The notes under the pieces: generated by a model
What the model was told of the DNA's origin: nothing
The model's input: the letters and a program-made list of their open reading frames with translations, nothing else
The model's database searches: none
From: Dehalococcoidia bacterium
Lineage (GTDB): Bacteria > Chloroflexota > Dehalococcoidia > SHYB01
Reading direction: 5' to 3'
Length of the DNA stretch: 64,000 nt
Assembly (NCBI GenBank): GCA_965220155.1
Contig: OZ244810.1
Coordinates: 3,445,298 to 3,509,297 of the forward strand
In this document: positions 1 to 64,000 of the stretch, in pieces
Position numbering within the stretch: position 1 is the stretch's first letter
Layout of the letters: each line of letters opens with the position of its first letter
Position numbers and translations under genes: made by a program

Positions 1-897
1 GAATACTCCGATGCCCATTGGTTCGACGCCGGGTCGCAGGTCCGGGCGATGAACACGGAGGGGATCGACATCACCGTGCTCTTCCCCACACGCGCGCTAT
101 TCGTGGTCGACATCGACGGCATGGACCCTTACTACGGCGACGCCATCGCCCGGGCCTACAACGACTGGATGTACGACTTCTGCCAGGAGAGCCCCGAGCG
201 GATGTACGGGGCCGCCTGCATCAGCCCCCACGACATCGAGATGGCGGTCTCGGAGACCCGCCGATGTGTCGAGAAGCTGGGCTTCAAAGCGATTTACCTT
301 CGCCCGATCGTCATGAACGGGCGCAACTGGTACGACTCTTTCTATGATCCCCTGTGGGCTGAGTGCCAGTCGTTGGGGGTGCCGGTCTGCTTCCACGACG
401 GCGGGAGCGCGCGGTCGGTGTCGGAAACGGCGAAGATCGGGACTCACTTTCACTCGTTGATGCTTTCGCATACGGCGGGCTGGCACGCGCTGCAGATGGT
501 GACGGCCTCCGTCGCCTTCTGCGGCGGCGGCGTCCTGGCGCGCTTCCCCGATCTGAAGGTCGCGTTCCTGGAGGGCAACTGCTCGTGGGTGCCGTGGATG
601 ATGTGGCGGCTGGACGAGCACCAGGAATGGCGCGGGTTCGAGGCGCCGGAGCTGACGATGCGCCCCTCCGAGTACTTCAAGCGCCAGTGCTACGTCTCCA
701 TCGAATGTGACGAGTCGCCGGCCCGCTACATGGACGCCGAGGGTTACGGCCGAAACGTCGTCTTCTCGACGGACTATCCCCACCCCGACTCGAAATTCCC
801 CAAGGCGGTCGACAGCTTCATGGAGCTGGAGCTTTCCGAGGACGCTCGCGGCCGCTACCTGTGGGACAACTGCGCGCGCCTTTATCGGTTTGACTAG
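1..897 (+). CDS. Amidohydrolase-2 (PF04909/ACMSD-like) family metal-dependent hydrolase, 5' partial (frame continues upstream of window)
   Basis: ORF 49..897 in the same frame as position 1 with no upstream stop; FHDGG and HPHPD-type motifs typical of the PF04909 TIM-barrel amidohydrolases; paralogs elsewhere in window. Confidence 0.75.
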   Translation, partial: EYSDAHWFDAGSQVRAMNTEGIDITVLFPTRALFVVDIDGMDPYYGDAIARAYNDWMYDFCQESPERMYGAACISPHDIEMAVSETRRCVEKLGFKAIYLRPIVMNGRNWYDSFYDPLWAECQSLGVPVCFHDGGSARSVSETAKIGTHFHSLMLSHTAGWHALQMVTASVAFCGGGVLARFPDLKVAFLEGNCSWVPWMMWRLDEHQEWRGFEAPELTMRPSEYFKRQCYVSIECDESPARYMDAEGYGRNVVFSTDYPHPDSKFPKAVDSFMELELSEDARGRYLWDNCARLYRFD

Positions 898-993
898 CCA
901 GGCATCGCAGTTAGCTCAAACTGGATGCCGGCGGGATCATGAACGACTGGCGGTTTGACCAGCCAGGCATCGCAGTTAGCTCAAACTCGATCT
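886..993. repeat. Tandem direct duplication (about 65-bp period) of cggtttgac(t/c)agccaggcatcgcagttagctcaaact, first copy overlapping the stop codon of the upstream CDS
   Basis: Two near-identical 42-bp copies at 886-928 and 951-993 read directly from sequence. Confidence 0.7.
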
Positions 994-1062
994 GAGCCAA
1001 CGCCGCGCCGGCCATCGGAAGGAGGGCGGGCGCGACGGCCGCCCTGTTGCCGGGCAAAAAAG

Positions 1063-1096
1063 AAACCCCGGACGATGACCGTCCGGGGTTTCTTAG
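1063..1096 (-). terminator. Rho-independent terminator for the minus-strand SBP gene
   Basis: Minus-strand reading gives GC-rich hairpin aaaccccggacgg/ccgtccggggttt followed by TTTTTT. Confidence 0.7.
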
Positions 1097-1112
1097 CCGG
1101 TTCCGGATAGCC

Positions 1113-2849
1113 CTACTGGTCCAGCCAGAGCTGCTCGTGCCGGAAGATGTTGTGGTGGTTAAAACCCACGTTGGTGTAGTAGTTCTTCACGAAGGGCTGG
1201 TGCCCGATGAAGGACACCCGGTTGATGGCGGGGATATAGGCCCCGTAGTGCTCTTCGAGGATGATCCGCTGAACCTCGAACAGCATTTCTGCGCGCTTGG
1301 CAGAGTCCAACTCCCTGTCCTGCGCAGCGAGCAGCTCGTCAAGCCGGGGGATGGACCAATTGCCGTAGTTGCTCGAGCCGTCGGACAGCACCCAGTTGCT
1401 CAGGTAGTTCGCGGGGTCGTCGAAGCTGATGGACGCGGTGATCTGGTAGATGTCGAAGTCGCCACGCAACACGCGCTCGGTGTTCTCGCGGCCGGTCCCC
1501 GTAAGGAGGTCCGTCTTGAAGCCGAGGCCTCGGACTGTGTTTTCGGTGATCGACCCCCACTCGGGCCATGACGTGCTCGAGAGGATGGTCATGGTGAATT
1601 GGCTGGGGTCGACCCCGGCCTCTTTCAGCAGGGCCTTGGCCTGTTCGATCTCCGCCGGCTTGTCGCTGCCCCAACCCGGCTGGCCCTTCAGAAACGCTTC
1701 GGGGATACCCCATCGGCCACCCAACTCCGGCGCCAGCAGAGGAGCGGAGTAGGGGCTGCCGGCGCCGCCGCGCCAGATGTCGATCAGCGCCTGACGGTCC
1801 ACAGCCAGGTGGAACGCGCGCCGGGCCCGCTTATCGGTCCAGGGCGCCCGCTGGTTGAGGACGTAGAGGGCGGGACCCTGTCCGACCGTTACCGGAACCC
1901 ACCCGGTCGACTCAGTGAGACGCCTGACGATGTCGGGGTCAAGCTCGTTGCTGTTGAATGACGTGACGTGCAGCCGGGCGGTCCGGAAGGCCGCGATGAC
2001 GGTGTCGCCGCGGGCGAAGGTGTACTCGACCGCGTCAAGGTAGGGCAGGCCCTCTACGAAGTAGTCATCGTTCCGTACCAGGGACATGCCCTCCTGGGGG
2101 CGCATGTCTTCTAGCTTGAACGGGCCTGTGCCAACGGGATCTTTCTCGAACGCTTCGAGCTCCTCCGGGAACGGGATATGCGCCGGGTACATCAGGAAGA
2201 CGTTCCTGCCCATCACCCCGAGCAGTGAATTACTGGCCTCCTTCAGGCCCACGCGCACCGTGTATTCGTCGACCTGGGTGACGCTGTCGATGACCGCAAA
2301 TGCGTTCTTGAAGAATCTCATCGCATCGGAGCGCGGCTTCCAGGCCCTATCGATGTTGTAGGCCACGTCCTCGGCAGTAAGGGGGTCGCCATCGTGGAAC
2401 CGGATCCCCTTGCGAATCGAGAAGGTGAGCGTCTGACCAGCGTCGCTGTACTCCCAGCTCTCGGCGATGTCGCCGTAGAGGGGGCTGCCTTCCGCATAGT
2501 TGTCCGGCACCACGAGGTTGTTGTGCACCGGCTGCCAGATCTCCTCGCTTGCGAGCGCGGGTCCGCCGTTCTCGAAGCTGTCGTAGCCATAGGGCTCACT
2601 GGACAGGGCGGGGGCGTGCAGCGTGCCCCCCAGCTTTCCGGCTGTGGGCAACGACGTCATATTGAACTTGCCCATCATCATGGCCTCGGGCGTGGGCGTG
2701 GGCGTCGGCGGTACCGGCGTCGCCGTCGGGACCGGGGTTGCCGTCGGCTGAGGTGTGGCCGTCGGGTCCGCGCCACCGCATGCGGCGACGATAAGTGTGA
2801 CCGCGGCAACTGCGGCGAAGACGAGATGCTTCGGCCCAAGTCTCTTCAT
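1113..2849 (-). CDS. ABC transporter substrate-binding protein, family 5 (peptide/nickel/opine-type), lipoprotein
   Basis: Signal peptide plus lipobox (LIVAACGG), Pro/Thr-rich linker, family-5 SBP length and motifs. Start placed at internal ATG 2849 with GGAGGA RBS. Paralog of 24735 and 26691. Confidence 0.8.
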   Translation of the reverse strand: MKRLGPKHLVFAAVAAVTLIVAACGGADPTATPQPTATPVPTATPVPPTPTPTPEAMMMGKFNMTSLPTAGKLGGTLHAPALSSEPYGYDSFENGGPALASEEIWQPVHNNLVVPDNYAEGSPLYGDIAESWEYSDAGQTLTFSIRKGIRFHDGDPLTAEDVAYNIDRAWKPRSDAMRFFKNAFAVIDSVTQVDEYTVRVGLKEASNSLLGVMGRNVFLMYPAHIPFPEELEAFEKDPVGTGPFKLEDMRPQEGMSLVRNDDYFVEGLPYLDAVEYTFARGDTVIAAFRTARLHVTSFNSNELDPDIVRRLTESTGWVPVTVGQGPALYVLNQRAPWTDKRARRAFHLAVDRQALIDIWRGGAGSPYSAPLLAPELGGRWGIPEAFLKGQPGWGSDKPAEIEQAKALLKEAGVDPSQFTMTILSSTSWPEWGSITENTVRGLGFKTDLLTGTGRENTERVLRGDFDIYQITASISFDDPANYLSNWVLSDGSSNYGNWSIPRLDELLAAQDRELDSAKRAEMLFEVQRIILEEHYGAYIPAINRVSFIGHQPFVKNYYTNVGFNHHNIFRHEQLWLDQ

Positions 2850-3086
2850 TCGTTGTCCTCCAGGCATGTTCCCCCAACTCCAATAGCCGGTAAGTTGGGA
2901 ATTCGCCGAAGACGATAACCCTGTCGCACGGCCGTGTCAACTCTTGGCGCTCAGGCGCACTCGGGCATCGTCCGGGACCGCCGGGACCTTGTCTCTCGAA
3001 CTCAGTGGAGTGGGCGGGCCTGGAGCTCGCGGTGATAGACCCGTCGGGGAGCACGAGGCCGGGTGCCGGAGCTGATCAAGGCGGTG

Positions 3087-4130
3087 TCAGTCCAATACGA
3101 CACAGGCCCGGCCGGCCAGCTCCATCCGCTCGATGCTCCGCAGGGCCTCGCCGGCCTCCTCAAGTCGGCACAGCCTGGTGACTACGGGCCGCACCTGCCC
3201 TCGGGCGACCACTTCCACCGCCTCCGCAAGCTCCTGCCTGGTGCAATACCGTGAGCCGGTGAGGACGATCTCGGTGCCTACGAGATGGCCCGGACTGATC
3301 TCAAGCACGGCCTTCGTGTCGTACGATCCGACGAAGATGAGCCGTCCACCTTTCCCCAAACTCTTCAGGCTGGCCTCGAGGGTCTGCGGTAAGCCGACCA
3401 TCTCCACGACGGCATCCACGCCCCGGCCCCGCGTGAGGTCTCTCGCGGCCTCATCGATGCGGGCATCGCGAGCGTCTATGACGTGGTCGGCACCCATCTT
3501 TGTCGCCAGGGCCAGCTTCTCGGCGCTGATATCCACCGCAATGACCCTGGCCCCGAGCAGCTTCGCCATCTGCACCATGTGAATTCCGACCCCTCCACCC
3601 GCTCCGGTAATCAGCACCGTCTCGGGGGCCTGGACGCGGGCGCGCTCGCGCAGCACGTGCAGCGGGGTGCAGACCGCATCAGCCGTCACCGCGGCGTCGA
3701 CGTAGTCCAGCTCAGGCGGAATGCGGCACAGGTTCCGCGCGGGCAACACGACATAATCGGCCAGGCCTCCATCGGTCTGGACGCCGACGTACCCCGCGTG
3801 GCGGTCACACAGGTCTTCGCGGCCCACGTTGCACCATCGGCAGTCGCCGCAGGTGAGATAAAAGTACACGTTGACCCGGTCGCCTCGATGGAAGCCGGCG
3901 ACTCCCTCGCCCGTCCCCACGACGTCGCCCGCGATTTCGTGGCCGATGATACGAGGGAGCTTCGCGGGAAGGTCGCGCTGGCCCATGCGGCCTTTTAGGT
4001 TCCAGACAAGGGTCAGGCCAAGACCGCAAGCGCGTACTTTGACCAGAGCTTCTCCAGGGCCGGGCCGCGGGTCGTGGACCTCTTGCAGAACGAGGGGACC
4101 GTTGGCCTCGCTCAAGAACAGGGCCTTCAT
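3087..4130 (-). CDS. Zn-dependent alcohol dehydrogenase (MDR superfamily)
   Basis: GHEIAGDVV catalytic Zn motif, CGDCRWC structural Zn motif, GAGGGVG Rossmann; GGAGGGA RBS. Confidence 0.85.
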   Translation of the reverse strand: MKALFLSEANGPLVLQEVHDPRPGPGEALVKVRACGLGLTLVWNLKGRMGQRDLPAKLPRIIGHEIAGDVVGTGEGVAGFHRGDRVNVYFYLTCGDCRWCNVGREDLCDRHAGYVGVQTDGGLADYVVLPARNLCRIPPELDYVDAAVTADAVCTPLHVLRERARVQAPETVLITGAGGGVGIHMVQMAKLLGARVIAVDISAEKLALATKMGADHVIDARDARIDEAARDLTRGRGVDAVVEMVGLPQTLEASLKSLGKGGRLIFVGSYDTKAVLEISPGHLVGTEIVLTGSRYCTRQELAEAVEVVARGQVRPVVTRLCRLEEAGEALRSIERMELAGRACVVLD

Positions 4131-4349
4131 GGCCGCACCTCCCTCCGGGGCTCGTCCGCGCCACTATCGGCCCTTTTGCGGGCATCGGCAACACCGGGGT
4201 CTGCTCGCCCGCAGGCACCGTGGTCCGAATTGGCACCGCCGCGGCGTGCGGGTGGGTTGCCGCTGGAATGCAAACCGGCTGCGACTCCTGCTATTATCCA
4301 GCTCAAACGCCGAGGTGATCCGGCACATATCCGCGCACAAGAGGACCCG

Positions 4350-5483
4350 ATGAGCGAACCCCTGACGTCCGAGGTTGTCGAAGTTGATAGCGTATCCGCG
4401 GCGATGGACCTCGCGTGGGAGGAGGGGTGGACGGACGGTCTGCCTATCGTCCCGCCGACGGCAGACCGGGTCGCCCGCTTTCTGGAGGCCGGGGGCAGGG
4501 CGCCAGGCGACATTATCGGCGCGTACAAGGTCCGGAACCGAGAGATCAACGCGGAAAAGGTCGCCATCAACGCGGTCATGGCGGGCTGCAAGCCGGAGTT
4601 CATGCCCATCGTGAACGCGGCGATCGAGGCCGTCACTGACGAAGAGTTCCACATGAACCACATTGCCAGCACGTCCAGCCCTTGGCCGGCGTTTGTGGTC
4701 AACGGGCCCATCGCGGAGGAGGTCGGCCTCAACGCTGGGCTCTACGTGCTTGGCCCCGGCAGACGCGCCAACGCGACCATCGGACGGGCGGTCAGCCTCA
4801 CCCTGGCGAACTGCATGGACGCGAAGGTTGGGGGTGTCCAGCAAGGGGCAATGGGAAGCCCGTTTCGCCTAGGCGGGATGGTGATCGCCGAGAAAGAAGA
4901 TGATGTCTGGGAGCCGTTGTCGGTCATGCGGGGCTTCAAAAGGGGTGAGAGCGTCGTGACGGCTTTCAGCACCATGGAGGGCCCGCAGGACGTCCGCATT
5001 TACGGAATGCCCCATGTCGACACTGCCGAAGGGCTCACCTCGGTCCTCGCCGAGTATATGTCGGAGGGCTTCTTCTCCCCCGGTCCTCACCTTGTTCTTT
5101 TCTCTCCCTCCTGGCACCGGCTCTATCTGGAGGATGGCTGGTCCAAGCAGGACGTCATCCAGTACCTCGAAGACCATACGAGGAGCAGCGTTGCCCGGTT
5201 GCGAAGAAAGGGACGCCTGGGGCTCTACAAGGCCCACGAGGACAACCTGCATGAAGAGGAGTCCTCCGATATCGATCGGCTCATGGAGCCCGCCGAAAAC
5301 GGCGTGCCAATCATCGAGCCCCACGAGGAGGAGGAGTTCATGTACCACGCAAGGTCGGAACACCGCAGAACAGAGTATTCCGTGGCCGTGGCAGGTGGAG
5401 AGGTCGGGGCCTTCGCCATGATCTTCAAGCCGTACCCGACGGGACCGAACACCGTGAGCAAGGCCGTTCGCAAAGCGGGTTAG
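4350..5483 (+). CDS. Conserved uncharacterized protein, partner of UGSC selenoprotein (paralog 1 of 3)
   Basis: Start at ATG 4350 (AAGAGGA RBS), in frame inside longer GTG-start ORF. Shares motifs EGWTDGLP..PPT, AVMAGC(K/R)PEYMP, NH(I/L)ASTSSPWP, TIGRA(I/V)SLTLANCMDA with ORFs 45171 and 46350. Confidence 0.75.
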   Translation: MSEPLTSEVVEVDSVSAAMDLAWEEGWTDGLPIVPPTADRVARFLEAGGRAPGDIIGAYKVRNREINAEKVAINAVMAGCKPEFMPIVNAAIEAVTDEEFHMNHIASTSSPWPAFVVNGPIAEEVGLNAGLYVLGPGRRANATIGRAVSLTLANCMDAKVGGVQQGAMGSPFRLGGMVIAEKEDDVWEPLSVMRGFKRGESVVTAFSTMEGPQDVRIYGMPHVDTAEGLTSVLAEYMSEGFFSPGPHLVLFSPSWHRLYLEDGWSKQDVIQYLEDHTRSSVARLRRKGRLGLYKAHEDNLHEEESSDIDRLMEPAENGVPIIEPHEEEEFMYHARSEHRRTEYSVAVAGGEVGAFAMIFKPYPTGPNTVSKAVRKAG

Positions 5484-5513
5484 CCGAGCATAGTCAGAGA
5501 AGGGGTGAACGCG

Positions 5514-6080
5514 ATGGCCGATACAGGACGGCTGACACTGCTGGACCCTACGCTCCCCTACCCGAGCACCAAGGGTAAGCTAGCACCGCGCCTCGATACC
5601 CTGAACGGAAAGGTCGTGGGGTTCCTCGGGAACTCGTTCCCGGGCGCGGACAGAATGCTGGACAGAGTCCAGGAGATCGTCTCCTCAAAGTACGAACTGG
5701 AGGGGATGGTGGTCCGGCACAAGAGCTACCTGGGCGAACCGGCAACCAAAGAGATGTTCGATGAGATGGTCTCCTCCTGCGATGCCGTCTTCACTGCGAT
5801 AGGCGCTTGAGGCTCATGCTGCTCGGCCCTTGGGGTCGACGCGTTCGCTTTCGAGGAGAAGGGCATCCCGGTAGCAGCCCTGGCCATCGATACCCTGGTC
5901 GACAACGTCGGCAAGATGATCGGCCGGCTCCATGGATTTCCGGAATATCCGTACGTGATCATCCCCGCGCCGTTCATCGAGGGGGTGATGATCCCTGAAG
6001 ACATGTGGGAGCAGAAGATCCAGGACGCGGTGACGAAATCTGAGGAGCTTCTGACCGGTACATCGATCTCCGCCGGCTAG
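5514..6080 (+). CDS. UGSC-motif selenoprotein; in-frame TGA at 5808-5810 read as selenocysteine
   Basis: ORF 5505/5514..5810 ends ...FTAIGA-TGA and the same frame continues GSCCSALGVD... to TAG 6078-6080. Homologous over the whole length, including across the TGA, to the 47536 gene; hairpin 13 nt downstream of TGA. Confidence 0.75.
5823..5839 (+). other. Putative SECIS-like stem-loop downstream of the UGA of the UGSC gene
   Basis: ucggccc/gggucga stem (one G-U), 3-nt loop, starting 13 nt after UGA. Positionally and sequence-conserved with the hairpin at 47826. Confidence 0.55.
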
Positions 6081-6236
6081 GGCGTGTTCACACTAGCTGT
6101 GAGGCAAAGGCTTGCCAAAGTCGTGGCGGGGCTAAGGTGTCTGGCGGGCAGCGTCTTAGATTCCTCGGCTGCGCCTCGGAATGACACGGGGGGAGCGCTT
6201 TTCGTGTAGCGCGAGCATCGTGTAAACAGGCCCTAG
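6077..6236. mobile_element. MITE-like repeat, copy A (TIR gggcgtgttcacac / gtgtaaacaggccc, TA flanks)
   Basis: About 90% identical to copies at 13495 and 58943. Imperfect 14-bp terminal inverted repeats flanked by TA on both sides (within CTAG). Confidence 0.6.
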
Positions 6237-6288
6237 CGGTGGTCTCCTGCGGGGACCGCCCATCAGGCGGGGCCAGCACCGATCGAGT

Positions 6289-6322
6289 AGCAAAAGGGCG
6301 GCGGGTCAACCCGCCGCCCTTT
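6289..6322 (-). terminator. Rho-independent terminator for the minus-strand amidohydrolase gene
   Basis: Perfect 13-bp stem aaagggcggcggg/cccgccgcccttt, followed on the minus strand by TTTTG. Confidence 0.6.
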
Positions 6323-6356
6323 GAAATGCCGCTTTCGCCGATCGGCAGCGCCGCAG

Positions 6357-8048
6357 CTAGCGGTACTGACTGCTCTTGAGCACCTTGCCGGGGAGGTTGC
6401 CTGCCTCTTTTCCCTCCCAGATGGTGGGCTCGCCGTTGACCAATACGTATGGGACCCCATCCGCCTTCTGGACCCACCGCTTGAGGCCACCTGGGAAATC
6501 GTATATCAGCTCCTTGTCGTGGGCATCGATCCTGTCCGCATCGAAGACCATGACATCGGCTGCGGCCCCGACCCTGAGGGTCCCTCGGTCCCTGATGCCC
6601 AGATAACGGGCGGGCAAGGACGTGATCTTTCGAATACCTTCCTCGAGGCTCATCGCTCCACGGTCGAGGACCCATCGACGCAGGAAATAGGTGCCCTCGC
6701 CCGCTTTGCATTCAGCGCCCAAGTGGGCCCCCGCGTCAGAGACCATTGGCACGGCATGAGGGATGCTGTATGTCCGGGCCTTTTCTTCGTCGAACCAAGT
6801 GGACTCCGGCTGAAGGCGGGTCTCCAGCGTAGTCTTCAGGTCCTCGGAGACCACGAGGTCCAACAGGGCGTCCGCCAGGTGCTTGCCCTGCTCCTTGGCG
6901 ATCTGAGGGATGCTCATGCCTTCGAAGCGGCCGTTATCGGCCTTGTCCGCCTTCTTCACCGTCACGAGGTCCCAGTTGATGCGGGGCCGGCGCATCTTGA
7001 GACCGTCCATGGCGGCCTCTGCGTCGACCTCATCACGGAGGGTCTGCCGCAAGCTCGGGTCGCCGTACCCTTTCAGCCGCTCTGGGACCGGGCGGTCCAT
7101 GATCTTCATCCAGGTGTCCATGCTGTTGAAGTGGGTGGTGGTGTCGTGGAAGCTCACGAACTTATAGAAGGGCTGGCTGCCGGTGACCCCCCAGATCGCG
7201 GCCCCCTTCGCGGACGCGGCCCCCATCCATTCCCATGCGTCCCCGCCACCGAAACCGTTGAGCTGGATGGGCCTGCCGGAGGTCGCAGCCATGGCCATGA
7301 TCAGGTCCTTGTCCTCGGTCGTCATCCCCCGGAATAGGCCGCTGGGGATCAACCCCATGGATGTCGAACCAAGGTTTCGAAGGACGCCGGCCAGCTCGAG
7401 GAGCTCCTCCCTGGCGGCCTGCCGACTGGGGACAGGACGGGCCTCCATGTCGAAGTGGCTGGGCGCCAACGACGTCGTGAACCCGAAGGCGCCGGCATCC
7501 AGGCCGTCTCTTAGCACGCCCTTAAGCTTTATCACCTCTTCCGGGGTGGCGGTCCGCTCGAGGGCCTCCGGACCCATGACGTAATAGCGCATCGTCGAGT
7601 GGCCCAACATCGTCACCGCGTTAACCCCGAGCCCGTGGTCCAGGGAGGCTAGGTACTCGGGGAACGTCACCCAGTCCCAGGCGATCTCGGTCCTGAACAG
7701 GTCCAGGGGCATCTCCTCGACCCGCCCGAACATGCGGATGATGTAGTCCCGGTCCTCCGGCTTGACCGGCGCCATGCTGTACCCGCAGAGTCCCATCATC
7801 ACCGTCGTCACGCCATGCCACGATGACGATGAGCCCTTGGGCTCGAAAAGCAGCTGTCCGTCCATGTGCGTGTGCGGGTCGATGATCCCGGGGGAGACGC
7901 ACAGGCCGCTGGCGTCGATCACGCGATCTCCGCCGGTGAGCCGCTCGGCGATGGCCGTGATCCTGCCTTCGTCGATGAGCAGGTCACCCTCGTACCGGGC
8001 AGCCCCGGTGCCATCGATGATAGTGCCGTTCTTGATTAACGTACTCAT
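6357..8048 (-). CDS. D-aminoacylase / N-acyl-D-amino-acid deacylase family amidohydrolase
   Basis: IDPHTHMDGQ metal-binding motif and overall length typical of the family; start at ATG 8048 with AAAGGAG RBS (internal to longer ORF). Confidence 0.8.
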   Translation of the reverse strand: MSTLIKNGTIIDGTGAARYEGDLLIDEGRITAIAERLTGGDRVIDASGLCVSPGIIDPHTHMDGQLLFEPKGSSSSWHGVTTVMMGLCGYSMAPVKPEDRDYIIRMFGRVEEMPLDLFRTEIAWDWVTFPEYLASLDHGLGVNAVTMLGHSTMRYYVMGPEALERTATPEEVIKLKGVLRDGLDAGAFGFTTSLAPSHFDMEARPVPSRQAAREELLELAGVLRNLGSTSMGLIPSGLFRGMTTEDKDLIMAMAATSGRPIQLNGFGGGDAWEWMGAASAKGAAIWGVTGSQPFYKFVSFHDTTTHFNSMDTWMKIMDRPVPERLKGYGDPSLRQTLRDEVDAEAAMDGLKMRRPRINWDLVTVKKADKADNGRFEGMSIPQIAKEQGKHLADALLDLVVSEDLKTTLETRLQPESTWFDEEKARTYSIPHAVPMVSDAGAHLGAECKAGEGTYFLRRWVLDRGAMSLEEGIRKITSLPARYLGIRDRGTLRVGAAADVMVFDADRIDAHDKELIYDFPGGLKRWVQKADGVPYVLVNGEPTIWEGKEAGNLPGKVLKSSQYR

Positions 8049-8212
8049 GGACTCACTCCTTTCGCCGATGGAAGACGATGCCATTCTACGGCATGCAGTC
8101 CGAAATACGCAGCCGTCGGCGCGTCCTCAAGGAACGCGCCGGCCACAGCAATGGGCCGTCCGTGCGGATCCCGTCCGTGCAGATATTGCGGCTTGCGGGG
8201 TCGTCGGCGCCC

Positions 8213-9379
8213 CTACGCCACCTCGACGCGAGAGTAAAGCCGGGCCGGGTTCTCGCTAAAGACCTTTCGCTTCTGATCGTCAGTGATGTCCGTGCGCTCG
8301 GCCACGGTCTGAACGGAGCCGGGAAACTTGGCGTCATAGTGCGGGTAGTCCGAGGCGTACACGACGGTGCTCCCCAAGGTATCCAGCACAAAGGGGAGGG
8401 AGACTTCGTCCGGGTCGAAGGAGACGAAGCAGCGGCCGGTCTTGAAAAAATGGCTCGGCTCGTGCTTCAGCAGCGGGACCGTCTTCGGGAGCAGCTCATA
8501 GTGCTCATCCAGCCGCTCGGCCCACCACGGCAGCCATCCGCATCCCGCCTCCAGGAAGGCGACCCGAAGCTTGGGGAATAGCTCGAGGACGCCTCCGCCA
8601 ATGATGGTGGTTACGGCGCGCATCTGCTCGTAGGGGTTGCCGGAGGCGTGCATCTGGAACCAGGCTTCGGTCATCTCCCAGACCCCGAGGCCGTAGGGAG
8701 GCCCCGCAGCGCTTTGGTGGTGGATGGTAATAGGGATGTCGAGTTCCTGGGCCGTCCGCCACAGGGGATGGAAATCGGGGTGGTCGAGCTGCTTGTCGTC
8801 CATGTGTGTTGAGGTGAAGAAGCCCACCACGCTGGGGTCCTCGGCAGCCCGGAGCATCTCCTGAACGCCGGTCTCGATATGGCGCATGGATACGGGCGCC
8901 ACGAACCTGAGCCGGGGACTCGTGCTACAGAAGTCGGTCATCCAACGGTTGTAGCCCTGGTAGATCCCCGCCTCGAGACCGACGTCGTCCAGCGCGCTGT
9001 AGAAATTCATGGTACTGGGGAAGATGACCATGGTATCGATCCCCTCATCGTCCATGTCCAGCAGGCGCCCCTGGGCGTCGAGGGGGTCGATATAGGACCT
9101 GGTGCCCGGCTTGTTCGCGGAGGTCGAGCCCAGATCGGCTGGCTCTTTGGGATCGATGATTCCAAGAGGACGTCCCATCCCTACCTTCCGCTTCCCGGAC
9201 GCCCCAAGAGTCCACCCAGGCTGTGATGGGTCGTCATTCTTCCTGACCCGGTCAAGAATCCCCGCGAGTCCTGGCCCTCTGTCCCTGTCCATGTATCTAT
9301 CGGCCATCTGCTGCTGCATGTCGATTGATTCGACAATGTGACCGTCAGCGTCAATGACTTGGTAGCCAAACCGTCCCAT
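8213..9379 (-). CDS. Amidohydrolase-2 (PF04909) family hydrolase
   Basis: N-terminus MGRFGYQVIDADGH typical of family. Start at ATG 9379 with GGGAGGG RBS. Long upstream extension of the ORF is Arg/Pro-rich junk. Confidence 0.8.
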   Translation of the reverse strand: MGRFGYQVIDADGHIVESIDMQQQMADRYMDRDRGPGLAGILDRVRKNDDPSQPGWTLGASGKRKVGMGRPLGIIDPKEPADLGSTSANKPGTRSYIDPLDAQGRLLDMDDEGIDTMVIFPSTMNFYSALDDVGLEAGIYQGYNRWMTDFCSTSPRLRFVAPVSMRHIETGVQEMLRAAEDPSVVGFFTSTHMDDKQLDHPDFHPLWRTAQELDIPITIHHQSAAGPPYGLGVWEMTEAWFQMHASGNPYEQMRAVTTIIGGGVLELFPKLRVAFLEAGCGWLPWWAERLDEHYELLPKTVPLLKHEPSHFFKTGRCFVSFDPDEVSLPFVLDTLGSTVVYASDYPHYDAKFPGSVQTVAERTDITDDQKRKVFSENPARLYSRVEVA

Positions 9380-9513
9380 AGACGCCCTCCCATATTGCGG
9401 GGCTTGGGGATCGAGGCATGATGTCCGCGCCGAGGGCGGACGCCCCGCGACGGGTTGGACTATAGGTAGTGGTCCAGGGGATGTCAACGGACGCCGGCCG
9501 GGCGCCAGGGGCA

Positions 9514-10815
9514 TCAGGATTGATCTCGCGCAGGTATCTGCGGCCGCTTGGCAAGGAGCATCAGGCCGGCCGCGGCTATCGCTGCTCCGGCGAACAGCAA
9601 GAAGGCCAGGTTGTACGTCCCGGTCCGGTCGAAGATCAGACCGGCAATGAATGGTCCCACGATGACCCCGGCCAGATCCACGGTGGTGCCGAAACCGTTG
9701 ATGGTGGCGAAGTTCCGGCGGCCAAAATAGTCCCCACGCATCGCAAACGGGACGATTCCGCTGCCGCCCCATCCGACCGCCAGCAACACCAAGAAGAGGG
9801 CGGCAAGCCACAGGGGGCCGATGAGCTGGAACAGCAGAAGAGGGATGACCAGCGAGCCAACCATCCCGGCCCCGACGAGCCGCTTTTCGAAGCGGTCGAG
9901 CAGGAGTCCCGTGAGAAGCCGGACCGGGATGATTACGACCCCGAATATGGTGAATAGGCTGGTGGCCACCCTGAGAGAAAAGTCAAGGTCCGTCATGGCG
10001 GGAATAAAGTGGGCAGTCGAACCGGCTGCAACCAGATTCCGCAGCGCGCCGGAGCCTCCCACGAGCCAAAACGACGGGGCGCTCAACGCCTGCCTAGCGG
10101 TGAACTCCCCTTCGCCTTCTGCCGCATCCGCTGCCGATCCGGATACTCGAACGGCTGAAGTGGAAGGCAGCCGCCTGCCCCCGTCCGGCAGATATCCGTA
10201 GTCCTCCGGGCGGTGACGCATCAGCATCACAAGCGGATAACCGACGACCCAGATTGTTACTCCCATCAATAGGGTCGCCGTCCTCCATCCGTACGTATCC
10301 ACAAAGAAGCCGGTCACGTTGACAACCATCACGCCGAGGCCGACGCCGGCGAAGACGATTCCGATCGCCAACCCTCGCTTCCGGACGAACCAGTTGGCGA
10401 CCGCAGCGATACCCGGCGCAACGGTCCCGGCGCCGGACCCGATTCCCATGAAGAGGATGTAGTAAAGGATGAACAGTGTGATCGATTGGGCGGTACTTAC
10501 GAGCACGAACCCAAGGCCAAACAGTGTGATGCCAACAACCATGATCCGGCGGGGACCGAAACGGTCGATGAGGTAGCCCTGGAATGGCCCGAGAATCGCT
10601 CCCTCCAGCAGAGCGAGGCCCAGGATCAGCGAGATGACGGCGCGTCCCTTGTCGAACTCGTCGCTGAGGTCCTTCAGCATGGTGCTGAAACCGAAGTTGT
10701 AGAACCCCGAGGCCATCGCCGCCAAGACCGTCGACGCGAGGACTATCCACCACCCATAGAAGAAGGCCGGCCTGCGGGCAGTCAGAGCATGGGCAAAGCG
10801 AGACGGGGGGCGCAA
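9514..10815 (-). CDS. MFS transporter
   Basis: 12-TM hydrophobic profile, Gly-rich helices, MFS-like loops. Confidence 0.75.
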   Translation of the reverse strand: MRPPSRFAHALTARRPAFFYGWWIVLASTVLAAMASGFYNFGFSTMLKDLSDEFDKGRAVISLILGLALLEGAILGPFQGYLIDRFGPRRIMVVGITLFGLGFVLVSTAQSITLFILYYILFMGIGSGAGTVAPGIAAVANWFVRKRGLAIGIVFAGVGLGVMVVNVTGFFVDTYGWRTATLLMGVTIWVVGYPLVMLMRHRPEDYGYLPDGGRRLPSTSAVRVSGSAADAAEGEGEFTARQALSAPSFWLVGGSGALRNLVAAGSTAHFIPAMTDLDFSLRVATSLFTIFGVVIIPVRLLTGLLLDRFEKRLVGAGMVGSLVIPLLLFQLIGPLWLAALFLVLLAVGWGGSGIVPFAMRGDYFGRRNFATINGFGTTVDLAGVIVGPFIAGLIFDRTGTYNLAFLLFAGAAIAAAGLMLLAKRPQIPARDQS

Positions 10816-10973
10816 CGGTTACCTCGGGGTGAGCCTACGGGCATTCCATTCGGCTGGACGGTCAGCGGGGGTCCCGTTGTAGGCCGCGCAATTCTAGCAT
10901 GGCGGTCCTCCGGAGCCCTGGACTCTCTCCAAGTGCGAGGGGATAATCCGGCATCAACCCGAAGGAGCGTCCC

Positions 10974-12008
10974 ATGAAAGTCAGCATGACGTACGACCTC
11001 CGCAACCCGCCCCAGTGGCGGAGGCCCTTCCCGGAGTTCTACCGGGAGTCCCTGGACCACATGGCGTACATGGAGGACCTGGGCTTCGATGCCATCTGGC
11101 TGCAGCAGCACCACTTCGAAGAGTCCGCCTATGGCCCATCCTTCGCGGCGCTCGCGGGATTCCTGGCAGCCCGGACGAAGCGAGTGCGGGTGGGCTCCTT
11201 CATCAAGATTCTGCCGCTTTACCATCCGCTGCTCGTTGCGGAAGAGATGGCATTTCTCGATAACATTCTCGATGGCCGGTTGGACGTGGGGGTGGGTATT
11301 GGCCACCGGCTCCTTGAGTTCAACGTCCTGGGTGTTTCCCCGAAACAACGGCCCTCGAGGATGGAAGAGGGACTCGACATCATGAAGCTGGCATGGACTG
11401 AGGAGCGTTTCAGCTATCAGGGGCGAAGGTTTCAGCTGGACGACGTGGAGGTCTGGCCCAAGCCCATCCAGAAGCCGCATCCCCCTTTGTTCATGGCGGT
11501 ACGGTCACAGAAATCGGCTGAGCGAGCGGCCAGGTACCGGTGTCACCTCGCACCGGCCGCGACCGACCCGGAGGTCTACCACGCGTACACGTCCACTCTC
11601 CGGCGAATGGGCGAGGACCCGGCCGACTATCACGTGACCATCGGCCTCTCGGTCATCATCACGCAAGAAGACCCCGAGAAGGTCTGGGAGCGCCTGCTCC
11701 CGTATGCGGATTACTCCATGCGCTTCTATGACAACGTGGCACGCGAGATTGGGGACCCACCCATGCGCTCAGGCCTGCCCGGATCAGGGCCGATCGGGCC
11801 GGGGGAGTATCGCAGCCGTTTCGTCATCGGGACGGCCGACGACGTGCTCGAGGCCCTCGAGGGTATGCGGCCGAGCTGGTCGTGGGACGGCCTGAAGCTG
11901 GATGAGGTGGCATTGAGGACCCCTCCGCCCGGCCTCCCGCTCACCGACTACATGTCCACGTACGAGACCTTTGCCGCGGAGATCATGCCCGTCCTGCGCA
12001 CCTGGTGA
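10974..12008 (+). CDS. LLM-class flavin/F420-dependent oxidoreductase (luciferase-like monooxygenase)
   Basis: N-terminal (L)GFDAIWLQQHHF and LLM fold-length; GAAGGAG RBS. Confidence 0.8.
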   Translation: MKVSMTYDLRNPPQWRRPFPEFYRESLDHMAYMEDLGFDAIWLQQHHFEESAYGPSFAALAGFLAARTKRVRVGSFIKILPLYHPLLVAEEMAFLDNILDGRLDVGVGIGHRLLEFNVLGVSPKQRPSRMEEGLDIMKLAWTEERFSYQGRRFQLDDVEVWPKPIQKPHPPLFMAVRSQKSAERAARYRCHLAPAATDPEVYHAYTSTLRRMGEDPADYHVTIGLSVIITQEDPEKVWERLLPYADYSMRFYDNVAREIGDPPMRSGLPGSGPIGPGEYRSRFVIGTADDVLEALEGMRPSWSWDGLKLDEVALRTPPPGLPLTDYMSTYETFAAEIMPVLRTW

Positions 12009-12105
12009 CCGGGCGCACCATCGTCCGGACCCCTCCTGAATCCCCGGGCAGACGTACCGGGCTGGGCCCGAGAGCCGCGGGACCCGAAGCGGGCACCGGG
12101 ACCGG

Positions 12106-13392
12106 TCATGGGGAGTCGGACGCACGAACCGGGACCTTGGCCGGAGGCCCGGTCCCGTCTTCGGGCACGTTCGGGGTCCTATCGTCGACACGCCTCACGA
12201 TGATGATCGCAATGACCGCGGAAACTAGGAGGCCGACGACGGCAGCCGGCTGCCCAAACCCGAGAGTGGTCGCCACCAATCCCCACATGAGCGGTCCGAT
12301 AATCGAGGACAAGCGCCCGGTCATGCTAAACAGGCCCAGGTATTCGGCTTCCGAGCCTCGGGGGATGAACAGGAGCAGCAGGGGTCGGTCCGACACCCAC
12401 GTCCCGGCCATCCCGATTCCGGTCAGGATGCCTACGGCCCACCAGAGGATACCCGGAAGGCCGAGACTGGGAATAGCGACCCCCAACGCAAAGACAATCA
12501 CCCAGCACGAAAGGGCCGCGATCAGGGTGCGCCTGGGGCCAACTCTGTCTGCCACCATTCCCCAGACCACCCCGGAGGGCGCGGCGACCGCGATGCCGGC
12601 TAGGAAGATGACCTGAGTCAGCCGGACAGATAGGCCAACGGTGTCCGTGGCGTAGAGGATTCCGAATACCGAGGCTGTATTGACCGATAGGGTGAAGAAC
12701 GTCCGCGCCACCAAGAGCTTGCGCAGCCCGGGGTGACCTCGGACTGTGCCGAGCGCCCGCGACAGATGGTCCATCGCCGCTGCCAGGGTGTCCCTCGCGG
12801 GCGGCAATTGGCCGGACGTCCGCGACCGGTCCCTGACTGAGATGATCAACGGAAGAGCCAGGAGCAGGAACACCCCAGCCATGGTCCAGAACACCCAATC
12901 GTAATGCCCGGCTTTCAGGAACACGATAGTGATCCCTACCGCCGCCATCGAGCCGAGGTATCCGACCCCAACCGCAAGACCGCTTACGCGTCCCCGGTTC
13001 TGAGTGGTGCTCACCTCTGGCAGTAGTGCGTTGTAGCAGATCTGGGCGAGGTGAAAACCGGACAGCGCCACGGCGAACAGCGCAAGGGACAAAGAGAGCC
13101 CCGGTAACGCCAAGAAGAGGGTCGCGGCCACCGAAACGACCGTCGCGCCAAGCAGGAACGGGGTCCTTCTTCCCACCTGGTCTGAAATGCTTCCAAACAC
13201 CGGGGCGGCGATTAGGAGGAAAATCATCGTCCCGGTCAGGGTGAAGCCCACATCAGCATCCGTGCCATGTGCAACGTCGGTGACCCACAGGGGAAACGTG
13301 ATGCCGACGATGCCCGTGAGGTACGCTGAGTTGGCCAGGTCGTACAAGACCCACGAGGCGACAGCGGCTCTTCGGGGTCGGGTCTGTGCCAA
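12106..13392 (-). CDS. MFS transporter (UMF1/Atg22-like subfamily)
   Basis: N-terminus WVLYDLANSAY and TM profile. Confidence 0.7.
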   Translation of the reverse strand: MAQTRPRRAAVASWVLYDLANSAYLTGIVGITFPLWVTDVAHGTDADVGFTLTGTMIFLLIAAPVFGSISDQVGRRTPFLLGATVVSVAATLFLALPGLSLSLALFAVALSGFHLAQICYNALLPEVSTTQNRGRVSGLAVGVGYLGSMAAVGITIVFLKAGHYDWVFWTMAGVFLLLALPLIISVRDRSRTSGQLPPARDTLAAAMDHLSRALGTVRGHPGLRKLLVARTFFTLSVNTASVFGILYATDTVGLSVRLTQVIFLAGIAVAAPSGVVWGMVADRVGPRRTLIAALSCWVIVFALGVAIPSLGLPGILWWAVGILTGIGMAGTWVSDRPLLLLFIPRGSEAEYLGLFSMTGRLSSIIGPLMWGLVATTLGFGQPAAVVGLLVSAVIAIIIVRRVDDRTPNVPEDGTGPPAKVPVRASDSP

Positions 13393-13494
13393 GATGGCTG
13401 CTATAGTCGGGCTGGTCGGGAAATTATACTGGTTTCAGGCACAGCCTCGGGGGTCCATTGGCTACAGCTTGGGCGTCCAACGGTCAAGCGCTGG

Positions 13495-13650
13495 CTAGGG
13501 CGTGTTCACACTAGCTGTGAGGCAAAGGCTTGCCAAAGGCGTGGCGTGGCTAAGGTGCCTGGCGGGCAGCGTCTTAGATTCCTCGGCTGCGCCTCGGAAT
13601 GACATGGGGGAGCGCTTTTCGTGTAGCGGGAGCATAGTGTGTTCTGCGCA
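13495..13650. mobile_element. MITE-like repeat, copy B (3' end diverged/truncated)
   Basis: First about 125 bp near-identical to copies A and C; 5' TA flank present; 3' TIR missing. Confidence 0.55.
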
Positions 13651-13756
13651 TTTTGAGTTGCCCTTCGCCCTCGCGAGTCTGTCGACCCCCGTGTGGACGG
13701 CCGCTAATGGGCGACGGCACGCCTCCGGACCGGTACTCAAGAAGAGGTGAAGGCCG

Positions 13757-14644
13757 ATGAAACAGATCGTGTATAGCCATGTCGATGACGCACCCTGGAT
13801 GCACCTGTCCCCACTGGGGGCCGGGGAGCTGTTCAGCAAGGTGGTGTTGGAGCCGCGTCCACGCGTTGCCCAGCTCTGGTATGAGCCCGGATACGTGTTC
13901 CCCGCTCACCGGCATCCCATGGACGAGGTGCTCTATGTTCTGAACGGGGAGATGTCCGTAAGCGGGCATCTCCTCAAAAGGGGCTCATTAGTCTTCATAC
14001 CGAAAGAGACCGTCTATGGTCCAGAGTACACGGGACCATCTGGAGCGCTGTTTCTGAGGGTAGAGCTTTGGGATACCGAGGAAGGTCCACCAGGCGGCCG
14101 GTCCAGCAAGGCCGCATACGAGCCGTGGACCGGTCAGATGGGAAGCGACGGTATGCCGCGGTCTGGAGTCCCCAGGAGCCCCGTCCCAGAAGGGGAAATG
14201 CAGCCAGAGCCGGCCGCGGGGGCCCGCAGCGTCCATGCGGACGACGCAAGGTGGGTCCAGGTCCAGCTCCCGGAAGAGGGGGCTGATCTCTTCATGAGGC
14301 CGTTGCTCACGGGGGCCCCCAGCGTGTCGCAGTTCTGGTACCCGCAGGACTCAGGAGACCATCCACACTCCCATGAGATCGACGAGCTCCGATTCATTTT
14401 GAACGGCGAGATGGACCTGGCCGGCCGGCGTGTCACACCGCGAACAGCCATTTTCGTCCCCAAGAACACGCCGTTCCGCATGACCAACTTCAGCCCTGGG
14501 GGTGTCAAGCTCCTCCGGCTGGAGCTGTGGGATACGCACGCGGGGCGCCCCGAGCGGCCTGGACCTCCGGTCAAGAGGGAGAGCAGGACGTGGGAAGGAC
14601 CCCTCACGGCGGACGGCGTCCCCGATCTGGACGGAAACCGCTAG
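13757..14644 (+). CDS. Bicupin domain protein
   Basis: Two cupin motifs HRHPMDEVLYVLNGEM and HSHEIDELRFILNGEM; GAGGTGAAGG RBS. Confidence 0.7.
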   Translation: MKQIVYSHVDDAPWMHLSPLGAGELFSKVVLEPRPRVAQLWYEPGYVFPAHRHPMDEVLYVLNGEMSVSGHLLKRGSLVFIPKETVYGPEYTGPSGALFLRVELWDTEEGPPGGRSSKAAYEPWTGQMGSDGMPRSGVPRSPVPEGEMQPEPAAGARSVHADDARWVQVQLPEEGADLFMRPLLTGAPSVSQFWYPQDSGDHPHSHEIDELRFILNGEMDLAGRRVTPRTAIFVPKNTPFRMTNFSPGGVKLLRLELWDTHAGRPERPGPPVKRESRTWEGPLTADGVPDLDGNR

Positions 14645-14816
14645 TACATGAGCCCTGCCAGACCGCGAGAGGGTCCTCAGAGGGGTCCTGAGGGGAATCC
14701 GGCAGGACCGCCAGCCCCGCGGCGCCGATGATCTGGCGTTGGCGGAGACGAGCCAATCCGTCGGCTTGCTATAATTACCGGCGGAATTCGCCGCAGACCT
14801 CTTCCTCAGGACTGAA

Positions 14817-15983
14817 ATGACTATCCACACCATCCCGCCTCACGGCGGAACCCTGATCGATCGGCAGCTCAGAGGTCCCGAACGCGATGATGCAGCCCGT
14901 AGAGCGAAAGAGCTGAAACGAATCCAGCTGACCCCAACGGCAGCGTCGGACCTGGAGCTGATCGCGATCGGAGGCTTCAGCCCCCTGACCGGCTTTATGG
15001 GCAGCGCCGATTACACGCGGGTGGTCGAAGAGGCGAGGCTTGCCAGCGGGGTGGTGTGGTCGCTCCCAGTCGTGCTTCCGGTGACCGACGCGGAGGCTGG
15101 GCAAACGAACGTGGGAGACGACGTTGCCCTCGCGGAGAACGGGGCAGTCCTCGCCACCATGAACGTCGCAGAGAAATTCGCCTATGACAAGACACATGAG
15201 GCCGAGCACGTTTACCGCACCACCGATGAGGCCCATCCGGGGGTAGCCCGAGTCTATGGCCAGGGGGACGTCCTATTGGCCGGGGACATCTCGATGATCG
15301 ACCGCCCCGCCTCCTCTCGCATGTTCCCCGAACACCAGCTCCCTCCGGCGGCCAGCCGGCAGGCTTTCTTGGACCGGGGTTGGAAGAGGGTCGTGGCGTT
15401 CCAGACTCGGAACCCGATTCATCGGGCTCACGAGTACATCCAGAAGTGCGCCCTCGAGATGGTCGATGGGCTGTTCCTCCACCCCCTGGTCGGAGAGACC
15501 AAGGGGGACGACATCTCCGCAGCGTTGAGGATGAGGACCTACACGGAGCTCCTATCTCTGTACTACCCCAAGGACAGGACCCTGCTGGGAGTCTTTCCGG
15601 CGGCCATGCGCTACGCCGGTCCTCGCGAGGCTATTTTCCACGCCATCGTGCGGAAGAACTACGGCTGTACGCACCTGATCGTGGGCCGCGATCATGCAGG
15701 GGTGGGCAACTACTACGGGACATATGACGCGCAGCTCATCTTCGACGACTTTCAGCCCGGGGAGCTTGGGATCACCCCTCTTTTCTTCGAGCACACCTTC
15801 TACTGCAAGGCATGCGGCGGCATGGGGTCGAGCAAGACCTGTCCCCACGACTCGGCCCATCACATCACGCTGAGCGGAAGCCAGGTCCGCGCGATGCTTG
15901 GCGGCGGAGAGACCCCCCCCCCGGAATTCACCCGCGCCGAGGTGGCGAGGTTGTTGTCCACCGAGATGGCCACGAAGAGTTGA
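14817..15983 (+). CDS. sat: Sulfate adenylyltransferase (ATP sulfurylase)
   Basis: QTRNPIHRAHE and GRDHAGVG signature motifs. Confidence 0.9.
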   Translation: MTIHTIPPHGGTLIDRQLRGPERDDAARRAKELKRIQLTPTAASDLELIAIGGFSPLTGFMGSADYTRVVEEARLASGVVWSLPVVLPVTDAEAGQTNVGDDVALAENGAVLATMNVAEKFAYDKTHEAEHVYRTTDEAHPGVARVYGQGDVLLAGDISMIDRPASSRMFPEHQLPPAASRQAFLDRGWKRVVAFQTRNPIHRAHEYIQKCALEMVDGLFLHPLVGETKGDDISAALRMRTYTELLSLYYPKDRTLLGVFPAAMRYAGPREAIFHAIVRKNYGCTHLIVGRDHAGVGNYYGTYDAQLIFDDFQPGELGITPLFFEHTFYCKACGGMGSSKTCPHDSAHHITLSGSQVRAMLGGGETPPPEFTRAEVARLLSTEMATKS

Positions 15984-16063
15984 AGCCACTCCAGCGGCAC
16001 ACAACGGCGATCTCCCTGCATCGGATACTGGCACACCCAGATATTGGCTGCTTCTAGGGTCGC

Positions 16064-16927
16064 TTGGAATACATCTTCGAGATAGGCAACTTCGGCCTTC
16101 GCTGGTACAGCTTCCTGATCGCCGCTGGGCTGGTGGCGGGCGCCTGGATCGCCTCCATCGAAGCCAAGGGTTGGGGAGAGCGGGCCGACCACGTCTACAA
16201 CGCCGTTCTCCTGGCGCTCCCGCTCTCGCTGATCGGGGCGCGGGCGTATCACGTCGTCGACAAGTGGGGAGAGATTTACAGCAACGACCCTGCCCGTGTG
16301 TTCTTGATCAACGAGGGGGGACTCGCGATCTACGGGGCCGTTGCAGGCAGCATCCTCGCCATTTTCATCTACACCAAATGGAAAAAGCTCAAGTTCTCGC
16401 GGTGGCTTGATATCGGGGCCCCCGGCCTGATCCTGGGGCAGGCTATAGGCAGGTGGGGGAATTTCTTCAACCAGGAGATCTACGGCAGGCCGAGTGATCT
16501 TCCGTGGGCGATCACCATCGACCCCCTGAAACGGATCCTCGGCTATGAAGGGTTCGAGAAGTTCCACCCGTTGTTTCTCTACGAGTCCCTCCTCAACCTG
16601 ATTGCCTTCGGGCTGATGATGTATGCCCGGAGGCGTTTTCAGGCCCGCTTGTATCCCGGCGACATCGCGCTTCTCTACGGGGTCTTTTACGGAGCGGTAA
16701 GGCTCAGCCTCGAGAATCTCAGGATCGGCAACTGGACCATCGGCGGCGGCCTACCCACGGCCACCCTCATCTCGGCGCTTGTGCTGGCCATATGCGGCGG
16801 GGCCCTGATTTACCGTCACTGGCTCAGACCGAGGCTCGATGCCCGCAAAGGGTTGGGGACGGATTCACCTGAAGGCGACGCCCCCGAGGCCGGTCCCCAG
16901 GAGACTGCGCCGGCTCCTACCGAATAG
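16064..16927 (+). CDS. lgt: Prolipoprotein diacylglyceryl transferase
   Basis: Lgt signature GRWGNFFNQEIYG, multi-TM. TTG start is the first start-like codon after in-frame TAG at 16055. Confidence 0.8.
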   Translation: MEYIFEIGNFGLRWYSFLIAAGLVAGAWIASIEAKGWGERADHVYNAVLLALPLSLIGARAYHVVDKWGEIYSNDPARVFLINEGGLAIYGAVAGSILAIFIYTKWKKLKFSRWLDIGAPGLILGQAIGRWGNFFNQEIYGRPSDLPWAITIDPLKRILGYEGFEKFHPLFLYESLLNLIAFGLMMYARRRFQARLYPGDIALLYGVFYGAVRLSLENLRIGNWTIGGGLPTATLISALVLAICGGALIYRHWLRPRLDARKGLGTDSPEGDAPEAGPQETAPAPTE

Positions 16928-17002
16928 CCCTCTCCGCTCTGGTACCATATGCCCTGCCGCTACCCGGGCCCGTGAGCCTGCTGCGGTGATGGAGGCCCGT
17001 TC

Positions 17003-17926
17003 ATGGCTGACGCTCGCGACGTTGTGATCATCGGCGGCGGAGCCGCCGGGTTGGCGGCGGGACTGTACGCCGCCCGCTGGCGGCTGAATACCGTCCTGGT
17101 CGAAAGGATGGTCCCCGGCGGCCAGATCATCAACGCGGACATCATTGAGAACTACCCCGGACTGCACGAGGGGATCACCGGCGTGGACCTTTCGACCGCC
17201 CTCGAACAGCATGCCAGCGGCCAGGGGATGGAGAGCGCTTTCGGCGAGGTTACCTCCATAGACGTTTCGGGCAGCCCTATTGTGGTCAAGACCGACTTCG
17301 AGGAGCACCAGACCCGCTCCGTGATCATCGCCGTGGGGAGCGACCACAAGCACCTCGGGGTGCCGGGAGAGGCGGAGCGAGAGGGGCGGGGTGTTTCCTT
17401 CTGCGCCACTTGCGATGGGCCCTTCTACATCGATAAGGACATCGTGGTCGTCGGCGGCGGCGACGGGGCCCTGGACGAGGGGCTGTACCTGACCAAGATG
17501 GCAAGTAAGGTCACTGTCGTGCACCACGGGGACCAGCTTCAGGCCCAGACCGTCTACCAGGAGAGGGCCCAAGAAAACCCCAAGATGGAGTTTGTCTGGG
17601 ACTCGGTCGTCGATTCCATCGGGGGCGCCGACGGAGTCGAGAGCGTTTCGATACGAAACCTCAAGACAGGCGACAGAAGCGATATCGCGGTCTCCGGAAT
17701 CTTCCCCTACATAGGCCGGATGCCCAACACGAAACCCTTCGAGGGGACCGTTCCGATGGACGAGACGGGCCATATCATGGTCGATCTCAGAATGGCCACG
17801 GAGGTCCCGGGGGTGTTCGCGGCGGGTGAGTGCCGGTGGCAGTCCGCAGGCCAGCTGGCGAACCACGTGGGGGACGGGGTAACGGCCGCGTTCTCGGCGT
17901 ACCAGTACGTGCAGTCGATCCGCTAG
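17003..17926 (+). CDS. trxB: Thioredoxin-disulfide reductase-like flavoprotein
   Basis: GGGAAG FAD motif, redox-active CATCDG, second GGGDGA NADPH motif. Confidence 0.85.
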   Translation: MADARDVVIIGGGAAGLAAGLYAARWRLNTVLVERMVPGGQIINADIIENYPGLHEGITGVDLSTALEQHASGQGMESAFGEVTSIDVSGSPIVVKTDFEEHQTRSVIIAVGSDHKHLGVPGEAEREGRGVSFCATCDGPFYIDKDIVVVGGGDGALDEGLYLTKMASKVTVVHHGDQLQAQTVYQERAQENPKMEFVWDSVVDSIGGADGVESVSIRNLKTGDRSDIAVSGIFPYIGRMPNTKPFEGTVPMDETGHIMVDLRMATEVPGVFAAGECRWQSAGQLANHVGDGVTAAFSAYQYVQSIR

Positions 17927-17968
17927 GAACGTCGATTCGATAGGAACGTCGATTCGATAGGAAATAGG
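17924..17968. repeat. Tandem 17-bp repeat (taggaacgtcgattcga x2 plus partial) immediately after trxB stop
   Basis: Read directly. Confidence 0.6.
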
Positions 17969-18118
17969 CCGGCCCGTGGACTGCAGTCCCAGAAGTTGAC
18001 ATAACCCTCGCCGTTTGTCCGTCGACGCGCACCCATGTCCCCTCAAGGTCCCATTCCACCCCGCTACGGTCGGCCGGCCTGAAGGGCCCTACCTGGGGCG
18101 ATGGCCCGGGCGGCTGAG

Positions 18119-18373
18119 TCACCCGGCGGTCTTGCGAACGAAGACCCGAAATTCGTCGCCCTCGCGAACGAGTCCCAGCAGCTCGTTTCCGGTCCGGCGG
18201 CACCAGACGGGCATGTCTTCAGCGATCCCTTCGTCGTCAGAAAGCACTTCGATGACCTGTCCTACATGCATTGCGCGCATTGCCTTTGCCGTTTCCCAGA
18301 CAGGGACGGGGCAGTAGAGGCCGAGGGTATCGAGGGTCTCATCGGGAGCCGGCAGCCGGGAGCGGTCCGACAC
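18119..18373 (-). CDS. tusA: TusA-family sulfurtransferase
   Basis: 84 aa, LDTLGLYCPVP (CPxP) motif. Confidence 0.75.
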   Translation of the reverse strand: MSDRSRLPAPDETLDTLGLYCPVPVWETAKAMRAMHVGQVIEVLSDDEGIAEDMPVWCRRTGNELLGLVREGDEFRVFVRKTAG

Positions 18374-18381
18374 AGCCAGCC

Positions 18382-19569
18382 CTATCCGAAGGGGGACATC
18401 GCCCGGAGCCTGTCAACCACAGGGGGCAACTCCTGCAACAGGTAGTCGATCTGCTGCTCCGTGTTTCCGATGCCGATCCCAAAAGCCAGCGATCCCAGAC
18501 CAAGGGCCGCATCCACGCCGATCGCCTCGAGGACATATGAGTGTTGAAGGGCCTTAGCGCCGCAGGCGGAGCCGCTGGCGGACTGGATATCCGAGTCCAT
18601 CGCAAGCGAAAGCAGGACCCCCTCACCCTTTATCTGGTCGACCAGGCAGCTTACGTGGTTCGGGAGCCGGCGGCTGCGGTGCCCGGTAATCCGGACCCTG
18701 CTCATCCTGTCCAGACCCTCGAACAACCGGTCCCGCAAAGCGGCGGTGAGGGCGACCCGGCGTTCCATGTCCCGGGCGGCTGCCGCGCAGGCTACTCCGG
18801 TCCCGACAATGGCTGGAACGTTCTCTGTCCCCGGCCGGCGCCCCCCTTCCTGGGTCCCCCCCTCCATGAGAGGCGGCAGCCGCAGCCCGCGCCGGACGTA
18901 GAGGGCGCCGACACCCTTCGGCCCGTAGAACATCTGGGGGGACACCGTCATCAGGTCGACGCGCAGGTCGCCGACGTTCACCGGTACGACCCCCGCCGTG
19001 TTGGCCGCGTCGAGGTGGAAGCGGACGCCGGCCTCCCGGCAGACCGCACCGATTTCAGCCGCAGGCTCCAGGGTGCCGATCTCGTTGCTTGCGTGGGTGA
19101 CGCTGACGAGGACTGTGTCCGGGCGGAGCGCCCGCCTGACCTCCTGCGGGTCCACGAAGCCGTCCGAGTCGACCCGGAGATAGGTGACTTCGAAACCCTG
19201 CTTCTGCAGCGTTCTGCAAGGGTGGAGCACCGAGAAATGCTCGATAGCAGAGGTCACGATATGCCGGCCCTTGCCCCGGGGCATCGCGACCATTCCCTTC
19301 AGGGTCCAGTTATTGGACTCGGTGGCGCCGGACGTGAAGTAGACCTCGTGAGGGGAGGCCCCGATCATGTCGGCCACCTGCTGCCGGGCTTCCTCGACAG
19401 CGGTCAGGGATTCCTCGCCACCGGGGTAATTGCTTTGCGCGTTGTAGAAGCGGTCCGAGAAGTAGGGGAGCATGGCCTGCACGACTTCAGGCAGGCACGG
19501 AGTCGTGGCTGTGTGGTCCAGATAGACCCCGCCGGCCGGCCTGGAGATCGGTTTCGTCCCTGATGACAC
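18382..19569 (-). CDS. Cysteine desulfurase (NifS/IscS class V aminotransferase)
   Basis: LDHTATTP N-terminus; PLP-lysine/active-loop region FYGPKGVGALYVRR. Confidence 0.85.
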   Translation of the reverse strand: MSSGTKPISRPAGGVYLDHTATTPCLPEVVQAMLPYFSDRFYNAQSNYPGGEESLTAVEEARQQVADMIGASPHEVYFTSGATESNNWTLKGMVAMPRGKGRHIVTSAIEHFSVLHPCRTLQKQGFEVTYLRVDSDGFVDPQEVRRALRPDTVLVSVTHASNEIGTLEPAAEIGAVCREAGVRFHLDAANTAGVVPVNVGDLRVDLMTVSPQMFYGPKGVGALYVRRGLRLPPLMEGGTQEGGRRPGTENVPAIVGTGVACAAAARDMERRVALTAALRDRLFEGLDRMSRVRITGHRSRRLPNHVSCLVDQIKGEGVLLSLAMDSDIQSASGSACGAKALQHSYVLEAIGVDAALGLGSLAFGIGIGNTEQQIDYLLQELPPVVDRLRAMSPFG

Positions 19570-19624
19570 AGCAGTGTCCCCTAGTCACGCATGGTAACAC
19601 AGAGGCTGCGGCCTCGGTCAGCCG

Positions 19625-20170
19625 TCAGGGGTCGAGGCCCGGCAAGCCGTCGATGCTCTGGAGGTTGGTCTCGGTGCGATAGGCGGCCAGGGCTTCCGGC
19701 CCCTTGCGTTGCGCCCATGCCCGGAGCTGCGTCCGCTCGCCCACGAACTCATAGAGCGGGACCCCATAGCCGCATGAATCGGAGATCCGGGTGAGCGAGA
19801 CCCTTATGACGGCGCGGACGCCCTCGAGGGGCGGGAACTTGCCCACCAGCGTCTTGAACTCTGGGAGCCCGGGCCCGATGGCTTCGCCGCGGCCCTGGAG
19901 GCGGACTATCCTGGGGGGTCCCTCGAAGGCGCAAAACATCAAAGCGATCCGCCCGTTCTCGCGGAGATGGGAGATGGTCTCGACGCCGCTGCCCGTCAGG
20001 TCCAGGTAACCGATGGTGTGGTCGTCCAATACCGCGAATGTGTCGAGCCCTTTGGGGGAGAGGTTGACATGGCCATCCTCGCTGAGGGGCGCGGTCGCGA
20101 CGAAGAAGAGCTTCTGTCGGGTGATGAACGCGCGCAGCTTGTCGTCGATGCCGGGGAAGAGTGTCGCCAC
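19625..20170 (-). CDS. Pyridoxamine 5'-phosphate oxidase-family (FMN/F420-binding split-barrel) protein
   Basis: KLFFVATAP..GHVNLSPKG motifs. Start at GTG 20170 with AGGAGGG RBS, 11 nt after upstream CoA-transferase stop. Confidence 0.6.
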   Translation of the reverse strand: MATLFPGIDDKLRAFITRQKLFFVATAPLSEDGHVNLSPKGLDTFAVLDDHTIGYLDLTGSGVETISHLRENGRIALMFCAFEGPPRIVRLQGRGEAIGPGLPEFKTLVGKFPPLEGVRAVIRVSLTRISDSCGYGVPLYEFVGERTQLRAWAQRKGPEALAAYRTETNLQSIDGLPGLDP

Positions 20171-20181
20171 GGACCGCCCTC

Positions 20182-21408
20182 CTAGAAGAGCACCTTCTCT
20201 TCGGTCAGCTTCGCCAGGTCCGACTCGGAATAACCCAGCAGGTCGCCGAAGACCGCTTCGTTGTGCTGCGCCACCATGGGGCCGGGGAGCCGCACGGAGA
20301 CGGGTGTGTCGCTGAACTTCCAATGACCGCCATAGATCACCTCGCTCCCGAGAGGATGCTCCACGCGGAGCCAGGAGGCACGGGCCTCAAAGTGGGGGTC
20401 AGTGTAGAGGTCCCGGGCGCTCAGTGCCGGGAATGCGGGGACGCCTTCATTCTGCAGAATCTCCGCGGCCTCGTAATGGGTGTGCCGAAGCGTCCAATCA
20501 GAGACCAGCTCGTCCAACTCCGCTTCGCGGCGCTTACGCCGGAACTTGTCACCGAACCGGGGCTCCCGGGCCCAGGGAGGCTCCCCCATCGCTCTGCACA
20601 GCCCTTCCCACTCCTCCTGCGCGTAGACGGCAATGGCGACCCAGTTGTCCTCTCCCTGACACCGGTAGACGTTGTGGGGAACATGGATGGGGTCCCGATT
20701 GCCTACGGTAGCCGGCAGGCGGCCATTCAGCTGGTAGTCGAGCATTGGACCCGCGAGCATCGTCGACATCGCCTCCCACTGGGAAAAGTCGATGTGTCTG
20801 CCCTGACCCGTGGCGTTTCGGTGCCGGAGGGCGGCGAGGACGGCGAAGAGCCCTACGAGCCCCGCAGCCGGGTCGGTGATCGCCGTCCCAAAGGGTATGG
20901 GGCGCTCCCCTTCATACCCTTGAATCGTGTCCAGGCCCGCTAGGCAGCTCAGCACACTACCCAGGGTGTTGATCCGATAGAGGGGGCCCCATTGGCCGGC
21001 CGCCGAAGGGGAGATCATGATCAGGTCCGGGCGTACCTTTCGGAGCTCCTCGTAGCCCAGGCCAAGCTTCTTCATGGTCCCAGGGGTCCAGTTCTCGGCT
21101 ATGACATCAGTCTCGCTGACCAGCTCCTTCAACAGGTCGCGGCCATGCTGGGTGTCCAGATTTATCGATATCCCCTGGTTGTTTCGGCTGAGGTTGTGAG
21201 GCCACAGGGCATGATCGGGGTCGGCTATCCCTCCCATGAAGGGCGGTATGCCCTTGAGCGGCTCCAGCCGCTGCCGGGAGTCGATCTTGATGACTTCGGC
21301 CCCCATGTCTCCGAGCAGGTGGGTAATGGTCGCGCAGACCCAGAACCAACCCAGGTTGATCACTCTGAGCCCGGCAAGCGGTTTGGGGTTCGAAGCCGTC
21401 TGTTCCAT
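20182..21408 (-). CDS. CoA transferase, family III (CaiB/BaiF)
   Basis: N-terminal LAGLRVINLGWFWVCATITHLLGDMGAEVIKID signature. Confidence 0.85.
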   Translation of the reverse strand: MEQTASNPKPLAGLRVINLGWFWVCATITHLLGDMGAEVIKIDSRQRLEPLKGIPPFMGGIADPDHALWPHNLSRNNQGISINLDTQHGRDLLKELVSETDVIAENWTPGTMKKLGLGYEELRKVRPDLIMISPSAAGQWGPLYRINTLGSVLSCLAGLDTIQGYEGERPIPFGTAITDPAAGLVGLFAVLAALRHRNATGQGRHIDFSQWEAMSTMLAGPMLDYQLNGRLPATVGNRDPIHVPHNVYRCQGEDNWVAIAVYAQEEWEGLCRAMGEPPWAREPRFGDKFRRKRREAELDELVSDWTLRHTHYEAAEILQNEGVPAFPALSARDLYTDPHFEARASWLRVEHPLGSEVIYGGHWKFSDTPVSVRLPGPMVAQHNEAVFGDLLGYSESDLAKLTEEKVLF

Positions 21409-21472
21409 GGAAGGGTGTAGGTGCTATCGAGTTGACGAAGGGCCACGGGGCCGCCCGTTAGGCGCTGCGCTA

Positions 21473-22690
21473 TCAGATGGCGCCGGAATACCGCAGCTCC
21501 CGGAGGTCCTCCCGGGAACGTCCCAAGATCCCGACGTAGACCTCTTCGTTGTGCTGGCCGAGCATAGGCGCGGGCCGGACGACCTTCCAGGCCCCTTCTC
21601 CTATGTCGTAGGGCGCCCCGGGCAGCCGCAGCGTGCCCGCTGCCGGGTGCTCGACGTCCATGAAGTACCCCCTTGCGTGAAGGTGCTCGTCGCTATATAG
21701 GTCGGCGACGGTATTGAGGGGCGCCGCTGGAACCATCTCGGCCTGGCAGAGCTGGAATATCTCCCTTGGGGTGTGGGACAGCAGCCACTCGTCCATCAGC
21801 GCCTGTATCTCCTCGGCGTAGACGGACCTCTGGAGGGAGGTGCCCTTGAACAGCTCCGACTGCGCCCACTCAGGGTTGCCCATAGCGCTGACGAGACCTT
21901 CCCATTTGTCGGCCGAGATCGCCTGAAGCGCGACCCAGCCGTCCTTACAACGGTTCATGGTGCGCGGAACATGGTGGACCAGACCGACGGCGCCGGCGCG
22001 GCTCTTTGTGGCGCCTTTGTCGTGGAAATCGCTCACCTCGACGGCGTTTAAGAGATGGCTGAGGGCCTCGGCCTCCGATGCGTCGATCCACTGCCCATTC
22101 CCCGTCTTGTCCCGGGCATGGAGGGCCAGTGAAGCAGCCGCGGCCGCATTGAACGCCCCCCAGTGGGACCCCTGGTCCCAGATGCCGCTGATCGGCTCCC
22201 GCTCCGGGTCCCCAAGGTACATGTGCCCTGTGCCGCTCCCCAGCCAGCTGATGAGCCCGCTGCCACGGTAACCAGCATAGGGCCCGGAGCGGCCCAACGA
22301 CGAGATGCTGACCATGATCAGCCGCGGGTTCACTTCAGCAAGGCTTGGATAATCGAGGCCCAGCCCTGAAAGGAACCCGGGGTCCGACCATTCGATCAGC
22401 ACGTCGGCCCACTCGCACAAGCCTCGGAACACCTCCTGGCCGGCGGGAGTCGATGGGTCGAGGGTTACGCCCCGCTTGTTGCAGTTCAGGTAGAGGTGAA
22501 GTCCGCTGAGCTCCGTTTCCGGATCGTCTCCGGGGAAGGGGCCGTAGACCCTGACCTGGTCGTCCCCCAACGGGGACTCGATGCGAACGACGTCCGCCCC
22601 CAAATCGGCGAACATCTTCCCGGCGTAGCAGACGTTGATCCAGGGCCCATACTCCAAGACCCGCACGCCTCCCAGCTCGCCGAACGCCAT
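21473..22690 (-). CDS. CoA transferase, family III (CaiB/BaiF)
   Basis: N-terminal GVRVLEYGPWINVCYAGKMFADLGADVVRIE signature. Confidence 0.85.
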   Translation of the reverse strand: MAFGELGGVRVLEYGPWINVCYAGKMFADLGADVVRIESPLGDDQVRVYGPFPGDDPETELSGLHLYLNCNKRGVTLDPSTPAGQEVFRGLCEWADVLIEWSDPGFLSGLGLDYPSLAEVNPRLIMVSISSLGRSGPYAGYRGSGLISWLGSGTGHMYLGDPEREPISGIWDQGSHWGAFNAAAAASLALHARDKTGNGQWIDASEAEALSHLLNAVEVSDFHDKGATKSRAGAVGLVHHVPRTMNRCKDGWVALQAISADKWEGLVSAMGNPEWAQSELFKGTSLQRSVYAEEIQALMDEWLLSHTPREIFQLCQAEMVPAAPLNTVADLYSDEHLHARGYFMDVEHPAAGTLRLPGAPYDIGEGAWKVVRPAPMLGQHNEEVYVGILGRSREDLRELRYSGAI

Positions 22691-22903
22691 TCGCTCTCCC
22701 GCAGTCCTTCGGATGGGCTAAGGTGGGGCGAGTATAGCCGACGGAATTCGCCGGTAGCAAGGCAACATATCAGGTGTAGCGCCTCCGAGCATCCATAGGG
22801 CTGACGTTGCCCGCCCGCCTCATGCCAGGGTCTCGTTCCTCGAAATCGGACCGGCGTCACCGGCCCGCGTCACGGGCGTCATACAATAGGCCCCGACTCA
22901 TGG

Positions 22904-24598
22904 TTGGGGCCCCGACCCATGGCTGCCTCCATGGGCCAAGTCCGTCGAGAGGAGAGAAGGTTGGACTCGCTGTACGACAACCCGGGGCGCCTCGGTATGG
23001 TCGTCGGGGGCTCGCTGGCGCGCGGCGTCGAGGTCAGGCTCGACGGCGATGTTTCGGTGGAGGACCTGGCCGTCGGCCGCTTTGTGACGATCCAGGGCCG
23101 CCGGCGCAGATTTTTTGGGGTCCTCACGGATATTGCGCTGGCCAGTACCGACGAGAGCATCTCCAGTACCCCACCAGACGTCTCGGACCCCTTCATCGCA
23201 GGAGTCGTCTCGGGCACCAACGCCTTCGGCACGGTCCACGTGACCCCCTACCTCAGCCTCGGGGCGGAGGAGCAAGTGGGGGATGGCCCCCTGCCCGCCA
23301 AGACCATACCCCCGCATTTCTCGCTGGTGCGGGAAAGCGATGCCTCGGAAGTGCAGCTTGTCTTCGGGGAGAACGACGCTCGGCACATCTGGGTTGGCAG
23401 CCCCCTGGACATGGGGGAGGCCCCCGTTTGCCTCGACGTGACGCGGCTAGTGGAGAGGAGCACGGGCGTATTCGGCAAGACCGGGACCGGCAAGTCTTTT
23501 CTGACGCGCATCCTGCTTGCGGAGATGGTCCAGAAGAGCGAAGCCGTGTCGCTCGTCTTCGATATGCACGGTGAGTACGGCTGGCAGTCGCGCGCCGAGC
23601 GCGGGGGAGAGGTGAAGGGCCTCAAACAGCTGTTTCAGTCGAAAGTCGCGGTATTCACGCTGGACCCGGAGAGGGCTCTCCAGCGGGGGGTCAGCGCCGA
23701 CTTCGATGTACGGATCTCATTCGACGACATTACGGCGGAGGACATCGCCACCCTCGCGGGAACGCTGGGACTGTCCGAGGCGATGGTGCAAGCGGCCTTC
23801 CGGCTGGAGCGGCGCCTCGGCAGAGGATGGGTGACCCGGTTCTTGTCAGTGGAGACGAAAGAGGAGTTCGGCGACCTGGCGGGAGGGCTGGAGCATGAGG
23901 GTACGCTCTCCGCGCTGCATAGAAAACTGGAGATGCTCGGGCGTTTCGGGTTCTTAGGAGAAGGAGTAGGGGGGGAGAATGCGGTCCGGACCATGATGGA
24001 ATACCTGGACCGCGGGACCCACGTGGTGCTCGAGTTTGGGAAATACACAGACAATCTGGCTGCGTACGTTCTCGTTGCGAACATCCTGAGCCGGCGGGTC
24101 CATGACCGCTACGTGGAGCAGATGGAGCGGGCGATGGGAGAGCGCGGCAGGGAACCCAGGCCGCTGGTCATCGTCATCGAGGAGGCGCACAAGTTCCTGG
24201 CCCCCGACATGGCGGGCCAGACGACTTTCGGGACGATCGCCCGGGAGATGCGGAAGTACAACGTTACCTTGCTGGTAATCGACCAGCGCCCCGGCGGCAT
24301 CGACCCGGAGGTGATGTCGCAGGTCGGCACCAAGATCACCTGCCTCCTCGACAACGACCGGGACATCGACTCGGTGTTGGCAGGGGTCTCGGGGCGGAAC
24401 GAGCTCCGGGCGGTGCTGGCCAAGTTGGAGACGAGACAGCAGGCGCTTATCTTTGGCCACGCGGTGCCGATGCCTGTGGTCGTCCGCACCCGGACGTACG
24501 ACGCTGAGTTCTACCGCAGCGTCGGCTTCGCGGGAGAGGCGGAGCGGGGGGCGCGGGTCGAGCGAGACGTCGAGGGCCTCTTCGGGAAGCGCCGGTAG
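22904..24598 (+). CDS. HerA/FtsK-like P-loop ATPase (DUF87-type) with N-terminal HAS-barrel-like region; start uncertain (alt ATG 22931/22955)
   Basis: Walker A GKTGTGKS, Walker B LVIVIEEAHKFL, arginine finger region; no adjacent NurA. Confidence 0.6.
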   Translation: MGPRPMAASMGQVRREERRLDSLYDNPGRLGMVVGGSLARGVEVRLDGDVSVEDLAVGRFVTIQGRRRRFFGVLTDIALASTDESISSTPPDVSDPFIAGVVSGTNAFGTVHVTPYLSLGAEEQVGDGPLPAKTIPPHFSLVRESDASEVQLVFGENDARHIWVGSPLDMGEAPVCLDVTRLVERSTGVFGKTGTGKSFLTRILLAEMVQKSEAVSLVFDMHGEYGWQSRAERGGEVKGLKQLFQSKVAVFTLDPERALQRGVSADFDVRISFDDITAEDIATLAGTLGLSEAMVQAAFRLERRLGRGWVTRFLSVETKEEFGDLAGGLEHEGTLSALHRKLEMLGRFGFLGEGVGGENAVRTMMEYLDRGTHVVLEFGKYTDNLAAYVLVANILSRRVHDRYVEQMERAMGERGREPRPLVIVIEEAHKFLAPDMAGQTTFGTIAREMRKYNVTLLVIDQRPGGIDPEVMSQVGTKITCLLDNDRDIDSVLAGVSGRNELRAVLAKLETRQQALIFGHAVPMPVVVRTRTYDAEFYRSVGFAGEAERGARVERDVEGLFGKRR

Positions 24599-24734
24599 TC
24601 GGAGCCATCGGGTTTGCAGCCGCGGGACATTGGGGGTCTTTACGATCGGGTTGTGAAGAGGGGTTGTGAAAGGGTATACAATGTTTGACAGGGCAGCGGC
24701 CTGCCATGGGCAGCGCCTACCGGAAGGAGACTTC

Positions 24735-26510
24735 ATGAGGACCCGCTATTTTGTCTTGATCGCGGTTGTAGGCGTGTTGGCCATGATTGTGAGCGCGTGC
24801 GGCGGCGGGGCTGATCCAACGGCCGTACCCACGGCCGTGCCAACGGCGACCCCGAGACCGACGGCAGTCCCGCCGACTGCCACGGCGATGATGATGGAAC
24901 AGCCCGACGCGACGGCAACCCCCCAACCCACGGCTACGCGGCCGCCAGTACCCACGGCGACTCCGACGGTGGTCCCGACGGCAATGCCGGCTGGGCCCCC
25001 AGTGAAGCGGGGCGGCACCGTCCGCTTTAACATGACGTTCGATCCCGCCACCCTGGAAGTCACCAAGGTCGAGACCTACACGGTCTTCTTCCAGCTGGAC
25101 GAGATATGGTCCAACCTGGTCCAGTACAAGTCTGACTTCTACACCCAGGTGGAGTTCATCGGCGACCTGGCAGACCGATGGGAAGTCAACGACGCCGGGG
25201 ACAAGTACACCTTCTTCATGAATCCCAATGCCCGCTGGCAGAACCTACCACCTCTGAACGGGAGGAAGATCACTTCCGCCGACGTCAAGTACGGCTACGA
25301 GCTGTTCAAGGACGAGGAATACAAGAGCCAGATGAGAAGCAGGCTCAGGGCGATCGACAGTATCGACACCCCGGACGACAGTACGCTCGTGCTGAACCTG
25401 ACAGAAGCGGCCAACAACGTGCTGTTCGATCTCGCCTGGCCCACGCTCAAGATCCACGCAAGGGAGGTGGTTGATCAGGGCCTGATCGGGACGGAAGAGG
25501 GGCTCATCGGAAGCGGGGCCTTCATCTTCCAAGAGTGGCAAAAGGGCAGCGTCATCAAAATGGCGCGCAGCACGAACTATTGGCGGGACGGCTCAGATGG
25601 TAGCGCGCTCCCGTATCTCGATTCCATTGAGTCGATCATCGTGGCTGATCCCATAACCATCTCGGCCGCCCTGGGAACAAACAAGTTGGACTTCGCGAAT
25701 ATCACGGGAGTCAGGAAGTCACAGGCCGAGCCGCTGTTCGAAAACACATCGGTAGAGGTCATTCCCGGGCACAGCGGGAGTGTCCGAATCCTGTGGATGA
25801 AGCATGACTACGAGCCCTTCTCCCATAAGCTGGTGCGCCAGGCGATCTTGAAGGCCGTCGACCCCGCCGAGATCAAGAAGGCCGCACTCGAAGCGGGAGA
25901 TATGCCGCTGGAGAGCTTCGTCTACTCGACGGCGGGAGACAAGCAGCTATCCCAAGAGCGGCTCGCAGAGATCCAGAAACAAGACTTCCCGGCTGCCAGA
26001 GCGCTTCTTGCGGAGGCGGGCTTCGCCGACGGCTTTGACTTGGAAATCATCGCCCAAGGGAATACGTCGCCGTCGCCCGAGATTCTCGCCCTAGCGCAAC
26101 AAAATCTCCAGGAGATAGGGCTCAGGGTCGACATCCTGCCCCTGAGCACTGGCGACTTCGGCGCCCGCAGATCAAATCTGAACTTCCAAATGTACTCGGG
26201 CTCGCTGAATCTTCAGGCTGACCCGGTATCCCAGCTAGGGAGTCAGTTCCGCACGGGCGCAGGAAGAAACTATGGAGGTTTCTCGAGCGCCGAGGCAGAT
26301 CGCCTGATGGACATGGCCAAGGCGGAGTTCGACCAGGCGAAACTCAAGGACCTCCTGCACCAGGCCCAGGAGGTCCTGTGGGACGAAGTGCCGGGCATCC
26401 CCCTTTCCCCTGGGCCCTCCTACCAGGTCCAGGCGGTGTACTTGAAGGGCTTCAAGAACAACTTCGCCTGGGGCAACCAGGGGCTGAAATTCGCCTGGCT
26501 GGACAAATAG
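24735..26510 (+). CDS. ABC transporter substrate-binding lipoprotein, family 5 (tandem paralog 1)
   Basis: Start ATG 24735 with GGAAGGAGAC RBS; signal peptide plus lipobox VSAC; about 80% identical to 26691 gene. Confidence 0.85.
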   Translation: MRTRYFVLIAVVGVLAMIVSACGGGADPTAVPTAVPTATPRPTAVPPTATAMMMEQPDATATPQPTATRPPVPTATPTVVPTAMPAGPPVKRGGTVRFNMTFDPATLEVTKVETYTVFFQLDEIWSNLVQYKSDFYTQVEFIGDLADRWEVNDAGDKYTFFMNPNARWQNLPPLNGRKITSADVKYGYELFKDEEYKSQMRSRLRAIDSIDTPDDSTLVLNLTEAANNVLFDLAWPTLKIHAREVVDQGLIGTEEGLIGSGAFIFQEWQKGSVIKMARSTNYWRDGSDGSALPYLDSIESIIVADPITISAALGTNKLDFANITGVRKSQAEPLFENTSVEVIPGHSGSVRILWMKHDYEPFSHKLVRQAILKAVDPAEIKKAALEAGDMPLESFVYSTAGDKQLSQERLAEIQKQDFPAARALLAEAGFADGFDLEIIAQGNTSPSPEILALAQQNLQEIGLRVDILPLSTGDFGARRSNLNFQMYSGSLNLQADPVSQLGSQFRTGAGRNYGGFSSAEADRLMDMAKAEFDQAKLKDLLHQAQEVLWDEVPGIPLSPGPSYQVQAVYLKGFKNNFAWGNQGLKFAWLDK

Positions 26511-26535
26511 CGGCATCGACTCGCTGAGCGGACCC

Positions 26536-26563
26536 AAGAGGGGCGGTCGTAGACCGCCCCTCT
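26536..26563 (+). terminator. Terminator-like hairpin (duplicated with SBP gene; lacks T-tract)
   Basis: agaggggcggtc/gaccgcccctct perfect 12-bp stem; followed by CGCGTTCGC not U-tract. Confidence 0.4.
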
Positions 26564-26690
26564 TCGCGTTCGCACCTGGGCCGCGACCCCTGGCGGGGAC
26601 GGCGAAAAGGTCCGGGAGTTGACAGAAGCGAACACCGGCACTAGATTATCGTCGACTCGGCACCGAAAGTGCCTATCGGAAGGAGACGCC

Positions 26691-28463
26691 ATGAAGATGC
26701 GATATTTTGCGTCCGCCGCGCTCTTGGGGGTGTTGGCCCTGATTGTGAGCGCGTGCGGAGGGGGGGCTGATCCAACAGCCGTACCCACGGCCGTGCCAAC
26801 GGCGACCCCGAGACCGACGGCAGTCCCGACTGCCACGGCGATGATGGAAAAGCCCGACGCGACGGCAACCCCCGCACCCGCGGCGACGCGGCCGCCGGTG
26901 CCTACGGCGACTCCGACCGTGGTCCCGACGGCAACCCCGGCTGGACCCACGGTGAAGCGCGGCGGCACCATCTCCTTCTCCATGCCAACCGACCCCGCCA
27001 CCCTGGAAGTCACCAAGGTCGAGACCTACACCGTCTACTTCAACATGGACGAGATATGGTCCAACCTGGTCCAGTACAAGTCTGACTTCTACACCCAGGT
27101 GGAGTTCATCGGCGACTTGGCCGACCGCTGGGAAGTCAACGAAGCCGGGGACAAGTACACCTTCTTCCTCAATCCCAATGCCCGCTGGCAGAACCTACCA
27201 CCTCTGAACGGCAGGAAGCTGACCTCCGCAGACGTCAAATGGAGCTTCGAGCTCTACTTGGATACGGACTACGCGAGCCAGATGCGCAGCCGGGTTGCCG
27301 CGATCGACACCATCGACACCCCCGATGACACCACGGTGGTGCTGAACCTGACGGAACCCGCCAATAACGTGCTGTTCGATCTCGCCTGGCCGACACCAAA
27401 GATCCAGGCCCGGGAGCTGATAGATCAAGGCCTGATCGGGTCGGAAGAAGGGCTCATCGGCAGCGGACCCTTCATCTTCCAGGAATGGCAAAAGGGCAGC
27501 GTCGTGAAGATGACGCGGAGCACCAATTACTGGAAGGACGGCTCAGACGGCAAGGGACTTCCTTACGTCGATGCCTTGAATGTATTGGTCATTGCCGACC
27601 CTCAGACGGTATCGGCCGCCCTGCGGACGGCGAAGTTGGACTTCGCGAATATCGTCGGTGTCTCTACACGGGCGCAGGCCGATCCTCTCAGCGAGATCGA
27701 TGGGCTGTCGGTTATCCCCGGGCACCCAGGGAGCATCCGGGTCCTGTGGTTCAGGCATGACTATAAGCCTCTCGACAACAAACTGGTGCGCCAGGCCCTG
27801 CTAAAGGCCCTCGACCCCGTGGCCATCAAGAGGAACGCCCTTGCCTCGCCGGACATGCCGCTGGAGAGCTTCGTCTACTCGACGGCGGGAGACAGGTCGC
27901 TGCCCCAGGAGCGCCTCCTGGAGATCCAGGGCGTAGACGTCCCGGCTGCCAGGGCCCTTCTGGCAGAGGCGGGCTTTTCCGATGGCTTCAAGATCGAGGT
28001 GCTCGTCCAGGGGCCCTCATCCCCGGGTCCCGAGATCGCGGCGCTGATCCAGCAGCAGTGGCAAGAGGTGGGGATCGCCGTGAGCATCGCGGCTCCGACC
28101 CAGTCCGTTTTCATTCCCCGCCGACGAAATGGGGACTTCCACGTCGCCTCCACCTTCCTGAACCTTCAGGCTGATCCTGTGGCCCAGCTAGGGACTCAAA
28201 TGCGCACGGGTGCGGGCAGGAACTACGGGGGGTACTCCAATCCCGAGGCCGATGCTCTCATGGACAAGGCCAAGGGGGAGTTCGACCAGGCGAAACTCAA
28301 GGAGATCCTGTACCAGGCGCAGGAGGTCCTTTGGGAGGATGTGCCGGCCATTCCCATGTCCCAGGGGCAGTCCTTCCAGATCCAGTGGGACTACCTGAAA
28401 GGCTTCAAGAACAACTTCGCTTGGGGCAACCAGGGGCTGAAATTCGCCTGGCTCGACAAATAG
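26691..28463 (+). CDS. ABC transporter substrate-binding lipoprotein, family 5 (tandem paralog 2)
   Basis: Start ATG 26691 with GGAAGGAGAC RBS; lipobox; family-5 SBP. Confidence 0.85.
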   Translation: MKMRYFASAALLGVLALIVSACGGGADPTAVPTAVPTATPRPTAVPTATAMMEKPDATATPAPAATRPPVPTATPTVVPTATPAGPTVKRGGTISFSMPTDPATLEVTKVETYTVYFNMDEIWSNLVQYKSDFYTQVEFIGDLADRWEVNEAGDKYTFFLNPNARWQNLPPLNGRKLTSADVKWSFELYLDTDYASQMRSRVAAIDTIDTPDDTTVVLNLTEPANNVLFDLAWPTPKIQARELIDQGLIGSEEGLIGSGPFIFQEWQKGSVVKMTRSTNYWKDGSDGKGLPYVDALNVLVIADPQTVSAALRTAKLDFANIVGVSTRAQADPLSEIDGLSVIPGHPGSIRVLWFRHDYKPLDNKLVRQALLKALDPVAIKRNALASPDMPLESFVYSTAGDRSLPQERLLEIQGVDVPAARALLAEAGFSDGFKIEVLVQGPSSPGPEIAALIQQQWQEVGIAVSIAAPTQSVFIPRRRNGDFHVASTFLNLQADPVAQLGTQMRTGAGRNYGGYSNPEADALMDKAKGEFDQAKLKEILYQAQEVLWEDVPAIPMSQGQSFQIQWDYLKGFKNNFAWGNQGLKFAWLDK

Positions 28464-28484
28464 GGCATCGCTCGCTGAGCGGAC

Positions 28485-28522
28485 CAAGAGGGGCGGTCGT
28501 AGACCGCCCCTCTTTTTGTTTG
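28485..28522 (+). terminator. Rho-independent terminator
   Basis: Same 12-bp stem as at 26536 followed by TTTTTGTTT. Confidence 0.8.
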
Positions 28523-28643
28523 GGGACCAAAGCCCCGAGGACGGTTCCCCGGGCCCGCTCCCACCGTTAGAATGGGGCGGCTGCCGCCAGCGCATTCCGA
28601 GCGTCGTCAAGGCAGGCAGCTAGACCTCACACCGGAGGCAGGG

Positions 28644-30119
28644 ATGGTAAGAAGCACCGAATCCGCGTCGGCCCGGGTGCGGGCCCGACTGAACCACCCG
28701 GTGATCGACGCCGACGGCCACCTTTTGGAAGTGTCGCCGGTACTGCTGGACTACGTGAAACAGATCGGCGGGACCGATATGGCGGAGAAATACGAGAGCT
28801 CCGCCCCGATCCAGCGGTTTCACCGGCAGCAGGTCGTCAACACTCCGCTGGACCAGCGCCGGCACCACTGGGCCACGCTCACAACGTGGTGGATGTTCCC
28901 GACCAAGAACGGACTCGACAGGGCAACCGCCCAGTACCCCAAGCTGTTGAACGAGCGCCTCGACGACTTGGGCATCGACTTCGCGATCCTGTACCCAACC
29001 GAAGGGCTGATCCTTCCCGTCATCCAGGACCAGGAGCTGCGACGGGTGGCTTGCCGCGCGGTGAACACGTATATGGCCGAGACCTTCGGCGGCTACTCCG
29101 AACGCATGACACCCGTCGCCCAAGTCCCTACGCACACACCGCAGGAGGCGATCGAGGACCTGGACTTCGCGGTGAGCACCCTTGGCCTTAAAACGGCCGT
29201 CTTCTCAGGGTACGTCGTGCGGCCCGTCCCAAGGGTCGCCGAGGACTTTCCCCGGGCTGCCGGGTACGCCCCACGGCTGGACCTGCTGGCTCTCGACAGC
29301 GACTACGACTATGACCCGCTGTGGGAAAAGTGCCGCGAGCTCAAGGTAACACCGACGTTTCACAACACCAGCATGGGGATCGGCACCCACCGGTCTATCT
29401 CCAATTTCGTCTTCAATCACCTCGGGGGAGCCGCCGATGGCCTCAATCCCGTTGCCCGGGCCCTGGTCCTCGGCGGCGTGACCAACCGGTTCCCCGACCT
29501 GAACTTCGCTTTCCTGGAGGGGGGCGTCGCCTGGGGGGTAGCCCTTTATTCAAGCCTCATCGACCACTTCGAAAAGCGGAACATCGAGGCGCTAGACTGG
29601 GTCGACCCCAGGAAGCTCGACCCGGTGCGACAGGGCAGGTTGCTGGAAGAGTATGGCGAGGGAAGGGTCCTCGATCTGAGCAAAGAGGTCCAGGACTCCT
29701 TCTACCATGGCCCGCCGGTCCCATCGCCCGACCAGATAGATGAGTTCGCAGCATGCGGGGCAAAGCACCCCGAGGACTTCCAGAGGCTATTCGCCAAGCC
29801 CTTCTACTTCGGCTGCGAGGCGGACGACAAGCTGTCCAGCCTGGCGTTCAACGCCAGGCTCAACCCTTTCGGGGACCGGCTGAACGCCATCCTGGGCTCG
29901 GACATCGGCCACTGGGACGTGCAGCAGATGGACAGGGTGATCGCGGAGGCATACGAGCTGGTCGAAGACGAGCTCTTGAGCCCGGATGACTTTCGGGCCT
30001 TCACTTTCGAGAATGCCGTCCGGCTCCACGCGACTGTGAACCCCGGGTTCTTCCGAGGGACCTCGGTCGCCGCGGCCGCCGAAGGGACCATGGGAGGCGC
30101 TCCAGCAGGGCGATCATAG
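28644..30119 (+). CDS. Amidohydrolase-2 (PF04909) family hydrolase
   Basis: HPVIDADGHLLE N-terminal motif; start ATG 28644 with GGAGG RBS. Confidence 0.8.
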   Translation: MVRSTESASARVRARLNHPVIDADGHLLEVSPVLLDYVKQIGGTDMAEKYESSAPIQRFHRQQVVNTPLDQRRHHWATLTTWWMFPTKNGLDRATAQYPKLLNERLDDLGIDFAILYPTEGLILPVIQDQELRRVACRAVNTYMAETFGGYSERMTPVAQVPTHTPQEAIEDLDFAVSTLGLKTAVFSGYVVRPVPRVAEDFPRAAGYAPRLDLLALDSDYDYDPLWEKCRELKVTPTFHNTSMGIGTHRSISNFVFNHLGGAADGLNPVARALVLGGVTNRFPDLNFAFLEGGVAWGVALYSSLIDHFEKRNIEALDWVDPRKLDPVRQGRLLEEYGEGRVLDLSKEVQDSFYHGPPVPSPDQIDEFAACGAKHPEDFQRLFAKPFYFGCEADDKLSSLAFNARLNPFGDRLNAILGSDIGHWDVQQMDRVIAEAYELVEDELLSPDDFRAFTFENAVRLHATVNPGFFRGTSVAAAAEGTMGGAPAGRS

Positions 30120-30182
30120 CGATCCCGCAGGTCCCCGGACGGCGTGCTAGCTTCGGGCGACCCTTACCGGTCCGGGAGGCCC

Positions 30183-31925
30183 ATGACCAGCCAGCCATCG
30201 ACACGCTTCGAACGCAATGTCCCGGTCCCAATGCGGGACGAAACGGTGCTCCGCGCCGATGTCTACCGTCCCGACGACCGTGAGCCCCATCCGGTGCTGG
30301 TGAACCGGACGCCGTATGGCAAGGATGGGGTCCTCGCGTTCCTCAACACTTATCGCGCGGCCCAACGAGGGTATGTCGTCGTCGTCCAGGACTGCCGGGG
30401 CCGGTATGCCTCGGAGGGGGACTGGTACCCCTTCCTCAACGAGGGAGAGGACGGCTACGACACGATCGAGTGGGCCGCCGCCCAGCCATGGTCCACCGGA
30501 AAGGTTGGGATGTTCGGACCCTCGTATATGGGCGTTACCCAATGGCTTTGCGCCATGGCCCAGCCGCCGCACCTAGCGACCATCGCCCCCTCGGTCACCG
30601 CATCTGACTATCACGATGGGTGGGTCTACCAGTCGGGGGCCTTTCTCTTGGGCTTCGCCCTGAGCTGGACGCTATCGTCCTTTGCCGTCTCTCAGGCCCC
30701 GAGGCTGGGGCTTGGCAGGGAGGAGACCGCCGCTCTGCAGCGGGAGCTTGTCCGCGGGGTGGAGGAGCCGGGACCTTCGTACGGCCACCTGCCGGTCAAA
30801 GACTTGCCGCTGCTCCAGCACCCCGGGCTAGCGCCGTACTACCAGGACTGGCTCGAGCATCCCTCCGAGGACGAGTACTGGAAGCGCTGGAAGGTCCAGG
30901 ACTCTTACTCCAAGATCGGAGTCCCGGTTCTCAACATCGGCGGCTGGTACGACATCTTTCTGGGCGGGACCCTGCGCAACTTCACCGGGATGCGCCTGGG
31001 CGGCGGCTCTCCGGAGGCGAGGGAGCATTCGCAACTCATCGTCGGGCCCTGGGCCCATGCGGGGGCGTTCGGCAATGTCGTCGGCGACGTGAACTTCGGC
31101 TCCGGGGCCACCGGCGTTGCCATCGGGCTCGGCGCGAGGATTGGGAAGTGGTTCGATTACTGGCTGAAGGGTGAGCGAAACGGCATAACGGACGAGCCGC
31201 CGGTCACGGTCTTCACCATGGGTGCGGGTCAGTGGAAGACGCTCGAGCGGTGGCCCGGGGCCGACGTCGAATTCGTCAAGTGGTATCTCCACAGCCGGGG
31301 CAAGGCCAACAGCCTGGAAGGTGATGGGGCCCTGACTCCGGAAGCCCCGTCCGAGGAGCAGTTCGACTGCTATCTCTACGACCCGCGCAACCCAGTCCCC
31401 ACAAAAGGGGGCGGCCTCTGCTGCAGCCCCACCATGTCGCCGGGAGGCCCCTTCGACCAGCGCCCTATCGAGAGCCGGCCCGATGTCCTCGTGTACACCT
31501 CCGGCCCTCTCGAGCGCGACATGGAGGTCACGGGGCCCCTGACCGTGAAGCTGTGGGCGTCGTCATCAGCCATCGACACAGACTTTACAGCCAAGCTCGT
31601 GGACGTCCATCCGAACGGGTATGCGCAGAACCTGGCGGATAACCTGGTCCGCGCTCGGTACCGGGAATCCGTAGAAAACCCGGTGTTCCTGGAGCCGGAC
31701 AAGCCCTACGAGTACACCATCGATCTTTACGCTACCAGCAACGTGTTCAAGGCGGGACACGCAATACGGTTGGAGATTTCGAGCAGCAACTTTCCCCGGT
31801 TCGACCGCAATACCAACACGGGGGGTCTCATCGCCAGGGAGCGGGAGACGAGGCCCGCGCTTCAGATGGTCTTCCACGACGTCCAGAGGCCGTCGCACGT
31901 CGTGCTGCCCACCGTTCCGGCGTAG
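30183..31925 (+). CDS. CocE/NonD-family alpha/beta hydrolase (X-Pro dipeptidyl-peptidase S15-like)
   Basis: VLVNRTPYGKD and GPSYMG nucleophile-elbow motifs; about 580 aa with C-terminal beta-sandwich. Confidence 0.8.
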   Translation: MTSQPSTRFERNVPVPMRDETVLRADVYRPDDREPHPVLVNRTPYGKDGVLAFLNTYRAAQRGYVVVVQDCRGRYASEGDWYPFLNEGEDGYDTIEWAAAQPWSTGKVGMFGPSYMGVTQWLCAMAQPPHLATIAPSVTASDYHDGWVYQSGAFLLGFALSWTLSSFAVSQAPRLGLGREETAALQRELVRGVEEPGPSYGHLPVKDLPLLQHPGLAPYYQDWLEHPSEDEYWKRWKVQDSYSKIGVPVLNIGGWYDIFLGGTLRNFTGMRLGGGSPEAREHSQLIVGPWAHAGAFGNVVGDVNFGSGATGVAIGLGARIGKWFDYWLKGERNGITDEPPVTVFTMGAGQWKTLERWPGADVEFVKWYLHSRGKANSLEGDGALTPEAPSEEQFDCYLYDPRNPVPTKGGGLCCSPTMSPGGPFDQRPIESRPDVLVYTSGPLERDMEVTGPLTVKLWASSSAIDTDFTAKLVDVHPNGYAQNLADNLVRARYRESVENPVFLEPDKPYEYTIDLYATSNVFKAGHAIRLEISSSNFPRFDRNTNTGGLIARERETRPALQMVFHDVQRPSHVVLPTVPA

Positions 31926-31996
31926 AGGGGTTGGGGAGCCTATGTTCGAGTTTGATGGTTACGCCGAAGCGGTAAGCCGCTCCTGGTGGGATAGAC

Positions 31997-34069
31997 TCAC
32001 TGCGCGAGATCGGTCAGAAATTCCGACGCGGGCTTGACACCGGTTACGAGGAGATGGTCCCGAGCGCGTGTGCAGGCGACGTAGAGGAGATTCCTTTCCG
32101 TGTTGTAGACCTCCTCCAGGTCTTCCACCTCGGCGATGGACTCGATGCGCGACTGGCTGGGAATGACTTCGTCATCACACGCTATGACGGCGACGGCGCG
32201 GAACTCCAGTCCTTTCGCAAGATGCATCGTGCTCACAGAGACGCCGCCATCCGTGGGGTCTAAACTCTCAGAGAGCAAACGGTGCGGGAGGCCCGCGGCT
32301 TCGATACCGGAGAGTGCGCGTTGAATTTCACCGTCAGACCGAACGAAGACCGCGGTCTCGTCCGCTTTCATCCCTCTGCCGACCAAGTCCTTTAGCCAGT
32401 CCGCCAAGCAACCTGCTTCGCCCTCGACCGTCTCCAGCACCTTTATAACGGGACGGGGACCACTGAATACGGAAACTGTCGAACGACGCTCTTCAGTGTT
32501 GCCGTCGACGTCGGCCAACTCGGGACCCAGGAGGCGGTCCGCCTGATCCCGAATCTGGTGTGACGTCCGATAGTTGATGCGCAGCGTGTGAGAGCGTCCC
32601 CGGATGTCCACCCCCAGGGTCTTCCACGAGAATGGCTGTTGGAAGATGCGCTGACCGAGGTCGCCAGCGAAGAAGAGGCTGTTGCTGCTCCCTGATCCCA
32701 GCACCGCGAGGAACCGTAGCTGGGCTACACTCACGTCTTGGGCTTCGTCAACTACCACGAAGTCGAAGGGGCGACGTTCGCTCCCCTGGAACAGTGAAGC
32801 TAGCTTGTCGTACATCTCGGGATGCGTCATGAGTCCCTTGCTTCTCAGCCCGCTCCGGATGCGTTCGAAAACCGACCAGAGCTCCCGGCGATGACCCTCC
32901 GGCAGCCGTCGTCTGCGTCCAAGGCGCAACACGTCCCGGTAGGCTTCCCAGCTCTCCAACTGCCAATCGTCCACGACCTGTTCCCATTCCGCACTCAAGA
33001 ACTGCCGGGAGAACCTGTCAGAGCCAACTTCAGCGGCGGCTTCCTTAATGAGTTGGGCTATCACTGCCGGGGGCGCCACGGCGGCGGCGCCAAGGTTCCG
33101 CCGGTACAACTGTTGGCCAATGGCGGATATGGAACGCACCTCAACCCTCTCCCCGAGCCGAGGCTCGCCGCTTATCAGGACTCGCAGCTTTGCTCGCAGG
33201 GCGTTCGCCAGGGTGTCCGAAAACGTCGTCAGCAGCACCCTGCCGTGGTCGTTGGCCCGCGCCAGATGCACTGCCCGATGTAGGGCAACCACGGTCTTGC
33301 CGGTACCAGCCGAACCCGAGACTCTGGCCGGGCCACCGAAGTCGCGCTCCACAATATCTCGCTGCGCCGGATGCAAGAATACAGACCACCTCTCCCACGG
33401 GTAGTCGAGGGCCCGAGCGAGCTCTTCGTGGCCGGACACGACCAAAAAGCGGCGTTGGGCATCCGGGTGATCGAAGGGGCCGGTTCCAGCGGGAACCGGC
33501 TGGGGCAGGGGGACCTCTCCACCGGTTGCCAACTGAAGAAGCGCTTCTGCCGCTTCCCCTGGCAGGTGACCGGCCACGTCGAGAATCGTGTCCTCGTTGG
33601 CGTGGCGGACATCGTCCAACCAATCTTGCGGGATGCCATAGCTCAGGAGGCGGCCATCGGACACGCCCGCCAGCAGGGCCGGTTTGGGAGGAGCTTCAAG
33701 CTCCCTGGTGACGTATGTCGGAACCGCGACCTCCTGGACCGTCTCCCGCACCTCGACCAACTGGGCGGCGCCCGTATTCGGATGGGTCTCGAGCCTACGG
33801 CGTTCGGCCCATCTGTAGGCGCGGTCGTGGTGATCGACATAACACAGCAGGACACTGCTCTGCGACCGGTGGACGATGACCCGCAGGTCCTGGCTGACGC
33901 GGACGGACCAGAAGTTGGGGTCCCTGGCTGTGCTCAGCCGGTGGAGCTGATGCCCGGGCTGGGCTGGATTCACCTGGAAATCGAAGGCTACGGTCTTGAC
34001 GGCCCTCTGTTCGTCTCTAGTCAGCCTGGCAAGGCTGTCGATGAAGGTGTCGGCGATGCGGAACTGCAC
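31997..34069 (-). CDS. UvrD/REP-like SF1 helicase with N-terminal RelE/ParE-like domain
   Basis: Walker A GSAGTGKT, Walker B VVVDEAQD, motif VI TMHLAKGLEF. N-terminal ~100 aa show RelE/ParE-like pattern (WSVRVSQDLRVIVHR..VLLCYVDHHDRAY). Confidence 0.7.
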   Translation of the reverse strand: MQFRIADTFIDSLARLTRDEQRAVKTVAFDFQVNPAQPGHQLHRLSTARDPNFWSVRVSQDLRVIVHRSQSSVLLCYVDHHDRAYRWAERRRLETHPNTGAAQLVEVRETVQEVAVPTYVTRELEAPPKPALLAGVSDGRLLSYGIPQDWLDDVRHANEDTILDVAGHLPGEAAEALLQLATGGEVPLPQPVPAGTGPFDHPDAQRRFLVVSGHEELARALDYPWERWSVFLHPAQRDIVERDFGGPARVSGSAGTGKTVVALHRAVHLARANDHGRVLLTTFSDTLANALRAKLRVLISGEPRLGERVEVRSISAIGQQLYRRNLGAAAVAPPAVIAQLIKEAAAEVGSDRFSRQFLSAEWEQVVDDWQLESWEAYRDVLRLGRRRRLPEGHRRELWSVFERIRSGLRSKGLMTHPEMYDKLASLFQGSERRPFDFVVVDEAQDVSVAQLRFLAVLGSGSSNSLFFAGDLGQRIFQQPFSWKTLGVDIRGRSHTLRINYRTSHQIRDQADRLLGPELADVDGNTEERRSTVSVFSGPRPVIKVLETVEGEAGCLADWLKDLVGRGMKADETAVFVRSDGEIQRALSGIEAAGLPHRLLSESLDPTDGGVSVSTMHLAKGLEFRAVAVIACDDEVIPSQSRIESIAEVEDLEEVYNTERNLLYVACTRARDHLLVTGVKPASEFLTDLAQ

Positions 34070-34098
34070 ATACTACTCCTGCTTTAGTTCCAGCGCCC

Positions 34099-35019
34099 TT
34101 AGGACACCACTTGCCAATCTTGACGGGAGGACTCGACCTGGACCAGTCTTTCTTGCACACTGTCCAATCTCTGATGTAGTGATTTCGCGTTGCGTCGATC
34201 AAAGTACTTCGCCAGATATTCCCGAGCCGCTTCTATCACGAACATGCCTACCGGACTGAGAAGCTCACCATCAGTTGAGAGGTGATCGGATTTGGGTTCA
34301 AACCCTTCGTCCTTGGGCAGCAGATGGTTTTTGATCAGATCGACCCAGTCCCCGTGGATCGCGTGGGAAGGGATCCTTTCCAAGACGGTATATGCAGGCC
34401 AGTCGAACCCGATGGCGGTGAGTTTATCTCGGAAACTACCTCCCCAGCTTCCTGTTTTCGGGTTAACCTCTGCGAGTATCACCCGTGACTGTTCGCACGT
34501 GTCGTTTATTGAATTGAGCATACTCTCTTCGATAGCCAGTTTTTCTCCACCTCTGGCCCTTATATTTCCCTGAATAATGTCGTGAAGTTCGCACTCAGCG
34601 ACGAGGCTATTCTTTACGAATCTGTCGTAGATTGCATCATCGTCTTTGAGCAACAAATATCGAAGGTTTACTGCGGATTCAATGATACATCTGTTTAATG
34701 CTTGAACTGTTTCTCCGTGCTCAATATCAGCAGATAACTTAACGACCGATAGCATGAATTTGGATATGCGGACCAGCAATCCCGCACAGATACCCTGGTT
34801 ACGGTCGAACTTGAGTGCATCTCCAGTTGTGCCCATATAAGCGGCGCTACTGACGCAAGTCAATCCGACAGCTTCTTTATATAATTCGTACACCAGCGCT
34901 CCGAATTGGCCATTTGTTCGGCACGCCTCAAGCACTTCATCGGTTACCTCTACCGGAGGTCCCACGAGGTTTTCTATGTCGTCAATAGGTTCCACTACTA
35001 CAACGCCCCTGTTATTCAA
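34099..35019 (-). CDS. Hypothetical protein, markedly lower GC than neighbours (island orphan gene)
   Basis: 306-aa ORF tightly packed between mod and helicase genes (gaps 48 and 29 nt). No recognisable family; weak Rx6H (RIPSHAIH). Confidence 0.55.
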   Translation of the reverse strand: MNNRGVVVVEPIDDIENLVGPPVEVTDEVLEACRTNGQFGALVYELYKEAVGLTCVSSAAYMGTTGDALKFDRNQGICAGLLVRISKFMLSVVKLSADIEHGETVQALNRCIIESAVNLRYLLLKDDDAIYDRFVKNSLVAECELHDIIQGNIRARGGEKLAIEESMLNSINDTCEQSRVILAEVNPKTGSWGGSFRDKLTAIGFDWPAYTVLERIPSHAIHGDWVDLIKNHLLPKDEGFEPKSDHLSTDGELLSPVGMFVIEAAREYLAKYFDRRNAKSLHQRLDSVQERLVQVESSRQDWQVVS

Positions 35020-35067
35020 GTCGCAAGGGTAACGTAACCTTTGACAAACGCTGACCGAACATTTCCT

Positions 35068-37890
35068 TTACTCTACCCGGAAGACCTTCATCACCTCGTC
35101 GCCCAGGTGGTTGATGATCTTGACGGCGATGCGGCCGGTCGACGGCTTGCCAAAGGGGCGGGAGATGCCGCTGTGCAGGGTGGCCCAGGCGTCCGCATTG
35201 ATCTCGGCCTTCAGGGTGGTCTTGAGCGCCTTGTACGGGTCGCTGGCGCCTAGGAAGTAGGCGTGGCGGACGAAGAAGGCCTCCTGGTTGTAGTCGGTGT
35301 CGATGAACCAGCAGGCGATGCCGTCCGGCCCATCGCTGCGCACCTCCCCGGTGTTGGGGTGGAAGACGTCCACACCGTTGACCTTCACTTGAACCTGCCC
35401 GTCGTCGGCGTCGAGGATGTCGATATCCGGCTCTCCGAAAATGACGAACAGGTTGCCCTTACCCGTGTTCTTCAGATCGTCGGCCATGTGCAGGTCCGCG
35501 TTCATGCGGGCCTTGAGCACCGGAATGCGGCCCAGCTTCTCGAACTCCGTCGAATGGGCGTCGTAGTTGAAGGCGCAGGCGATGAGCACGTCGAATCTCG
35601 CGTCGGCGGCCTCCCGCGCCGCTTCCACCAGGTCGGGGCGGGAGACGGTGCCGAACTCCGGACCGACGAAGATGGCGGAGCGCCGCTCGGTGCCGGATCC
35701 CTCGTCTTCCGGTGTCCCTCCCTCCACGTAGCGGCCCTCGGCGCACACCAAGCGGCCCGGCCACGGCGCGAGGGAGGTGAACTCGATACGGTCCTCCCGG
35801 TGCGCCTGCTGCACGCCGGAGACCTTCAGGTTGTCGAGGATGACCTGGGCGAAGTCATACTCCCGCCCATACGCGGCGCCCGGCTCGGCGATGCGGTCGA
35901 AGGTGTCGCCGTGCTCGTCCACCTCCAGCGTCCGGTGGGGCGAGATGCTCTCGACGGTGAAGGGGCCTGCGACGCGGACCTTGCCCCGGTCCTCGTAGGG
36001 CTTGTCGTACAGGTACTCGTAGTCGGCCTTGGCGGCGATGGATGCGTCTATCTCTTTCCGCCGGGCGATGCGGGCCTGCCACCAGCTAGCGTGCGAGTCC
36101 TTTGCGCTCTTGGGCCAGGACTCATCAGCATCTCGGGGAATCTCCCACTCCTCCCATGACGTGCCCATGGCGCTGTTCAGTTTCTCCCGCAGGGGCTCGA
36201 GCTCCTCCTGGGCCGTCTCCCAGATGACGTCTATCTCGGCGTTGTTGGCGATGGCCCGCAGGGTGACGTGGGGCACCCGCTCGTAGACGAACCCCTGGCG
36301 GATGTCCCCGTAGGTGGGAGATTCCGAAGGGGCCTTGCGGGTGACCTCCGCCTCCTTGAGCTGCCCATTGCGGCTGTCGGCCAGCAGGTAGTAGGGGTAG
36401 CGGGCGCCCATGATGCGGGCGCGGGCTAGGGCCAGGGCGACGCGGGAGGTGTCGATGGTGATCCACCGCCGCCCCCACTGCTCAGCGACAAATGCCGTGG
36501 TTCCTCCTCCACAGGTGGGGTCCAGCACCAAGTCACCAGGGTCAGTTACCATGTTCATACACCGAGAGATGACCTTTGGATTAGTCTGGACAACGAAAGT
36601 CCGAGCCTCTGAGAAGCCGCTGACGGAGGTGTCTCGCCAAACATCTTGAATTGGTATAGCTAGAAAGTCGGCGAAGAACCTTTTGTAACGAAGGCTATTT
36701 CCTATTACAAACAACCGACCAGCTCTTCCCAGTCGCCTCATGCCCTCAGGCAGTGTCCGCCACCTCTGGCCGCTCGGTAGTCTGAACATTCGTTCTTGAA
36801 ACTCGAAGTTGAAAAGTGTGGTGCTCGCTGCACCAGCGGTGTATACACTCTGATGGCTGAACAGTCTGCCGTCGTAATTGTGGCCGAGCGCAGCAGCAGC
36901 GACCTCGTTGGATGTCAAAGTTCGGACATCTCCCGGGGTCGATTCAATCCACGTGTACTGGCTCGTTCCCTCTCCTCCGACCTCTTTCAACGCATAAGGC
37001 TTACGGAACTTCGCCTTCGAACGGTCTCTGGCAAACCAAAGGATGTAGTCGTTGACATTTGGCAGAAACTGCGCCTCAAGTCCCGCCGTCTTCATAAACG
37101 GGATCATATTCACGTAGTTGTCTCGCCCAAAGACCTCATCCATAAGCGCCCGGACGCGGTGGACGTTCTCCTCGCCGATCTGCACGAAGACGGAACCAGA
37201 GTCGGTGAGCAGGTCGCGGGCGACAGCAAGGCGGTCGCGCAGGTAGGTCAGGTGGGAGTGGATGCCGTCGCGCCAGGTGTCGCGGAAGGCCCTGACCTGC
37301 TCCGGCTCCCGGGTGATGTGCTCGCGGTTGCCGTCCCGCACGTCCCGGCTGGTGGTGGACCACTGGAAGTTGGAGTTGAACCGGATGCCGTAGGGCGGAT
37401 CGATGTAGATGCACTGGACCCTGCCCCGCAACCCCTCCCGCTCGGCCATCGACGCCATGACCTGGAGGCTGTCGCCCAGGACCATGCGGTTGGACCAGTT
37501 GGCGTCGTGCTGGTAGAACTCGGTCCTGGCGTCCTCGGAGGGCAGGCCGTTGAAGTCGGCGAACATGTCTGTCTGGTAGTCGCCGGAGCCATTGCCGTTC
37601 CTTGACCGGCGCACGAGGTCGTCGATGAGCGCCTTGGGATGCACCCGCTCCTGGATGTACAGAGGCGGCGCGTTGACCACCAGGTCGGACCAGTCCTGCT
37701 CGTCCTTGCCGCGCCAGACGAGCTGCGGGTCCAGGTCGCGGTTGCGCCGCTCGTAGGCGAGCCTGACCGGGCTCTGCTCCTCCTCGCGCATGAGAGGCTG
37801 GTGCTCCGCGCTGGGCAGGTTCCGGCGGGTGGACTCCTTGTGCTTAGTGGCCTCGACGGACTTGCGTTGATTGCCTCGCGCTCTGGGCAT
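35068..37890 (-). CDS. mod: N6-adenine DNA methyltransferase, beta-class (Type III Mod-like) with about 450-aa C-terminal extension
   Basis: Motif IV IYIDPPYG precedes motif I DPTCGGGTTAF (beta order), NYVNMIPF region; 940 aa. Confidence 0.8.
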   Translation of the reverse strand: MPRARGNQRKSVEATKHKESTRRNLPSAEHQPLMREEEQSPVRLAYERRNRDLDPQLVWRGKDEQDWSDLVVNAPPLYIQERVHPKALIDDLVRRSRNGNGSGDYQTDMFADFNGLPSEDARTEFYQHDANWSNRMVLGDSLQVMASMAEREGLRGRVQCIYIDPPYGIRFNSNFQWSTTSRDVRDGNREHITREPEQVRAFRDTWRDGIHSHLTYLRDRLAVARDLLTDSGSVFVQIGEENVHRVRALMDEVFGRDNYVNMIPFMKTAGLEAQFLPNVNDYILWFARDRSKAKFRKPYALKEVGGEGTSQYTWIESTPGDVRTLTSNEVAAAALGHNYDGRLFSHQSVYTAGAASTTLFNFEFQERMFRLPSGQRWRTLPEGMRRLGRAGRLFVIGNSLRYKRFFADFLAIPIQDVWRDTSVSGFSEARTFVVQTNPKVISRCMNMVTDPGDLVLDPTCGGGTTAFVAEQWGRRWITIDTSRVALALARARIMGARYPYYLLADSRNGQLKEAEVTRKAPSESPTYGDIRQGFVYERVPHVTLRAIANNAEIDVIWETAQEELEPLREKLNSAMGTSWEEWEIPRDADESWPKSAKDSHASWWQARIARRKEIDASIAAKADYEYLYDKPYEDRGKVRVAGPFTVESISPHRTLEVDEHGDTFDRIAEPGAAYGREYDFAQVILDNLKVSGVQQAHREDRIEFTSLAPWPGRLVCAEGRYVEGGTPEDEGSGTERRSAIFVGPEFGTVSRPDLVEAAREAADARFDVLIACAFNYDAHSTEFEKLGRIPVLKARMNADLHMADDLKNTGKGNLFVIFGEPDIDILDADDGQVQVKVNGVDVFHPNTGEVRSDGPDGIACWFIDTDYNQEAFFVRHAYFLGASDPYKALKTTLKAEINADAWATLHSGISRPFGKPSTGRIAVKIINHLGDEVMKVFRVE

Positions 37891-37929
37891 GAGCGTCGTT
37901 TTCCTCTCTACTGAACTATCCCGTGAAGA

Positions 37930-38349
37930 TCATTGGGCGCTGAAGGGGTCGAGCACTCGGACGCCCAACCCCTCAACGTCGGAAACGTTTCGAGTTATTA
38001 GGGTGACATCATGTACCATCGCGGTGGCGGCAAGCAGGCCGTCAACCACGGGAACCGGACGAATGGCGGATATCTGTCCCCACGTATCCGCAATCATTTC
38101 GTCGATGGGCAGGATGCGACCGGCAAAACTCAGAGCAGTTGCTCTGAGCCAGCTTTCCAGAACGTTGGTCCGCTGCGGATCACGCCTCCGTCGTATCTGT
38201 TCTATGCCTCTGCGCATCTCTCCAAGCGCCAATACGCTAAGAAATATGTCAGTTTCCTCCACCCCCGCGTACCAAGTTCTAACGTTGATGTCACAGCGGT
38301 CGCCTTTGCGGAGCTCCGAGATGACGTTGGTATCAAGCAGATATGTCAA
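37930..38349 (-). CDS. vapC: PIN-domain ribonuclease, VapC-like toxin (no cognate antitoxin gene)
   Basis: LLDTNVISE N-terminal acidic motif, conserved D/E/D, C-terminal ITRN. TTG start overlaps res stop (TTGA). Confidence 0.7.
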   Translation of the reverse strand: MTYLLDTNVISELRKGDRCDINVRTWYAGVEETDIFLSVLALGEMRRGIEQIRRRRDPQRTNVLESWLRATALSFAGRILPIDEMIADTWGQISAIRPVPVVDGLLAATAMVHDVTLITRNVSDVEGLGVRVLDPFSAQ

Positions 38350-41300
38350 AACTCAATGTCTCTCGGGAACTCGCGGGGTCGGACCAAGTACTCCTCGTCA
38401 ATGGGACAGGATGCGAGCAGCTCCTTGGCGCTCATGGCGCTATAGTCAGGGATTCCTGATTCCCTCACGATCCTCTGTATCAGGTTGTCGAACCCCGTCT
38501 CGATTTTATACACGTCCACAAACTCAGCGAAGGCCCAACGTCCGTATCGACCGAGGCCGTTGACGCCGGGAATCCAATAGGTCTCCATGGCGTCCTTCTT
38601 GGCCTTTGCGTCTTCGCCGCGGTATCCCTTGATCTCCACGACCAGATTCAATGGGTCTTCGCTGCCATCGTCTATCTGGACGATGAAGTCCGGTATGTAC
38701 GTGCGGGTTAGGGAGCCGTACTGGTAGGGCACTTCCAGACCCAGGTTGTGGTTCTTGGCGTATGCTCTCACCCTGGGGTGCGCTTCCGCCACGCGGCAGA
38801 GCTCGGCCTCCCAGTCGCTGTCCAAGATAACCCAATTGAGGTGACATTTGCGGGGGTCCGTCTCCCAGCGGCTCTCTTTGGACGTGCTGAAACTCACGTG
38901 AGCGGTCGAGCCGGTGGGATTGAAGGGATCGAGCATTGCCTTGACAGGTCGTTGGCCGGCGTGAGCGCGGATAATGGCGGCCGCGATGCGCTCGCAGGCC
39001 ATGTCGGCCAGCTCTTGATACATGAGCTGCGCCGGGTAGGCGCCGCCCTTGCAACGCAGGCTGCCGTCGAGCCATTGGCTGACTATCCCTTTCAGCTTGC
39101 CAAAGAGGTGAAGCTTTGGCTCCTCGTTCTGGTCGCGCCATTTCGTGTAGAGGAGCCGCTGGGTGAGGTGCATCAGTAGGGTTGAGCGCCGGAGGTCTCT
39201 CGTGTGCACCAAGTTGAGATCGACGCCTTCACCGATAATGCCTTGGTTCCTCGTGACGGTTGGCCCAGTGAGACCGGGCGTCAGCTCCAAGACAGAGTCT
39301 TCAGTGAACGCGGCGGTCAACTCCTCCTTGGCAAGCTCGACGCGATAACCTCGAACGCGCGGGAAGCTGATTTCCAAGGAGTCGCGGTCGGGGCGAACGG
39401 CTCTGACCTGTATGGTCCGGCGGGGCGGCTGAGGCGGCGCAACGACGGGCTTGGCCGTGAAGTCGAAGGGGATGCCAAGGACCTCGGCGTACTCGACGTT
39501 GAATAGGTCTTGATCGTTCAGGTCGTAGGACTGGCGGCGCAGCGCCCGGCCGATGACCTGCTCACACAGCAGTTGGGTCCCGAAGGCTCGGACACCGAGG
39601 ATATGGGTGACCGTGTTGGCGTCCCAGCCCTCGGTCAGCATCGAGACGGATACGACGCAGCGGATGGAGTCTCCGAGGCTATTCTCTTTGCCGACGGTGT
39701 TCATGACCTCCCTGAGAAGGTCTTGGTCGGGGATGTTGCCGGCCTGGACCTGATCGCCGCTGCGTTGTTGTCTCTCCCGGCGGAACCGCTCGATTTCAGG
39801 AGCGGCGATAGTCCGGAAGTTCTGGTCCAACGCGTCGCCGGACTCGAGCTGTTCGCTGTCTATCAGCAACGTCCGAGGACGGGGCAGATGGTTGCCGTAT
39901 TCGTCGAAGTTGCGGAACAGCTCCAGCCGACCGTTTTCGAGGGAGCTCGAGCCGTCTTCGTTCTCGCGATGAAAGCCCGAGATGTAGTCGTAGACCAGCT
40001 TGGAGGTGGCCGTGTTGTTACAGACGACGATGAAGCACGGTGGGACCGGCACGTCGGCCTGGCGCCACAGATCGAAGGTCTTCTCGTAGTGCCCGTAGAG
40101 CGCCTGCAACGCCGTCTGAAGCTTGGTGGGGATCTCGAGGGGATCGAGATTCTTGGATTTACCGCGGCCCTTCCGCGGCATTTCAGGACGAATATTCTCC
40201 CATAGGGCGCGGAAGGTGGGCATGTCCCCGCCTGGGATGTTGTCGGATACAGGCACGCGCGGCAGCTTGACGATGCCGCACTCGATGGCGTCCATCAGGG
40301 AGAAGTCGTTCACCGTCCAGGGGAAGAGCGTACCCTCGGCATAACCCGAACCGCGCAGGAAGAAAGGCGTTGCGGACAGGTCGATGACCTGCTGGATGCC
40401 CAACTTGCGCTTGACGATTTCGAGTCCTGAAATCCAAACACGGGCCTCTTCGGTGTTCTTTTCGGCCTCTCTCCTGTCTTCACCTTTCAGCGTTTCCTCG
40501 TCATCCTCACCCGGCTTGCGACGGTAGCAGTGATGCCCTTCGTCGTTGAGCACCAGGACGTTCTTGATGCCCATGAGCTCCGGCATCACCCGCTGGACCA
40601 TCTGGCCCTCGGTCTCGATGGTGTTCAGCTCGGGGCCTCTGCCCTGGAGGAGGGCGCGGCCGCCACCGGAGACAGCCAGGACCTCTCGCAACTTGAAAGC
40701 ATGAAAGTTGGTAATGACGATCCTGGCCTTGCCGAGATCGTCGAGCATGTCCGCTGGAACCAGCTCACGACTTGCGTAGTAGCTGTCCGGGTCGTTAGGT
40801 TGCAGGACGCGCAGACGGTCCTTGATGGTGATGCCAGGGGCGACGACGAGAAAGCCGCGGGTGAACTTGCTACTGTTTGGACGCCGGACCGCGTTGATGG
40901 TGTGCCAGGCGATGAGCATCGCCATGACGGTGGTCTTTCCGGTGCCCGTCGCCAGCTTGAGAGCCAAGCGCATGATCTCAGGGTTAGCTTCCGTATTCGC
41001 CGCCTGGAGATTGTCCAAGAACCGCCGCCCTGTCGGCCTCAACTTCGGGGCGACCTCAGTAAGCCAGATGACCGTTTCCGCCGCCTCAATCTGGCAGAAG
41101 AAGGGACGCAGGCTGCTGAAGCTGTGGTGCCGCCAGTGTTGCAGCAGCCGAGCGGTCTCGGGCGTGACGCCCCAGTCGTTCGAACTCGGAATGGCCCGCC
41201 AGGCGTCCACCTGCTGGCGGATGCCGTTAACAACGGCTGTAGTGGCCTCGTATTGCTGGTGCTCAGTCGATAGCCCTTTGCCTTCGTCAAACACGAAGCC

Positions 41301-41474
41301 CCGCTGAAGCGCCCTGCGCTTGCGCGGCTTTGGGATTGGCGTGATGAATTCCGCCTTGCGTCGATAGTCGACTATCTGTTGCGTCGGCTGGCCCTGGGCA
41401 TCCAATTCCCAGTGCCTCTTTGGATACTCATAAGGGGAGTTCAGTATGGGACTGTCGAAGAATCGCTCTTCCAT
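38346..41474 (-). CDS. res: Type III restriction endonuclease Res-like subunit (SF2 helicase plus C-terminal PD-(D/E)xK nuclease)
   Basis: Walker A TGTGKT, DEGHH (DEAH-like) motif II, C-terminal PDF..VVEIKGY (D..ExK) motif; N-terminus typical of T3 Res. Confidence 0.8.
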   Translation of the reverse strand: MEERFFDSPILNSPYEYPKRHWELDAQGQPTQQIVDYRRKAEFITPIPKPRKRRALQRGFVFDEGKGLSTEHQQYEATTAVVNGIRQQVDAWRAIPSSNDWGVTPETARLLQHWRHHSFSSLRPFFCQIEAAETVIWLTEVAPKLRPTGRRFLDNLQAANTEANPEIMRLALKLATGTGKTTVMAMLIAWHTINAVRRPNSSKFTRGFLVVAPGITIKDRLRVLQPNDPDSYYASRELVPADMLDDLGKARIVITNFHAFKLREVLAVSGGGRALLQGRGPELNTIETEGQMVQRVMPELMGIKNVLVLNDEGHHCYRRKPGEDDEETLKGEDRREAEKNTEEARVWISGLEIVKRKLGIQQVIDLSATPFFLRGSGYAEGTLFPWTVNDFSLMDAIECGIVKLPRVPVSDNIPGGDMPTFRALWENIRPEMPRKGRGKSKNLDPLEIPTKLQTALQALYGHYEKTFDLWRQADVPVPPCFIVVCNNTATSKLVYDYISGFHRENEDGSSSLENGRLELFRNFDEYGNHLPRPRTLLIDSEQLESGDALDQNFRTIAAPEIERFRRERQQRSGDQVQAGNIPDQDLLREVMNTVGKENSLGDSIRCVVSVSMLTEGWDANTVTHILGVRAFGTQLLCEQVIGRALRRQSYDLNDQDLFNVEYAEVLGIPFDFTAKPVVAPPQPPRRTIQVRAVRPDRDSLEISFPRVRGYRVELAKEELTAAFTEDSVLELTPGLTGPTVTRNQGIIGEGVDLNLVHTRDLRRSTLLMHLTQRLLYTKWRDQNEEPKLHLFGKLKGIVSQWLDGSLRCKGGAYPAQLMYQELADMACERIAAAIIRAHAGQRPVKAMLDPFNPTGSTAHVSFSTSKESRWETDPRKCHLNWVILDSDWEAELCRVAEAHPRVRAYAKNHNLGLEVPYQYGSLTRTYIPDFIVQIDDGSEDPLNLVVEIKGYRGEDAKAKKDAMETYWIPGVNGLGRYGRWAFAEFVDVYKIETGFDNLIQRIVRESGIPDYSAMSAKELLASCPIDEEYLVRPREFPRDIEF

Positions 41475-41594
41475 TTCAACCGACCTCGCGAGCGCTATTC
41501 GTCATTCTCACCCGAAACCAACGACCCGCTTTCTCCAATGCATCAATATCGGGCTTCGGGACCCAAGCCGCCTTTTGAAGAGGGGTTGGGGAGC

Positions 41595-42737
41595 CTACCC
41601 CGCGGCCCCGAGCCCCAGGGCGCCGCGGACCTCTTCGGCTACGAGGTAGGCGGCGGTGCGCTCGGGGGCGTCTCCCATTCTCAGGAGGTTCTTGGTGAAG
41701 CCTACCGCCAGGCCGGTATCCGGGTCGGCGAAGCCGATCGAGCCGCCAGCGCCCGGGTGACCGAATGCCCCGGGCGGGCCCATAGCGGAGAGGGCGCCGC
41801 CACCCAGGAAATAGCCCATCCCTTTACGAGTGGGCTGGCCGATGACCACGTCCAGCTCGTCGGTCTGGAATGTCCGGGCGGTCTCGACCCGGTCGGCGGT
41901 CAGCAGCCGGGCTCCCCCCAGGGCCCCCGCGCCGGCCAGCATCGCATAATGCCGGGCGATGCCCCGGGCGCTCATGATTCCTCCAGCCCCGGGGATGGAG
42001 GCGCGGCGAACATCGGGACGGTTGAAGATTTTGCCGGCGGTGGTGACGGCCCGAGGGATCGCCCGCATGAGAAGAGAATCAGGGGCCGGCGGCGGCGCGT
42101 CCGGCGGCGGCGGGGCGTTCCGAAGAGTGGCCACCCTGCCCTCGACCGTGTCAGGGATGCCGAGGTACAAGCCTTCGATCCCCAGGGGTCGGCATATCTC
42201 GTCCTGCACAAACTGTGAGATTGGCCTGCCGTCGATTCGCCGGACGACCTCCCCGAGGACCCAGCCGAAGGTGTAGCCGTGGTAGCCGGTCTTGGTGCCG
42301 GGCTCCCAAAGGGGCTCCATGGCAGCCAATGCCTGGCACATTCCGTTCCAATCGCACATCATCTCCGGGGTGGCGCCGTCCGGCATCTGAGGAATCCCGA
42401 TCCGATGAGTCAGGCCGTCTCGCACGGTGGCCCGGTGTTTGCCGTTCTGTCCGAACTCCGGCCAGTATTCCTTGATTGGCGTGTCATACTCCAAGCGGCC
42501 GCGGTCGGCCAGCATGTGGATGCAAGTTGCCGTGATTCCCTTGGTCGTCGAGAACACCGTGAAGAGGGTCTCTCCGTCCACGGGGCGGCCCGTGTCCTGA
42601 TCCGCAAGCCCCGCCCAGGCATCGACAACGAGCTCTCCATCAAGGTAGGCGGCGGCTTGAAGCCCCATCTCCTCCCCGGACTCCACCAGCGTTTCGAGCA
42701 CTATTCTTACCCGTCGGGTCGCCTGTTCATCCACCAT
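41595..42737 (-). CDS. Beta-lactamase-family serine hydrolase
   Basis: S-x-x-K motif FSTTKG, class C/esterase-like length. Confidence 0.75.
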   Translation of the reverse strand: MVDEQATRRVRIVLETLVESGEEMGLQAAAYLDGELVVDAWAGLADQDTGRPVDGETLFTVFSTTKGITATCIHMLADRGRLEYDTPIKEYWPEFGQNGKHRATVRDGLTHRIGIPQMPDGATPEMMCDWNGMCQALAAMEPLWEPGTKTGYHGYTFGWVLGEVVRRIDGRPISQFVQDEICRPLGIEGLYLGIPDTVEGRVATLRNAPPPPDAPPPAPDSLLMRAIPRAVTTAGKIFNRPDVRRASIPGAGGIMSARGIARHYAMLAGAGALGGARLLTADRVETARTFQTDELDVVIGQPTRKGMGYFLGGGALSAMGPPGAFGHPGAGGSIGFADPDTGLAVGFTKNLLRMGDAPERTAAYLVAEEVRGALGLGAAG

Positions 42738-42791
42738 CTTTTTACTCCGTTGGGCCTCAGCTTTACTCCACTAGTGCTCGACTCGAAGCCG

Positions 42792-42835
42792 GGTCCTCCA
42801 GATTACCCGGAGCGGTCCTCCAGATCACCCGGAGC
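42792..42835. repeat. Tandem 22-bp direct repeat (ggtcctccaga(t/c)tacccggagc x2) in the hydratase-hydrolase intergenic spacer
   Basis: Read directly. Confidence 0.6.
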
Positions 42836-42836
42836 G

Positions 42837-43649
42837 CTAGCGGCCCTCGAATACCGGCTTGCGTTTCTCAGCGAAGGCTTTAGCCGCTTCCTTGTTGTCC
42901 TCAGAGGCCATCGTGATCGCTTCCACCGCCAAGGAGAAGTGATGCGTGTTCACGACTTGCTGCCAGATGTGCTGGTTGAGGGAGGCCTTGGTCCAGCGGA
43001 CCGCCAAGGGGGCCCCTGCCGCCAGCTCTTCGGCAAGGTCCCTCGCCTTCTCCATGACCTGCTCTTGGGGCACGACGTAGTTCACGAGTCCCATCTCGCC
43101 CGCTTTGGCGGCGGGGACCAGCCGTCCCGTCATCAGCAGCTCCTTGGCCCGATTCATCCCAATCAGGAACGGCCAAACGAGGGTGCCGCCATCGCCCGCG
43201 ACGAGTCCCACGTTGACATGGGTGTCGCCGATGCGCGCCGTCTCGGACATCACCGTGATGTCGCACATGAGCGCAAGCGTCGAGCCCAGGCCGACCGCGT
43301 CGCCATTAACGGCCGCAATGATTGGGGGCTCGAGGTTGAGGAAGTGATGGATCAGCCACTTGCCCGTCTTGACCGCGGCGCGAAGCGGCCGGACCTCGCC
43401 TTGCCTTGCCCGCTCGGCCATGGCCTTGACGTCGGCCCCGGCACAGAAGGCCCGCCGGCCGGACCCCGTGAGGATAACGGCCCGGACATCGGTATCGAGA
43501 TTGAAGGCCTGGAGCAACTCCTCGAGCCCGTCATGCAGCTCGGGAATCACAGAGTTCATCCGCTCCGGCCGGTTGATGGTTACCGTCGCTACGTGGTCCC
43601 TTACTTCGACGAGGAGGTGGCTCTCCTCGTAGCGCCCATAGTCCGCCAT
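42837..43649 (-). CDS. Enoyl-CoA hydratase/isomerase (crotonase) family
   Basis: FCAGADVK oxyanion-hole motif, about 270 aa. Confidence 0.85.
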   Translation of the reverse strand: MADYGRYEESHLLVEVRDHVATVTINRPERMNSVIPELHDGLEELLQAFNLDTDVRAVILTGSGRRAFCAGADVKAMAERARQGEVRPLRAAVKTGKWLIHHFLNLEPPIIAAVNGDAVGLGSTLALMCDITVMSETARIGDTHVNVGLVAGDGGTLVWPFLIGMNRAKELLMTGRLVPAAKAGEMGLVNYVVPQEQVMEKARDLAEELAAGAPLAVRWTKASLNQHIWQQVVNTHHFSLAVEAITMASEDNKEAAKAFAEKRKPVFEGR

Positions 43650-43816
43650 GGTCCCCCCGATGGTAGTTTTGGTCGGTCCCGCGGTCCCGCCGGGGAATTA
43701 TGGCAAGACACGGCGAAAGAGGAAAGGCGTCGGAGGGGCCGGTAGCACGCCCCAGCTATGGTAGACTCGGCCTAAATCCGGAGGCAGCCCCGGCACCAGG
43801 CTGGGAGGAGTCACCC

Positions 43817-44962
43817 ATGAAGCTGAGCTTGGCGTATGAGATGCAGCGCCCGACGTTGGATGACCATGCGGTCATCGAGGAGACCATCGAGCAATGCGTC
43901 TTTGCGGACGAGATGGGATTCGACACGATCTGGTTCGTGGAGCACCACTTTCTCACCGGGTTCTCCATGTCGCCATGCCCGGAGGTGATCTTCGGCGCCC
44001 TGAGCCGTCTGACCAAGCGCGTCCGGCTTGGCTTCGGCGTCGTCATTCTCCCCTACCATAACCCGATCCGTGTGGCCGAGCGTGTCGCCATGGTGGACCA
44101 CATGTCCCAGGGCCGCGTCGAGTTTGGCACAGGCCGCTCGGCCCCCTACGAGCAGACGGGGATGGGCATCGACCCCCGCGACACGCGCGACATGTGGGAA
44201 GAATCCCTCGAGATGGTGCCGCAGATATGGGAGAACGAGATGTTCTCCTGGGAGGGGAGGTTCTGGAACGTGCCTCCAAGGGAGGTGCGGCCAAAACCGT
44301 ACCAGAAGCCTCATCCACCAATATGGGTGGCGGCATTGCAGAAGTCTACGTACGAGCTGGCGGCGAAGAAGGGGATCGGCGTGATGGCCTTGAGCGTCGT
44401 AGCACCAGCGACCCTCGCTAAACACATCGAGCAGTACAAAGACAGCGTGCGCAAAGCGAGACCGGTTGGAAAGAGCATCAACGACCAGTGGCTCAGCGCA
44501 ACGATGGGTTACTGCGACATGGACAACAAGGCAGGCCGGGAGCTTTCGGCACGGTCGCTGAAGACCCTGTTTGGCCCCGACAAGCCTTACCTGAAAGACC
44601 AGACCGATGTCTACGAAAAGCTGGTCGAGTCCTGGGGCGGCGTACCAGACCACCTGGAGGCGAACTTCGGGCGCTACATCAAGAAGGAGCAGGGGGACGC
44701 GGGGGTGGACCTTTCAGGGGGCTCGACACAGATCTCCCAGGCTGTGTGGGAACAATTCGATGCCGATACCCTTGCGGACAGGGGCGTCATCATCGCGGGC
44801 GATCCGGACAGCTGCCTGCGAGGCATCAAGGCCCACGAAGCGGTCGGTGTGGACCAGCTCCAGTTCATCATGGCCACGGAGACGATCCCTCACGAGAAGG
44901 TGATGTCCTCGATTGAGCTATTCGGAAAACACGTGATACCCAAGCTCAACGGTAAAGACTGA
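43817..44962 (+). CDS. LLM-class flavin/F420-dependent oxidoreductase
   Basis: GFDTIWFVEHHF motif; start ATG 43817 with GGAGGAG RBS (internal to longer ORF). Confidence 0.8.
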   Translation: MKLSLAYEMQRPTLDDHAVIEETIEQCVFADEMGFDTIWFVEHHFLTGFSMSPCPEVIFGALSRLTKRVRLGFGVVILPYHNPIRVAERVAMVDHMSQGRVEFGTGRSAPYEQTGMGIDPRDTRDMWEESLEMVPQIWENEMFSWEGRFWNVPPREVRPKPYQKPHPPIWVAALQKSTYELAAKKGIGVMALSVVAPATLAKHIEQYKDSVRKARPVGKSINDQWLSATMGYCDMDNKAGRELSARSLKTLFGPDKPYLKDQTDVYEKLVESWGGVPDHLEANFGRYIKKEQGDAGVDLSGGSTQISQAVWEQFDADTLADRGVIIAGDPDSCLRGIKAHEAVGVDQLQFIMATETIPHEKVMSSIELFGKHVIPKLNGKD

Positions 44963-45059
44963 GGCCCAAGCGAGAGCAGCGCCATCGCGCCGTCAACCGG
45001 TAACTCCTTCGAAGAAGCCCGCAGTCGGCGATGTTTCAGTCAGTCGGCGATGTTACAAT

Positions 45060-45170
45060 GCCTCTGATGACCTTTGCCCTGATGAGCTTTGCCGCTGATG
45101 ACCCCCCGATGACCCTTCGCCCCTGATGACCCTTCAGGCCAACCTGGACCCTCGATAGGCCGGTCAGGCG
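45060..45170 (+). promoter_or_regulatory. Leader region with 5-6 tandem about 13-bp repeats containing (c)tgATGACC, producing nested mini-uORFs (e.g. MTLQANLDPR)
   Basis: Repeats at 45064, 45078, 45093, 45106, 45122 read directly; the repeat unit mimics the MTL start of the downstream genes. Confidence 0.45.
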
Positions 45171-46307
45171 ATGACACTCGATACACGAGACGTAACGGCG
45201 GACAGCGAAGTCGCCGCCATGGAGTACGCCTGGGCCGAAGGCTGGACCGACGGCCTGCCCATCATCCCGCCCACGCCCGAGCGTGTAACGGCCTTCCTCG
45301 AGTATGCCGGACTGGACCCGGACCAGGAAATCGGGCAGTATGCCGTCCGGAACCGCGGAATCACCGCCGCCAAGATAGCCTCCAACGCTGTCATGGCCGG
45401 GTGCAGGCCCGAATACATGCCCGTGGTGGTGGCCGCCATCGAGGCGATCACCGAGCCCGATTTCAAGATGAACCACCTGGCCAGTACCTCCAGCCCCTGG
45501 CCTGTCTTCATCGTGAACGGGCCGATCATCAAGGAGCTGGGCCTCAACAGCGGGGCGTACGTGCTGGGGCCCGGGAGCAGACCAAACGCGACCATTGGCA
45601 GGGCCATCAGCCTGACCCTGGCCAACTGCATGGATGCGAAGGTCGGCGGCGTGCAGCAAGGGATCATGGGCATCCCCGCCCGTGCGGCAGGACAGGTCAT
45701 CGCTGAAAATGAGGATATCTCCTGGGAGCCCCTGAGCATGATGCGGGGATTCCCCCGCGGGGTCAGCACCCTGACGGCCGCGACCCACTATATGGCGGGG
45801 CCCCGGCAGGTGATCGCTCTGCCTGAGCACCTGCCTAAGGAGAACGCGGCATTGGCCCTGGCCAACATGCTGAGCGAGTACTGCGGAGAGGGCTCCCTCA
45901 CTTCGGTACAGACCGTGCTTCTATCCCCGTCGTTCCAACGGGCCTTTGCCTCCGAGGGATGGAGCCGGAAGGATGTCAGGGACTACCTCGTCGAGAACGT
46001 GAAAGCCTCGGTCGCATCCCTGAAGCTCCGCCACCGCTGGCTGGCCGAGACCTGGGAAGAGCCCCTGGTCCATAGCTCGGCCCCAATCTACCCTGGCGAC
46101 GAGAGCAAGTTCGTCTACCACGGGAAGGGCGAAGATTTCGGCAGGAAGATCGGCGGCCACGCGGCGACGCACCCGCGCAAGGACATGGACTACATCATCG
46201 CGGTCGCGGGCTCCGACATTGGGCAGATGTACGCGTGTTTCTTCCGGCCCTACATTCCCGATGGGGCCAATACGAAAGTCATTCGCCCACCAGCGAGCAA
46301 GGGCTGA
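45171..46307 (+). CDS. Conserved uncharacterized protein, partner of UGSC selenoprotein (paralog 2)
   Basis: Shares all family motifs with 4350 and 46350 ORFs. Confidence 0.75.
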   Translation: MTLDTRDVTADSEVAAMEYAWAEGWTDGLPIIPPTPERVTAFLEYAGLDPDQEIGQYAVRNRGITAAKIASNAVMAGCRPEYMPVVVAAIEAITEPDFKMNHLASTSSPWPVFIVNGPIIKELGLNSGAYVLGPGSRPNATIGRAISLTLANCMDAKVGGVQQGIMGIPARAAGQVIAENEDISWEPLSMMRGFPRGVSTLTAATHYMAGPRQVIALPEHLPKENAALALANMLSEYCGEGSLTSVQTVLLSPSFQRAFASEGWSRKDVRDYLVENVKASVASLKLRHRWLAETWEEPLVHSSAPIYPGDESKFVYHGKGEDFGRKIGGHAATHPRKDMDYIIAVAGSDIGQMYACFFRPYIPDGANTKVIRPPASKG

Positions 46308-46349
46308 CGGGCCGCCGGGGACTTGGGGTCCAGGCGGGAGACAAGGACG

Positions 46350-47477
46350 ATGACCCTTCAATCGAACATGGTCGAAGCGGCCAGCGAGATCGACGCGATC
46401 GAGCGCTTCATGGCCATGGAATGGTCCGACGGGCTGCCAGTCGTCCCGCCGACTCCCGAGCGGGTCACCCAGCTTCTGGACTACATGGGGATGGAGCCCG
46501 GGCTCGAGATCGGCCGATCAGAGGTCCGCAACAGGAGCATCACCGCCGAGCACGTCGCCACCAGCGCGGTGGCGGCCGGGTGCAGGCCGGAGTACATGCC
46601 CGTCATCGTCTCGGCCCTGGAAGGGGTCATGGACCCCGACTTCCACATGAACCACCTGGCAAGCACGTCGAGCCCATGGCCTATGTTCATCGTCAACGGG
46701 CCGATCATCGAGGAAATCGGGCTCAACGACAGCACCTATGTTTTGGGGGTTGGCAGCAGGGCGAATATGACCATCGGCCGGGCGATCAGCCTAACCCTGG
46801 CCAACTGCATGGACGCCAGGACAGGCGGCGTCCAGCTTGGCGTGATGGGGAACGGCGCCCGCGCCGCCGGCCTCGTGATGGGAGAGCGGGAGGACTCGAC
46901 GTGGGAGCCCGTGAGCGTCACCAGGGGATTCTCCCCTGGGACCAGCACCGTCACCGTCATCAGCACCTTCGAGGGCACTCCCCGCCAGATATACTTTGGT
47001 CCCGAGCAGATGCCGGCAACCAACCGCGCGGAGGCCACGGCGCACTGGATATCCTACTTCTTCGGAGAGGGCTTTTGCGGAGGGGGCACGCACCTGGTGC
47101 TCCTCCCCCCAGTTGCCCGGCAGGTCTTTCTCGACTCCGGGTGGAAGAAGGAGGACCTGCGGCGCTACCTCGTGGAGAACGTGAGGGCATCGGTGGCGTC
47201 GCTGAAGCGTCGGTTTCTGTGGCCGCCGGGACCGGGGGAGGAGCCCACGACGGAAGGCTCAGCCCCAATTCATCCAGGGGACGAGGACAGGTATATTTAT
47301 CTAGGGCAAGAACCGCTGCCTGGAGGGGACACCTTCGGGAGGGCGCGGCGCAAGGCGGACTTCATTATCGCAACCTCGGGGTCCGAGATAGGGCACTTCC
47401 ATCTGATCATCACCAGCTCCTTTCCATCCGGGCCCAACCCCGTGACGAAGGTCATCCGCCAGTCAGCGAAGAAGTAG
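46350..47477 (+). CDS. Conserved uncharacterized protein, partner of UGSC selenoprotein (paralog 3)
   Basis: Start at ATG 46350 (MTLQSNM...), family motifs conserved. Confidence 0.75.
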   Translation: MTLQSNMVEAASEIDAIERFMAMEWSDGLPVVPPTPERVTQLLDYMGMEPGLEIGRSEVRNRSITAEHVATSAVAAGCRPEYMPVIVSALEGVMDPDFHMNHLASTSSPWPMFIVNGPIIEEIGLNDSTYVLGVGSRANMTIGRAISLTLANCMDARTGGVQLGVMGNGARAAGLVMGEREDSTWEPVSVTRGFSPGTSTVTVISTFEGTPRQIYFGPEQMPATNRAEATAHWISYFFGEGFCGGGTHLVLLPPVARQVFLDSGWKKEDLRRYLVENVRASVASLKRRFLWPPGPGEEPTTEGSAPIHPGDEDRYIYLGQEPLPGGDTFGRARRKADFIIATSGSEIGHFHLIITSSFPSGPNPVTKVIRQSAKK

Positions 47478-47535
47478 AACCGCGAGGTCTTTACTAGAGG
47501 TCTTTAGTCAGAGGACTTTACTTAAAGGAGGCACC

Positions 47536-48078
47536 ATGAAGCTCGTCGACCCGACGATCGGCGTCAGCGCGGCCACCGGGCTGCTCGCAACCAGGGTGGA
47601 GACGCTGGACGACAAAGTCGTTGGCTTCATTTGCAACGGCTACCCCGGAGCGGAGCGCTTCCTGAGACGGGTCGATGAGATCGTCTCGGAAAAGTACAAG
47701 CTTCGGGGCAAGGTGTGGCACATCAAGGACTACATCGGCGAGCCCGCCAAGCCGCACATCCAGGAGGACGTCATCGCCAACTGCGACGTCATCATCACCG
47801 GCCTGGGCGCTTGAGGGTCATGCTGTTCGGCCGTTGCGGCCGAAGCGATTACCCTGGAAGGACACGGCAAGCCGGTAGCAGCTTTCGCGGTGGACACCTT
47901 CGCCAGGACGGTCGGGAAGGCGATGGCCCGACTCCACAGCTTCCCAAACTATCCCCTGGTGGAGATCCCGGCGCCCTTCTTCGAAAGCACGGCGCCTTCC
48001 GACTCCGATTTCGAGACAAAATCGCTGGCCGCAGTCGCCAAGGCGGAGGAGCTCCTCTTTGGCGGGAAACTGGAGTAG
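47536..48078 (+). CDS. UGSC-motif selenoprotein; in-frame TGA at 47812-47814 read as selenocysteine
   Basis: ORF ends ...ITGLGA-TGA then same frame continues GSCCSAVAAE... to TAG 48076-48078. Homologous to the 5514 gene across the TGA. RBS AAAGGAGG. Confidence 0.75.
47826..47844 (+). other. Putative SECIS-like stem-loop downstream of UGA
   Basis: Perfect 7-bp stem uucggcc/ggccgaa with 5-nt loop guugc, starting 12 nt after UGA. Confidence 0.6.
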
Positions 48079-48087
48079 CCCCCCATT

Positions 48088-48149
48088 CGGTTAGGGCCAA
48101 CAAAGGAGTCAGGCCTAACCGAAACGCCAGGTAGCCTGGCGTTTCGGTT
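48088..48149 (+). terminator. Two consecutive strong hairpins after UGSC gene (terminator-like, no U-tract)
   Basis: cggttagggcc/ggcctaaccg with 13-nt loop, then perfect 15-bp stem aaccgaaacgccagg/cctggcgtttcggtt with 3-nt loop. Confidence 0.5.
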
Positions 48150-48205
48150 ACCGTTGCGGCACACCCCGGTTGTGCTCTCGAACGAGCGTCTCTGATACGC
48201 GGGCC

Positions 48206-49159
48206 ATGCGGACTCGGACCTTCGGAAGGCTTGGCGATGTCAGCGCCCTTACGCTCGGGGGCGGCGGTATCGGCCAGGTGTGGGGGGAGACCACTCGCGA
48301 GGAATGCGTCGCCACCGTTCGAGAGGCTATCGATTCGGGCATCAGCTTCCTCGACGTGGCCCCATCCTACGGCAATGGGGAAGCAGAGGCGGTGGTCGGT
48401 GAGGCCTTCGACGGCAGACTCCCAGACGGCGTCCGGGTATCCACCAAGTGCCACGTAGGCGCCATCGCACCCGGTGAGGTGCTTTCCCATCTGGAGGGGA
48501 GTCTCGATGAGAGTCTGCGTCTCCTGCGGCTAGAGAGGGTGGACCTCTTCATCCTTCATGGGAACCTGGTCCCGAGCGGCGCCGCCGGCGGTACGCGCCA
48601 GACCCCGATAGGACTGTTCTTCAACGCCGTGCGCCCGGCCTTCGAGCGATTGGTAGAGCGGGGCCGGATCGGGGCGTGGGGGATCTCCGGTATTGGCGAG
48701 CCCGGGGCGGTCCTCGAGGCGCTCCAGACGGACCCGGCCCCATGGGCGGTGCAGGCCATCAGCAACCTCCTCGATTCTCCCGGGGGGACCCAGCGCTTCG
48801 ACGGACCAGCGCAGCCTCGGAACATCATCGCTATGGCCAGCGAGCGGGGTGTGGGCGTCATGGGTATTCGGGCCGTCCAAGCCGGAGCTCTGACCGATCG
48901 CATCGACCGCGACCTCCCGGCGGAGCACCCGGAGACGGTGGACTTTCGCCGCGCCATGCCCTTTCGCGAGCTGGCCAGGAAGGTGGGTGAGTCGCCGGCA
49001 TCCCTCGCTCATCGCTATGCGCTAGCCATGAACGGCGTTTCAACAGTCGTCCTCGGGGTCAAGAACCGGGCCGAGCTCCGGGAATGCGTCGCGGCCGAGG
49101 AGCGAGGCCCCCTCGAGCAAGAGCTGATATCGGCGATCGACGAGGCGGCGGGACGCTAG
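48206..49159 (+). CDS. Aldo/keto reductase
   Basis: GGGGIG..SFLDVAPSYGNGEAE motifs; start ATG 48206. Confidence 0.85.
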   Translation: MRTRTFGRLGDVSALTLGGGGIGQVWGETTREECVATVREAIDSGISFLDVAPSYGNGEAEAVVGEAFDGRLPDGVRVSTKCHVGAIAPGEVLSHLEGSLDESLRLLRLERVDLFILHGNLVPSGAAGGTRQTPIGLFFNAVRPAFERLVERGRIGAWGISGIGEPGAVLEALQTDPAPWAVQAISNLLDSPGGTQRFDGPAQPRNIIAMASERGVGVMGIRAVQAGALTDRIDRDLPAEHPETVDFRRAMPFRELARKVGESPASLAHRYALAMNGVSTVVLGVKNRAELRECVAAEERGPLEQELISAIDEAAGR

Positions 49160-49232
49160 CAGCCGGCCCGCGCTTCGCGCAACAGCTGTCGCTTGGCTCC
49201 ACCGGGAGGCAGGCGCGATCATTCGACAGGGC

Positions 49233-49342
49233 CCCCGATGCGGCATGATTCCCGACCCGGTAGACTACGACACGTCCAGTTTGTAGATCGCGCGGGCCTT
49301 GAGTCCCCGATGCGGCGCGATTCCCGGCCCGGTAAACTACCC
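49233..49342. repeat. Two copies of about 37-bp direct repeat ((c/t)ccccgatgcggc(a/g)(t/c)gattcccg(a/g)cccggta(g/a)actac) upstream of isomerase gene
   Basis: Read directly; possible operator sites. Confidence 0.5.
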
Positions 49343-49361
49343 CGTCAAAGGGAGGTGACCG

Positions 49362-50171
49362 ATGCGCACACTTTCCGTGCATGAACTGACCTTCGCCCCT
49401 GAGCTGCCGCTGCAGGATGCCGTGGAGCAGACGGCGCGGGCCGGCATCAGGGCTATTGGGCTCAGCGGACCAAAGGTGGACGAGTACGGCTTCGACCGGG
49501 CCAAGCGGCTGATCAGGGATGCAGGGCTCGAGGTCTCGGGACACACGGGCCTTGGGTTCTGGACGCTGCCCGGCGACCATGCCCCAATGGTCGAAACGGG
49601 CAAGCGGGTGATCGACGAAGCGGCCGAGCTCGAGGCGGATTTCGTCCTGGTGAAGACGGGGCCCAGGGGCAACCTCACCTTGGCCGAGGCCAGGGCCCGC
49701 TTCTTGGACGGGGTGCGCCAGCTAGCCGGAAGAGCCCTGGAATCCAACGTCGACCTGGCCCTCGAGCCCTCCCACCCGATGTTCGCCTTCTTCTCCATCG
49801 TCTACACCCTGCGGGACGCCCTGGACCTTGCGGCGGAGGTCGAGGGCATGGGCGTCATTCTGGACACTTTCCACTCCTGGTGGGACCCCAGGCTGCCCGA
49901 TGATATTCGAAAGGACATCGATCGGATTTACAACGTCCAGCTCAGCGATTACGGCAGGACCGACGAGCCGGTGCGGCTGTCCGGCGGAGGCGGTCGCTTC
50001 CCTCTCGGCGAGGGCCTGATCCCGCTTCGGGAGATCATGCACGACCTCGACGACGCCGGCTACGCCCGGAACTATGACCTGGAGATCATCGGAGACTTCT
50101 CGCCGGAGCGGCGCAGGACCTTGCTGGCCGACTCCAAGAGGTATTTCGACGCCCTCTGGGAAGGGCGGTAG
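49362..50171 (+). CDS. Sugar phosphate isomerase/epimerase (xylose isomerase-like TIM barrel)
   Basis: Family-typical N-terminus and length; GGAGGTGA RBS. Confidence 0.75.
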   Translation: MRTLSVHELTFAPELPLQDAVEQTARAGIRAIGLSGPKVDEYGFDRAKRLIRDAGLEVSGHTGLGFWTLPGDHAPMVETGKRVIDEAAELEADFVLVKTGPRGNLTLAEARARFLDGVRQLAGRALESNVDLALEPSHPMFAFFSIVYTLRDALDLAAEVEGMGVILDTFHSWWDPRLPDDIRKDIDRIYNVQLSDYGRTDEPVRLSGGGGRFPLGEGLIPLREIMHDLDDAGYARNYDLEIIGDFSPERRRTLLADSKRYFDALWEGR

Positions 50172-50240
50172 CCGTGCGATTGTTTCCGTAGCGCATCTGC
50201 TCCCGTAGAGGGAGTTGGGCGAGGGCGATCGATCTTTCTC

Positions 50241-51374
50241 TCAGTCCTTCAGGGCCGGGATGACCTCTTTCCCGTACAGCTCCAGGGAGCGCATGGTGTC
50301 CTTGTGGGAAAGGGGCCCGCTCTGGGCCTCGAGTAACAACGACCCGATGCCCAGCCTTTCCTTGACATAACGCAGCTTCTTGATCACGGTATCCGGGCTG
50401 CCCACCACCAGGTGGTAGTTCTCCTGCAGCTCCTCGTAGGTCTGCTCCGACGTCCCCCTGCGCCGCCGGGGGGGCGGGGCGCCGGGCGGCGGAAGGGCGA
50501 CGTAGCCTGGAGGGGACATGTACTCCCTGGGCGCCCTGGTGGGGTAGTTCGTCCTCCAGAGGATCGCCTTCCCCGCCTCCTGCGCCTTTTCATCGGTGTC
50601 GTTCACGTGGCAGCAGATCATGAAAGCGAACTTCTCCGGCCCAGGCTCCCATCCATCGGCGGCCGCAAAGGCCCGGTACTTGCCGAACAGGTCCTCCGCC
50701 ACGTCGAGCGGCGTGAGGAAAGCCGCATACGTATAGCGGTATTTTGCCGCCCATTCGATCGTCTCGGTGCTTCCGGTCCCCGGGGTCCACACGGGGGGAT
50801 GGGGTTTCTGCAGCGGCAGCACCCACGGGTTCACCGTCCGGAAGTGATAGTGTTTGCCTTCCCAGCGGAACGGCCCCGGCTCGGTCCATGTCTTGATGAT
50901 CAGGTCGTGGGCCTCCTCGAAACGCTCCCGGTTGTGGACGGGGTTGGTGTTGTTGGCCCAGCTCTCCACGCCGATGCCGCGCACCACCCCGGAAATGATC
51001 CGTCCCTGGGAGATCACGTCCACCATCGCGATCTCTTCGGCCAAGCGCGGCGGGTTGTCGCTGACCGGGAGCATGTTTCCCAGCATGAGGATCTTCGCGT
51101 TCCTGGTGGTGCGCGCCAGAATCCCCGCGCTGATGTTCACCTCGACGTCCATGCAGGATGGCGTGTTGTGATGCTCGTTGATCATGAGTCCGTCGAAGCC
51201 CACCTCGTCCGCGAACTGGTACTCGTCGAAGTACCGCTTGAACAGGTCGCTGGCCTTGGCGGCGTCGAAATAGGTGTTGGGGAAGGTGAGGCGCATCGCG
51301 GGGAATTTTTCCGCTTCGGACTCCGGGAACTCGGCGTAGGGCATCTCCGTGAAGTAGTAGACGTCTAATGGCAT
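50241..51374 (-). CDS. LLM-class flavin/F420-dependent oxidoreductase
   Basis: VGFDGLMINEHH motif, about 377 aa. Confidence 0.8.
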   Translation of the reverse strand: MPLDVYYFTEMPYAEFPESEAEKFPAMRLTFPNTYFDAAKASDLFKRYFDEYQFADEVGFDGLMINEHHNTPSCMDVEVNISAGILARTTRNAKILMLGNMLPVSDNPPRLAEEIAMVDVISQGRIISGVVRGIGVESWANNTNPVHNRERFEEAHDLIIKTWTEPGPFRWEGKHYHFRTVNPWVLPLQKPHPPVWTPGTGSTETIEWAAKYRYTYAAFLTPLDVAEDLFGKYRAFAAADGWEPGPEKFAFMICCHVNDTDEKAQEAGKAILWRTNYPTRAPREYMSPPGYVALPPPGAPPPRRRRGTSEQTYEELQENYHLVVGSPDTVIKKLRYVKERLGIGSLLLEAQSGPLSHKDTMRSLELYGKEVIPALKD

Positions 51375-51404
51375 GGGGGTCCTCCGGGGGCGACGAAGCC
51401 GGTC

Positions 51405-52190
51405 CTAGGCAAGAAAGTCCAGGGCGAGTTTGACGAATTCCTCGGGCTTTTCGATCTGGGGGCTATGCCCGCAATTCTCGATGGTGACGAGGTCCGAGCC
51501 GGGGATGGCTTGCCGGTACAGGTCGCCGCACTCCACCGGTATCAGCCGGTCCTGCCGCCCCCACACCATCCTGACGGGGATCCTCACGCGGCCCAGACGG
51601 GGGGGCAGCGTGGGGTCGAACATGTAGGGCTTCCAGCAGAGGCGCACGGCCATCTCGCGGTTTCGCTCCACGAAATAGCGTTCCTCCGGCGTGGGGTCCC
51701 CACCGTAGAGCTGGTCGTATTCCGGCGCCTGCGCGGGATCGTGGAAGATGAGCTGGTTCACCGCGGCGGGAGGGATGAGGAAGATGTCGGTAATCTCTCC
51801 TTCCCGGGGCTGCACCCCCGCCGCCCCGACCAGCATCAGCTTGCGGAAGGCGTGCCGGCACACCGTCGCGACCTCAGCCGCCAGCCAACCGCCCATCGAA
51901 AAGCCGATGGCGCGGGACCCCTCGAGGCCCTGGTCTTCCAGGAACCAGGTGTAGAAGCTGGCCAAGTCGTGCATCGTCTCGAGCCAATCGGGCCGCTCCG
52001 ACTTGTCGAAGCCGGGGTGCGACGGCATGTAGACGGTATAGTGCTCCGCCAGGGACCGGGCAAAGGATACGGCCCCCCGGTTCCCCCCGGCGCCGTGGAG
52101 CAGCACAAGCGGCTCCCCGGACCCTCCTTTGAACACTTGGATCTCGGCTCCGCCCACATTCGCAAAGTCCTCGGTGAACGCTACCGTCAT
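51405..52190 (-). CDS. Alpha/beta hydrolase (meta-cleavage-product hydrolase-like)
   Basis: HG oxyanion motif LVLLHGAGGN, nucleophile elbow GFSMGG. Confidence 0.8.
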   Translation of the reverse strand: MTVAFTEDFANVGGAEIQVFKGGSGEPLVLLHGAGGNRGAVSFARSLAEHYTVYMPSHPGFDKSERPDWLETMHDLASFYTWFLEDQGLEGSRAIGFSMGGWLAAEVATVCRHAFRKLMLVGAAGVQPREGEITDIFLIPPAAVNQLIFHDPAQAPEYDQLYGGDPTPEERYFVERNREMAVRLCWKPYMFDPTLPPRLGRVRIPVRMVWGRQDRLIPVECGDLYRQAIPGSDLVTIENCGHSPQIEKPEEFVKLALDFLA

Positions 52191-52287
52191 CTGGGGCCCT
52201 CCGGAAGTCTGGAGCCAAGTCTAGCACGACCTCTTGTCGATGCCGGTATGCTGGGCCTTTTCATTACCGGAAATGAGGAGAACGACC

Positions 52288-53391
52288 ATGATGAATGGGT
52301 CCCCGCTGATTTCCTCGGACTCCCACGTCATCGAGCCGCCGGAGACCTGGACCGAGAGGATCGACCCCAGGTACCGTGACCGCGCCCCGCGCCTGGTCGC
52401 CGAGGAGGCGGCGGACTGGTGGCACGCGGAGGACTTGCGCCTGATCTCGTTCATCGGCGGGATCCAACCCGGGCTGCGGTTCGAGGAGCCCGAAAAGATG
52501 CGCAGGGAGGGCCGTTTCGATGAGGTGTGGAAGGGCGCCTACCTGCCGCAGGAGCGCGTCAAGGACATGGACGCCGACGGGGTAGACGTCGACATCCTGT
52601 ACCCCACGGTGTCCCTTCTCATCTACGGGATCAGGGAGACCGGCTACCTCACCGCGGTCTGCGACGGCTACAACCGGTGGCTTGCGGAGTTCTGCGGCGC
52701 CTACCCGGACCGACTGAAGGGCATCGCCGTCATCAACATCGACGACGTGGAGTCCGGGGTCCGGCAGCTCGAACAGGCCGCCCGCCTGGGTCTGGTCGGT
52801 GCGATGGTCCCCGCATATCAACCGGACGAAAGCGGGTACCACTCCCCGGCCTACGACCCGTTGTGGGCCGCGGCGCAGGATATGAAGGTCCCTCTGAGCT
52901 TGCACGTCGCAACGAACCGGCCCGACCCTACCCGCGGCTTCGCGACCCCGGCGACTTCAGCCGTCCTCGAGTACTGGGCCGAAGTCTCGATCGCCAACAT
53001 GGTCCTGTCGGGCGTGTTCGAGCGCTTCCCAGGGCTCAACGTCGTTTCCGTGGAGCACGAGGCCGCCTGGGCGGCCCACTTCCAGCGGCAGCTCGACTAC
53101 GTGTACACGCAGAGAGTGCGCCGCGAGGACTGGCCGAGGTACTCAGACGCCAGGCTGCCCTCCGATTTCTTCAAGAGCAACGTGCTGATCAGCTTCCAGG
53201 AGGACGGTCTGGCCATCGAGCTGCGGGATAGGATCGGCGTCGAGACCCTCATGTGGGGGTCCGACTATCCGCATGCCGAAAGCACGTTTCCGAAGACCCA
53301 AGAGATCCTGGCCGACATTCTCTCGGACGTCCCGGACGGTGAACGGGCGATGATCGTCGGCGGAAACGCCGCCAGGGTCTACGGGATGTGA
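52288..53391 (+). CDS. Amidohydrolase-2 (PF04909) family hydrolase
   Basis: LISSDSHVIEP N-terminal motif; start ATG 52288 with GGAGA RBS. Confidence 0.8.
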   Translation: MMNGSPLISSDSHVIEPPETWTERIDPRYRDRAPRLVAEEAADWWHAEDLRLISFIGGIQPGLRFEEPEKMRREGRFDEVWKGAYLPQERVKDMDADGVDVDILYPTVSLLIYGIRETGYLTAVCDGYNRWLAEFCGAYPDRLKGIAVINIDDVESGVRQLEQAARLGLVGAMVPAYQPDESGYHSPAYDPLWAAAQDMKVPLSLHVATNRPDPTRGFATPATSAVLEYWAEVSIANMVLSGVFERFPGLNVVSVEHEAAWAAHFQRQLDYVYTQRVRREDWPRYSDARLPSDFFKSNVLISFQEDGLAIELRDRIGVETLMWGSDYPHAESTFPKTQEILADILSDVPDGERAMIVGGNAARVYGM

Positions 53392-53599
53392 CGGACTCAC
53401 GAGGCTGGGGCGATGGGCGCTAGCCTGTGTCAACACTAAAGCTTGGCGCCGAAAACTCCGGACCTGTCATTGCTATGAAAATGGGCACCGTCGCGCCGCT
53501 GTTTCGTAGGCGCGGGTTTGAAACCCGCCTCCCGGCCCGTCGTTCCCCGCCTCCGGCCTTGTCCTGGACCGCCGCCGATTTTCATCCCCTTACGTGGCC

Positions 53600-53790
53600 T
53601 TCACAAGGCCATAGTGATTCCGAACGCAGTGAGGAATCTAGGGGGTCTCGCTCGGAATCATGGTGCAACTCGACTGACGGTCCTCTCCTTTGGGGCGTTG
53701 CGTTTCTAGTGGTCCAAGTTTGGGTGCAAGGGTCTTAGATTTCTCACTACGCTGCGCTACGTTCGAAATGACATGTTCGGGGGCTGCTAG
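53600..53790. repeat. Degenerate MITE-related element containing an inverted duplication of the repeat core (attccga..gaggaatctag / cttagatttctc..cgaaatgacat)
   Basis: Partial similarity to core of copies A-C in both orientations. Confidence 0.35.
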
Positions 53791-54416
53791 TCGCCGGTCC
53801 ACTCCACCCCCCAGGCCTGGGCGATCCGCTCCGCCGACGTGAGCACCGCCATGTTCCGAAGGGTATACCGGATGAGGGCCTCGGCGTATTCCGGAGGGTC
53901 CGACGCCGCACAGTCGGTGGGAAGGACCACCGTGTAGCCGCGGTTGACCGCTTCGATGGTCATGCCGTTCACCGCGATGTTCAAGGAGACGCCCGTGGGC
54001 ACGACCGTCCTGATCCCCATTGCTCTGAGCTCGTCGTGCAGCCCCGACTCGTAGAAGGCGGTCATGCCGTAGGCCCTCTGCGAGACCAGGTCCGAGGGGT
54101 GGGGCGTCAGCTCCGGGACGATGGGCCCGGGACCTGCCGAGGGGGCAGCGCCGCCTCCCTCGCCGCCCCTGAATCGTCTGAAGCCGCTGCCGACCCGGCT
54201 CGCGGTGCGCCCCTGGACCGTGCAATGGACCACCTGGGCGCCGGCGGCCCGAGCGCACTCCAAGAGCTTCGCCAGCCGAGGCAGCATTCCGCTGTCCAAG
54301 ACCGACTGCCGGAGGCCCGGCAAGCCGCCTTTCTCCCCAATGATCCCTTCCTGGCACTCGCTTATTAGGACTGCCGTCTCCGATGGTTTCAGCATCTCGT
54401 CGATAGCTACAGGCAT
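53787..54416 (-). CDS. Isochorismatase-family cysteine hydrolase
   Basis: Family-typical length and motif layout. Confidence 0.75.
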   Translation of the reverse strand: MPVAIDEMLKPSETAVLISECQEGIIGEKGGLPGLRQSVLDSGMLPRLAKLLECARAAGAQVVHCTVQGRTASRVGSGFRRFRGGEGGGAAPSAGPGPIVPELTPHPSDLVSQRAYGMTAFYESGLHDELRAMGIRTVVPTGVSLNIAVNGMTIEAVNRGYTVVLPTDCAASDPPEYAEALIRYTLRNMAVLTSAERIAQAWGVEWTGD

Positions 54417-54475
54417 CCTGGCGCTTCCTCACTGCTTCGCAGAGCTGGGTAGGGGGATTATACCGTGAGGCCGTC

Positions 54476-55411
54476 CTACGCCTGGCGGCCGGCAAGCCGC
54501 CGCTCGAAGGTGATGGTGTCCAGGATCCTCTGGGCCAGTGGAGGGTGTTCGAACCCCAGCTCCGTCTTTACGCGCTCCGGGTCCACCAGCCGAATCAGGT
54601 CGTAGACCCGACCTTCCTCCGGGTCGAAGCCGATGTCGGCGTCCGGGATGAACTCTCTCGTGATGTCCGCGATCTCCTGGAACGTGGCGACCTGGCCGCC
54701 GCTGAGGTAGGCGGGGTAGCGAATCGACGGGGCCTGGGAAAGGCGGAAAAAGATCTCAGCCACGTCCTCGACGTGGACCAGCAGGAACGGGACGTTCGGA
54801 TCGGAGCGGACGGTCACGGGCTTGCCCAGGGCCGCATCGGCGACCATATGGCTGGCGCCCACGGGACCGAACCGACGGGGGGCGGCTCCCCAGACGTAGG
54901 CGGGCCGTACGGCGGCCATGCTCATCCCGTAGCGCTCGGCGTACTGGCCCGCGACGACCTCGTTGAACTGCTTGGCCCAGCCGTACAGGCTGTTGGGATA
55001 GCCGGGGTCGTCCTCCGAAACGACCGTCTGGTCCCCGTAGGCCCGCTGCGGCCCGTGCCGGGCGATGGAGCTGGCGTAGAGCACTCTCCGGACGCCCGTC
55101 AGGCGCGCCGCCTCGAAGGCGTTGTTCATCCCCATCACGTCGATGCGGACGGCCTCCTGCGGAGGAGCGTCGGTCCTCAGCACGTAGGCCATGTTGATCA
55201 CCTGGTCGACGCCGTTTTCGGTGATGGCGGCGATGATGTCGTCGACGTGGGTGATATCCCCCTGCACGAACCGGTACCGGCCGGCCAGGTCGTCGAGGCG
55301 GAAGGTATTCGGGCTGCTATCGAAACACACCGGCTCCTGCCCGGCTTGGACGAGCCGGCGCACGATCCTCGACCCTATGAAGCCTGTACCGCCAATCACG
55401 AGGACTGTCAT
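54476..55411 (-). CDS. NAD-dependent epimerase/dehydratase (SDR extended family)
   Basis: N-terminal VLVIGGTGFIGSRIV Rossmann motif. Confidence 0.8.
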   Translation of the reverse strand: MTVLVIGGTGFIGSRIVRRLVQAGQEPVCFDSSPNTFRLDDLAGRYRFVQGDITHVDDIIAAITENGVDQVINMAYVLRTDAPPQEAVRIDVMGMNNAFEAARLTGVRRVLYASSIARHGPQRAYGDQTVVSEDDPGYPNSLYGWAKQFNEVVAGQYAERYGMSMAAVRPAYVWGAAPRRFGPVGASHMVADAALGKPVTVRSDPNVPFLLVHVEDVAEIFFRLSQAPSIRYPAYLSGGQVATFQEIADITREFIPDADIGFDPEEGRVYDLIRLVDPERVKTELGFEHPPLAQRILDTITFERRLAGRQA

Positions 55412-55531
55412 CTTTCCGCCTCCGGAGTGTGTCGGGTTGCGCGACAGCTATACCGTACGCTGACGCATCAAGGGCCCAGACCGTATACTGGCGTCTCTGA
55501 AGCGGTCCACCAGCGGAAGGAGCAAGCCAGG

Positions 55532-56383
55532 GTGAAAACCGGCATTTTCGTTTTCCATACCGACACGTCCCTCGACCCGGCCATCCTCGCCAGGAGAGCC
55601 GAGGAGCTGGGCTTCGATTCGTTCTGGGTCCCCGAGCATACCATTATTCCCGCGCACACCACGTCGCCTCACCGCGGCTCGGCGGACGGCTCGATCCCGG
55701 AGCCCTACTATCGGATCACAGACCCCTTCGTCGCGCTGGCGCGGGCCTCGGGGGCCACGAAGACGATCAAGCTTGGGACTGGGATATGCCTCGTGCCGGA
55801 GCGGAACCCCCTGGTGCTCGCCAAAGAGGTCGCGACGCTGGACCAACTCTCGGGGGGCCGGTTCATCTTCGGGATTGGGGCTGGATGGCTCAGGGAAGAG
55901 TCGGAGATCCTGGGGGGCGACTTTCCCCGCCGGTGGAGCCAGACTCGTGAAGCCGTCCTGGCGATGAAGGAGCTGTGGACGAAGGAGCCCGCGGAACATC
56001 ACGGCAAGTACTACGATTTCCCGCCCGTCCACTCTCGCCCGAAGCCGGCGCAAAAGCCCCACCCGCCCATCTACCTGGGCAGCACGGACAAGAAGGTCCT
56101 CGAACGGATCGCGGAATGGGGGGATGGATGGATGCCCATCCGGGTCACGATGGAGGACCTGAAGCGCGGCCGGGGGACCCTCGATGAGCTGGCTGCCGCC
56201 GGGGGCCGGGACCCTCGGTCGATCAAGATCCTGGCCTTCGGGGGCTCCGGACAGTACCGGGACCGCAAGAGCCTCGGCGAGCTCGAGGAGGCCGGCGTCG
56301 ATCAGGTGACCGTCTGGCTCGAGCAGACGGAGGGGGACGCAGCCCTGGCGGAGATGGAGCAGGTCGCCGGCCAGGTCCTCTGA
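55532..56383 (+). CDS. LLM-class F420-dependent oxidoreductase
   Basis: GFDSFWVPEH motif; GTG start 55532 with GGAAGGAG RBS (internal to longer ORF). Confidence 0.75.
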   Translation: MKTGIFVFHTDTSLDPAILARRAEELGFDSFWVPEHTIIPAHTTSPHRGSADGSIPEPYYRITDPFVALARASGATKTIKLGTGICLVPERNPLVLAKEVATLDQLSGGRFIFGIGAGWLREESEILGGDFPRRWSQTREAVLAMKELWTKEPAEHHGKYYDFPPVHSRPKPAQKPHPPIYLGSTDKKVLERIAEWGDGWMPIRVTMEDLKRGRGTLDELAAAGGRDPRSIKILAFGGSGQYRDRKSLGELEEAGVDQVTVWLEQTEGDAALAEMEQVAGQVL

Positions 56384-56414
56384 CGGCCCGTCTTCCGGGG
56401 CCACCATCAAGCTA

Positions 56415-57528
56415 GTACTCACTATCAATAGACAGCGTTAGGTGATAGACTCCCTCCATGGGAGTTGCAACACCTATCGATTTGACTGACGACGAACGGG
56501 ACACCTTGACGACCTTGGTGCGCAGTGCCACCGCTGAGCAGCGTCTGGTGCAACGAGCCCGCATAGCGCTGGAAGCAGCAGCGGGTAAGCCGACGAAGGA
56601 GGTCGCCGCCTTGTTGCACGTGCGCCCCGCCACGGTGAGCAAGTGGCGCACCCGGTTTGCCCAACACCGTGTGGCGGGATTGGCCGACGCGCCTCGGACA
56701 GGGAAGCCCCGCGTGTATGACGAGACGACGGAGCGGCGGATAGTGGCGCAGTTGGACCAGCCGCCGCCGGATGGGTACACGACCTGGACGGGCGGGCTGG
56801 TGGCAAAGGCGTTGGGAGACGTTCCGGCGCTTCAAGTGTGGCGGGTCTTGCAGAAGCACGGGATTCCCTTGCAGCGACGGCGCAGCTGGTGCGTGAGCAC
56901 CGACCCCCAGTTCGAGCAGAAGGCTGCTGACATCGTGGGGTTGTACCTGGACCCGCCGGAGAATGCCGTGGTGGTCAGCGTGGACGAGAAGCCCGCCATC
57001 CAGGCTCTGGAGCGCGCCCAGGGGTGGCTGCGGCTCCCCAACGGCAAGGCGGTTCGCGGGCATACCCATGAGTACAAGCGCCACGGGACCACGACCCTCT
57101 TTGCTGCCTTGGAAGTGCATACCGGGACCGTCGCCGTGGGCCACTACCGCCGTCGCCGCCGTCGGGAGTTCCTGGACTTCATGAACCGGGTGATCGCCCA
57201 ACATCCCGAAACGGAGCTGCATGTGATCCTCGACAACCTGAACACGCATAAGCCCAAGCATGACCGGTGGCTTGCCCGCCACCCGTCGGTCTCTTTCCAT
57301 TACACACCGACCCATGCTTCCTGGCTGAACCAAGTGGAGGTGTGGTTCAGCATCCTGACCCGAGCCGTGCTCCGGGGCCTGAGCGCCACGTCTCCCCACC
57401 AGGTACGCCAAGCCATTGACCGCTTTACTGATTCGCGTAATGAACACCCCGTGCCCTTTGAGTGGACGAAGAGTGTGGCGCACCCCGGTGGGCTCAAACA
57501 ACGTTACGCTGATTTAGGATACTAGGTA
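56415..57528 (+). mobile_element. IS630-family insertion sequence (1114 bp) with about 28-bp imperfect TIRs and TA target duplication
   Basis: Left end TA|gtactcactatcaatagac.., right end ..gatactaggtac|TA (revcomp ctagtacctagtatc). Confidence 0.8.
56458..57525 (+). CDS. IS630-family transposase (HTH plus DDE, single ORF)
   Basis: N-terminal HTH (ATVSKWRTRF), DDE region with LDNLNTHK motif; stop codon within right TIR. Confidence 0.85.
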   Translation: MGVATPIDLTDDERDTLTTLVRSATAEQRLVQRARIALEAAAGKPTKEVAALLHVRPATVSKWRTRFAQHRVAGLADAPRTGKPRVYDETTERRIVAQLDQPPPDGYTTWTGGLVAKALGDVPALQVWRVLQKHGIPLQRRRSWCVSTDPQFEQKAADIVGLYLDPPENAVVVSVDEKPAIQALERAQGWLRLPNGKAVRGHTHEYKRHGTTTLFAALEVHTGTVAVGHYRRRRRREFLDFMNRVIAQHPETELHVILDNLNTHKPKHDRWLARHPSVSFHYTPTHASWLNQVEVWFSILTRAVLRGLSATSPHQVRQAIDRFTDSRNEHPVPFEWTKSVAHPGGLKQRYADLGY

Positions 57529-58039
57529 CTAGACATAATCGAGACCCTTCGTGTTGGGGTTCAGTTTAGCGTTGTAGCCATAGGACTGACCGATGCTGCT
57601 CAGCTAGCCCCCACCGCTCACGACAGTACCTCAGCGGCACCACGCGCGAGGGGGTCGGTTTGCGGGCCACCAGCTGAAGCGCGGCTAGTCGTCTGGGTGG
57701 GCTAGTTTGACACCAATGGCATTGACAACCCCCAACAAGCCCCAATAGCCGTTCTGCGGCCCGCGATCCTTGCGTACCCCCATTGGCGTTCTCCTAGACG
57801 GTTACTCATGGCTCCAACATTCCACGCAGAGGCCCCAAGGGGGGTCTGGGCAGAAGTGGGTTCGCCGCTGACGCTCAGCTTTGAGACACAGGAATCTCAA
57901 GCGAAGAACACTCTAGCCAGTGGTTGCACCAACCGCCAGCAGCGAAGTGCAGGTTGCGCTGATGCTAACGGGCTAAGCTCTAACCTTCCCGCTCACCAGC
58001 AGTAGCAGCGCATCCCGCTGGCCGGTCAGCATCATCCCT

Positions 58040-58702
58040 TCAAGAAGAGCTTGCGATGGGTGGGTCTATTAGCTCACATTCATCCAGTGAAACGATATGA
58101 GAGGAAATTGAACCAATTGTCCCAATAGCCGCGATTCGGTCTCCAATATTGAGAACACTTAGTCTGGCACGCCAAATATCCGTGTCGAACCATAACGCCA
58201 CTAACGGCTGGGAGTTGGCAGGTTGTAGATGTACACCTACCTCCCGGGACACAGTGGATACGTCATTAACGGTCCCTTCCACTCTCATCCATTGACCAAT
58301 GTGGCGCCTGCTGATGTCTTTCGCTGCTAATTCTGTCTTCCCTGCTACTTCGGCTACCAGTTCGGCGGGCGTCCTTGGAGAGAAAACCTTGCCTGGAAAT
58401 TGACGACTAGTTTGCCATTGGACTGGAGGTGGTTGGGGTTGTGTTGGTATGGGAGGCTCATGAGGCTGCCATTGCACTGGAGGCGGCCCTGCCGGTTGGA
58501 GCTTAGACGGATCACGCTCCTCCATAAGCCACAAAACAGCCATCGTCAGAATCCCGCCTGTCACCACAAACACCAAAGACACTAATCCTGACACATCCTT
58601 TGTTATGGCGTACTCGACGACCCCAGCAAGGACACCAGGCAATATCAAGGCTACTGCGACGGCCACCCAATGTCGTTTTGCGTTTCTAATGACTTTTCGC
58701 AT
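58040..58702 (-). CDS. Hypothetical membrane-anchored protein (N-terminal TM, Pro-rich linker, C-terminal beta-rich domain); low GC
   Basis: ORF only; composition differs from flanks; adjacent to IS630. Confidence 0.45.
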   Translation of the reverse strand: MRKVIRNAKRHWVAVAVALILPGVLAGVVEYAITKDVSGLVSLVFVVTGGILTMAVLWLMEERDPSKLQPAGPPPVQWQPHEPPIPTQPQPPPVQWQTSRQFPGKVFSPRTPAELVAEVAGKTELAAKDISRRHIGQWMRVEGTVNDVSTVSREVGVHLQPANSQPLVALWFDTDIWRARLSVLNIGDRIAAIGTIGSISSHIVSLDECELIDPPIASSS

Positions 58703-58942
58703 TTAGCTGGTGTAAACCTCCATAGAAACACATCGCTAGTTTCATTGCGCCAGGGCTTGGGAGTGAACCCCTATTTCCCCACCCATACCTCCCCCGACAC
58801 CAGGCTTAGGCAGCAGTATGTTACGCTGCTCACCAAAGGCACGGGCCTCCGCTATGTTGGATCGGATATGTTCGTCCCATGGTAGCACTACGCGACTTAC
58901 TTCCCCGAGCTGCGTGGGCTCTAGCCGCCGGTGAACAGACCT

Positions 58943-59121
58943 CTAGGGCGTGTTCGCACTAGCCGTGAGGCAAAGGCTTGCCAAAGGCGTGGCGGGGCTG
59001 AGGTGGCTGGCGGGCAGCGCCTTAGATTCCTCGGCTGCGCCTCGGAATGACATGGGGGAGCGCTTTAAGACACGGGGGAGCGCTTTTCGTGTAGCGCGAG
59101 CGTAGTGTAAACAGGCCCTAG
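58943..59121. mobile_element. MITE-like repeat, copy C (with internal 19-bp duplication)
   Basis: About 90% identical to copy A; both TIRs and TA flanks intact. Confidence 0.6.
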
Positions 59122-59139
59122 GGCGGAAGGGAGAGCCGG

Positions 59140-60300
59140 CTATTCCCGCCCGAAGCAACGAGCGGCGTTCCCGCTCATCAGTCGCTCGATCACCTCGCCG
59201 GGCGCGCCGTGTTTCCGAAGGTTGTCGATGGCCTCACCGGGCGGCATCGTGTCATGGGCCGGGTAACGCGACCCCCAGGCGCCGATGTGCTCGAACTCGT
59301 CGTACAGGACCGCCACGGAGCTTTCCCAGGCGTCGAAGCTGATGACAGTGGGCCGCTCTCGGAAGACACGCTCGGGCTCCAGGCTCAGGTCCTTGATGCC
59401 GGAGGGCATCAGGGTCAGGTAACCCTCGAGCTTTTCGAAGGCCATGGGCAGCCAGCTCGCTCCGCCGTGCACGAAGGCGATACCCAGATTGGGGTAGTCC
59501 TCCATGAAGCCCGAAAAAGCGAAGGCCGTGAGGGCGGTCGCGTTGTCCATCATGGGAGCCGCCGCCTCGGCTACGTTATGCCCGATCTGCAGGTTGCCGG
59601 CGACGCGCTCGATGAAGTGCCCCTGTGAGGTCCAATCGGGGTTGGTGCCCCCTGGGGAGGGGCGTATACAGGCCACGATCCCCCGCTCCTCCAGGGCGGT
59701 GAACACCGGCTTGAACACCGGGTGATTCAGGTACCTGCCACCAACGAACGCCGGCCGCACCGCCGCGGCTCTGAATCCCTTGTCGGCCACCCGATCCGCC
59801 TCGTCCGCGGCGAACGCAGCGTCCTGCAAGGGAAGGACCGCCGCGGGAAGAAGCCGGTCGGGGGCGGCCCGAGAGAAATCCCATATCCAGTCGTTGTAGG
59901 CCCTCGCCAGAGCATAGGCGACGTCCGGGTTTTCGACGAGCGGAAAATACTCGGCGAACACCGTTGGGAACAGGACGGCGCTGCCGATGCCCATCGCGTC
60001 CATGTCTCTCAGGCGCGCGGTTGGGTCGTAAGCGCCTGGGGTGATCGGCCTGAACGCCCTGGGGTCCAGGTCGCCGATCTCGTCCGGAGTCATGCCCGGC
60101 TCGTAGATGGCCTGCCGGATGAGGGCGCCCTGGTTCATCGCCGGGAAGGCCTTGCCGTTGACGATGACGGTTACGGCTCCCGAATCGCTGACACGATGGT
60201 AGAACGAAGAACGGGCCGCGACCCGGTACTCCGGATCGAGGTAGCGCTCCCAGATATCCAGCGGCTCGAAGACCGCACTATCGATGTCGAAGACGTCCAT
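59140..60300 (-). CDS. Amidohydrolase-2 (PF04909) family hydrolase
   Basis: Family motifs, paralog of others in window. Confidence 0.8.
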   Translation of the reverse strand: MDVFDIDSAVFEPLDIWERYLDPEYRVAARSSFYHRVSDSGAVTVIVNGKAFPAMNQGALIRQAIYEPGMTPDEIGDLDPRAFRPITPGAYDPTARLRDMDAMGIGSAVLFPTVFAEYFPLVENPDVAYALARAYNDWIWDFSRAAPDRLLPAAVLPLQDAAFAADEADRVADKGFRAAAVRPAFVGGRYLNHPVFKPVFTALEERGIVACIRPSPGGTNPDWTSQGHFIERVAGNLQIGHNVAEAAAPMMDNATALTAFAFSGFMEDYPNLGIAFVHGGASWLPMAFEKLEGYLTLMPSGIKDLSLEPERVFRERPTVISFDAWESSVAVLYDEFEHIGAWGSRYPAHDTMPPGEAIDNLRKHGAPGEVIERLMSGNAARCFGRE

Positions 60301-60403
60301 GGGTAGGAACGAGGAGGCTCAGCGACGCCTCACCATGTCTGGCCGTCTTGGTGCATCTTGGGAACAGGTAGAGATGGCCTACGCGTGCCGGAGAAAGGGC
60401 TGC

Positions 60404-61828
60404 TTACCATGTCTGACCATCTCCCTGCGTCTTGGCGACGGCCCCGTGCTTTCTGGGGTTTGCCTCCCGCTCCCACCACTGATCGAAGGCCTGGTCCTCC
60501 TTGGGGAACCAGTCCGGCCGGACTATCGGCGCGGGCTCTTCGGTCACGAACTGGTGCTGCTCCAAACCGTAGAAGCGCGCGGCATTTGCCCCCATGAACT
60601 TCCGCTGCACCGCGGCCGGCACCTCCGCCTCTTCCATCGAGCGAAGGGCGCTCCAGGCATCGGCGCCATCGTGGTGGTAGCTGTCCGAGGCCCAGACGGC
60701 AACGTCCTCGAAATACTGCCATCGCCGGAAGATGGCGGGCTCGTCGCCCTCGAATCCTACGATGCACTGATCGAAGAAGGCCTCGCTGGGAGTCCTCCGC
60801 GCGTCGAACCGCCTCTCGTTCTTGTAGAGCTTGAACAGATGATCGCAGCGTTCCAGCAGGAGGGGCAGCCAGGAGGCGTTGGCCTCGAGGACCGCCATCT
60901 TGAGCCGGGGGTAACGGTCGAGGAAACCCGACAGCAGGATCTGTGAAAGCCAGGCCAGTCCCTCGAAGACAAAGGCAAAGGCCTGGGAGTCCACGCTCCG
61001 GCCCGTGCCCAGGCCGGTCCTGACCACCATCTCTCCGGGGGAGTCCATGGATGTCCTGGGCTCCTCGCCGTACATGGTGAAGGTGTGCATGCCCAGGACG
61101 ACCTGCGTCTCTTCGAAGGTCTTGAACAGCGCATCCATCGGGCGGACCCGCGGAGCGACCCGCGTGGCGTCCGGCAGGATGCGGTTGGGGTAACGGCCCC
61201 TCGCATCGGAGGGGCGGACCAGCGCGACCGGGAACTTCCTCTCGGCTATCCGCTTCAACTCGTCGATCGCGTGGAAGTTCGTTTGCAGCGGCAACACGCC
61301 CGCGCCGAACAGCCGCTTCGGGTCCGTGTCGCAGAAGTCCCGGAGCCAGTCGTTGTAGGCTCCAGCCAGGGCGCGGGCCCCGTTGGCGTCCTCCACGTAC
61401 GGCAGGTGGACGATCATCGCGGTGGGGACAATCAGCACCTGGTCGATCCCCATCAGGTCCATGTCGCGGAGCCTGGGCTCGGGATAGTAGGACCCCTTGT
61501 GGTTCACGTAGTCCATCTGCTCCTGGGTCAAGGGGTACATGGACTGAACGCGGCGCATCAGCTTCCGGTTCATGCCCGGCCCGGCGATCGAGCCCGAGTG
61601 GTAGGCGCGGTTCTCATCGAACTCGTGCTCCCCCGCCCCCGTGACCTGCCACCGCCCGTTGATGACGGCGCGGCGGCCGTCGTTCCAGTAGGACCGCTTG
61701 ACCAGATCGCGGTCCACGGGCTTGACGAAGTCCCATATCCCCTTGGGGTCCTGCACGTGGGCGTCACAGTCCAGGATGGGGAAATCCTTGGTGAGCCTGG
61801 TCGCTTCCCGCTGTTTCGTGATGGTCAT
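60404..61828 (-). CDS. Amidohydrolase-2 (PF04909) family hydrolase
   Basis: ILDCDAH N-terminal motif, family length. Confidence 0.8.
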   Translation of the reverse strand: MTITKQREATRLTKDFPILDCDAHVQDPKGIWDFVKPVDRDLVKRSYWNDGRRAVINGRWQVTGAGEHEFDENRAYHSGSIAGPGMNRKLMRRVQSMYPLTQEQMDYVNHKGSYYPEPRLRDMDLMGIDQVLIVPTAMIVHLPYVEDANGARALAGAYNDWLRDFCDTDPKRLFGAGVLPLQTNFHAIDELKRIAERKFPVALVRPSDARGRYPNRILPDATRVAPRVRPMDALFKTFEETQVVLGMHTFTMYGEEPRTSMDSPGEMVVRTGLGTGRSVDSQAFAFVFEGLAWLSQILLSGFLDRYPRLKMAVLEANASWLPLLLERCDHLFKLYKNERRFDARRTPSEAFFDQCIVGFEGDEPAIFRRWQYFEDVAVWASDSYHHDGADAWSALRSMEEAEVPAAVQRKFMGANAARFYGLEQHQFVTEEPAPIVRPDWFPKEDQAFDQWWEREANPRKHGAVAKTQGDGQTW

Positions 61829-61844
61829 GGTCTCTCCTTCCGCC

Positions 61845-62926
61845 CTACGAGCCAGGTACCAGCACGGTCCTGGTGACCTCTCCGCTCTTCATTGCTTCCA
61901 CGGCCTCGTTGGCCTCCTCGAGAGGCCGTTGCCGCGTGATGAGCTCGTCGATCTTGAGAGTCCCTTCCACATACAGGTCGACGATCTTGGGAAAATCCAC
62001 CCACGGGTTGGCGTCGATGAACCCGCCGCTGGACACGGTCTTGCCAAGCCCGGCGGGGAAGCTGACCTCCGAGCCTCGGGGGGCAATCCCCACGACGACC
62101 ATGTGCCCGCCCGGCGCCGTGGCGTCGAAGGTCTGGCGGATGGTCTTGACCGTGCTGATGACCTCGAAGCCATAGTCGGCGCCGCGCCCGCCGGTGAGGT
62201 TCCGGACCTCTTCCACCGGGTCCACCTTCGAGGCGTTCACGAGGTGGGTGGCGCCAAACTGCTCCGCTTTCTGGAGCTTGAAGTCCAGGACGTCCACGGC
62301 GATGATCCTGCCCGCCCGGGCCAGCGCGCACATCTGGACCACGTTGAGGCCCACCCCTCCACAGCCGACGATCACCACGCTGCTCCCGATGGGCACCTTG
62401 GCCCGGTTGATGACGGCGCCCATGGCGGTGCTGATCCCGCACCCTACGAGGCACACCTTGTCCAACCCGACATCACGGCGGACCCTGATCGCGCCGCGCT
62501 CCGGCACGACGGCATACTCGGCGAAGGATGAAACATTGGAGAAGTGGTGAATCACCCGTCCGTCACGGCTGATGCGGCTCGTGCCATCGAGAAGGAACCC
62601 CGGCCTGCTATTGGCGCATGCGGAGTTCCGGCCCGAGGCGCAGGGAGCGCACTTACCGCAACCGGGGAACATATTGATCAGAACGTGGTCTCCCTTGGTG
62701 ACTTCGGTCACCCCGGCTCCCACGCTTTCGACGATTCCCGCGGCCTCGTGGCCGGGAACGATCGGGACCCCGAAGGCGGGCATGTCCCCTTCCTGGGTAT
62801 GGCGGTCGGTGCCGCACACACCGGTAGCCGCGATCTTGACGAGGACCTCCCCGGCCTTCGGGTCGGCCAGGTTGACCGTATCCAGGGTCAGTGGGTTGTT
62901 GTACTCGTAGACGACCGCCGCCCTGA
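61845..62926 (-). CDS. Zn-dependent alcohol dehydrogenase (class III/FDH-like)
   Basis: ATGVCGTDRH catalytic Zn motif, GCGKCAPC structural Zn motif. Start at TTG 62926 (MLEIRAAVV..) with AAAGGA RBS. Confidence 0.8.
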
Positions 62927-63152
62927 TCTCCAGCAAGGCTTTTTCCTTTCGGCCACAACCGCGGCGGTTGGCCCAACCGCCGGGCCACTCATAGCAACGA
63001 GAGGTCAAGTAGGTAGGACTATACAGTCCGCAGGCCCAAGCGGCCAGTCCCATCCCTGTCTCCCCAGGACCAGCCCACGATTGACACCCCGCGGGCCCGC
63101 TCCTACATTAGCCATCTGACATTCCCGGAGAGCCCGCGAGGAGCCGACTCTC

Positions 63153-64000
63153 ATGCAGCCTCTGACAGGCATGACGGTCCTGGACCTGACCTGGCACGTG
63201 GCCGGGCCGTATGCAACGAAGATGCTGGCGGACTACGGGGCCGAAGTCCTGAAGGTAGAAAGGCCCCTGACCGGTGACCCCGCCCGCACCTACGGCCCCT
63301 TCCCCGGCGACATCCCGCACCTGGAGCGCTCAGGCACCTTCCTCCACCTCAACACGAATAAGCGCTCGATCACCGCGGACCTCAAGTCCGAGACAGGCAA
63401 GCGGATGGTCCGTGAGCTGGTGCGAGATGCCGACATCCTGGTGGAGAGCTTCTCACCGCATGTCATGGCATCCCTCGGGCTCGACTACCCAGCGTTGGCG
63501 CGGGTGAACCCTCGGATCGTCATGTGCTCCCTGAGCAACTTCGGCCAGGCGGGCCCCTACCGGGACTGGAAGGCGACGGACATGACGATCAACGCCTTGA
63601 GCGGACTCATGCTGACCACCGGTGTGGCCGACAAACCTCCACTGAAGCCCGCCGATCATCTGATGGCCTACCAGGCAGGGTCCCTGGCCGCCACCGCCGT
63701 CATGGGGGCGGTCCTGCACAGCCGGTGGGCCGGCGAAGGACAGCACATCGATATCGCGGTCTATGAGGTTGCGGCCGGCAGCTCCGACAGGCGCGCCACG
63801 GCTATCGTCTCCTATGAGTACAGCGGAGAGCCGCTAGCCCGGCAGGACCGTACCGGCTCCGCGCTGCCGGCGGGGACTTTTCCCTGCGCCGACGGTTATG
63901 CCAGCTTCATGATCAGTCCGCCCGCCCGGTGGGTCCGTTTCGCCCAAATGGTGGACAGGCCCGACCTCCTCGACGATCCCCGGTTCCAGGACCCGACCTC
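63153..64000 (+). CDS. CoA transferase, family III (CaiB/BaiF), 3' partial
   Basis: Manual translation from ATG 63153 gives MQPLTGMTVLDLTWHVAGPYATKMLADYGAEVLKVERP..., the family N-terminal signature; ORF runs off window end. Confidence 0.8.
   Translation, partial: MQPLTGMTVLDLTWHVAGPYATKMLADYGAEVLKVERPLTGDPARTYGPFPGDIPHLERSGTFLHLNTNKRSITADLKSETGKRMVRELVRDADILVESFSPHVMASLGLDYPALARVNPRIVMCSLSNFGQAGPYRDWKATDMTINALSGLMLTTGVADKPPLKPADHLMAYQAGSLAATAVMGAVLHSRWAGEGQHIDIAVYEVAAGSSDRRATAIVSYEYSGEPLARQDRTGSALPAGTFPCADGYASFMISPPARWVRFAQMVDRPDLLDDPRFQDPT

Follow-up and report, generated by a model that had tools for sequence, protein, structure and literature searches.

Thiol-based reductases such as MsrA/MsrB with Trx, Prx with Grx, and ArsC are recycled by thioredoxin-like modules that are either fused to them or encoded next to them. 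They combine a catalytic and a resolving Cys with a dedicated CxxC or UxxC reductant, adjacent or fused, and occasionally use Sec. These features recur in the two-gene module described here, although the fold and sequence of its larger protein, hereafter the partner, are unrelated to theirs, and its usual reductant, the UGSC protein, is predicted to be flavodoxin-like and not thioredoxin-like. D-proline reductase (PrdA/PrdB) and glycine reductase (GrdB/GrdE) likewise join a small alpha/beta selenoprotein carrying U-x-x-C to a larger subunit with an essential Cys, and the logic of the Prd mechanism was used for comparison (PMC11229817). The module differs from these systems in that no similarity of the partner to PrdA or GrdE was detected, no Prd/Grd accessory genes were seen among its recurrent neighbours and a pyruvoyl group has not been shown. 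The UGSC family has been described as being of unknown function, with a thioredoxin-like fold considered likely (PMC2398784, PMC13188914), and its function was still unknown in 2022 and 2026 reviews (PMC1976440, PMC2398784, PMC9312934, PMC13188914).

The stretch of DNA analysed here (the window) comprises 64,000 nucleotides of a Dehalococcoidia bacterium contig and contains the module at two loci, in both of which the UGSC gene is the last one. The features are as follows:

4350..5483, + strand: partner-family gene C, 377 aa, locus 1, with an AGAGGA ribosome-binding-like motif upstream
5514..6080, + strand: UGSC selenoprotein gene 1, 188 aa including Sec, with GAAGGGG upstream of the ATG at 5514; read-through of one TGA
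5808..5810, + strand: UGA selenocysteine codon of UGSC gene 1, motif AIGA-U-GSC
5824..5838, + strand: SECIS-like hairpin of UGSC gene 1, columns 17-31 of the 37-gene alignment; single-sequence fold
45171..46307, + strand: partner-family gene A, ORF of 378 aa, locus 2
46350..47477, + strand: partner-family gene B, 375 aa, in tandem with A, with a GGGAGA/AAGGA motif upstream
47536..48078, + strand: UGSC selenoprotein gene 2, 180 aa including Sec, with AAGGAGG 7 nt upstream of the ATG; read-through translation
47812..47814, + strand: UGA selenocysteine codon of UGSC gene 2, motif GLGA-U-GSC
47828..47842, + strand: SECIS-like hairpin of UGSC gene 2, UCGGCCG-UUG-CGGCCGA; single-sequence fold and alignment
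48116..48150, + strand: perfect 16-bp hairpin past the UGSC stop, possible end of the transcription unit (a terminator by inference only, with no T-run)

The original prediction had placed three partner paralogs sharing conserved blocks at 4350-5483, 45171-46307 and 46350-47477, with each locus ending in a UGSC gene 30-60 nt downstream. These ORFs and blocks were all found, and the partner-UGSC spacing measured 30 nt and 58 nt. The three paralogs, each of about 375 aa, are 54-56% identical to one another (54% for C versus A and 56% for B versus A), match the family profile with E-values from 2e-140 to 6e-152, the latter for gene C, and all carry the motifs (T)DGLP..PPT, NAVMAGC, NGP and R..IGR...L...N. 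Outside the window, partner-partner fused proteins of about 710 aa are known.

That the small genes are UGSC selenoproteins, with Sec decoded at UGA, was confirmed by a single in-frame TGA followed by GSC in each ORF, by matches to Pfam PF24696 ('UGSC family') with Sec read as Cys (E 1e-35 for gene 1 and 1e-31 for gene 2; the two scores, 110.4 and 123.9 bits without regard to this order, both exceed the gathering cut-off of 25) and by the SECIS-like hairpin. In the 37-gene alignment, this hairpin, located at +17 to +31, shows compensatory changes in five of its six pairs. TGA occupies the U position in 77 of 79 genomic UGSC genes; a haloarchaeal gene has Cys. The sel genes found beside the module at three loci (L065, L017 and L046) also speak for Sec. 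Searches of the window with Rfam at gathering thresholds returned no SECIS or other RNA family, and a tRNA search detected no tRNA, tRNA-Sec included. Scanning for promoters and terminators gave nothing informative. Scores against the NCBIfam equivalog NF041046 (78.8 and 77.6 bits) fall below the curated cut-off of 125, and the window motif is GA-U-GSCCS versus GD-U-GSC(S/T)S in most members; by the NCBI threshold, the window genes form a divergent subfamily and do not belong to the equivalog. When the complete UGSC protein of the window (U changed to C) was used in a word-index search, it yielded no matches. Sec forms in the database are apparently cut at UGA, like the window's own gene, and the haloarchaeal Cys form was used as the replacement query for the UGSC homologue search. 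In public gene calls, UGSC gene 2 is broken at the UGA. This suggests that splitting at UGA by standard gene calling hides the family, although it was directly seen only for the window's own UGSC.

The pairing of the two families extends far beyond the window. Among 80 partner-seeded genome loci, a UGSC ORF was located within about 2 kb in 69, in 68 of them on the same strand, and the paired loci belong to Chloroflexota, Methylomirabilota, Burkholderiales, Alphaproteobacteria, Actinomycetota, Myxococcota, SAR324, Binatia and a haloarchaeon. In a further contrast to the Prd and Grd systems, most sampled hosts come from lineages known more for aerobic or facultative heterotrophy than for Stickland fermentation. 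When metagenome UGSC genes were picked independently by DNA pattern, a partner gene was found on the same strand at 62 of 64 loci, and a partner was present in all 33 cases in which the UGSC gene was flanked by 1,200 nt or more in each direction. No UGSC was found nearby for 8 of the 78 partner genes with adequate flanks. In Sphingobium and Salinigranum, a partner gene likewise lies downstream of the Cys-form UGSC gene, and Cys-form pairs occur in organisms that do not use Sec. The pairwise distances of the two families are correlated (Mantel r = 0.757, reached by 0 of 999 permutations), a correlation partly explained by shared species history. As far as these genomes and metagenomes indicate, the pairing is close to obligate across bacteria and archaea, as anticipated from the two loci of the window alone.

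The gene content around the module is much more variable. In the window, the flanking genes encode a zinc alcohol dehydrogenase, a luciferase-like oxidoreductase, an aldo-keto reductase, an enoyl-CoA hydratase, an amidohydrolase and an SBP_bac_5 binding protein, in agreement with the catabolic context (ADH, LLM oxidoreductase and aldo-keto reductase) noted previously. Across the 80 loci, the ten most recurrent neighbour clusters, whose representatives were scanned with Pfam, comprised SDR, ABC ATPase, TctC, CoA-transferase III, amidase, SBP_bac_5, TPP enzyme, MFS and SelB, the tenth cluster having no Pfam model. None of these ten corresponds to a Prd/Grd accessory gene (PrdH, PrdC, PrdD/E, GrdA, GrdC or GrdD). 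There is no third conserved gene beside the module, the best neighbour cluster being present in only 9 of the 80 loci. Some contexts contain organic-acid genes (PrpD, PrpF, CoA-transferases and TctC), and several diverged paralog pairs are found per genome, beside differing transporter and catabolic genes. The variable neighbours, together with the multiple paralogous cassettes, hint that the substrates are small organic acids, amides or peptide-like compounds, one per paralog, although no substrate has been identified.

The partner had been described as a protein without a nameable family, and this holds: Pfam, NCBIfam and PDB sequence searches gave no family match, and even at E-values up to 10 no Pfam model was hit, save for a sub-threshold DUF7541 stretch. 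The family nevertheless forms 4,500 or more clusters when grouped at 50% identity, with no Pfam or NCBIfam model. A match to a well-characterized family of unrelated function, together with a lack of conserved co-occurrence, would have refuted the original prediction; neither was observed. No cofactor or nucleotide-binding motif was recognisable in the partner. Of the two Cys residues that had been singled out as conserved, the first, Cys78 (NAVMAG-C), is present in 99% of 205 members, whereas the second, C153 of the 'NCM' motif, is far from universal (53%), Cys154 or Cys175 substituting for it in most of the others. Cys78 together with a second Cys (153/154 and/or 175) is found in 96% of the 205 sequences. 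Near these cysteines lies an invariant polar set: D27, T35, N72, R137, N139, R144, N152, E179 and, listed with them, W185.

For UGSC, the structure was modelled for a Cys-form homologue and not for the window protein itself. The model is an alpha/beta fold of five parallel strands, in which the Cys/Sec position falls at the N-terminus of a helix, and the predicted fold of the family is flavodoxin-like. A thioredoxin fold, with its mixed beta-sheet and a CxxC at the start of helix 1, is contradicted by this model. The second Cys of U-x-x-C (Cys96, with Sec at 93) is invariant, and UGSC has a conserved N-terminal arm, 'LDPT'. In a profile comparison (hhalign), UGSC aligned with PrdB/GrdB-like proteins over 78 columns, with U on U (P 1.5e-4, probability only 51%). 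The score of 36.6 compares with at most 17.5 in 100 column shuffles and is also well above reversed controls. The aligned region comprises a strand, the U-x-x-C, a helix and an 'E..GIP' motif. UGSC did not match the GrdB/PrdB Pfam model PF07355, which stops just before Sec. The module had been proposed to be analogous to selenoprotein-dependent reductase complexes in logic but not in sequence; the logic is supported, while 'not sequence' is slightly too strong in view of this weak profile similarity around Sec.

Natural fusions, P0373 among them, provide further information about the role of the UGSC protein. UGSC and partner domains are found fused in both orders, and fusions with the Sec form end in public calls exactly at '...GD', before U. 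A published figure depicts a fusion of UGSC with 'Unknown_1' (Figure S1A, PMC2398784), which is likely, though not confirmed, to be the partner family. Other proteins carry, fused to the partner, a thioredoxin-fold AhpC-TSA/Redoxin domain with CxxC (P0329, E 7e-12; P0326; L062) or FeThRed_B, the catalytic chain of ferredoxin-thioredoxin reductase (P0322, E 2e-21), the latter in only one cluster representative among the 270 proteins examined. In the FeThRed_B fusion, the partner occupies the place of the disulfide-bearing target of ferredoxin:thioredoxin reductase (FTR), although the window genes lack this domain. That thioredoxin-fold CxxC or FTR domains can stand in for UGSC points to net electron transfer, and fusions to all three domain types support, by comparative evidence only, the earlier proposal of an enzyme plus a dedicated redox partner.

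We therefore consider it somewhat probable that partner and UGSC form a two-subunit thiol/selenol-dependent oxidoreductase, most likely a reductase, a reading that rests on comparison and not on any activity, substrate or complex prediction. In such an enzyme, the partner would be the substrate-binding catalytic subunit, using near-invariant Cys78 and the second Cys at 153/154 or 175, while UGSC would present its Sec at a helix N-terminus within U-x-x-C, as in PrdB/GrdB. Turnover would leave the partner oxidised, with a disulfide or a sulfenate on Cys78 or with a substrate adduct. Sec would then attack the oxidised partner, the Cys of U-x-x-C would resolve the intermediate to give a selenenylsulfide, and this would be re-reduced by a general system, such as thioredoxin/thioredoxin reductase. 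Pairing, fusions, Sec decoding, residue conservation and modelled folds are what the analysis itself shows; the path of the electrons, the part played by each residue and a physical complex between partner and UGSC are all inferred.

A strict PrdAB/GrdBE-type mechanism, which seems unlikely, would have the substrate covalently bound to the partner, possibly via a pyruvoyl group generated by self-cleavage at Gly77-Cys78; Sec would attack the substrate carbon in a reductive C-N or C-X cleavage and the Cys of U-x-x-C would free the product. It would account for the U-to-U alignment with PrdB/GrdB-like proteins and for the combination of a small selenoprotein gene with a larger essential-Cys gene, as in Prd (PMC11229817). 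Moreover, the amidohydrolase, amidase and peptide-type binding-protein neighbours would suit amino-acid-like substrates. The Gly-Cys is akin to the Gly-Ser sites of pyruvoyl enzymes; however, Cys78 is located between two helices in the partner model (AF2, pLDDT 89 for partner A) and not in a beta-turn, and it is missing in a few members, such as that of Sphingobium (Ala), while others have Cys78 alone. Membership of the partner in GrdE/PrdA was rejected, as no such Pfam match appeared at E-values up to 10, and PrdH-, PrdC-, GrdA-, GrdC- or GrdD-like neighbours were not seen. The thioredoxin-fold and FTR fusions also fit the reduction of a partner disulfide better than an attack on substrate.

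An Fe-S or metal hydro-lyase-like partner, with Cys78, Cys153/154, Cys175 and perhaps the UGSC Sec/Cys as ligands and UGSC as a ligand donor or as a factor protecting or repairing the site, is improbable. The best fold matches of the partner model, class I (Fe-S) fumarate hydratase and L-serine dehydratase, are weak; the model has no neighbour among solved structures that would indicate a chemistry. The partner also fails the criteria for a class I fumarate hydratase-type enzyme, namely the family fold together with a set of three conserved Cys residues to ligate a 4Fe-4S cluster. A confident hydro-lyase assignment was rejected on the weakness of the fold matches and on the Cys pattern.

We regard with comparable doubt a redox-neutral acid-base enzyme (racemase, epimerase or isomerase), in which Cys78 and Sec would act as two bases at a heterodimer interface. 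One near-invariant Cys per subunit and the contexts with PrpD, PrpF, CoA-transferases and TctC are compatible with it, and tight 1:1 pairing and fusions would also be expected of a composite active site. Nevertheless, the invariant second Cys of U-x-x-C and the second partner Cys are hallmarks of resolving cysteines, and CxxC or FTR domains in the place of UGSC indicate net electron transfer. Finally, it is very improbable that the partner is a non-enzymatic maturation, scaffold or selenium/sulfur-trafficking factor for UGSC, or the reverse: selD-selB-selA, or SelB with a thioredoxin-reductase-like gene, adjoins the module at three loci (L065, L017 and L046) and the fold reveals no catalytic chemistry, but the partner exceeds UGSC in both size and conservation, with its invariant polar and Cys constellation, its several diverged pairs per genome beside differing transporter and catabolic genes fit substrate-specific enzymes, and Cys-form pairs persist without Sec use.

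Returning to the two-subunit oxidoreductase, UGSC gains a probable working partner. This widespread selenoprotein is almost never alone, being accompanied by or fused to one specific family, which turns 'function unknown' into a defined experiment, and cultured hosts exist: Sheuella amnicola, whose strain NBD-18 has SelB and a thioredoxin-reductase-like gene beside a Sec-form module, and Sphingobium, Natrialba and Salinigranum, which carry the Cys form. It is possible, with somewhat less than even confidence on our part, that the pair represents an unrecognised selenoenzyme class: a reductase that uses no organic cofactor, in which a PrdB-like Sec subunit is joined to a catalytic subunit of novel fold, and that has diversified into many substrate-specific paralogs beside the transporter and catabolic genes of environmental bacteria. 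If so, this new type of reductase would add a selenoenzyme class for abundant environmental heterotrophs and would account for the abundance of UGSC, which ranks with the most abundant selenoproteins of aquatic metagenomes.

The five genes that make up the two loci, all on the forward strand, are listed below; in each UGSC gene, a single in-frame TGA is followed by the codons for GSC.

Genes of the two partner–UGSC loci
4350-5483, +, partner gene C, ORF paralogous to A and B
5514-6080, +, UGSC gene 1, small ORF closing locus 1
45171-46307, +, partner gene A, ORF paralogous to B and C
46350-47477, +, partner gene B, ORF paralogous to A and C
47536-48078 (5366-5908 in the examined locus L084), +, UGSC gene 2, small ORF closing locus 2

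The three partner paralogs foreseen by the original prediction are present as ORFs with 54–56% identity and long invariant blocks. Each locus closes, as had also been proposed, with a UGSC selenoprotein gene 30–60 nt downstream: the spacings are 30 and 58 nt, both small ORFs matched the Pfam profile PF24696 'UGSC family' when selenocysteine (Sec) was read as Cys (E 1e-35 and 1e-31), and they are members of this known family. Neither reached the 125-bit equivalog cut-off of NF041046 (78 bits). Both UGSC genes and partners B and C have ribosome-binding-like motifs upstream of their starts; that of partner A is weak. An inverted repeat of 16 perfectly matched bp, with a 3-nt loop and no T-run (48116-48150), lies 38 nt past the stop of UGSC gene 2, with no counterpart after the other UGSC gene at 6080. 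The catabolic context suggested earlier was also recovered, with genes for zinc alcohol dehydrogenase, luciferase-like oxidoreductase and aldo-keto reductase; the other catabolic or transport neighbours encode enoyl-CoA hydratase, amidohydrolase, a xylose-isomerase-like TIM barrel and an SBP_bac_5 binding protein, the gene for the last lying near locus 1 (1113-2867, reverse strand).

In both UGSC genes, a hairpin begins 16 nt downstream of the UGA. It occupies columns 17-31 of a 37-gene UGSC alignment, with compensatory changes in five of six pairs and the apical loop consensus AGUGU. TGA was found at the U position in 77 of the 79 genomic UGSC genes examined (UGSC 69, UGAC 5, UGGC 3), and the gene of the haloarchaeon Natrialba encodes a Cys form, CGSC. 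Public gene calls break the window gene 47536-48078 at the UGA into ORFs of 92 and 51 aa, and protein databases therefore hold no full-length entry for this selenoprotein. Sec-insertion genes adjoin the module in three unrelated genomes:

Sec-insertion genes beside the module
L065 8157-12318, selD-selB-selA
L017 8708-11637, thioredoxin-reductase-like gene and SelB
L046 7077-9188, SelB

The claim that the partner family cannot be named also held: none of the three window paralogs matched a Pfam or NCBIfam model, and no PDB chain was matched by a single partner sequence or by a 47-sequence profile. A word-index search returned more than 6,000 hits, every named one being 'hypothetical', and an exhaustive profile search gave 50%-identity clusters numbering 6,825 (E up to 1e-3), 4,534 (up to 1e-10) and 2,054 (up to 1e-30). 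Membership tests of the partner as a GrdE/PrdA protein (GrdE, glycine reductase protein B; PrdA, D-proline reductase) and as an Fe-S hydro-lyase both failed. In the 205 members compared, conservation is seen at D27, G28, L29, P30, P33, P34, T35, N72, A76, G77, C78, Y82, P84, G117, P118, G133, R137, N139, R144, L148, N152, G167, E179, W185, G193 and G347. The expectation of conserved Cys residues stood for Cys78 of the AGC block (99%) but not for C153 of the NCM block, found in only 53% of members; Cys78 together with a second Cys at 153/154 and/or 175 is present in 96%. Two subfamilies can be told apart at residues 150-180 (window 45618-45710): the window type carries 'NCMDA(K/R)xGGVQ' and lacks Cys175, and the majority type carries 'N(V/I)xGGxPG' and 'HGHPGKxS(F/Y)CIAENE'. 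By inspection, UGSC motifs and gene order appear to differ between the subfamilies; several UGSC genes sited upstream of the partner encode 'UGSCT(S/A)W'.

The association of partner and UGSC across genomes, also anticipated, was recovered from both directions. Partner-seeded searches gave at least 591 genome loci, and the 80 examined span Chloroflexota, Methylomirabilota, Beta-, Alpha- and Gammaproteobacteria, Actinomycetota, Myxococcota, SAR324, Binatia and Halobacteria. In 69 of these, no more than about 2 kb separates the partner from a UGSC ORF, which shares its strand in 68. The other 11 comprise two short contigs, one locus with a fused thioredoxin-fold CxxC domain instead (L062) and eight true orphans without UGSC inside the 6-kb flanks (L011, L014, L016, L019, L020, L047, L053 and L073). 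The orphan of L014 is followed by a PFL-like glycyl radical enzyme gene, and those of L053 and L073 have a metallo-beta-lactamase-fold gene upstream. Independent seeding of metagenome contigs with a degenerate DNA pattern spanning the Sec codon yielded 120 loci, including 117 true UGSC genes; a same-strand partner gene was present at 62 of the 64 loci with at least 900 nt upstream, and at every one of the 33 flanked by at least 1,200 nt in each direction. Partner–UGSC order was found in 56 pairs and UGSC–partner order in 19. Pairwise distances in the one family correlate with those in the other (Mantel r = 0.757; none of 999 permutations matched it), with a contribution from shared species history.

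No conserved third gene was found beside the module in the 80 loci, the commonest neighbour cluster occurring in 9; recurrent neighbours include SDR, ABC ATPase, TctC, CoA-transferase III, amidase, SBP_bac_5, TPP enzyme and MFS genes. More than one cassette is present in several genomes, with three in tandem in L080. The closest genome relative, a Chloroflexi groundwater MAG (L001 734-13056), has four SBP_bac_5 genes, each with a UGSC/partner cassette directly after it. A Cys-form UGSC gene directly precedes the partner in Sphingobium and Salinigranum (partner matches at E 4e-84 and 6e-98). In the haloarchaea Natrialba asiatica (L079 5357-7887) and Salinigranum rubrum (L083 6001-8536), a DUF6282 (amidohydrolase-like) gene comes after the Cys-form pair, and the Salinigranum pair is surrounded by PrpD, CoA-transferase, acyl-CoA dehydrogenase, aconitase-like and PrpF genes.

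The two proteins also occur as in-frame fusions, in 30 of the 270 family members examined. At least four of the full-length fusions are Cys forms marked by CGxC (P0371, P0373, P0300 and P0359), P0373 matching PF24696 with E 1.6e-44; the motif was not picked up in P0292, P0301 and P0307. Partner-first fusions end exactly at '...GD' ahead of U, and about 20 representatives begin with the post-Sec half of UGSC; in both groups, gene callers have cut short a selenoprotein fusion. Fusion of UGSC to a domain called 'Unknown_1' was noted in 2008 (PMC2398784), and this domain is likely the partner family, pending confirmation. Partner–partner tandem fusions of about 710 aa parallel the adjacent genes A and B of locus 2. 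Replacement of UGSC by another redox module was seen in P0329, P0326, P0322, P0245, P0261, P0340 and L062. The UGSC position is occupied by an N-terminal AhpC-TSA/Redoxin thioredoxin-fold CxxC domain in P0329 (E 7e-12), P0326 and L062 (5446-7008), by the catalytic chain of ferredoxin-thioredoxin reductase in P0322 (E 2e-21), and elsewhere by a roughly 100-aa domain that bears 'GACxDC' and has no assigned family. The known role of ferredoxin-thioredoxin reductase is the reduction of a protein disulfide.

Profiles of 69 UGSC sequences and 21 PrdB/GrdB-like sequences from Dataset S1 of PMC2398784 aligned over 78 columns with Sec on Sec (P 1.5e-4, probability 51%, score 36.6); the reversed control scored 11.7 and 100 column shuffles reached at most 17.5. 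UGSC has no Pfam GRDB match because that model stops just short of Sec. Profile similarity of this kind suggests, without proving, that UGSC is remotely homologous to the Sec-bearing part of PrdB/GrdB. The N-terminal 'LDPT...APR' segment of UGSC (residues 1-25; 47536-47610 and 5514-5600) is conserved in the family but modelled with low confidence in the monomer, and may form an arm that gains order upon partner binding.

The simplest model for partner and UGSC is a thiol/selenol reductase of unknown substrate, since the partner is joined by four unrelated modules, all with a redox-active UxxC or CxxC, and keeps a near-invariant Cys with a second Cys of shifting position. We favour this model, with considerable reservation. 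The partner would bind the substrate and be oxidised at its Cys78, Sec of UGSC would attack this oxidised partner, the Cys of U-x-x-C would resolve the intermediate to leave a selenenylsulfide, and a general reductant would regenerate UGSC. A strict Prd-like mechanism, in which Sec attacks the substrate and a pyruvoyl group may be present at G77-C78, seems unlikely to us. We give little credence to an Fe-S or metal enzyme, and just as little to a redox-neutral Cys/Sec isomerase; a non-enzymatic role is very improbable. The variable catabolic and transporter contexts, together with the expansion of paralogs, suggest small organic substrates that differ between cassettes.

The closest working analogues of the pair are, on the one hand, the selenoenzymes Prd and Grd and, on the other, thiol reductases that fused thioredoxin modules recycle. 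On balance, the pair is probably a Sec-dependent two-subunit reductase, with a catalytic subunit whose family is unnamed and apparently has a novel fold. The function of UGSC is still unknown in current reviews, and through its pairing with the partner, this long-standing question becomes directly testable.

What the first reader, a model, noticed from the sequence alone, without database searches (positions are those of the whole stretch)
47536..48078. Second recoded UGSC selenoprotein with perfect SECIS-like hairpin
Same architecture as the 5514 locus: in-frame TGA at 47812-47814 followed by GSCCSAVAAEAITLEGHGKPVAAF... to TAG 48078. A perfect 7-bp stem with 5-nt loop (uucggcc guugc ggccgaa, 47826-47844) starts 12 nt after UGA. 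Two independent copies of the same recoding event in one window argue strongly against sequencing error or pseudogene.
Basis: partly seen in the sequence, partly recalled or inferred. Interest (0 to 1): 0.8.

Follow-up and report, generated by a model that had tools for sequence, protein, structure and literature searches.

The report
UGSC-family selenoprotein gene with SECIS hairpin

Summary
ORF 47536-48078 (+) has one in-frame TGA (47812-47814), followed by GSCCSA. A perfect hairpin lies at 47826-47844.

With U read as C, the product matches Pfam PF24696 "UGSC family" (110 bits, cutoff 25). It also matches NCBIfam NF041046 "UGSC family (seleno)protein" at 78.8 bits, below the 125 cutoff.

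Evidence that the TGA encodes selenocysteine:
- All six species genomes found, three closer relatives of this copy and six sister-strain assemblies keep TGA.
- About 140 of the 150 best family clusters end exactly at this position; the long ones have Cys there.
- In 15 distinct Sec-form genes, the 7-bp stem 12 nt after UGA is 96% paired, with compensatory changes in 6 of 7 pairs. Fifty-five Cys-form genes lack it.
- The region after the TGA is under purifying selection.
- TGA is an ordinary stop in 9 of 31 other genes checked.

The family has been known since the 2000s, so this is a divergent, mis-annotated new member, not a new kind. Public gene calls split it into 92-aa and 51-aa ORFs.

The more interesting by-product is a roughly 375-aa gene family with no Pfam/NCBIfam match or solved structural relative, adjacent or fused to UGSC genes. 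No selenocysteine machinery was found among the window ORFs scanned with Pfam; the rest of the genome could not be checked.

The parts
47525..47531 (+). Shine-Dalgarno-like AAGGAGG, 4 nt upstream of the ATG
   Evidence: Read directly from the sequence.
47536..47811 (+). N-terminal 92 codons of the UGSC selenoprotein gene. Public gene callers annotate this stretch as a separate 92-aa ORF.
   Evidence: Translation; Pfam PF24696; N-terminal profile finds 611 family clusters.
47812..47814 (+). In-frame UGA read as selenocysteine: the U of the U-G-S-C motif
   Evidence: TGA is kept in six species genomes, three closer relatives and six sister-strain assemblies. Cys codons occupy the same column in Cys-form homologs.
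47826..47844 (+). SECIS hairpin: 8-bp stem (47826-47833 / 47837-47844) with UUG loop. The family-conserved 7-bp core is 47827-47833 / 47837-47843.
   Evidence: Folding. Covariation in 15 Sec-form genes: 96.2% of cells paired, 6 of 7 pairs with compensatory changes, 0 of 500 shuffles reach the observed values, slid controls 24-41%. The hairpin is absent from 55 Cys-form genes.
47815..48078 (+). C-terminal 87 codons plus the TAG stop of the same gene
   Evidence: Third-position G+C is 0.76 versus 0.78 upstream. Synonymous-only polymorphism. dN/dS is 0.33 (copy 2 vs copy 1) and 0.17 (copy 1 vs L016). The Pfam match runs across the TGA (residues 3-152).
48117..48149 (+). Perfect 15-bp hairpin 39 nt after the stop codon; probably the transcript end of the operon. 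It has no U-tract, so this role is tentative.
   Evidence: Fold of 48079-48170: -39.3 kcal/mol, z = -3.12.
45171..46307 (+). Partner gene A (378 aa): uncharacterised family that accompanies UGSC genes
   Evidence: No Pfam or NCBIfam hit. More than 6000 homologs, all unnamed or 'hypothetical'. Adjacent to UGSC in 60 of 86 other loci held at that point. AF2 model pLDDT 87.6 with no solved relative.
46350..47477 (+). Partner gene B (375 aa; an alternative TTG start lies at 46323). It is a paralog of A (53% identity) and ends 58 nt upstream of the UGSC start.
5514..6081 (+). First UGSC copy (TGA at 5808-5810; hairpin core 5823-5839), used here as the internal comparison
4350..5483 (+). Partner gene C (377 aa), directly upstream of the first UGSC copy

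Best explanation
Positions 47536-48078 are one gene for a 180-residue selenoprotein of the UGSC family.

Recoding (comparative evidence shown; biochemistry inferred). The UGA at 47812 is decoded as selenocysteine by the standard bacterial route. The hairpin at 47826-47844 lies inside the coding sequence, 11-12 nt after the UGA. It acts as the SECIS element that recruits SelB-GTP-Sec-tRNA(Sec) to the ribosome, so the stop codon is read through at this one site. Elsewhere in the genome TGA remains a stop.

Protein chemistry (inferred). The protein is a small alpha/beta domain, flavodoxin-like in the AF2 model of a Cys-form homolog. The U-x-x-C pair sits at the junction of a beta-strand and the N-terminus of a helix, a geometry typical of redox-active selenol/thiol pairs. 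It most likely cycles between selenol/thiol and selenenylsulfide.

Partner (association shown; function inferred). It is co-transcribed with, and probably works on or with, the roughly 375-aa partner protein encoded immediately upstream. That partner is fused to UGSC in some organisms.
For: Family membership:
- Pfam PF24696, 110 bits against a cutoff of 25; the match spans the TGA.
- NCBIfam NF041046, E = 4e-22.

Sec/Cys pairing:
- About 140 of the 150 best 50%-identity clusters end exactly at the U column.
- The long clusters have C-G-S-C there.
- Seventy-one metagenomic Cys forms align at the same column.

TGA conservation:
- Kept in 6 of 6 species genomes.
- Kept in 8 metagenomic loci plus one variant.
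- Kept in 3 closer relatives of this copy.
- Kept in 6 sister-strain assemblies.

SECIS:
- In 15 distinct Sec-form genes the stem is 96.2% paired.
- Six of 7 pairs show compensatory changes.
- 0 of 500 shuffles reach the observed pairing or covariation score.
- Slid controls give 24-41% pairing.
- U24 in the loop is invariant.
- None of 55 Cys forms has the full stem, and they fold more weakly (Mann-Whitney p = 1.3e-4).

Translation past the TGA:
- Third-position G+C is 0.76 downstream versus 0.78 upstream.
- dN/dS of the C-terminal half is 0.17-0.33.
- Strain polymorphisms are all synonymous.

No global reassignment of TGA:
- Nine of 31 well-supported (mostly Pfam-matched) genes in the window stop at TGA.

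Single domain:
- AF2 model of Cys homolog P0278 has pLDDT 91.4.
- The C/U lies between strand 85-91 and helix 94-109.

Partner link:
- Adjacent in 60 of 86 loci.
- Fused in L006, L054 and L057.

Literature:
- UGSC-containing protein is a major selenoprotein family: 255 Sec forms versus 21 Cys forms in the Global Ocean Sampling (GOS) metagenomes (PMC2398784).
Against: - No selA, selB, selC or selD was found among the window ORFs scanned with Pfam or listed in the sister-strain gene tables. Not every ORF was scanned, and the rest of the genome could not be searched, so Sec competence of the host is inferred, not shown.
- No Rfam SECIS model matches, although no general bacterial SECIS model appears to exist there.
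- The NCBIfam score (78.8) is below the curated cutoff (125), so this is a divergent subfamily.
- One short, single-sample scaffold (L096) carries TGG instead of TGA, together with three other non-synonymous changes within 55 nt.
- The redox mechanism and the partner interaction are inference. No UGSC protein has been characterised biochemically according to the reviews read.
Confidence: 0.9

Rival explanations
1. Pseudogene or genuine termination: the TGA is a nonsense codon, only the 92-residue N-terminal fragment is made, and the downstream frame is a decaying remnant.
For: Public gene callers annotate it this way, as 92-aa and 51-aa ORFs. One scaffold (L096) shows several clustered non-synonymous changes around the site.
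Against: - TGA at this exact column recurs in hundreds of divergent clusters.
- The downstream half is under purifying selection, with dN/dS 0.17-0.33.
- The downstream half has coding-like third-position G+C.
- Strain polymorphisms are only synonymous.
- The TGA falls in the middle of a single folded domain.
- The hairpin covaries.
Confidence: 0.03
2. Selenium-independent readthrough or codon reassignment: the UGA is read by a near-cognate or suppressor tRNA (Trp, Cys or Gly). The hairpin acts as a general readthrough stimulator rather than as a SelB-binding SECIS.
For: The Sec machinery was not seen in the window. L096 encodes Trp (TGG) at the site.
Against: - TGA terminates 9 of 31 well-supported genes here, so any recoding is site-specific.
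- The homologous residue in non-TGA relatives is Cys within a CxxC-type motif, which is the classic Sec/Cys signature.
- The hairpin's size (17-nt core), its spacing from UGA and its G/U-containing loop fit bacterial SECIS geometry (SECIS rules recalled from my own knowledge of E. coli fdhF and bSECISearch work).
- The family is curated as a selenoprotein family.
Confidence: 0.05
3. Two separate small genes: a 92-aa protein, and a 51-62-aa protein started from an internal GTG or ATG, which associate after translation.
For: A GTG-started 62-aa ORF exists at 47890-48078, and a 51-aa ORF is called in public assemblies.
Against: - The conserved G-S-C-C-S motif and helix immediately after the TGA (47815-47889) would be left untranslated.
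- That stretch nevertheless encodes the family's most conserved residues.
- Cys-form homologs and the fused forms are single uninterrupted chains.
Confidence: 0.02

Closest known systems
UGSC-containing / UGSC family (seleno)protein (Pfam PF24696; NCBIfam NF041046; Zhang and Gladyshev, GOS selenoproteome, PMC2398784)
   Same: - The U-G-S-C motif is at the same position.
- Length is about 180 aa.
- Sec forms greatly outnumber Cys forms.
- A SECIS hairpin lies just after the UGA.
- A fusion to an unknown domain occurs in some members; the paper reports a 'UGSC/Unknown_1' fusion, and I see UGSC fused to the 375-aa partner in L006, L054 and L057.
   Different: - This copy and its window paralog score below the NCBIfam equivalog cutoff (78.8 and 77.6 versus 125).
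- They carry GA-U-GSCCSA and PAP where most members have GD-U-GSC and PHP.
- The literature suggested a thioredoxin-like fold, whereas the AF2 model of a Cys homolog is flavodoxin-like.
- I could not verify that 'Unknown_1' is the same as the partner family, because the figure is an image.
Bacterial SECIS element of the E. coli fdhF type (SelB-binding hairpin within the ORF)
   Same: - It is a hairpin inside the coding sequence immediately 3' of the UGA.
- It has a 17-nt core stem-loop starting 11-12 nt after the UGA.
- G and U are in the apical loop.
- It is present only when the codon is UGA.
   Different: - The stem sequence is unrelated to fdhF and no bulged U is evident.
- The loop is a UUG or GUG triloop (or pentaloop).
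- No Rfam model matches.
- SelB binding is untested.
Selenoprotein subunits of multi-subunit reductases (GrdA, GrdB, PrdB of glycine and D-proline reductase)
   Same: It is a small Sec-containing protein with a U/C-x-x-C-type motif, encoded next to a larger partner subunit. This is an analogy for how the pair may work.
   Different: There is no sequence similarity: Pfam PF07355 (which I recall to be the GRDB family) did not appear even at E <= 1. The partner has no similarity to GrdE or PrdA (no Pfam hit at all). This is a functional analogy only, not membership.

Membership tests
UGSC family (seleno)protein (Pfam PF24696 / NCBIfam NF041046) | Significant match to the Pfam family model over most of its length | tested here: met
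   PF24696: 110.4 bits (gathering cutoff 25), residues 3-152 matched to model positions 2-151 of 172.
UGSC family (seleno)protein (Pfam PF24696 / NCBIfam NF041046) | Score above the NCBIfam equivalog cutoff | tested here: not met
   NF041046: 78.8 bits (copy 2) and 77.6 bits (copy 1) against a cutoff of 125; E = 4e-22 and 9e-22. The gene is homologous but belongs to a divergent subfamily.
UGSC family (seleno)protein (Pfam PF24696 / NCBIfam NF041046) | U(or C)-G-S-C motif at the conserved position, with Cys-containing homologs aligned to the UGA | tested here: met
   TGA-GGG-TCA-TGC encodes U-G-S-C. C-G-S-C is found in P0012, P0029, P0078, P0142, P0277-P0280 and in 71 metagenomic loci.
Bacterial SECIS element | Stable hairpin within the ORF a short, fixed distance 3' of the UGA | tested here: met
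   The stem starts 11 nt (this copy) or 12 nt (family core) after the UGA, with the loop 19 nt after it. The distance rules come from my knowledge of E. coli fdhF and bSECISearch work; I did not re-read them here.
Bacterial SECIS element | Structure conserved by compensatory changes in Sec-encoding homologs and dispensable in Cys-encoding homologs | tested here: met
   Sec forms: 96.2% of cells paired, 6 of 7 pairs with changes on both sides, 0 of 500 shuffles, slid controls 24-41%. Cys forms: 0 of 55 have 7 of 7 pairs, with a mean of about 4 of 7, and they fold more weakly (p = 1.3e-4).
Bacterial SECIS element | G/U in the apical loop | tested here: met
   Loop column 24 is an invariant U, and G occurs at column 23 or 25 in all 15 sequences.
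Bacterial SECIS element | Binds SelB and directs Sec insertion; the host carries selA, selB, selC and selD | not testable with these tools
   The window has no tRNA gene, and no sel gene was found among the ORFs scanned or in the sister-strain gene tables.
Thioredoxin-fold oxidoreductase (fold suggested for UGSC proteins in PMC2398784) | Thioredoxin-like fold with the CxxC/UxxC motif at the N-terminus of helix 1 | tested here: not met
   The AF2 model of Cys homolog P0278 (pLDDT 91.4) has b-a-b-a-b-[C/U]-a-b-a order. The best PDB matches are flavodoxin-like domains (TM 0.4-0.5) and none is a thioredoxin. The motif does sit at a helix N-terminus. This rests on a model of a homolog with about 30% identity to the window protein.

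The most novel reading that the evidence does not exclude
The UGSC selenoprotein and the roughly 375-aa protein encoded beside it (three paralogs in this window; fused to UGSC in other lineages) form an obligate two-component selenoenzyme. Its large subunit would have a fold with no solved relative and a chemistry not yet described. Its duplication among catabolic genes (luciferase-like monooxygenases, amidohydrolases, aldo/keto reductase) in this Chloroflexota-like genome would point to a selenium-dependent step in organic-matter degradation.
Probability: 0.3. Interest if true: 0.6.

Novelty: new member of a known kind. Interest (0 to 1): 0.25.

Why it matters
Practical value. Both UGSC genes are split into fragments in every public assembly seen (92/98 aa plus 51/54 aa). 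They also fall below the NCBIfam cutoff, so automated pipelines will keep missing this subfamily. The 15-sequence SECIS alignment gives a usable signature: a 7-bp stem plus a G/U-containing triloop, starting 12 nt after the UGA.

Biological value. The recoding is textbook. The open question is function. [quoted passage not shown] The gene pairing and fusion with a large uncharacterised family (more than 6000 homologs, no domain model, no structural relative) gives a concrete handle for finding what these proteins do.

Tried and rejected
Searches that gave nothing or little:
- The word-indexed homolog search with the full-length U-to-C protein returned nothing. The exhaustive profile search and an alignment query were needed instead.
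- Rfam gave no hit at gathering thresholds. At permissive thresholds around the site it gave only chance hits, such as Cardiovirus CRE at 18.8 bits.
- The PDB sequence search with the UGSC profile gave only coiled-coil noise, and the partner gave none.

I therefore used the N-terminal fragments, and for structure prediction a Cys-form homolog.
- The metagenome scan with the 11-sequence alignment failed for lack of a conserved stretch. The 4-sequence alignment worked, but one of its patterns (GDCGSC...) biased the hits towards Cys forms. The 71:9 ratio therefore says nothing about natural frequencies.

Ideas tested and dropped:
- I looked for conserved neighbours other than the partner (luciferase-like monooxygenase, aldo/keto reductase, TIM-barrel, hydrolase and others). 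None recurs in unrelated loci.
- I considered global TGA reassignment and rejected it.
- I considered that 'Unknown_1' of the GOS paper is the partner family. This could not be verified.

Full report
**Observation**

- An ATG at 47536 is preceded by AAGGAGG at 47525-47531.
- It opens a frame that meets TGA at 47812-47814, continues as GSCCSAVAAEAITLEGHGKPVAAF..., and ends at TAG 48076-48078.
- The hairpin uucggcc/guugc/ggccgaa occupies 47826-47844. ViennaRNA also pairs the outer loop bases, giving 8 bp and a UUG triloop.
- On its own the local fold is only moderately better than shuffles (z = -2.56; 3 of 200 shuffles do as well). The hairpin alone would not carry the claim.
- The other copy (5514-6081, TGA at 5808) is 49% identical at protein level. 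It has a hairpin in exactly the same register, UCGGCCC-UUG-GGGUCGA, against UCGGCCG-UUG-CGGCCGA here. The encoded residues differ (SALGVD versus SAVAAE).

**What the protein is**

- With U replaced by C, the 180-residue product matches Pfam PF24696 "UGSC family" at 110 bits (cutoff 25). The match runs straight across the TGA.
- It matches NCBIfam NF041046 "UGSC family (seleno)protein" at E = 4e-22, but at 78.8 bits it is below the curated 125-bit cutoff. Copy 1 behaves the same way.
- The UGSC-containing protein is a long-described selenoprotein family. It was one of the most abundant in the Global Ocean Sampling (GOS) metagenomes, with 255 Sec forms against 21 Cys forms (PMC2398784). It is listed in recent reviews (PMC9312934; PMC13188914).

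**Is the TGA really decoded?** Five independent lines say yes.

1. *Conservation of the codon.*
   - All six species-level genomes found keep TGA at this column. They are Dehalococcoidia or Chloroflexota MAGs and one Betaproteobacteria MAG.
   - Eight metagenomic loci do too, plus one variant with a U-D-G-C motif.
   - So do three closer relatives of this very copy, L097, L098 and L099.
2. *Sec/Cys pairing.*
   - An exhaustive HMMER search with the N-terminal halves found 611 clusters.
   - About 140 of the best 150 end exactly at the U column, as expected for Sec genes truncated by gene callers.
   - The few long ones carry C-G-S-C.
   - Seventy-one metagenomic Cys forms align at the same column.
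3. *Population data.*
   - Six sister-strain assemblies from different samples, including megabase and circular long-read contigs, all keep TGA.
   - They differ from the window by 9 substitutions at 7 distinct sites, all synonymous in the readthrough frame.
   - Three of those sites lie downstream of the TGA.
4. *Selection.*
   - dN/dS of the part after the TGA is 0.17 (copy 1 versus its relative L016) and 0.33 (copy 2 versus copy 1).
   - This is no weaker than for the part before the TGA.
   - Third-position G+C is 0.76 after the TGA and 0.78 before it.
5. *Site specificity.* Nine of 31 well-supported (mostly Pfam-matched) genes in the window use TGA as their stop, so the codon is not reassigned genome-wide.

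**The hairpin as a SECIS element**

I aligned the 48 nt from the UGA in 15 distinct Sec-form genes. No gaps were needed.
- The helix formed by columns 16-22 and 26-32 is 96.2% paired.
- Six of 7 pairs have changes on both sides.
- None of 500 column shuffles reaches the observed pairing or covariation score.
- Sliding the 3' arm by 1-3 nt drops pairing to 24-41%. The 12-sequence version gave the same picture.
- Loop position 24 is an invariant U flanked by G.

The Cys-form genes serve as a control.
- None of 55 distinct Cys-form sequences has the full stem in that register; the mode is 4-5 of 7 pairs.
- Their local folds are weaker (mean -8.0 versus -11.7 kcal/mol; Mann-Whitney p = 1.3e-4).

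The element is therefore tied to the UGA, not to the amino-acid sequence. As I recall, the minimal E. coli fdhF SECIS and the bSECISearch consensus require three features:
- a 17-nt core;
- a position 11-12 nt after the UGA;
- G/U in the loop.

This hairpin has all three. I did not re-read those sources here. Rfam has nothing that matches. A few family members place their hairpin in a shifted register (L041, L054, L057).

**Mechanism**

*Shown by comparative evidence:* site-specific UGA recoding linked to a conserved downstream hairpin, in a family where the alternative residue is Cys.

*Inferred:* SelB-GTP-Sec-tRNA(Sec) binds the hairpin and inserts selenocysteine.

*Not shown:* that this organism has the machinery.
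- The window has no tRNA gene.
- No sel gene was found among the ORFs scanned with Pfam or listed in the sister-strain gene tables.
- I could not reach the rest of the genome.

*Protein chemistry:*
- An AF2 model of a Cys-form homolog (P0278; pLDDT 91.4, pTM 0.85) is a single alpha/beta domain.
- The C/U-G-S-C motif lies at the end of strand 85-91 and the start of helix 94-109.
- Its best PDB matches are flavodoxin-like domains at TM 0.4-0.5, not thioredoxins. This is at odds with the "likely Trx-like fold" remark in PMC2398784.
- A UxxC pair at a helix N-terminus suggests a selenol/thiol to selenenylsulfide redox couple. This is inference.

**Genomic context**

*Operon layout:*
- The gene is the last of a three-gene, same-strand cluster: partner A (45171-46307), partner B (46350-47477) and UGSC.
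- A perfect 15-bp hairpin follows at 48117-48149.
- Copy 1 has one partner (4350-5483) directly upstream.

*What the partners are:*
- They are 45-53% identical paralogs.
- They have no Pfam or NCBIfam match and no PDB sequence match.
- They have more than 6000 homologs, all unnamed or "hypothetical".

*Link to UGSC:*
- A partner homolog lies next to the UGSC gene in 60 of the 86 other loci held at that point. This includes both Sec and Cys forms.
- In L006, L054 and L057 the two are fused in one frame, UGSC first.
- This may be the "UGSC/Unknown_1" fusion noted in 2008. The figure is an image, so I could not check.

*Partner structure:*
- A confident AF2 model of partner A (pLDDT 87.6, pTM 0.91) has no convincing solved relative.
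- Foldseek's best hit is class I fumarate hydratase alpha at TM 0.27-0.34.

*Other neighbours:* the remaining window neighbours do not recur in unrelated loci.

**Rivals**

- *Pseudogene or true termination.* Contradicted by codon conservation, purifying selection and covariation.
- *Selenium-independent readthrough.* Hard to square with the Sec/Cys pattern and the SECIS-like geometry. It remains formally open because the machinery was not seen.
- *Two separate small genes.* This would leave the family's most conserved motif untranslated.
- *One exception.* A 989-nt short-read scaffold (L096) carries TGG at the site, plus C83W, V85A and a stem-breaking change, all within 55 nt. I read it as an error cluster or a decayed allele.

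**Verdict**

The thing itself is a member of a known selenoprotein family that uses the known bacterial recoding mechanism.

What is new:
- It is a divergent subfamily that falls below the NCBIfam cutoff.
- It is mis-annotated as fragments in public assemblies.
- The family's SECIS now has explicit covariation support.

The more interesting lead is the uncharacterised partner family. Interest 0.25; new member of a known kind.

Noticed in passing
window 45171-46307, 46350-47477, 4350-5483: Three paralogs of a roughly 375-aa family with no Pfam or NCBIfam model, more than 6000 unnamed homologs, and a confident AF2 model without a solved structural relative. A family member sits next to a UGSC gene in every locus with enough flank (both Sec and Cys forms), and is fused to UGSC in L006, L054 and L057.
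   Followed up: partly
window 31943-41581: A roughly 9.6-kb strain-specific island lies between the PepX-like peptidase and the beta-lactamase-family gene. It carries a UvrD-like helicase, DUF5677, an N6/N4 DNA methylase and a ResIII helicase/nuclease. It is absent from five of six sister-strain contigs and partly present in L010, which instead carries HepT/nucleotidyltransferase genes nearby. The flanks overlap by about 16 nt. It looks like a restriction or defence island in a variable hotspot.
   Followed up: partly
L096:100-642 (ERZ23495182 scaffold_264113): A variant of this very gene carries TGG (Trp) instead of TGA, plus C83W, V85A and a hairpin-breaking C-to-G change, all within 55 nt, while the rest is near-identical. 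It is either an error cluster in a low-coverage scaffold or a decaying allele.
   Followed up: partly
window 46305-46350: The TGA stop of partner A is in the same frame as partner B, 14 codons downstream, with high third-position G+C on both sides. This is probably coincidence (a one-in-three chance). I did not check for a hairpin or for conservation.
   Followed up: no
whole window (31 well-supported, mostly Pfam-matched genes): Stop-codon usage is TAG 19, TGA 9 and TAA 3 in a 63% G+C sequence. TAG as the dominant stop is unusual.
   Followed up: no
L041:736-1170; L054:3247-3294; L057:1293-1340: Family variants. L041 has a U-D-G-C motif (GG*DGCSAS) with its own hairpin at a shifted register. 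L054 and L057 (L057 is labelled as a human-gut metagenome contig) are UGSC-partner fusions whose hairpin is also shifted.
   Followed up: partly
window 47536-48078 and 5514-6081; L007-L015: Every public assembly seen calls these genes as two fragments (92 + 51 aa and 98 + 54 aa). Both score below the NCBIfam NF041046 cutoff, so rule-based selenoprotein rescue would probably miss them.
   Followed up: yes
window 22904-24598; 14817-15983; 18382-19569: A HerA-like ATPase (DUF87 plus HAS-barrel), an ATP-sulfurylase (PUA_2 plus ATP-sulfurylase, which in principle could also activate selenate), and a class-V aminotransferase (the family I recall includes cysteine desulfurases and selenocysteine lyases) lie in the window. 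None was examined further.
   Followed up: no
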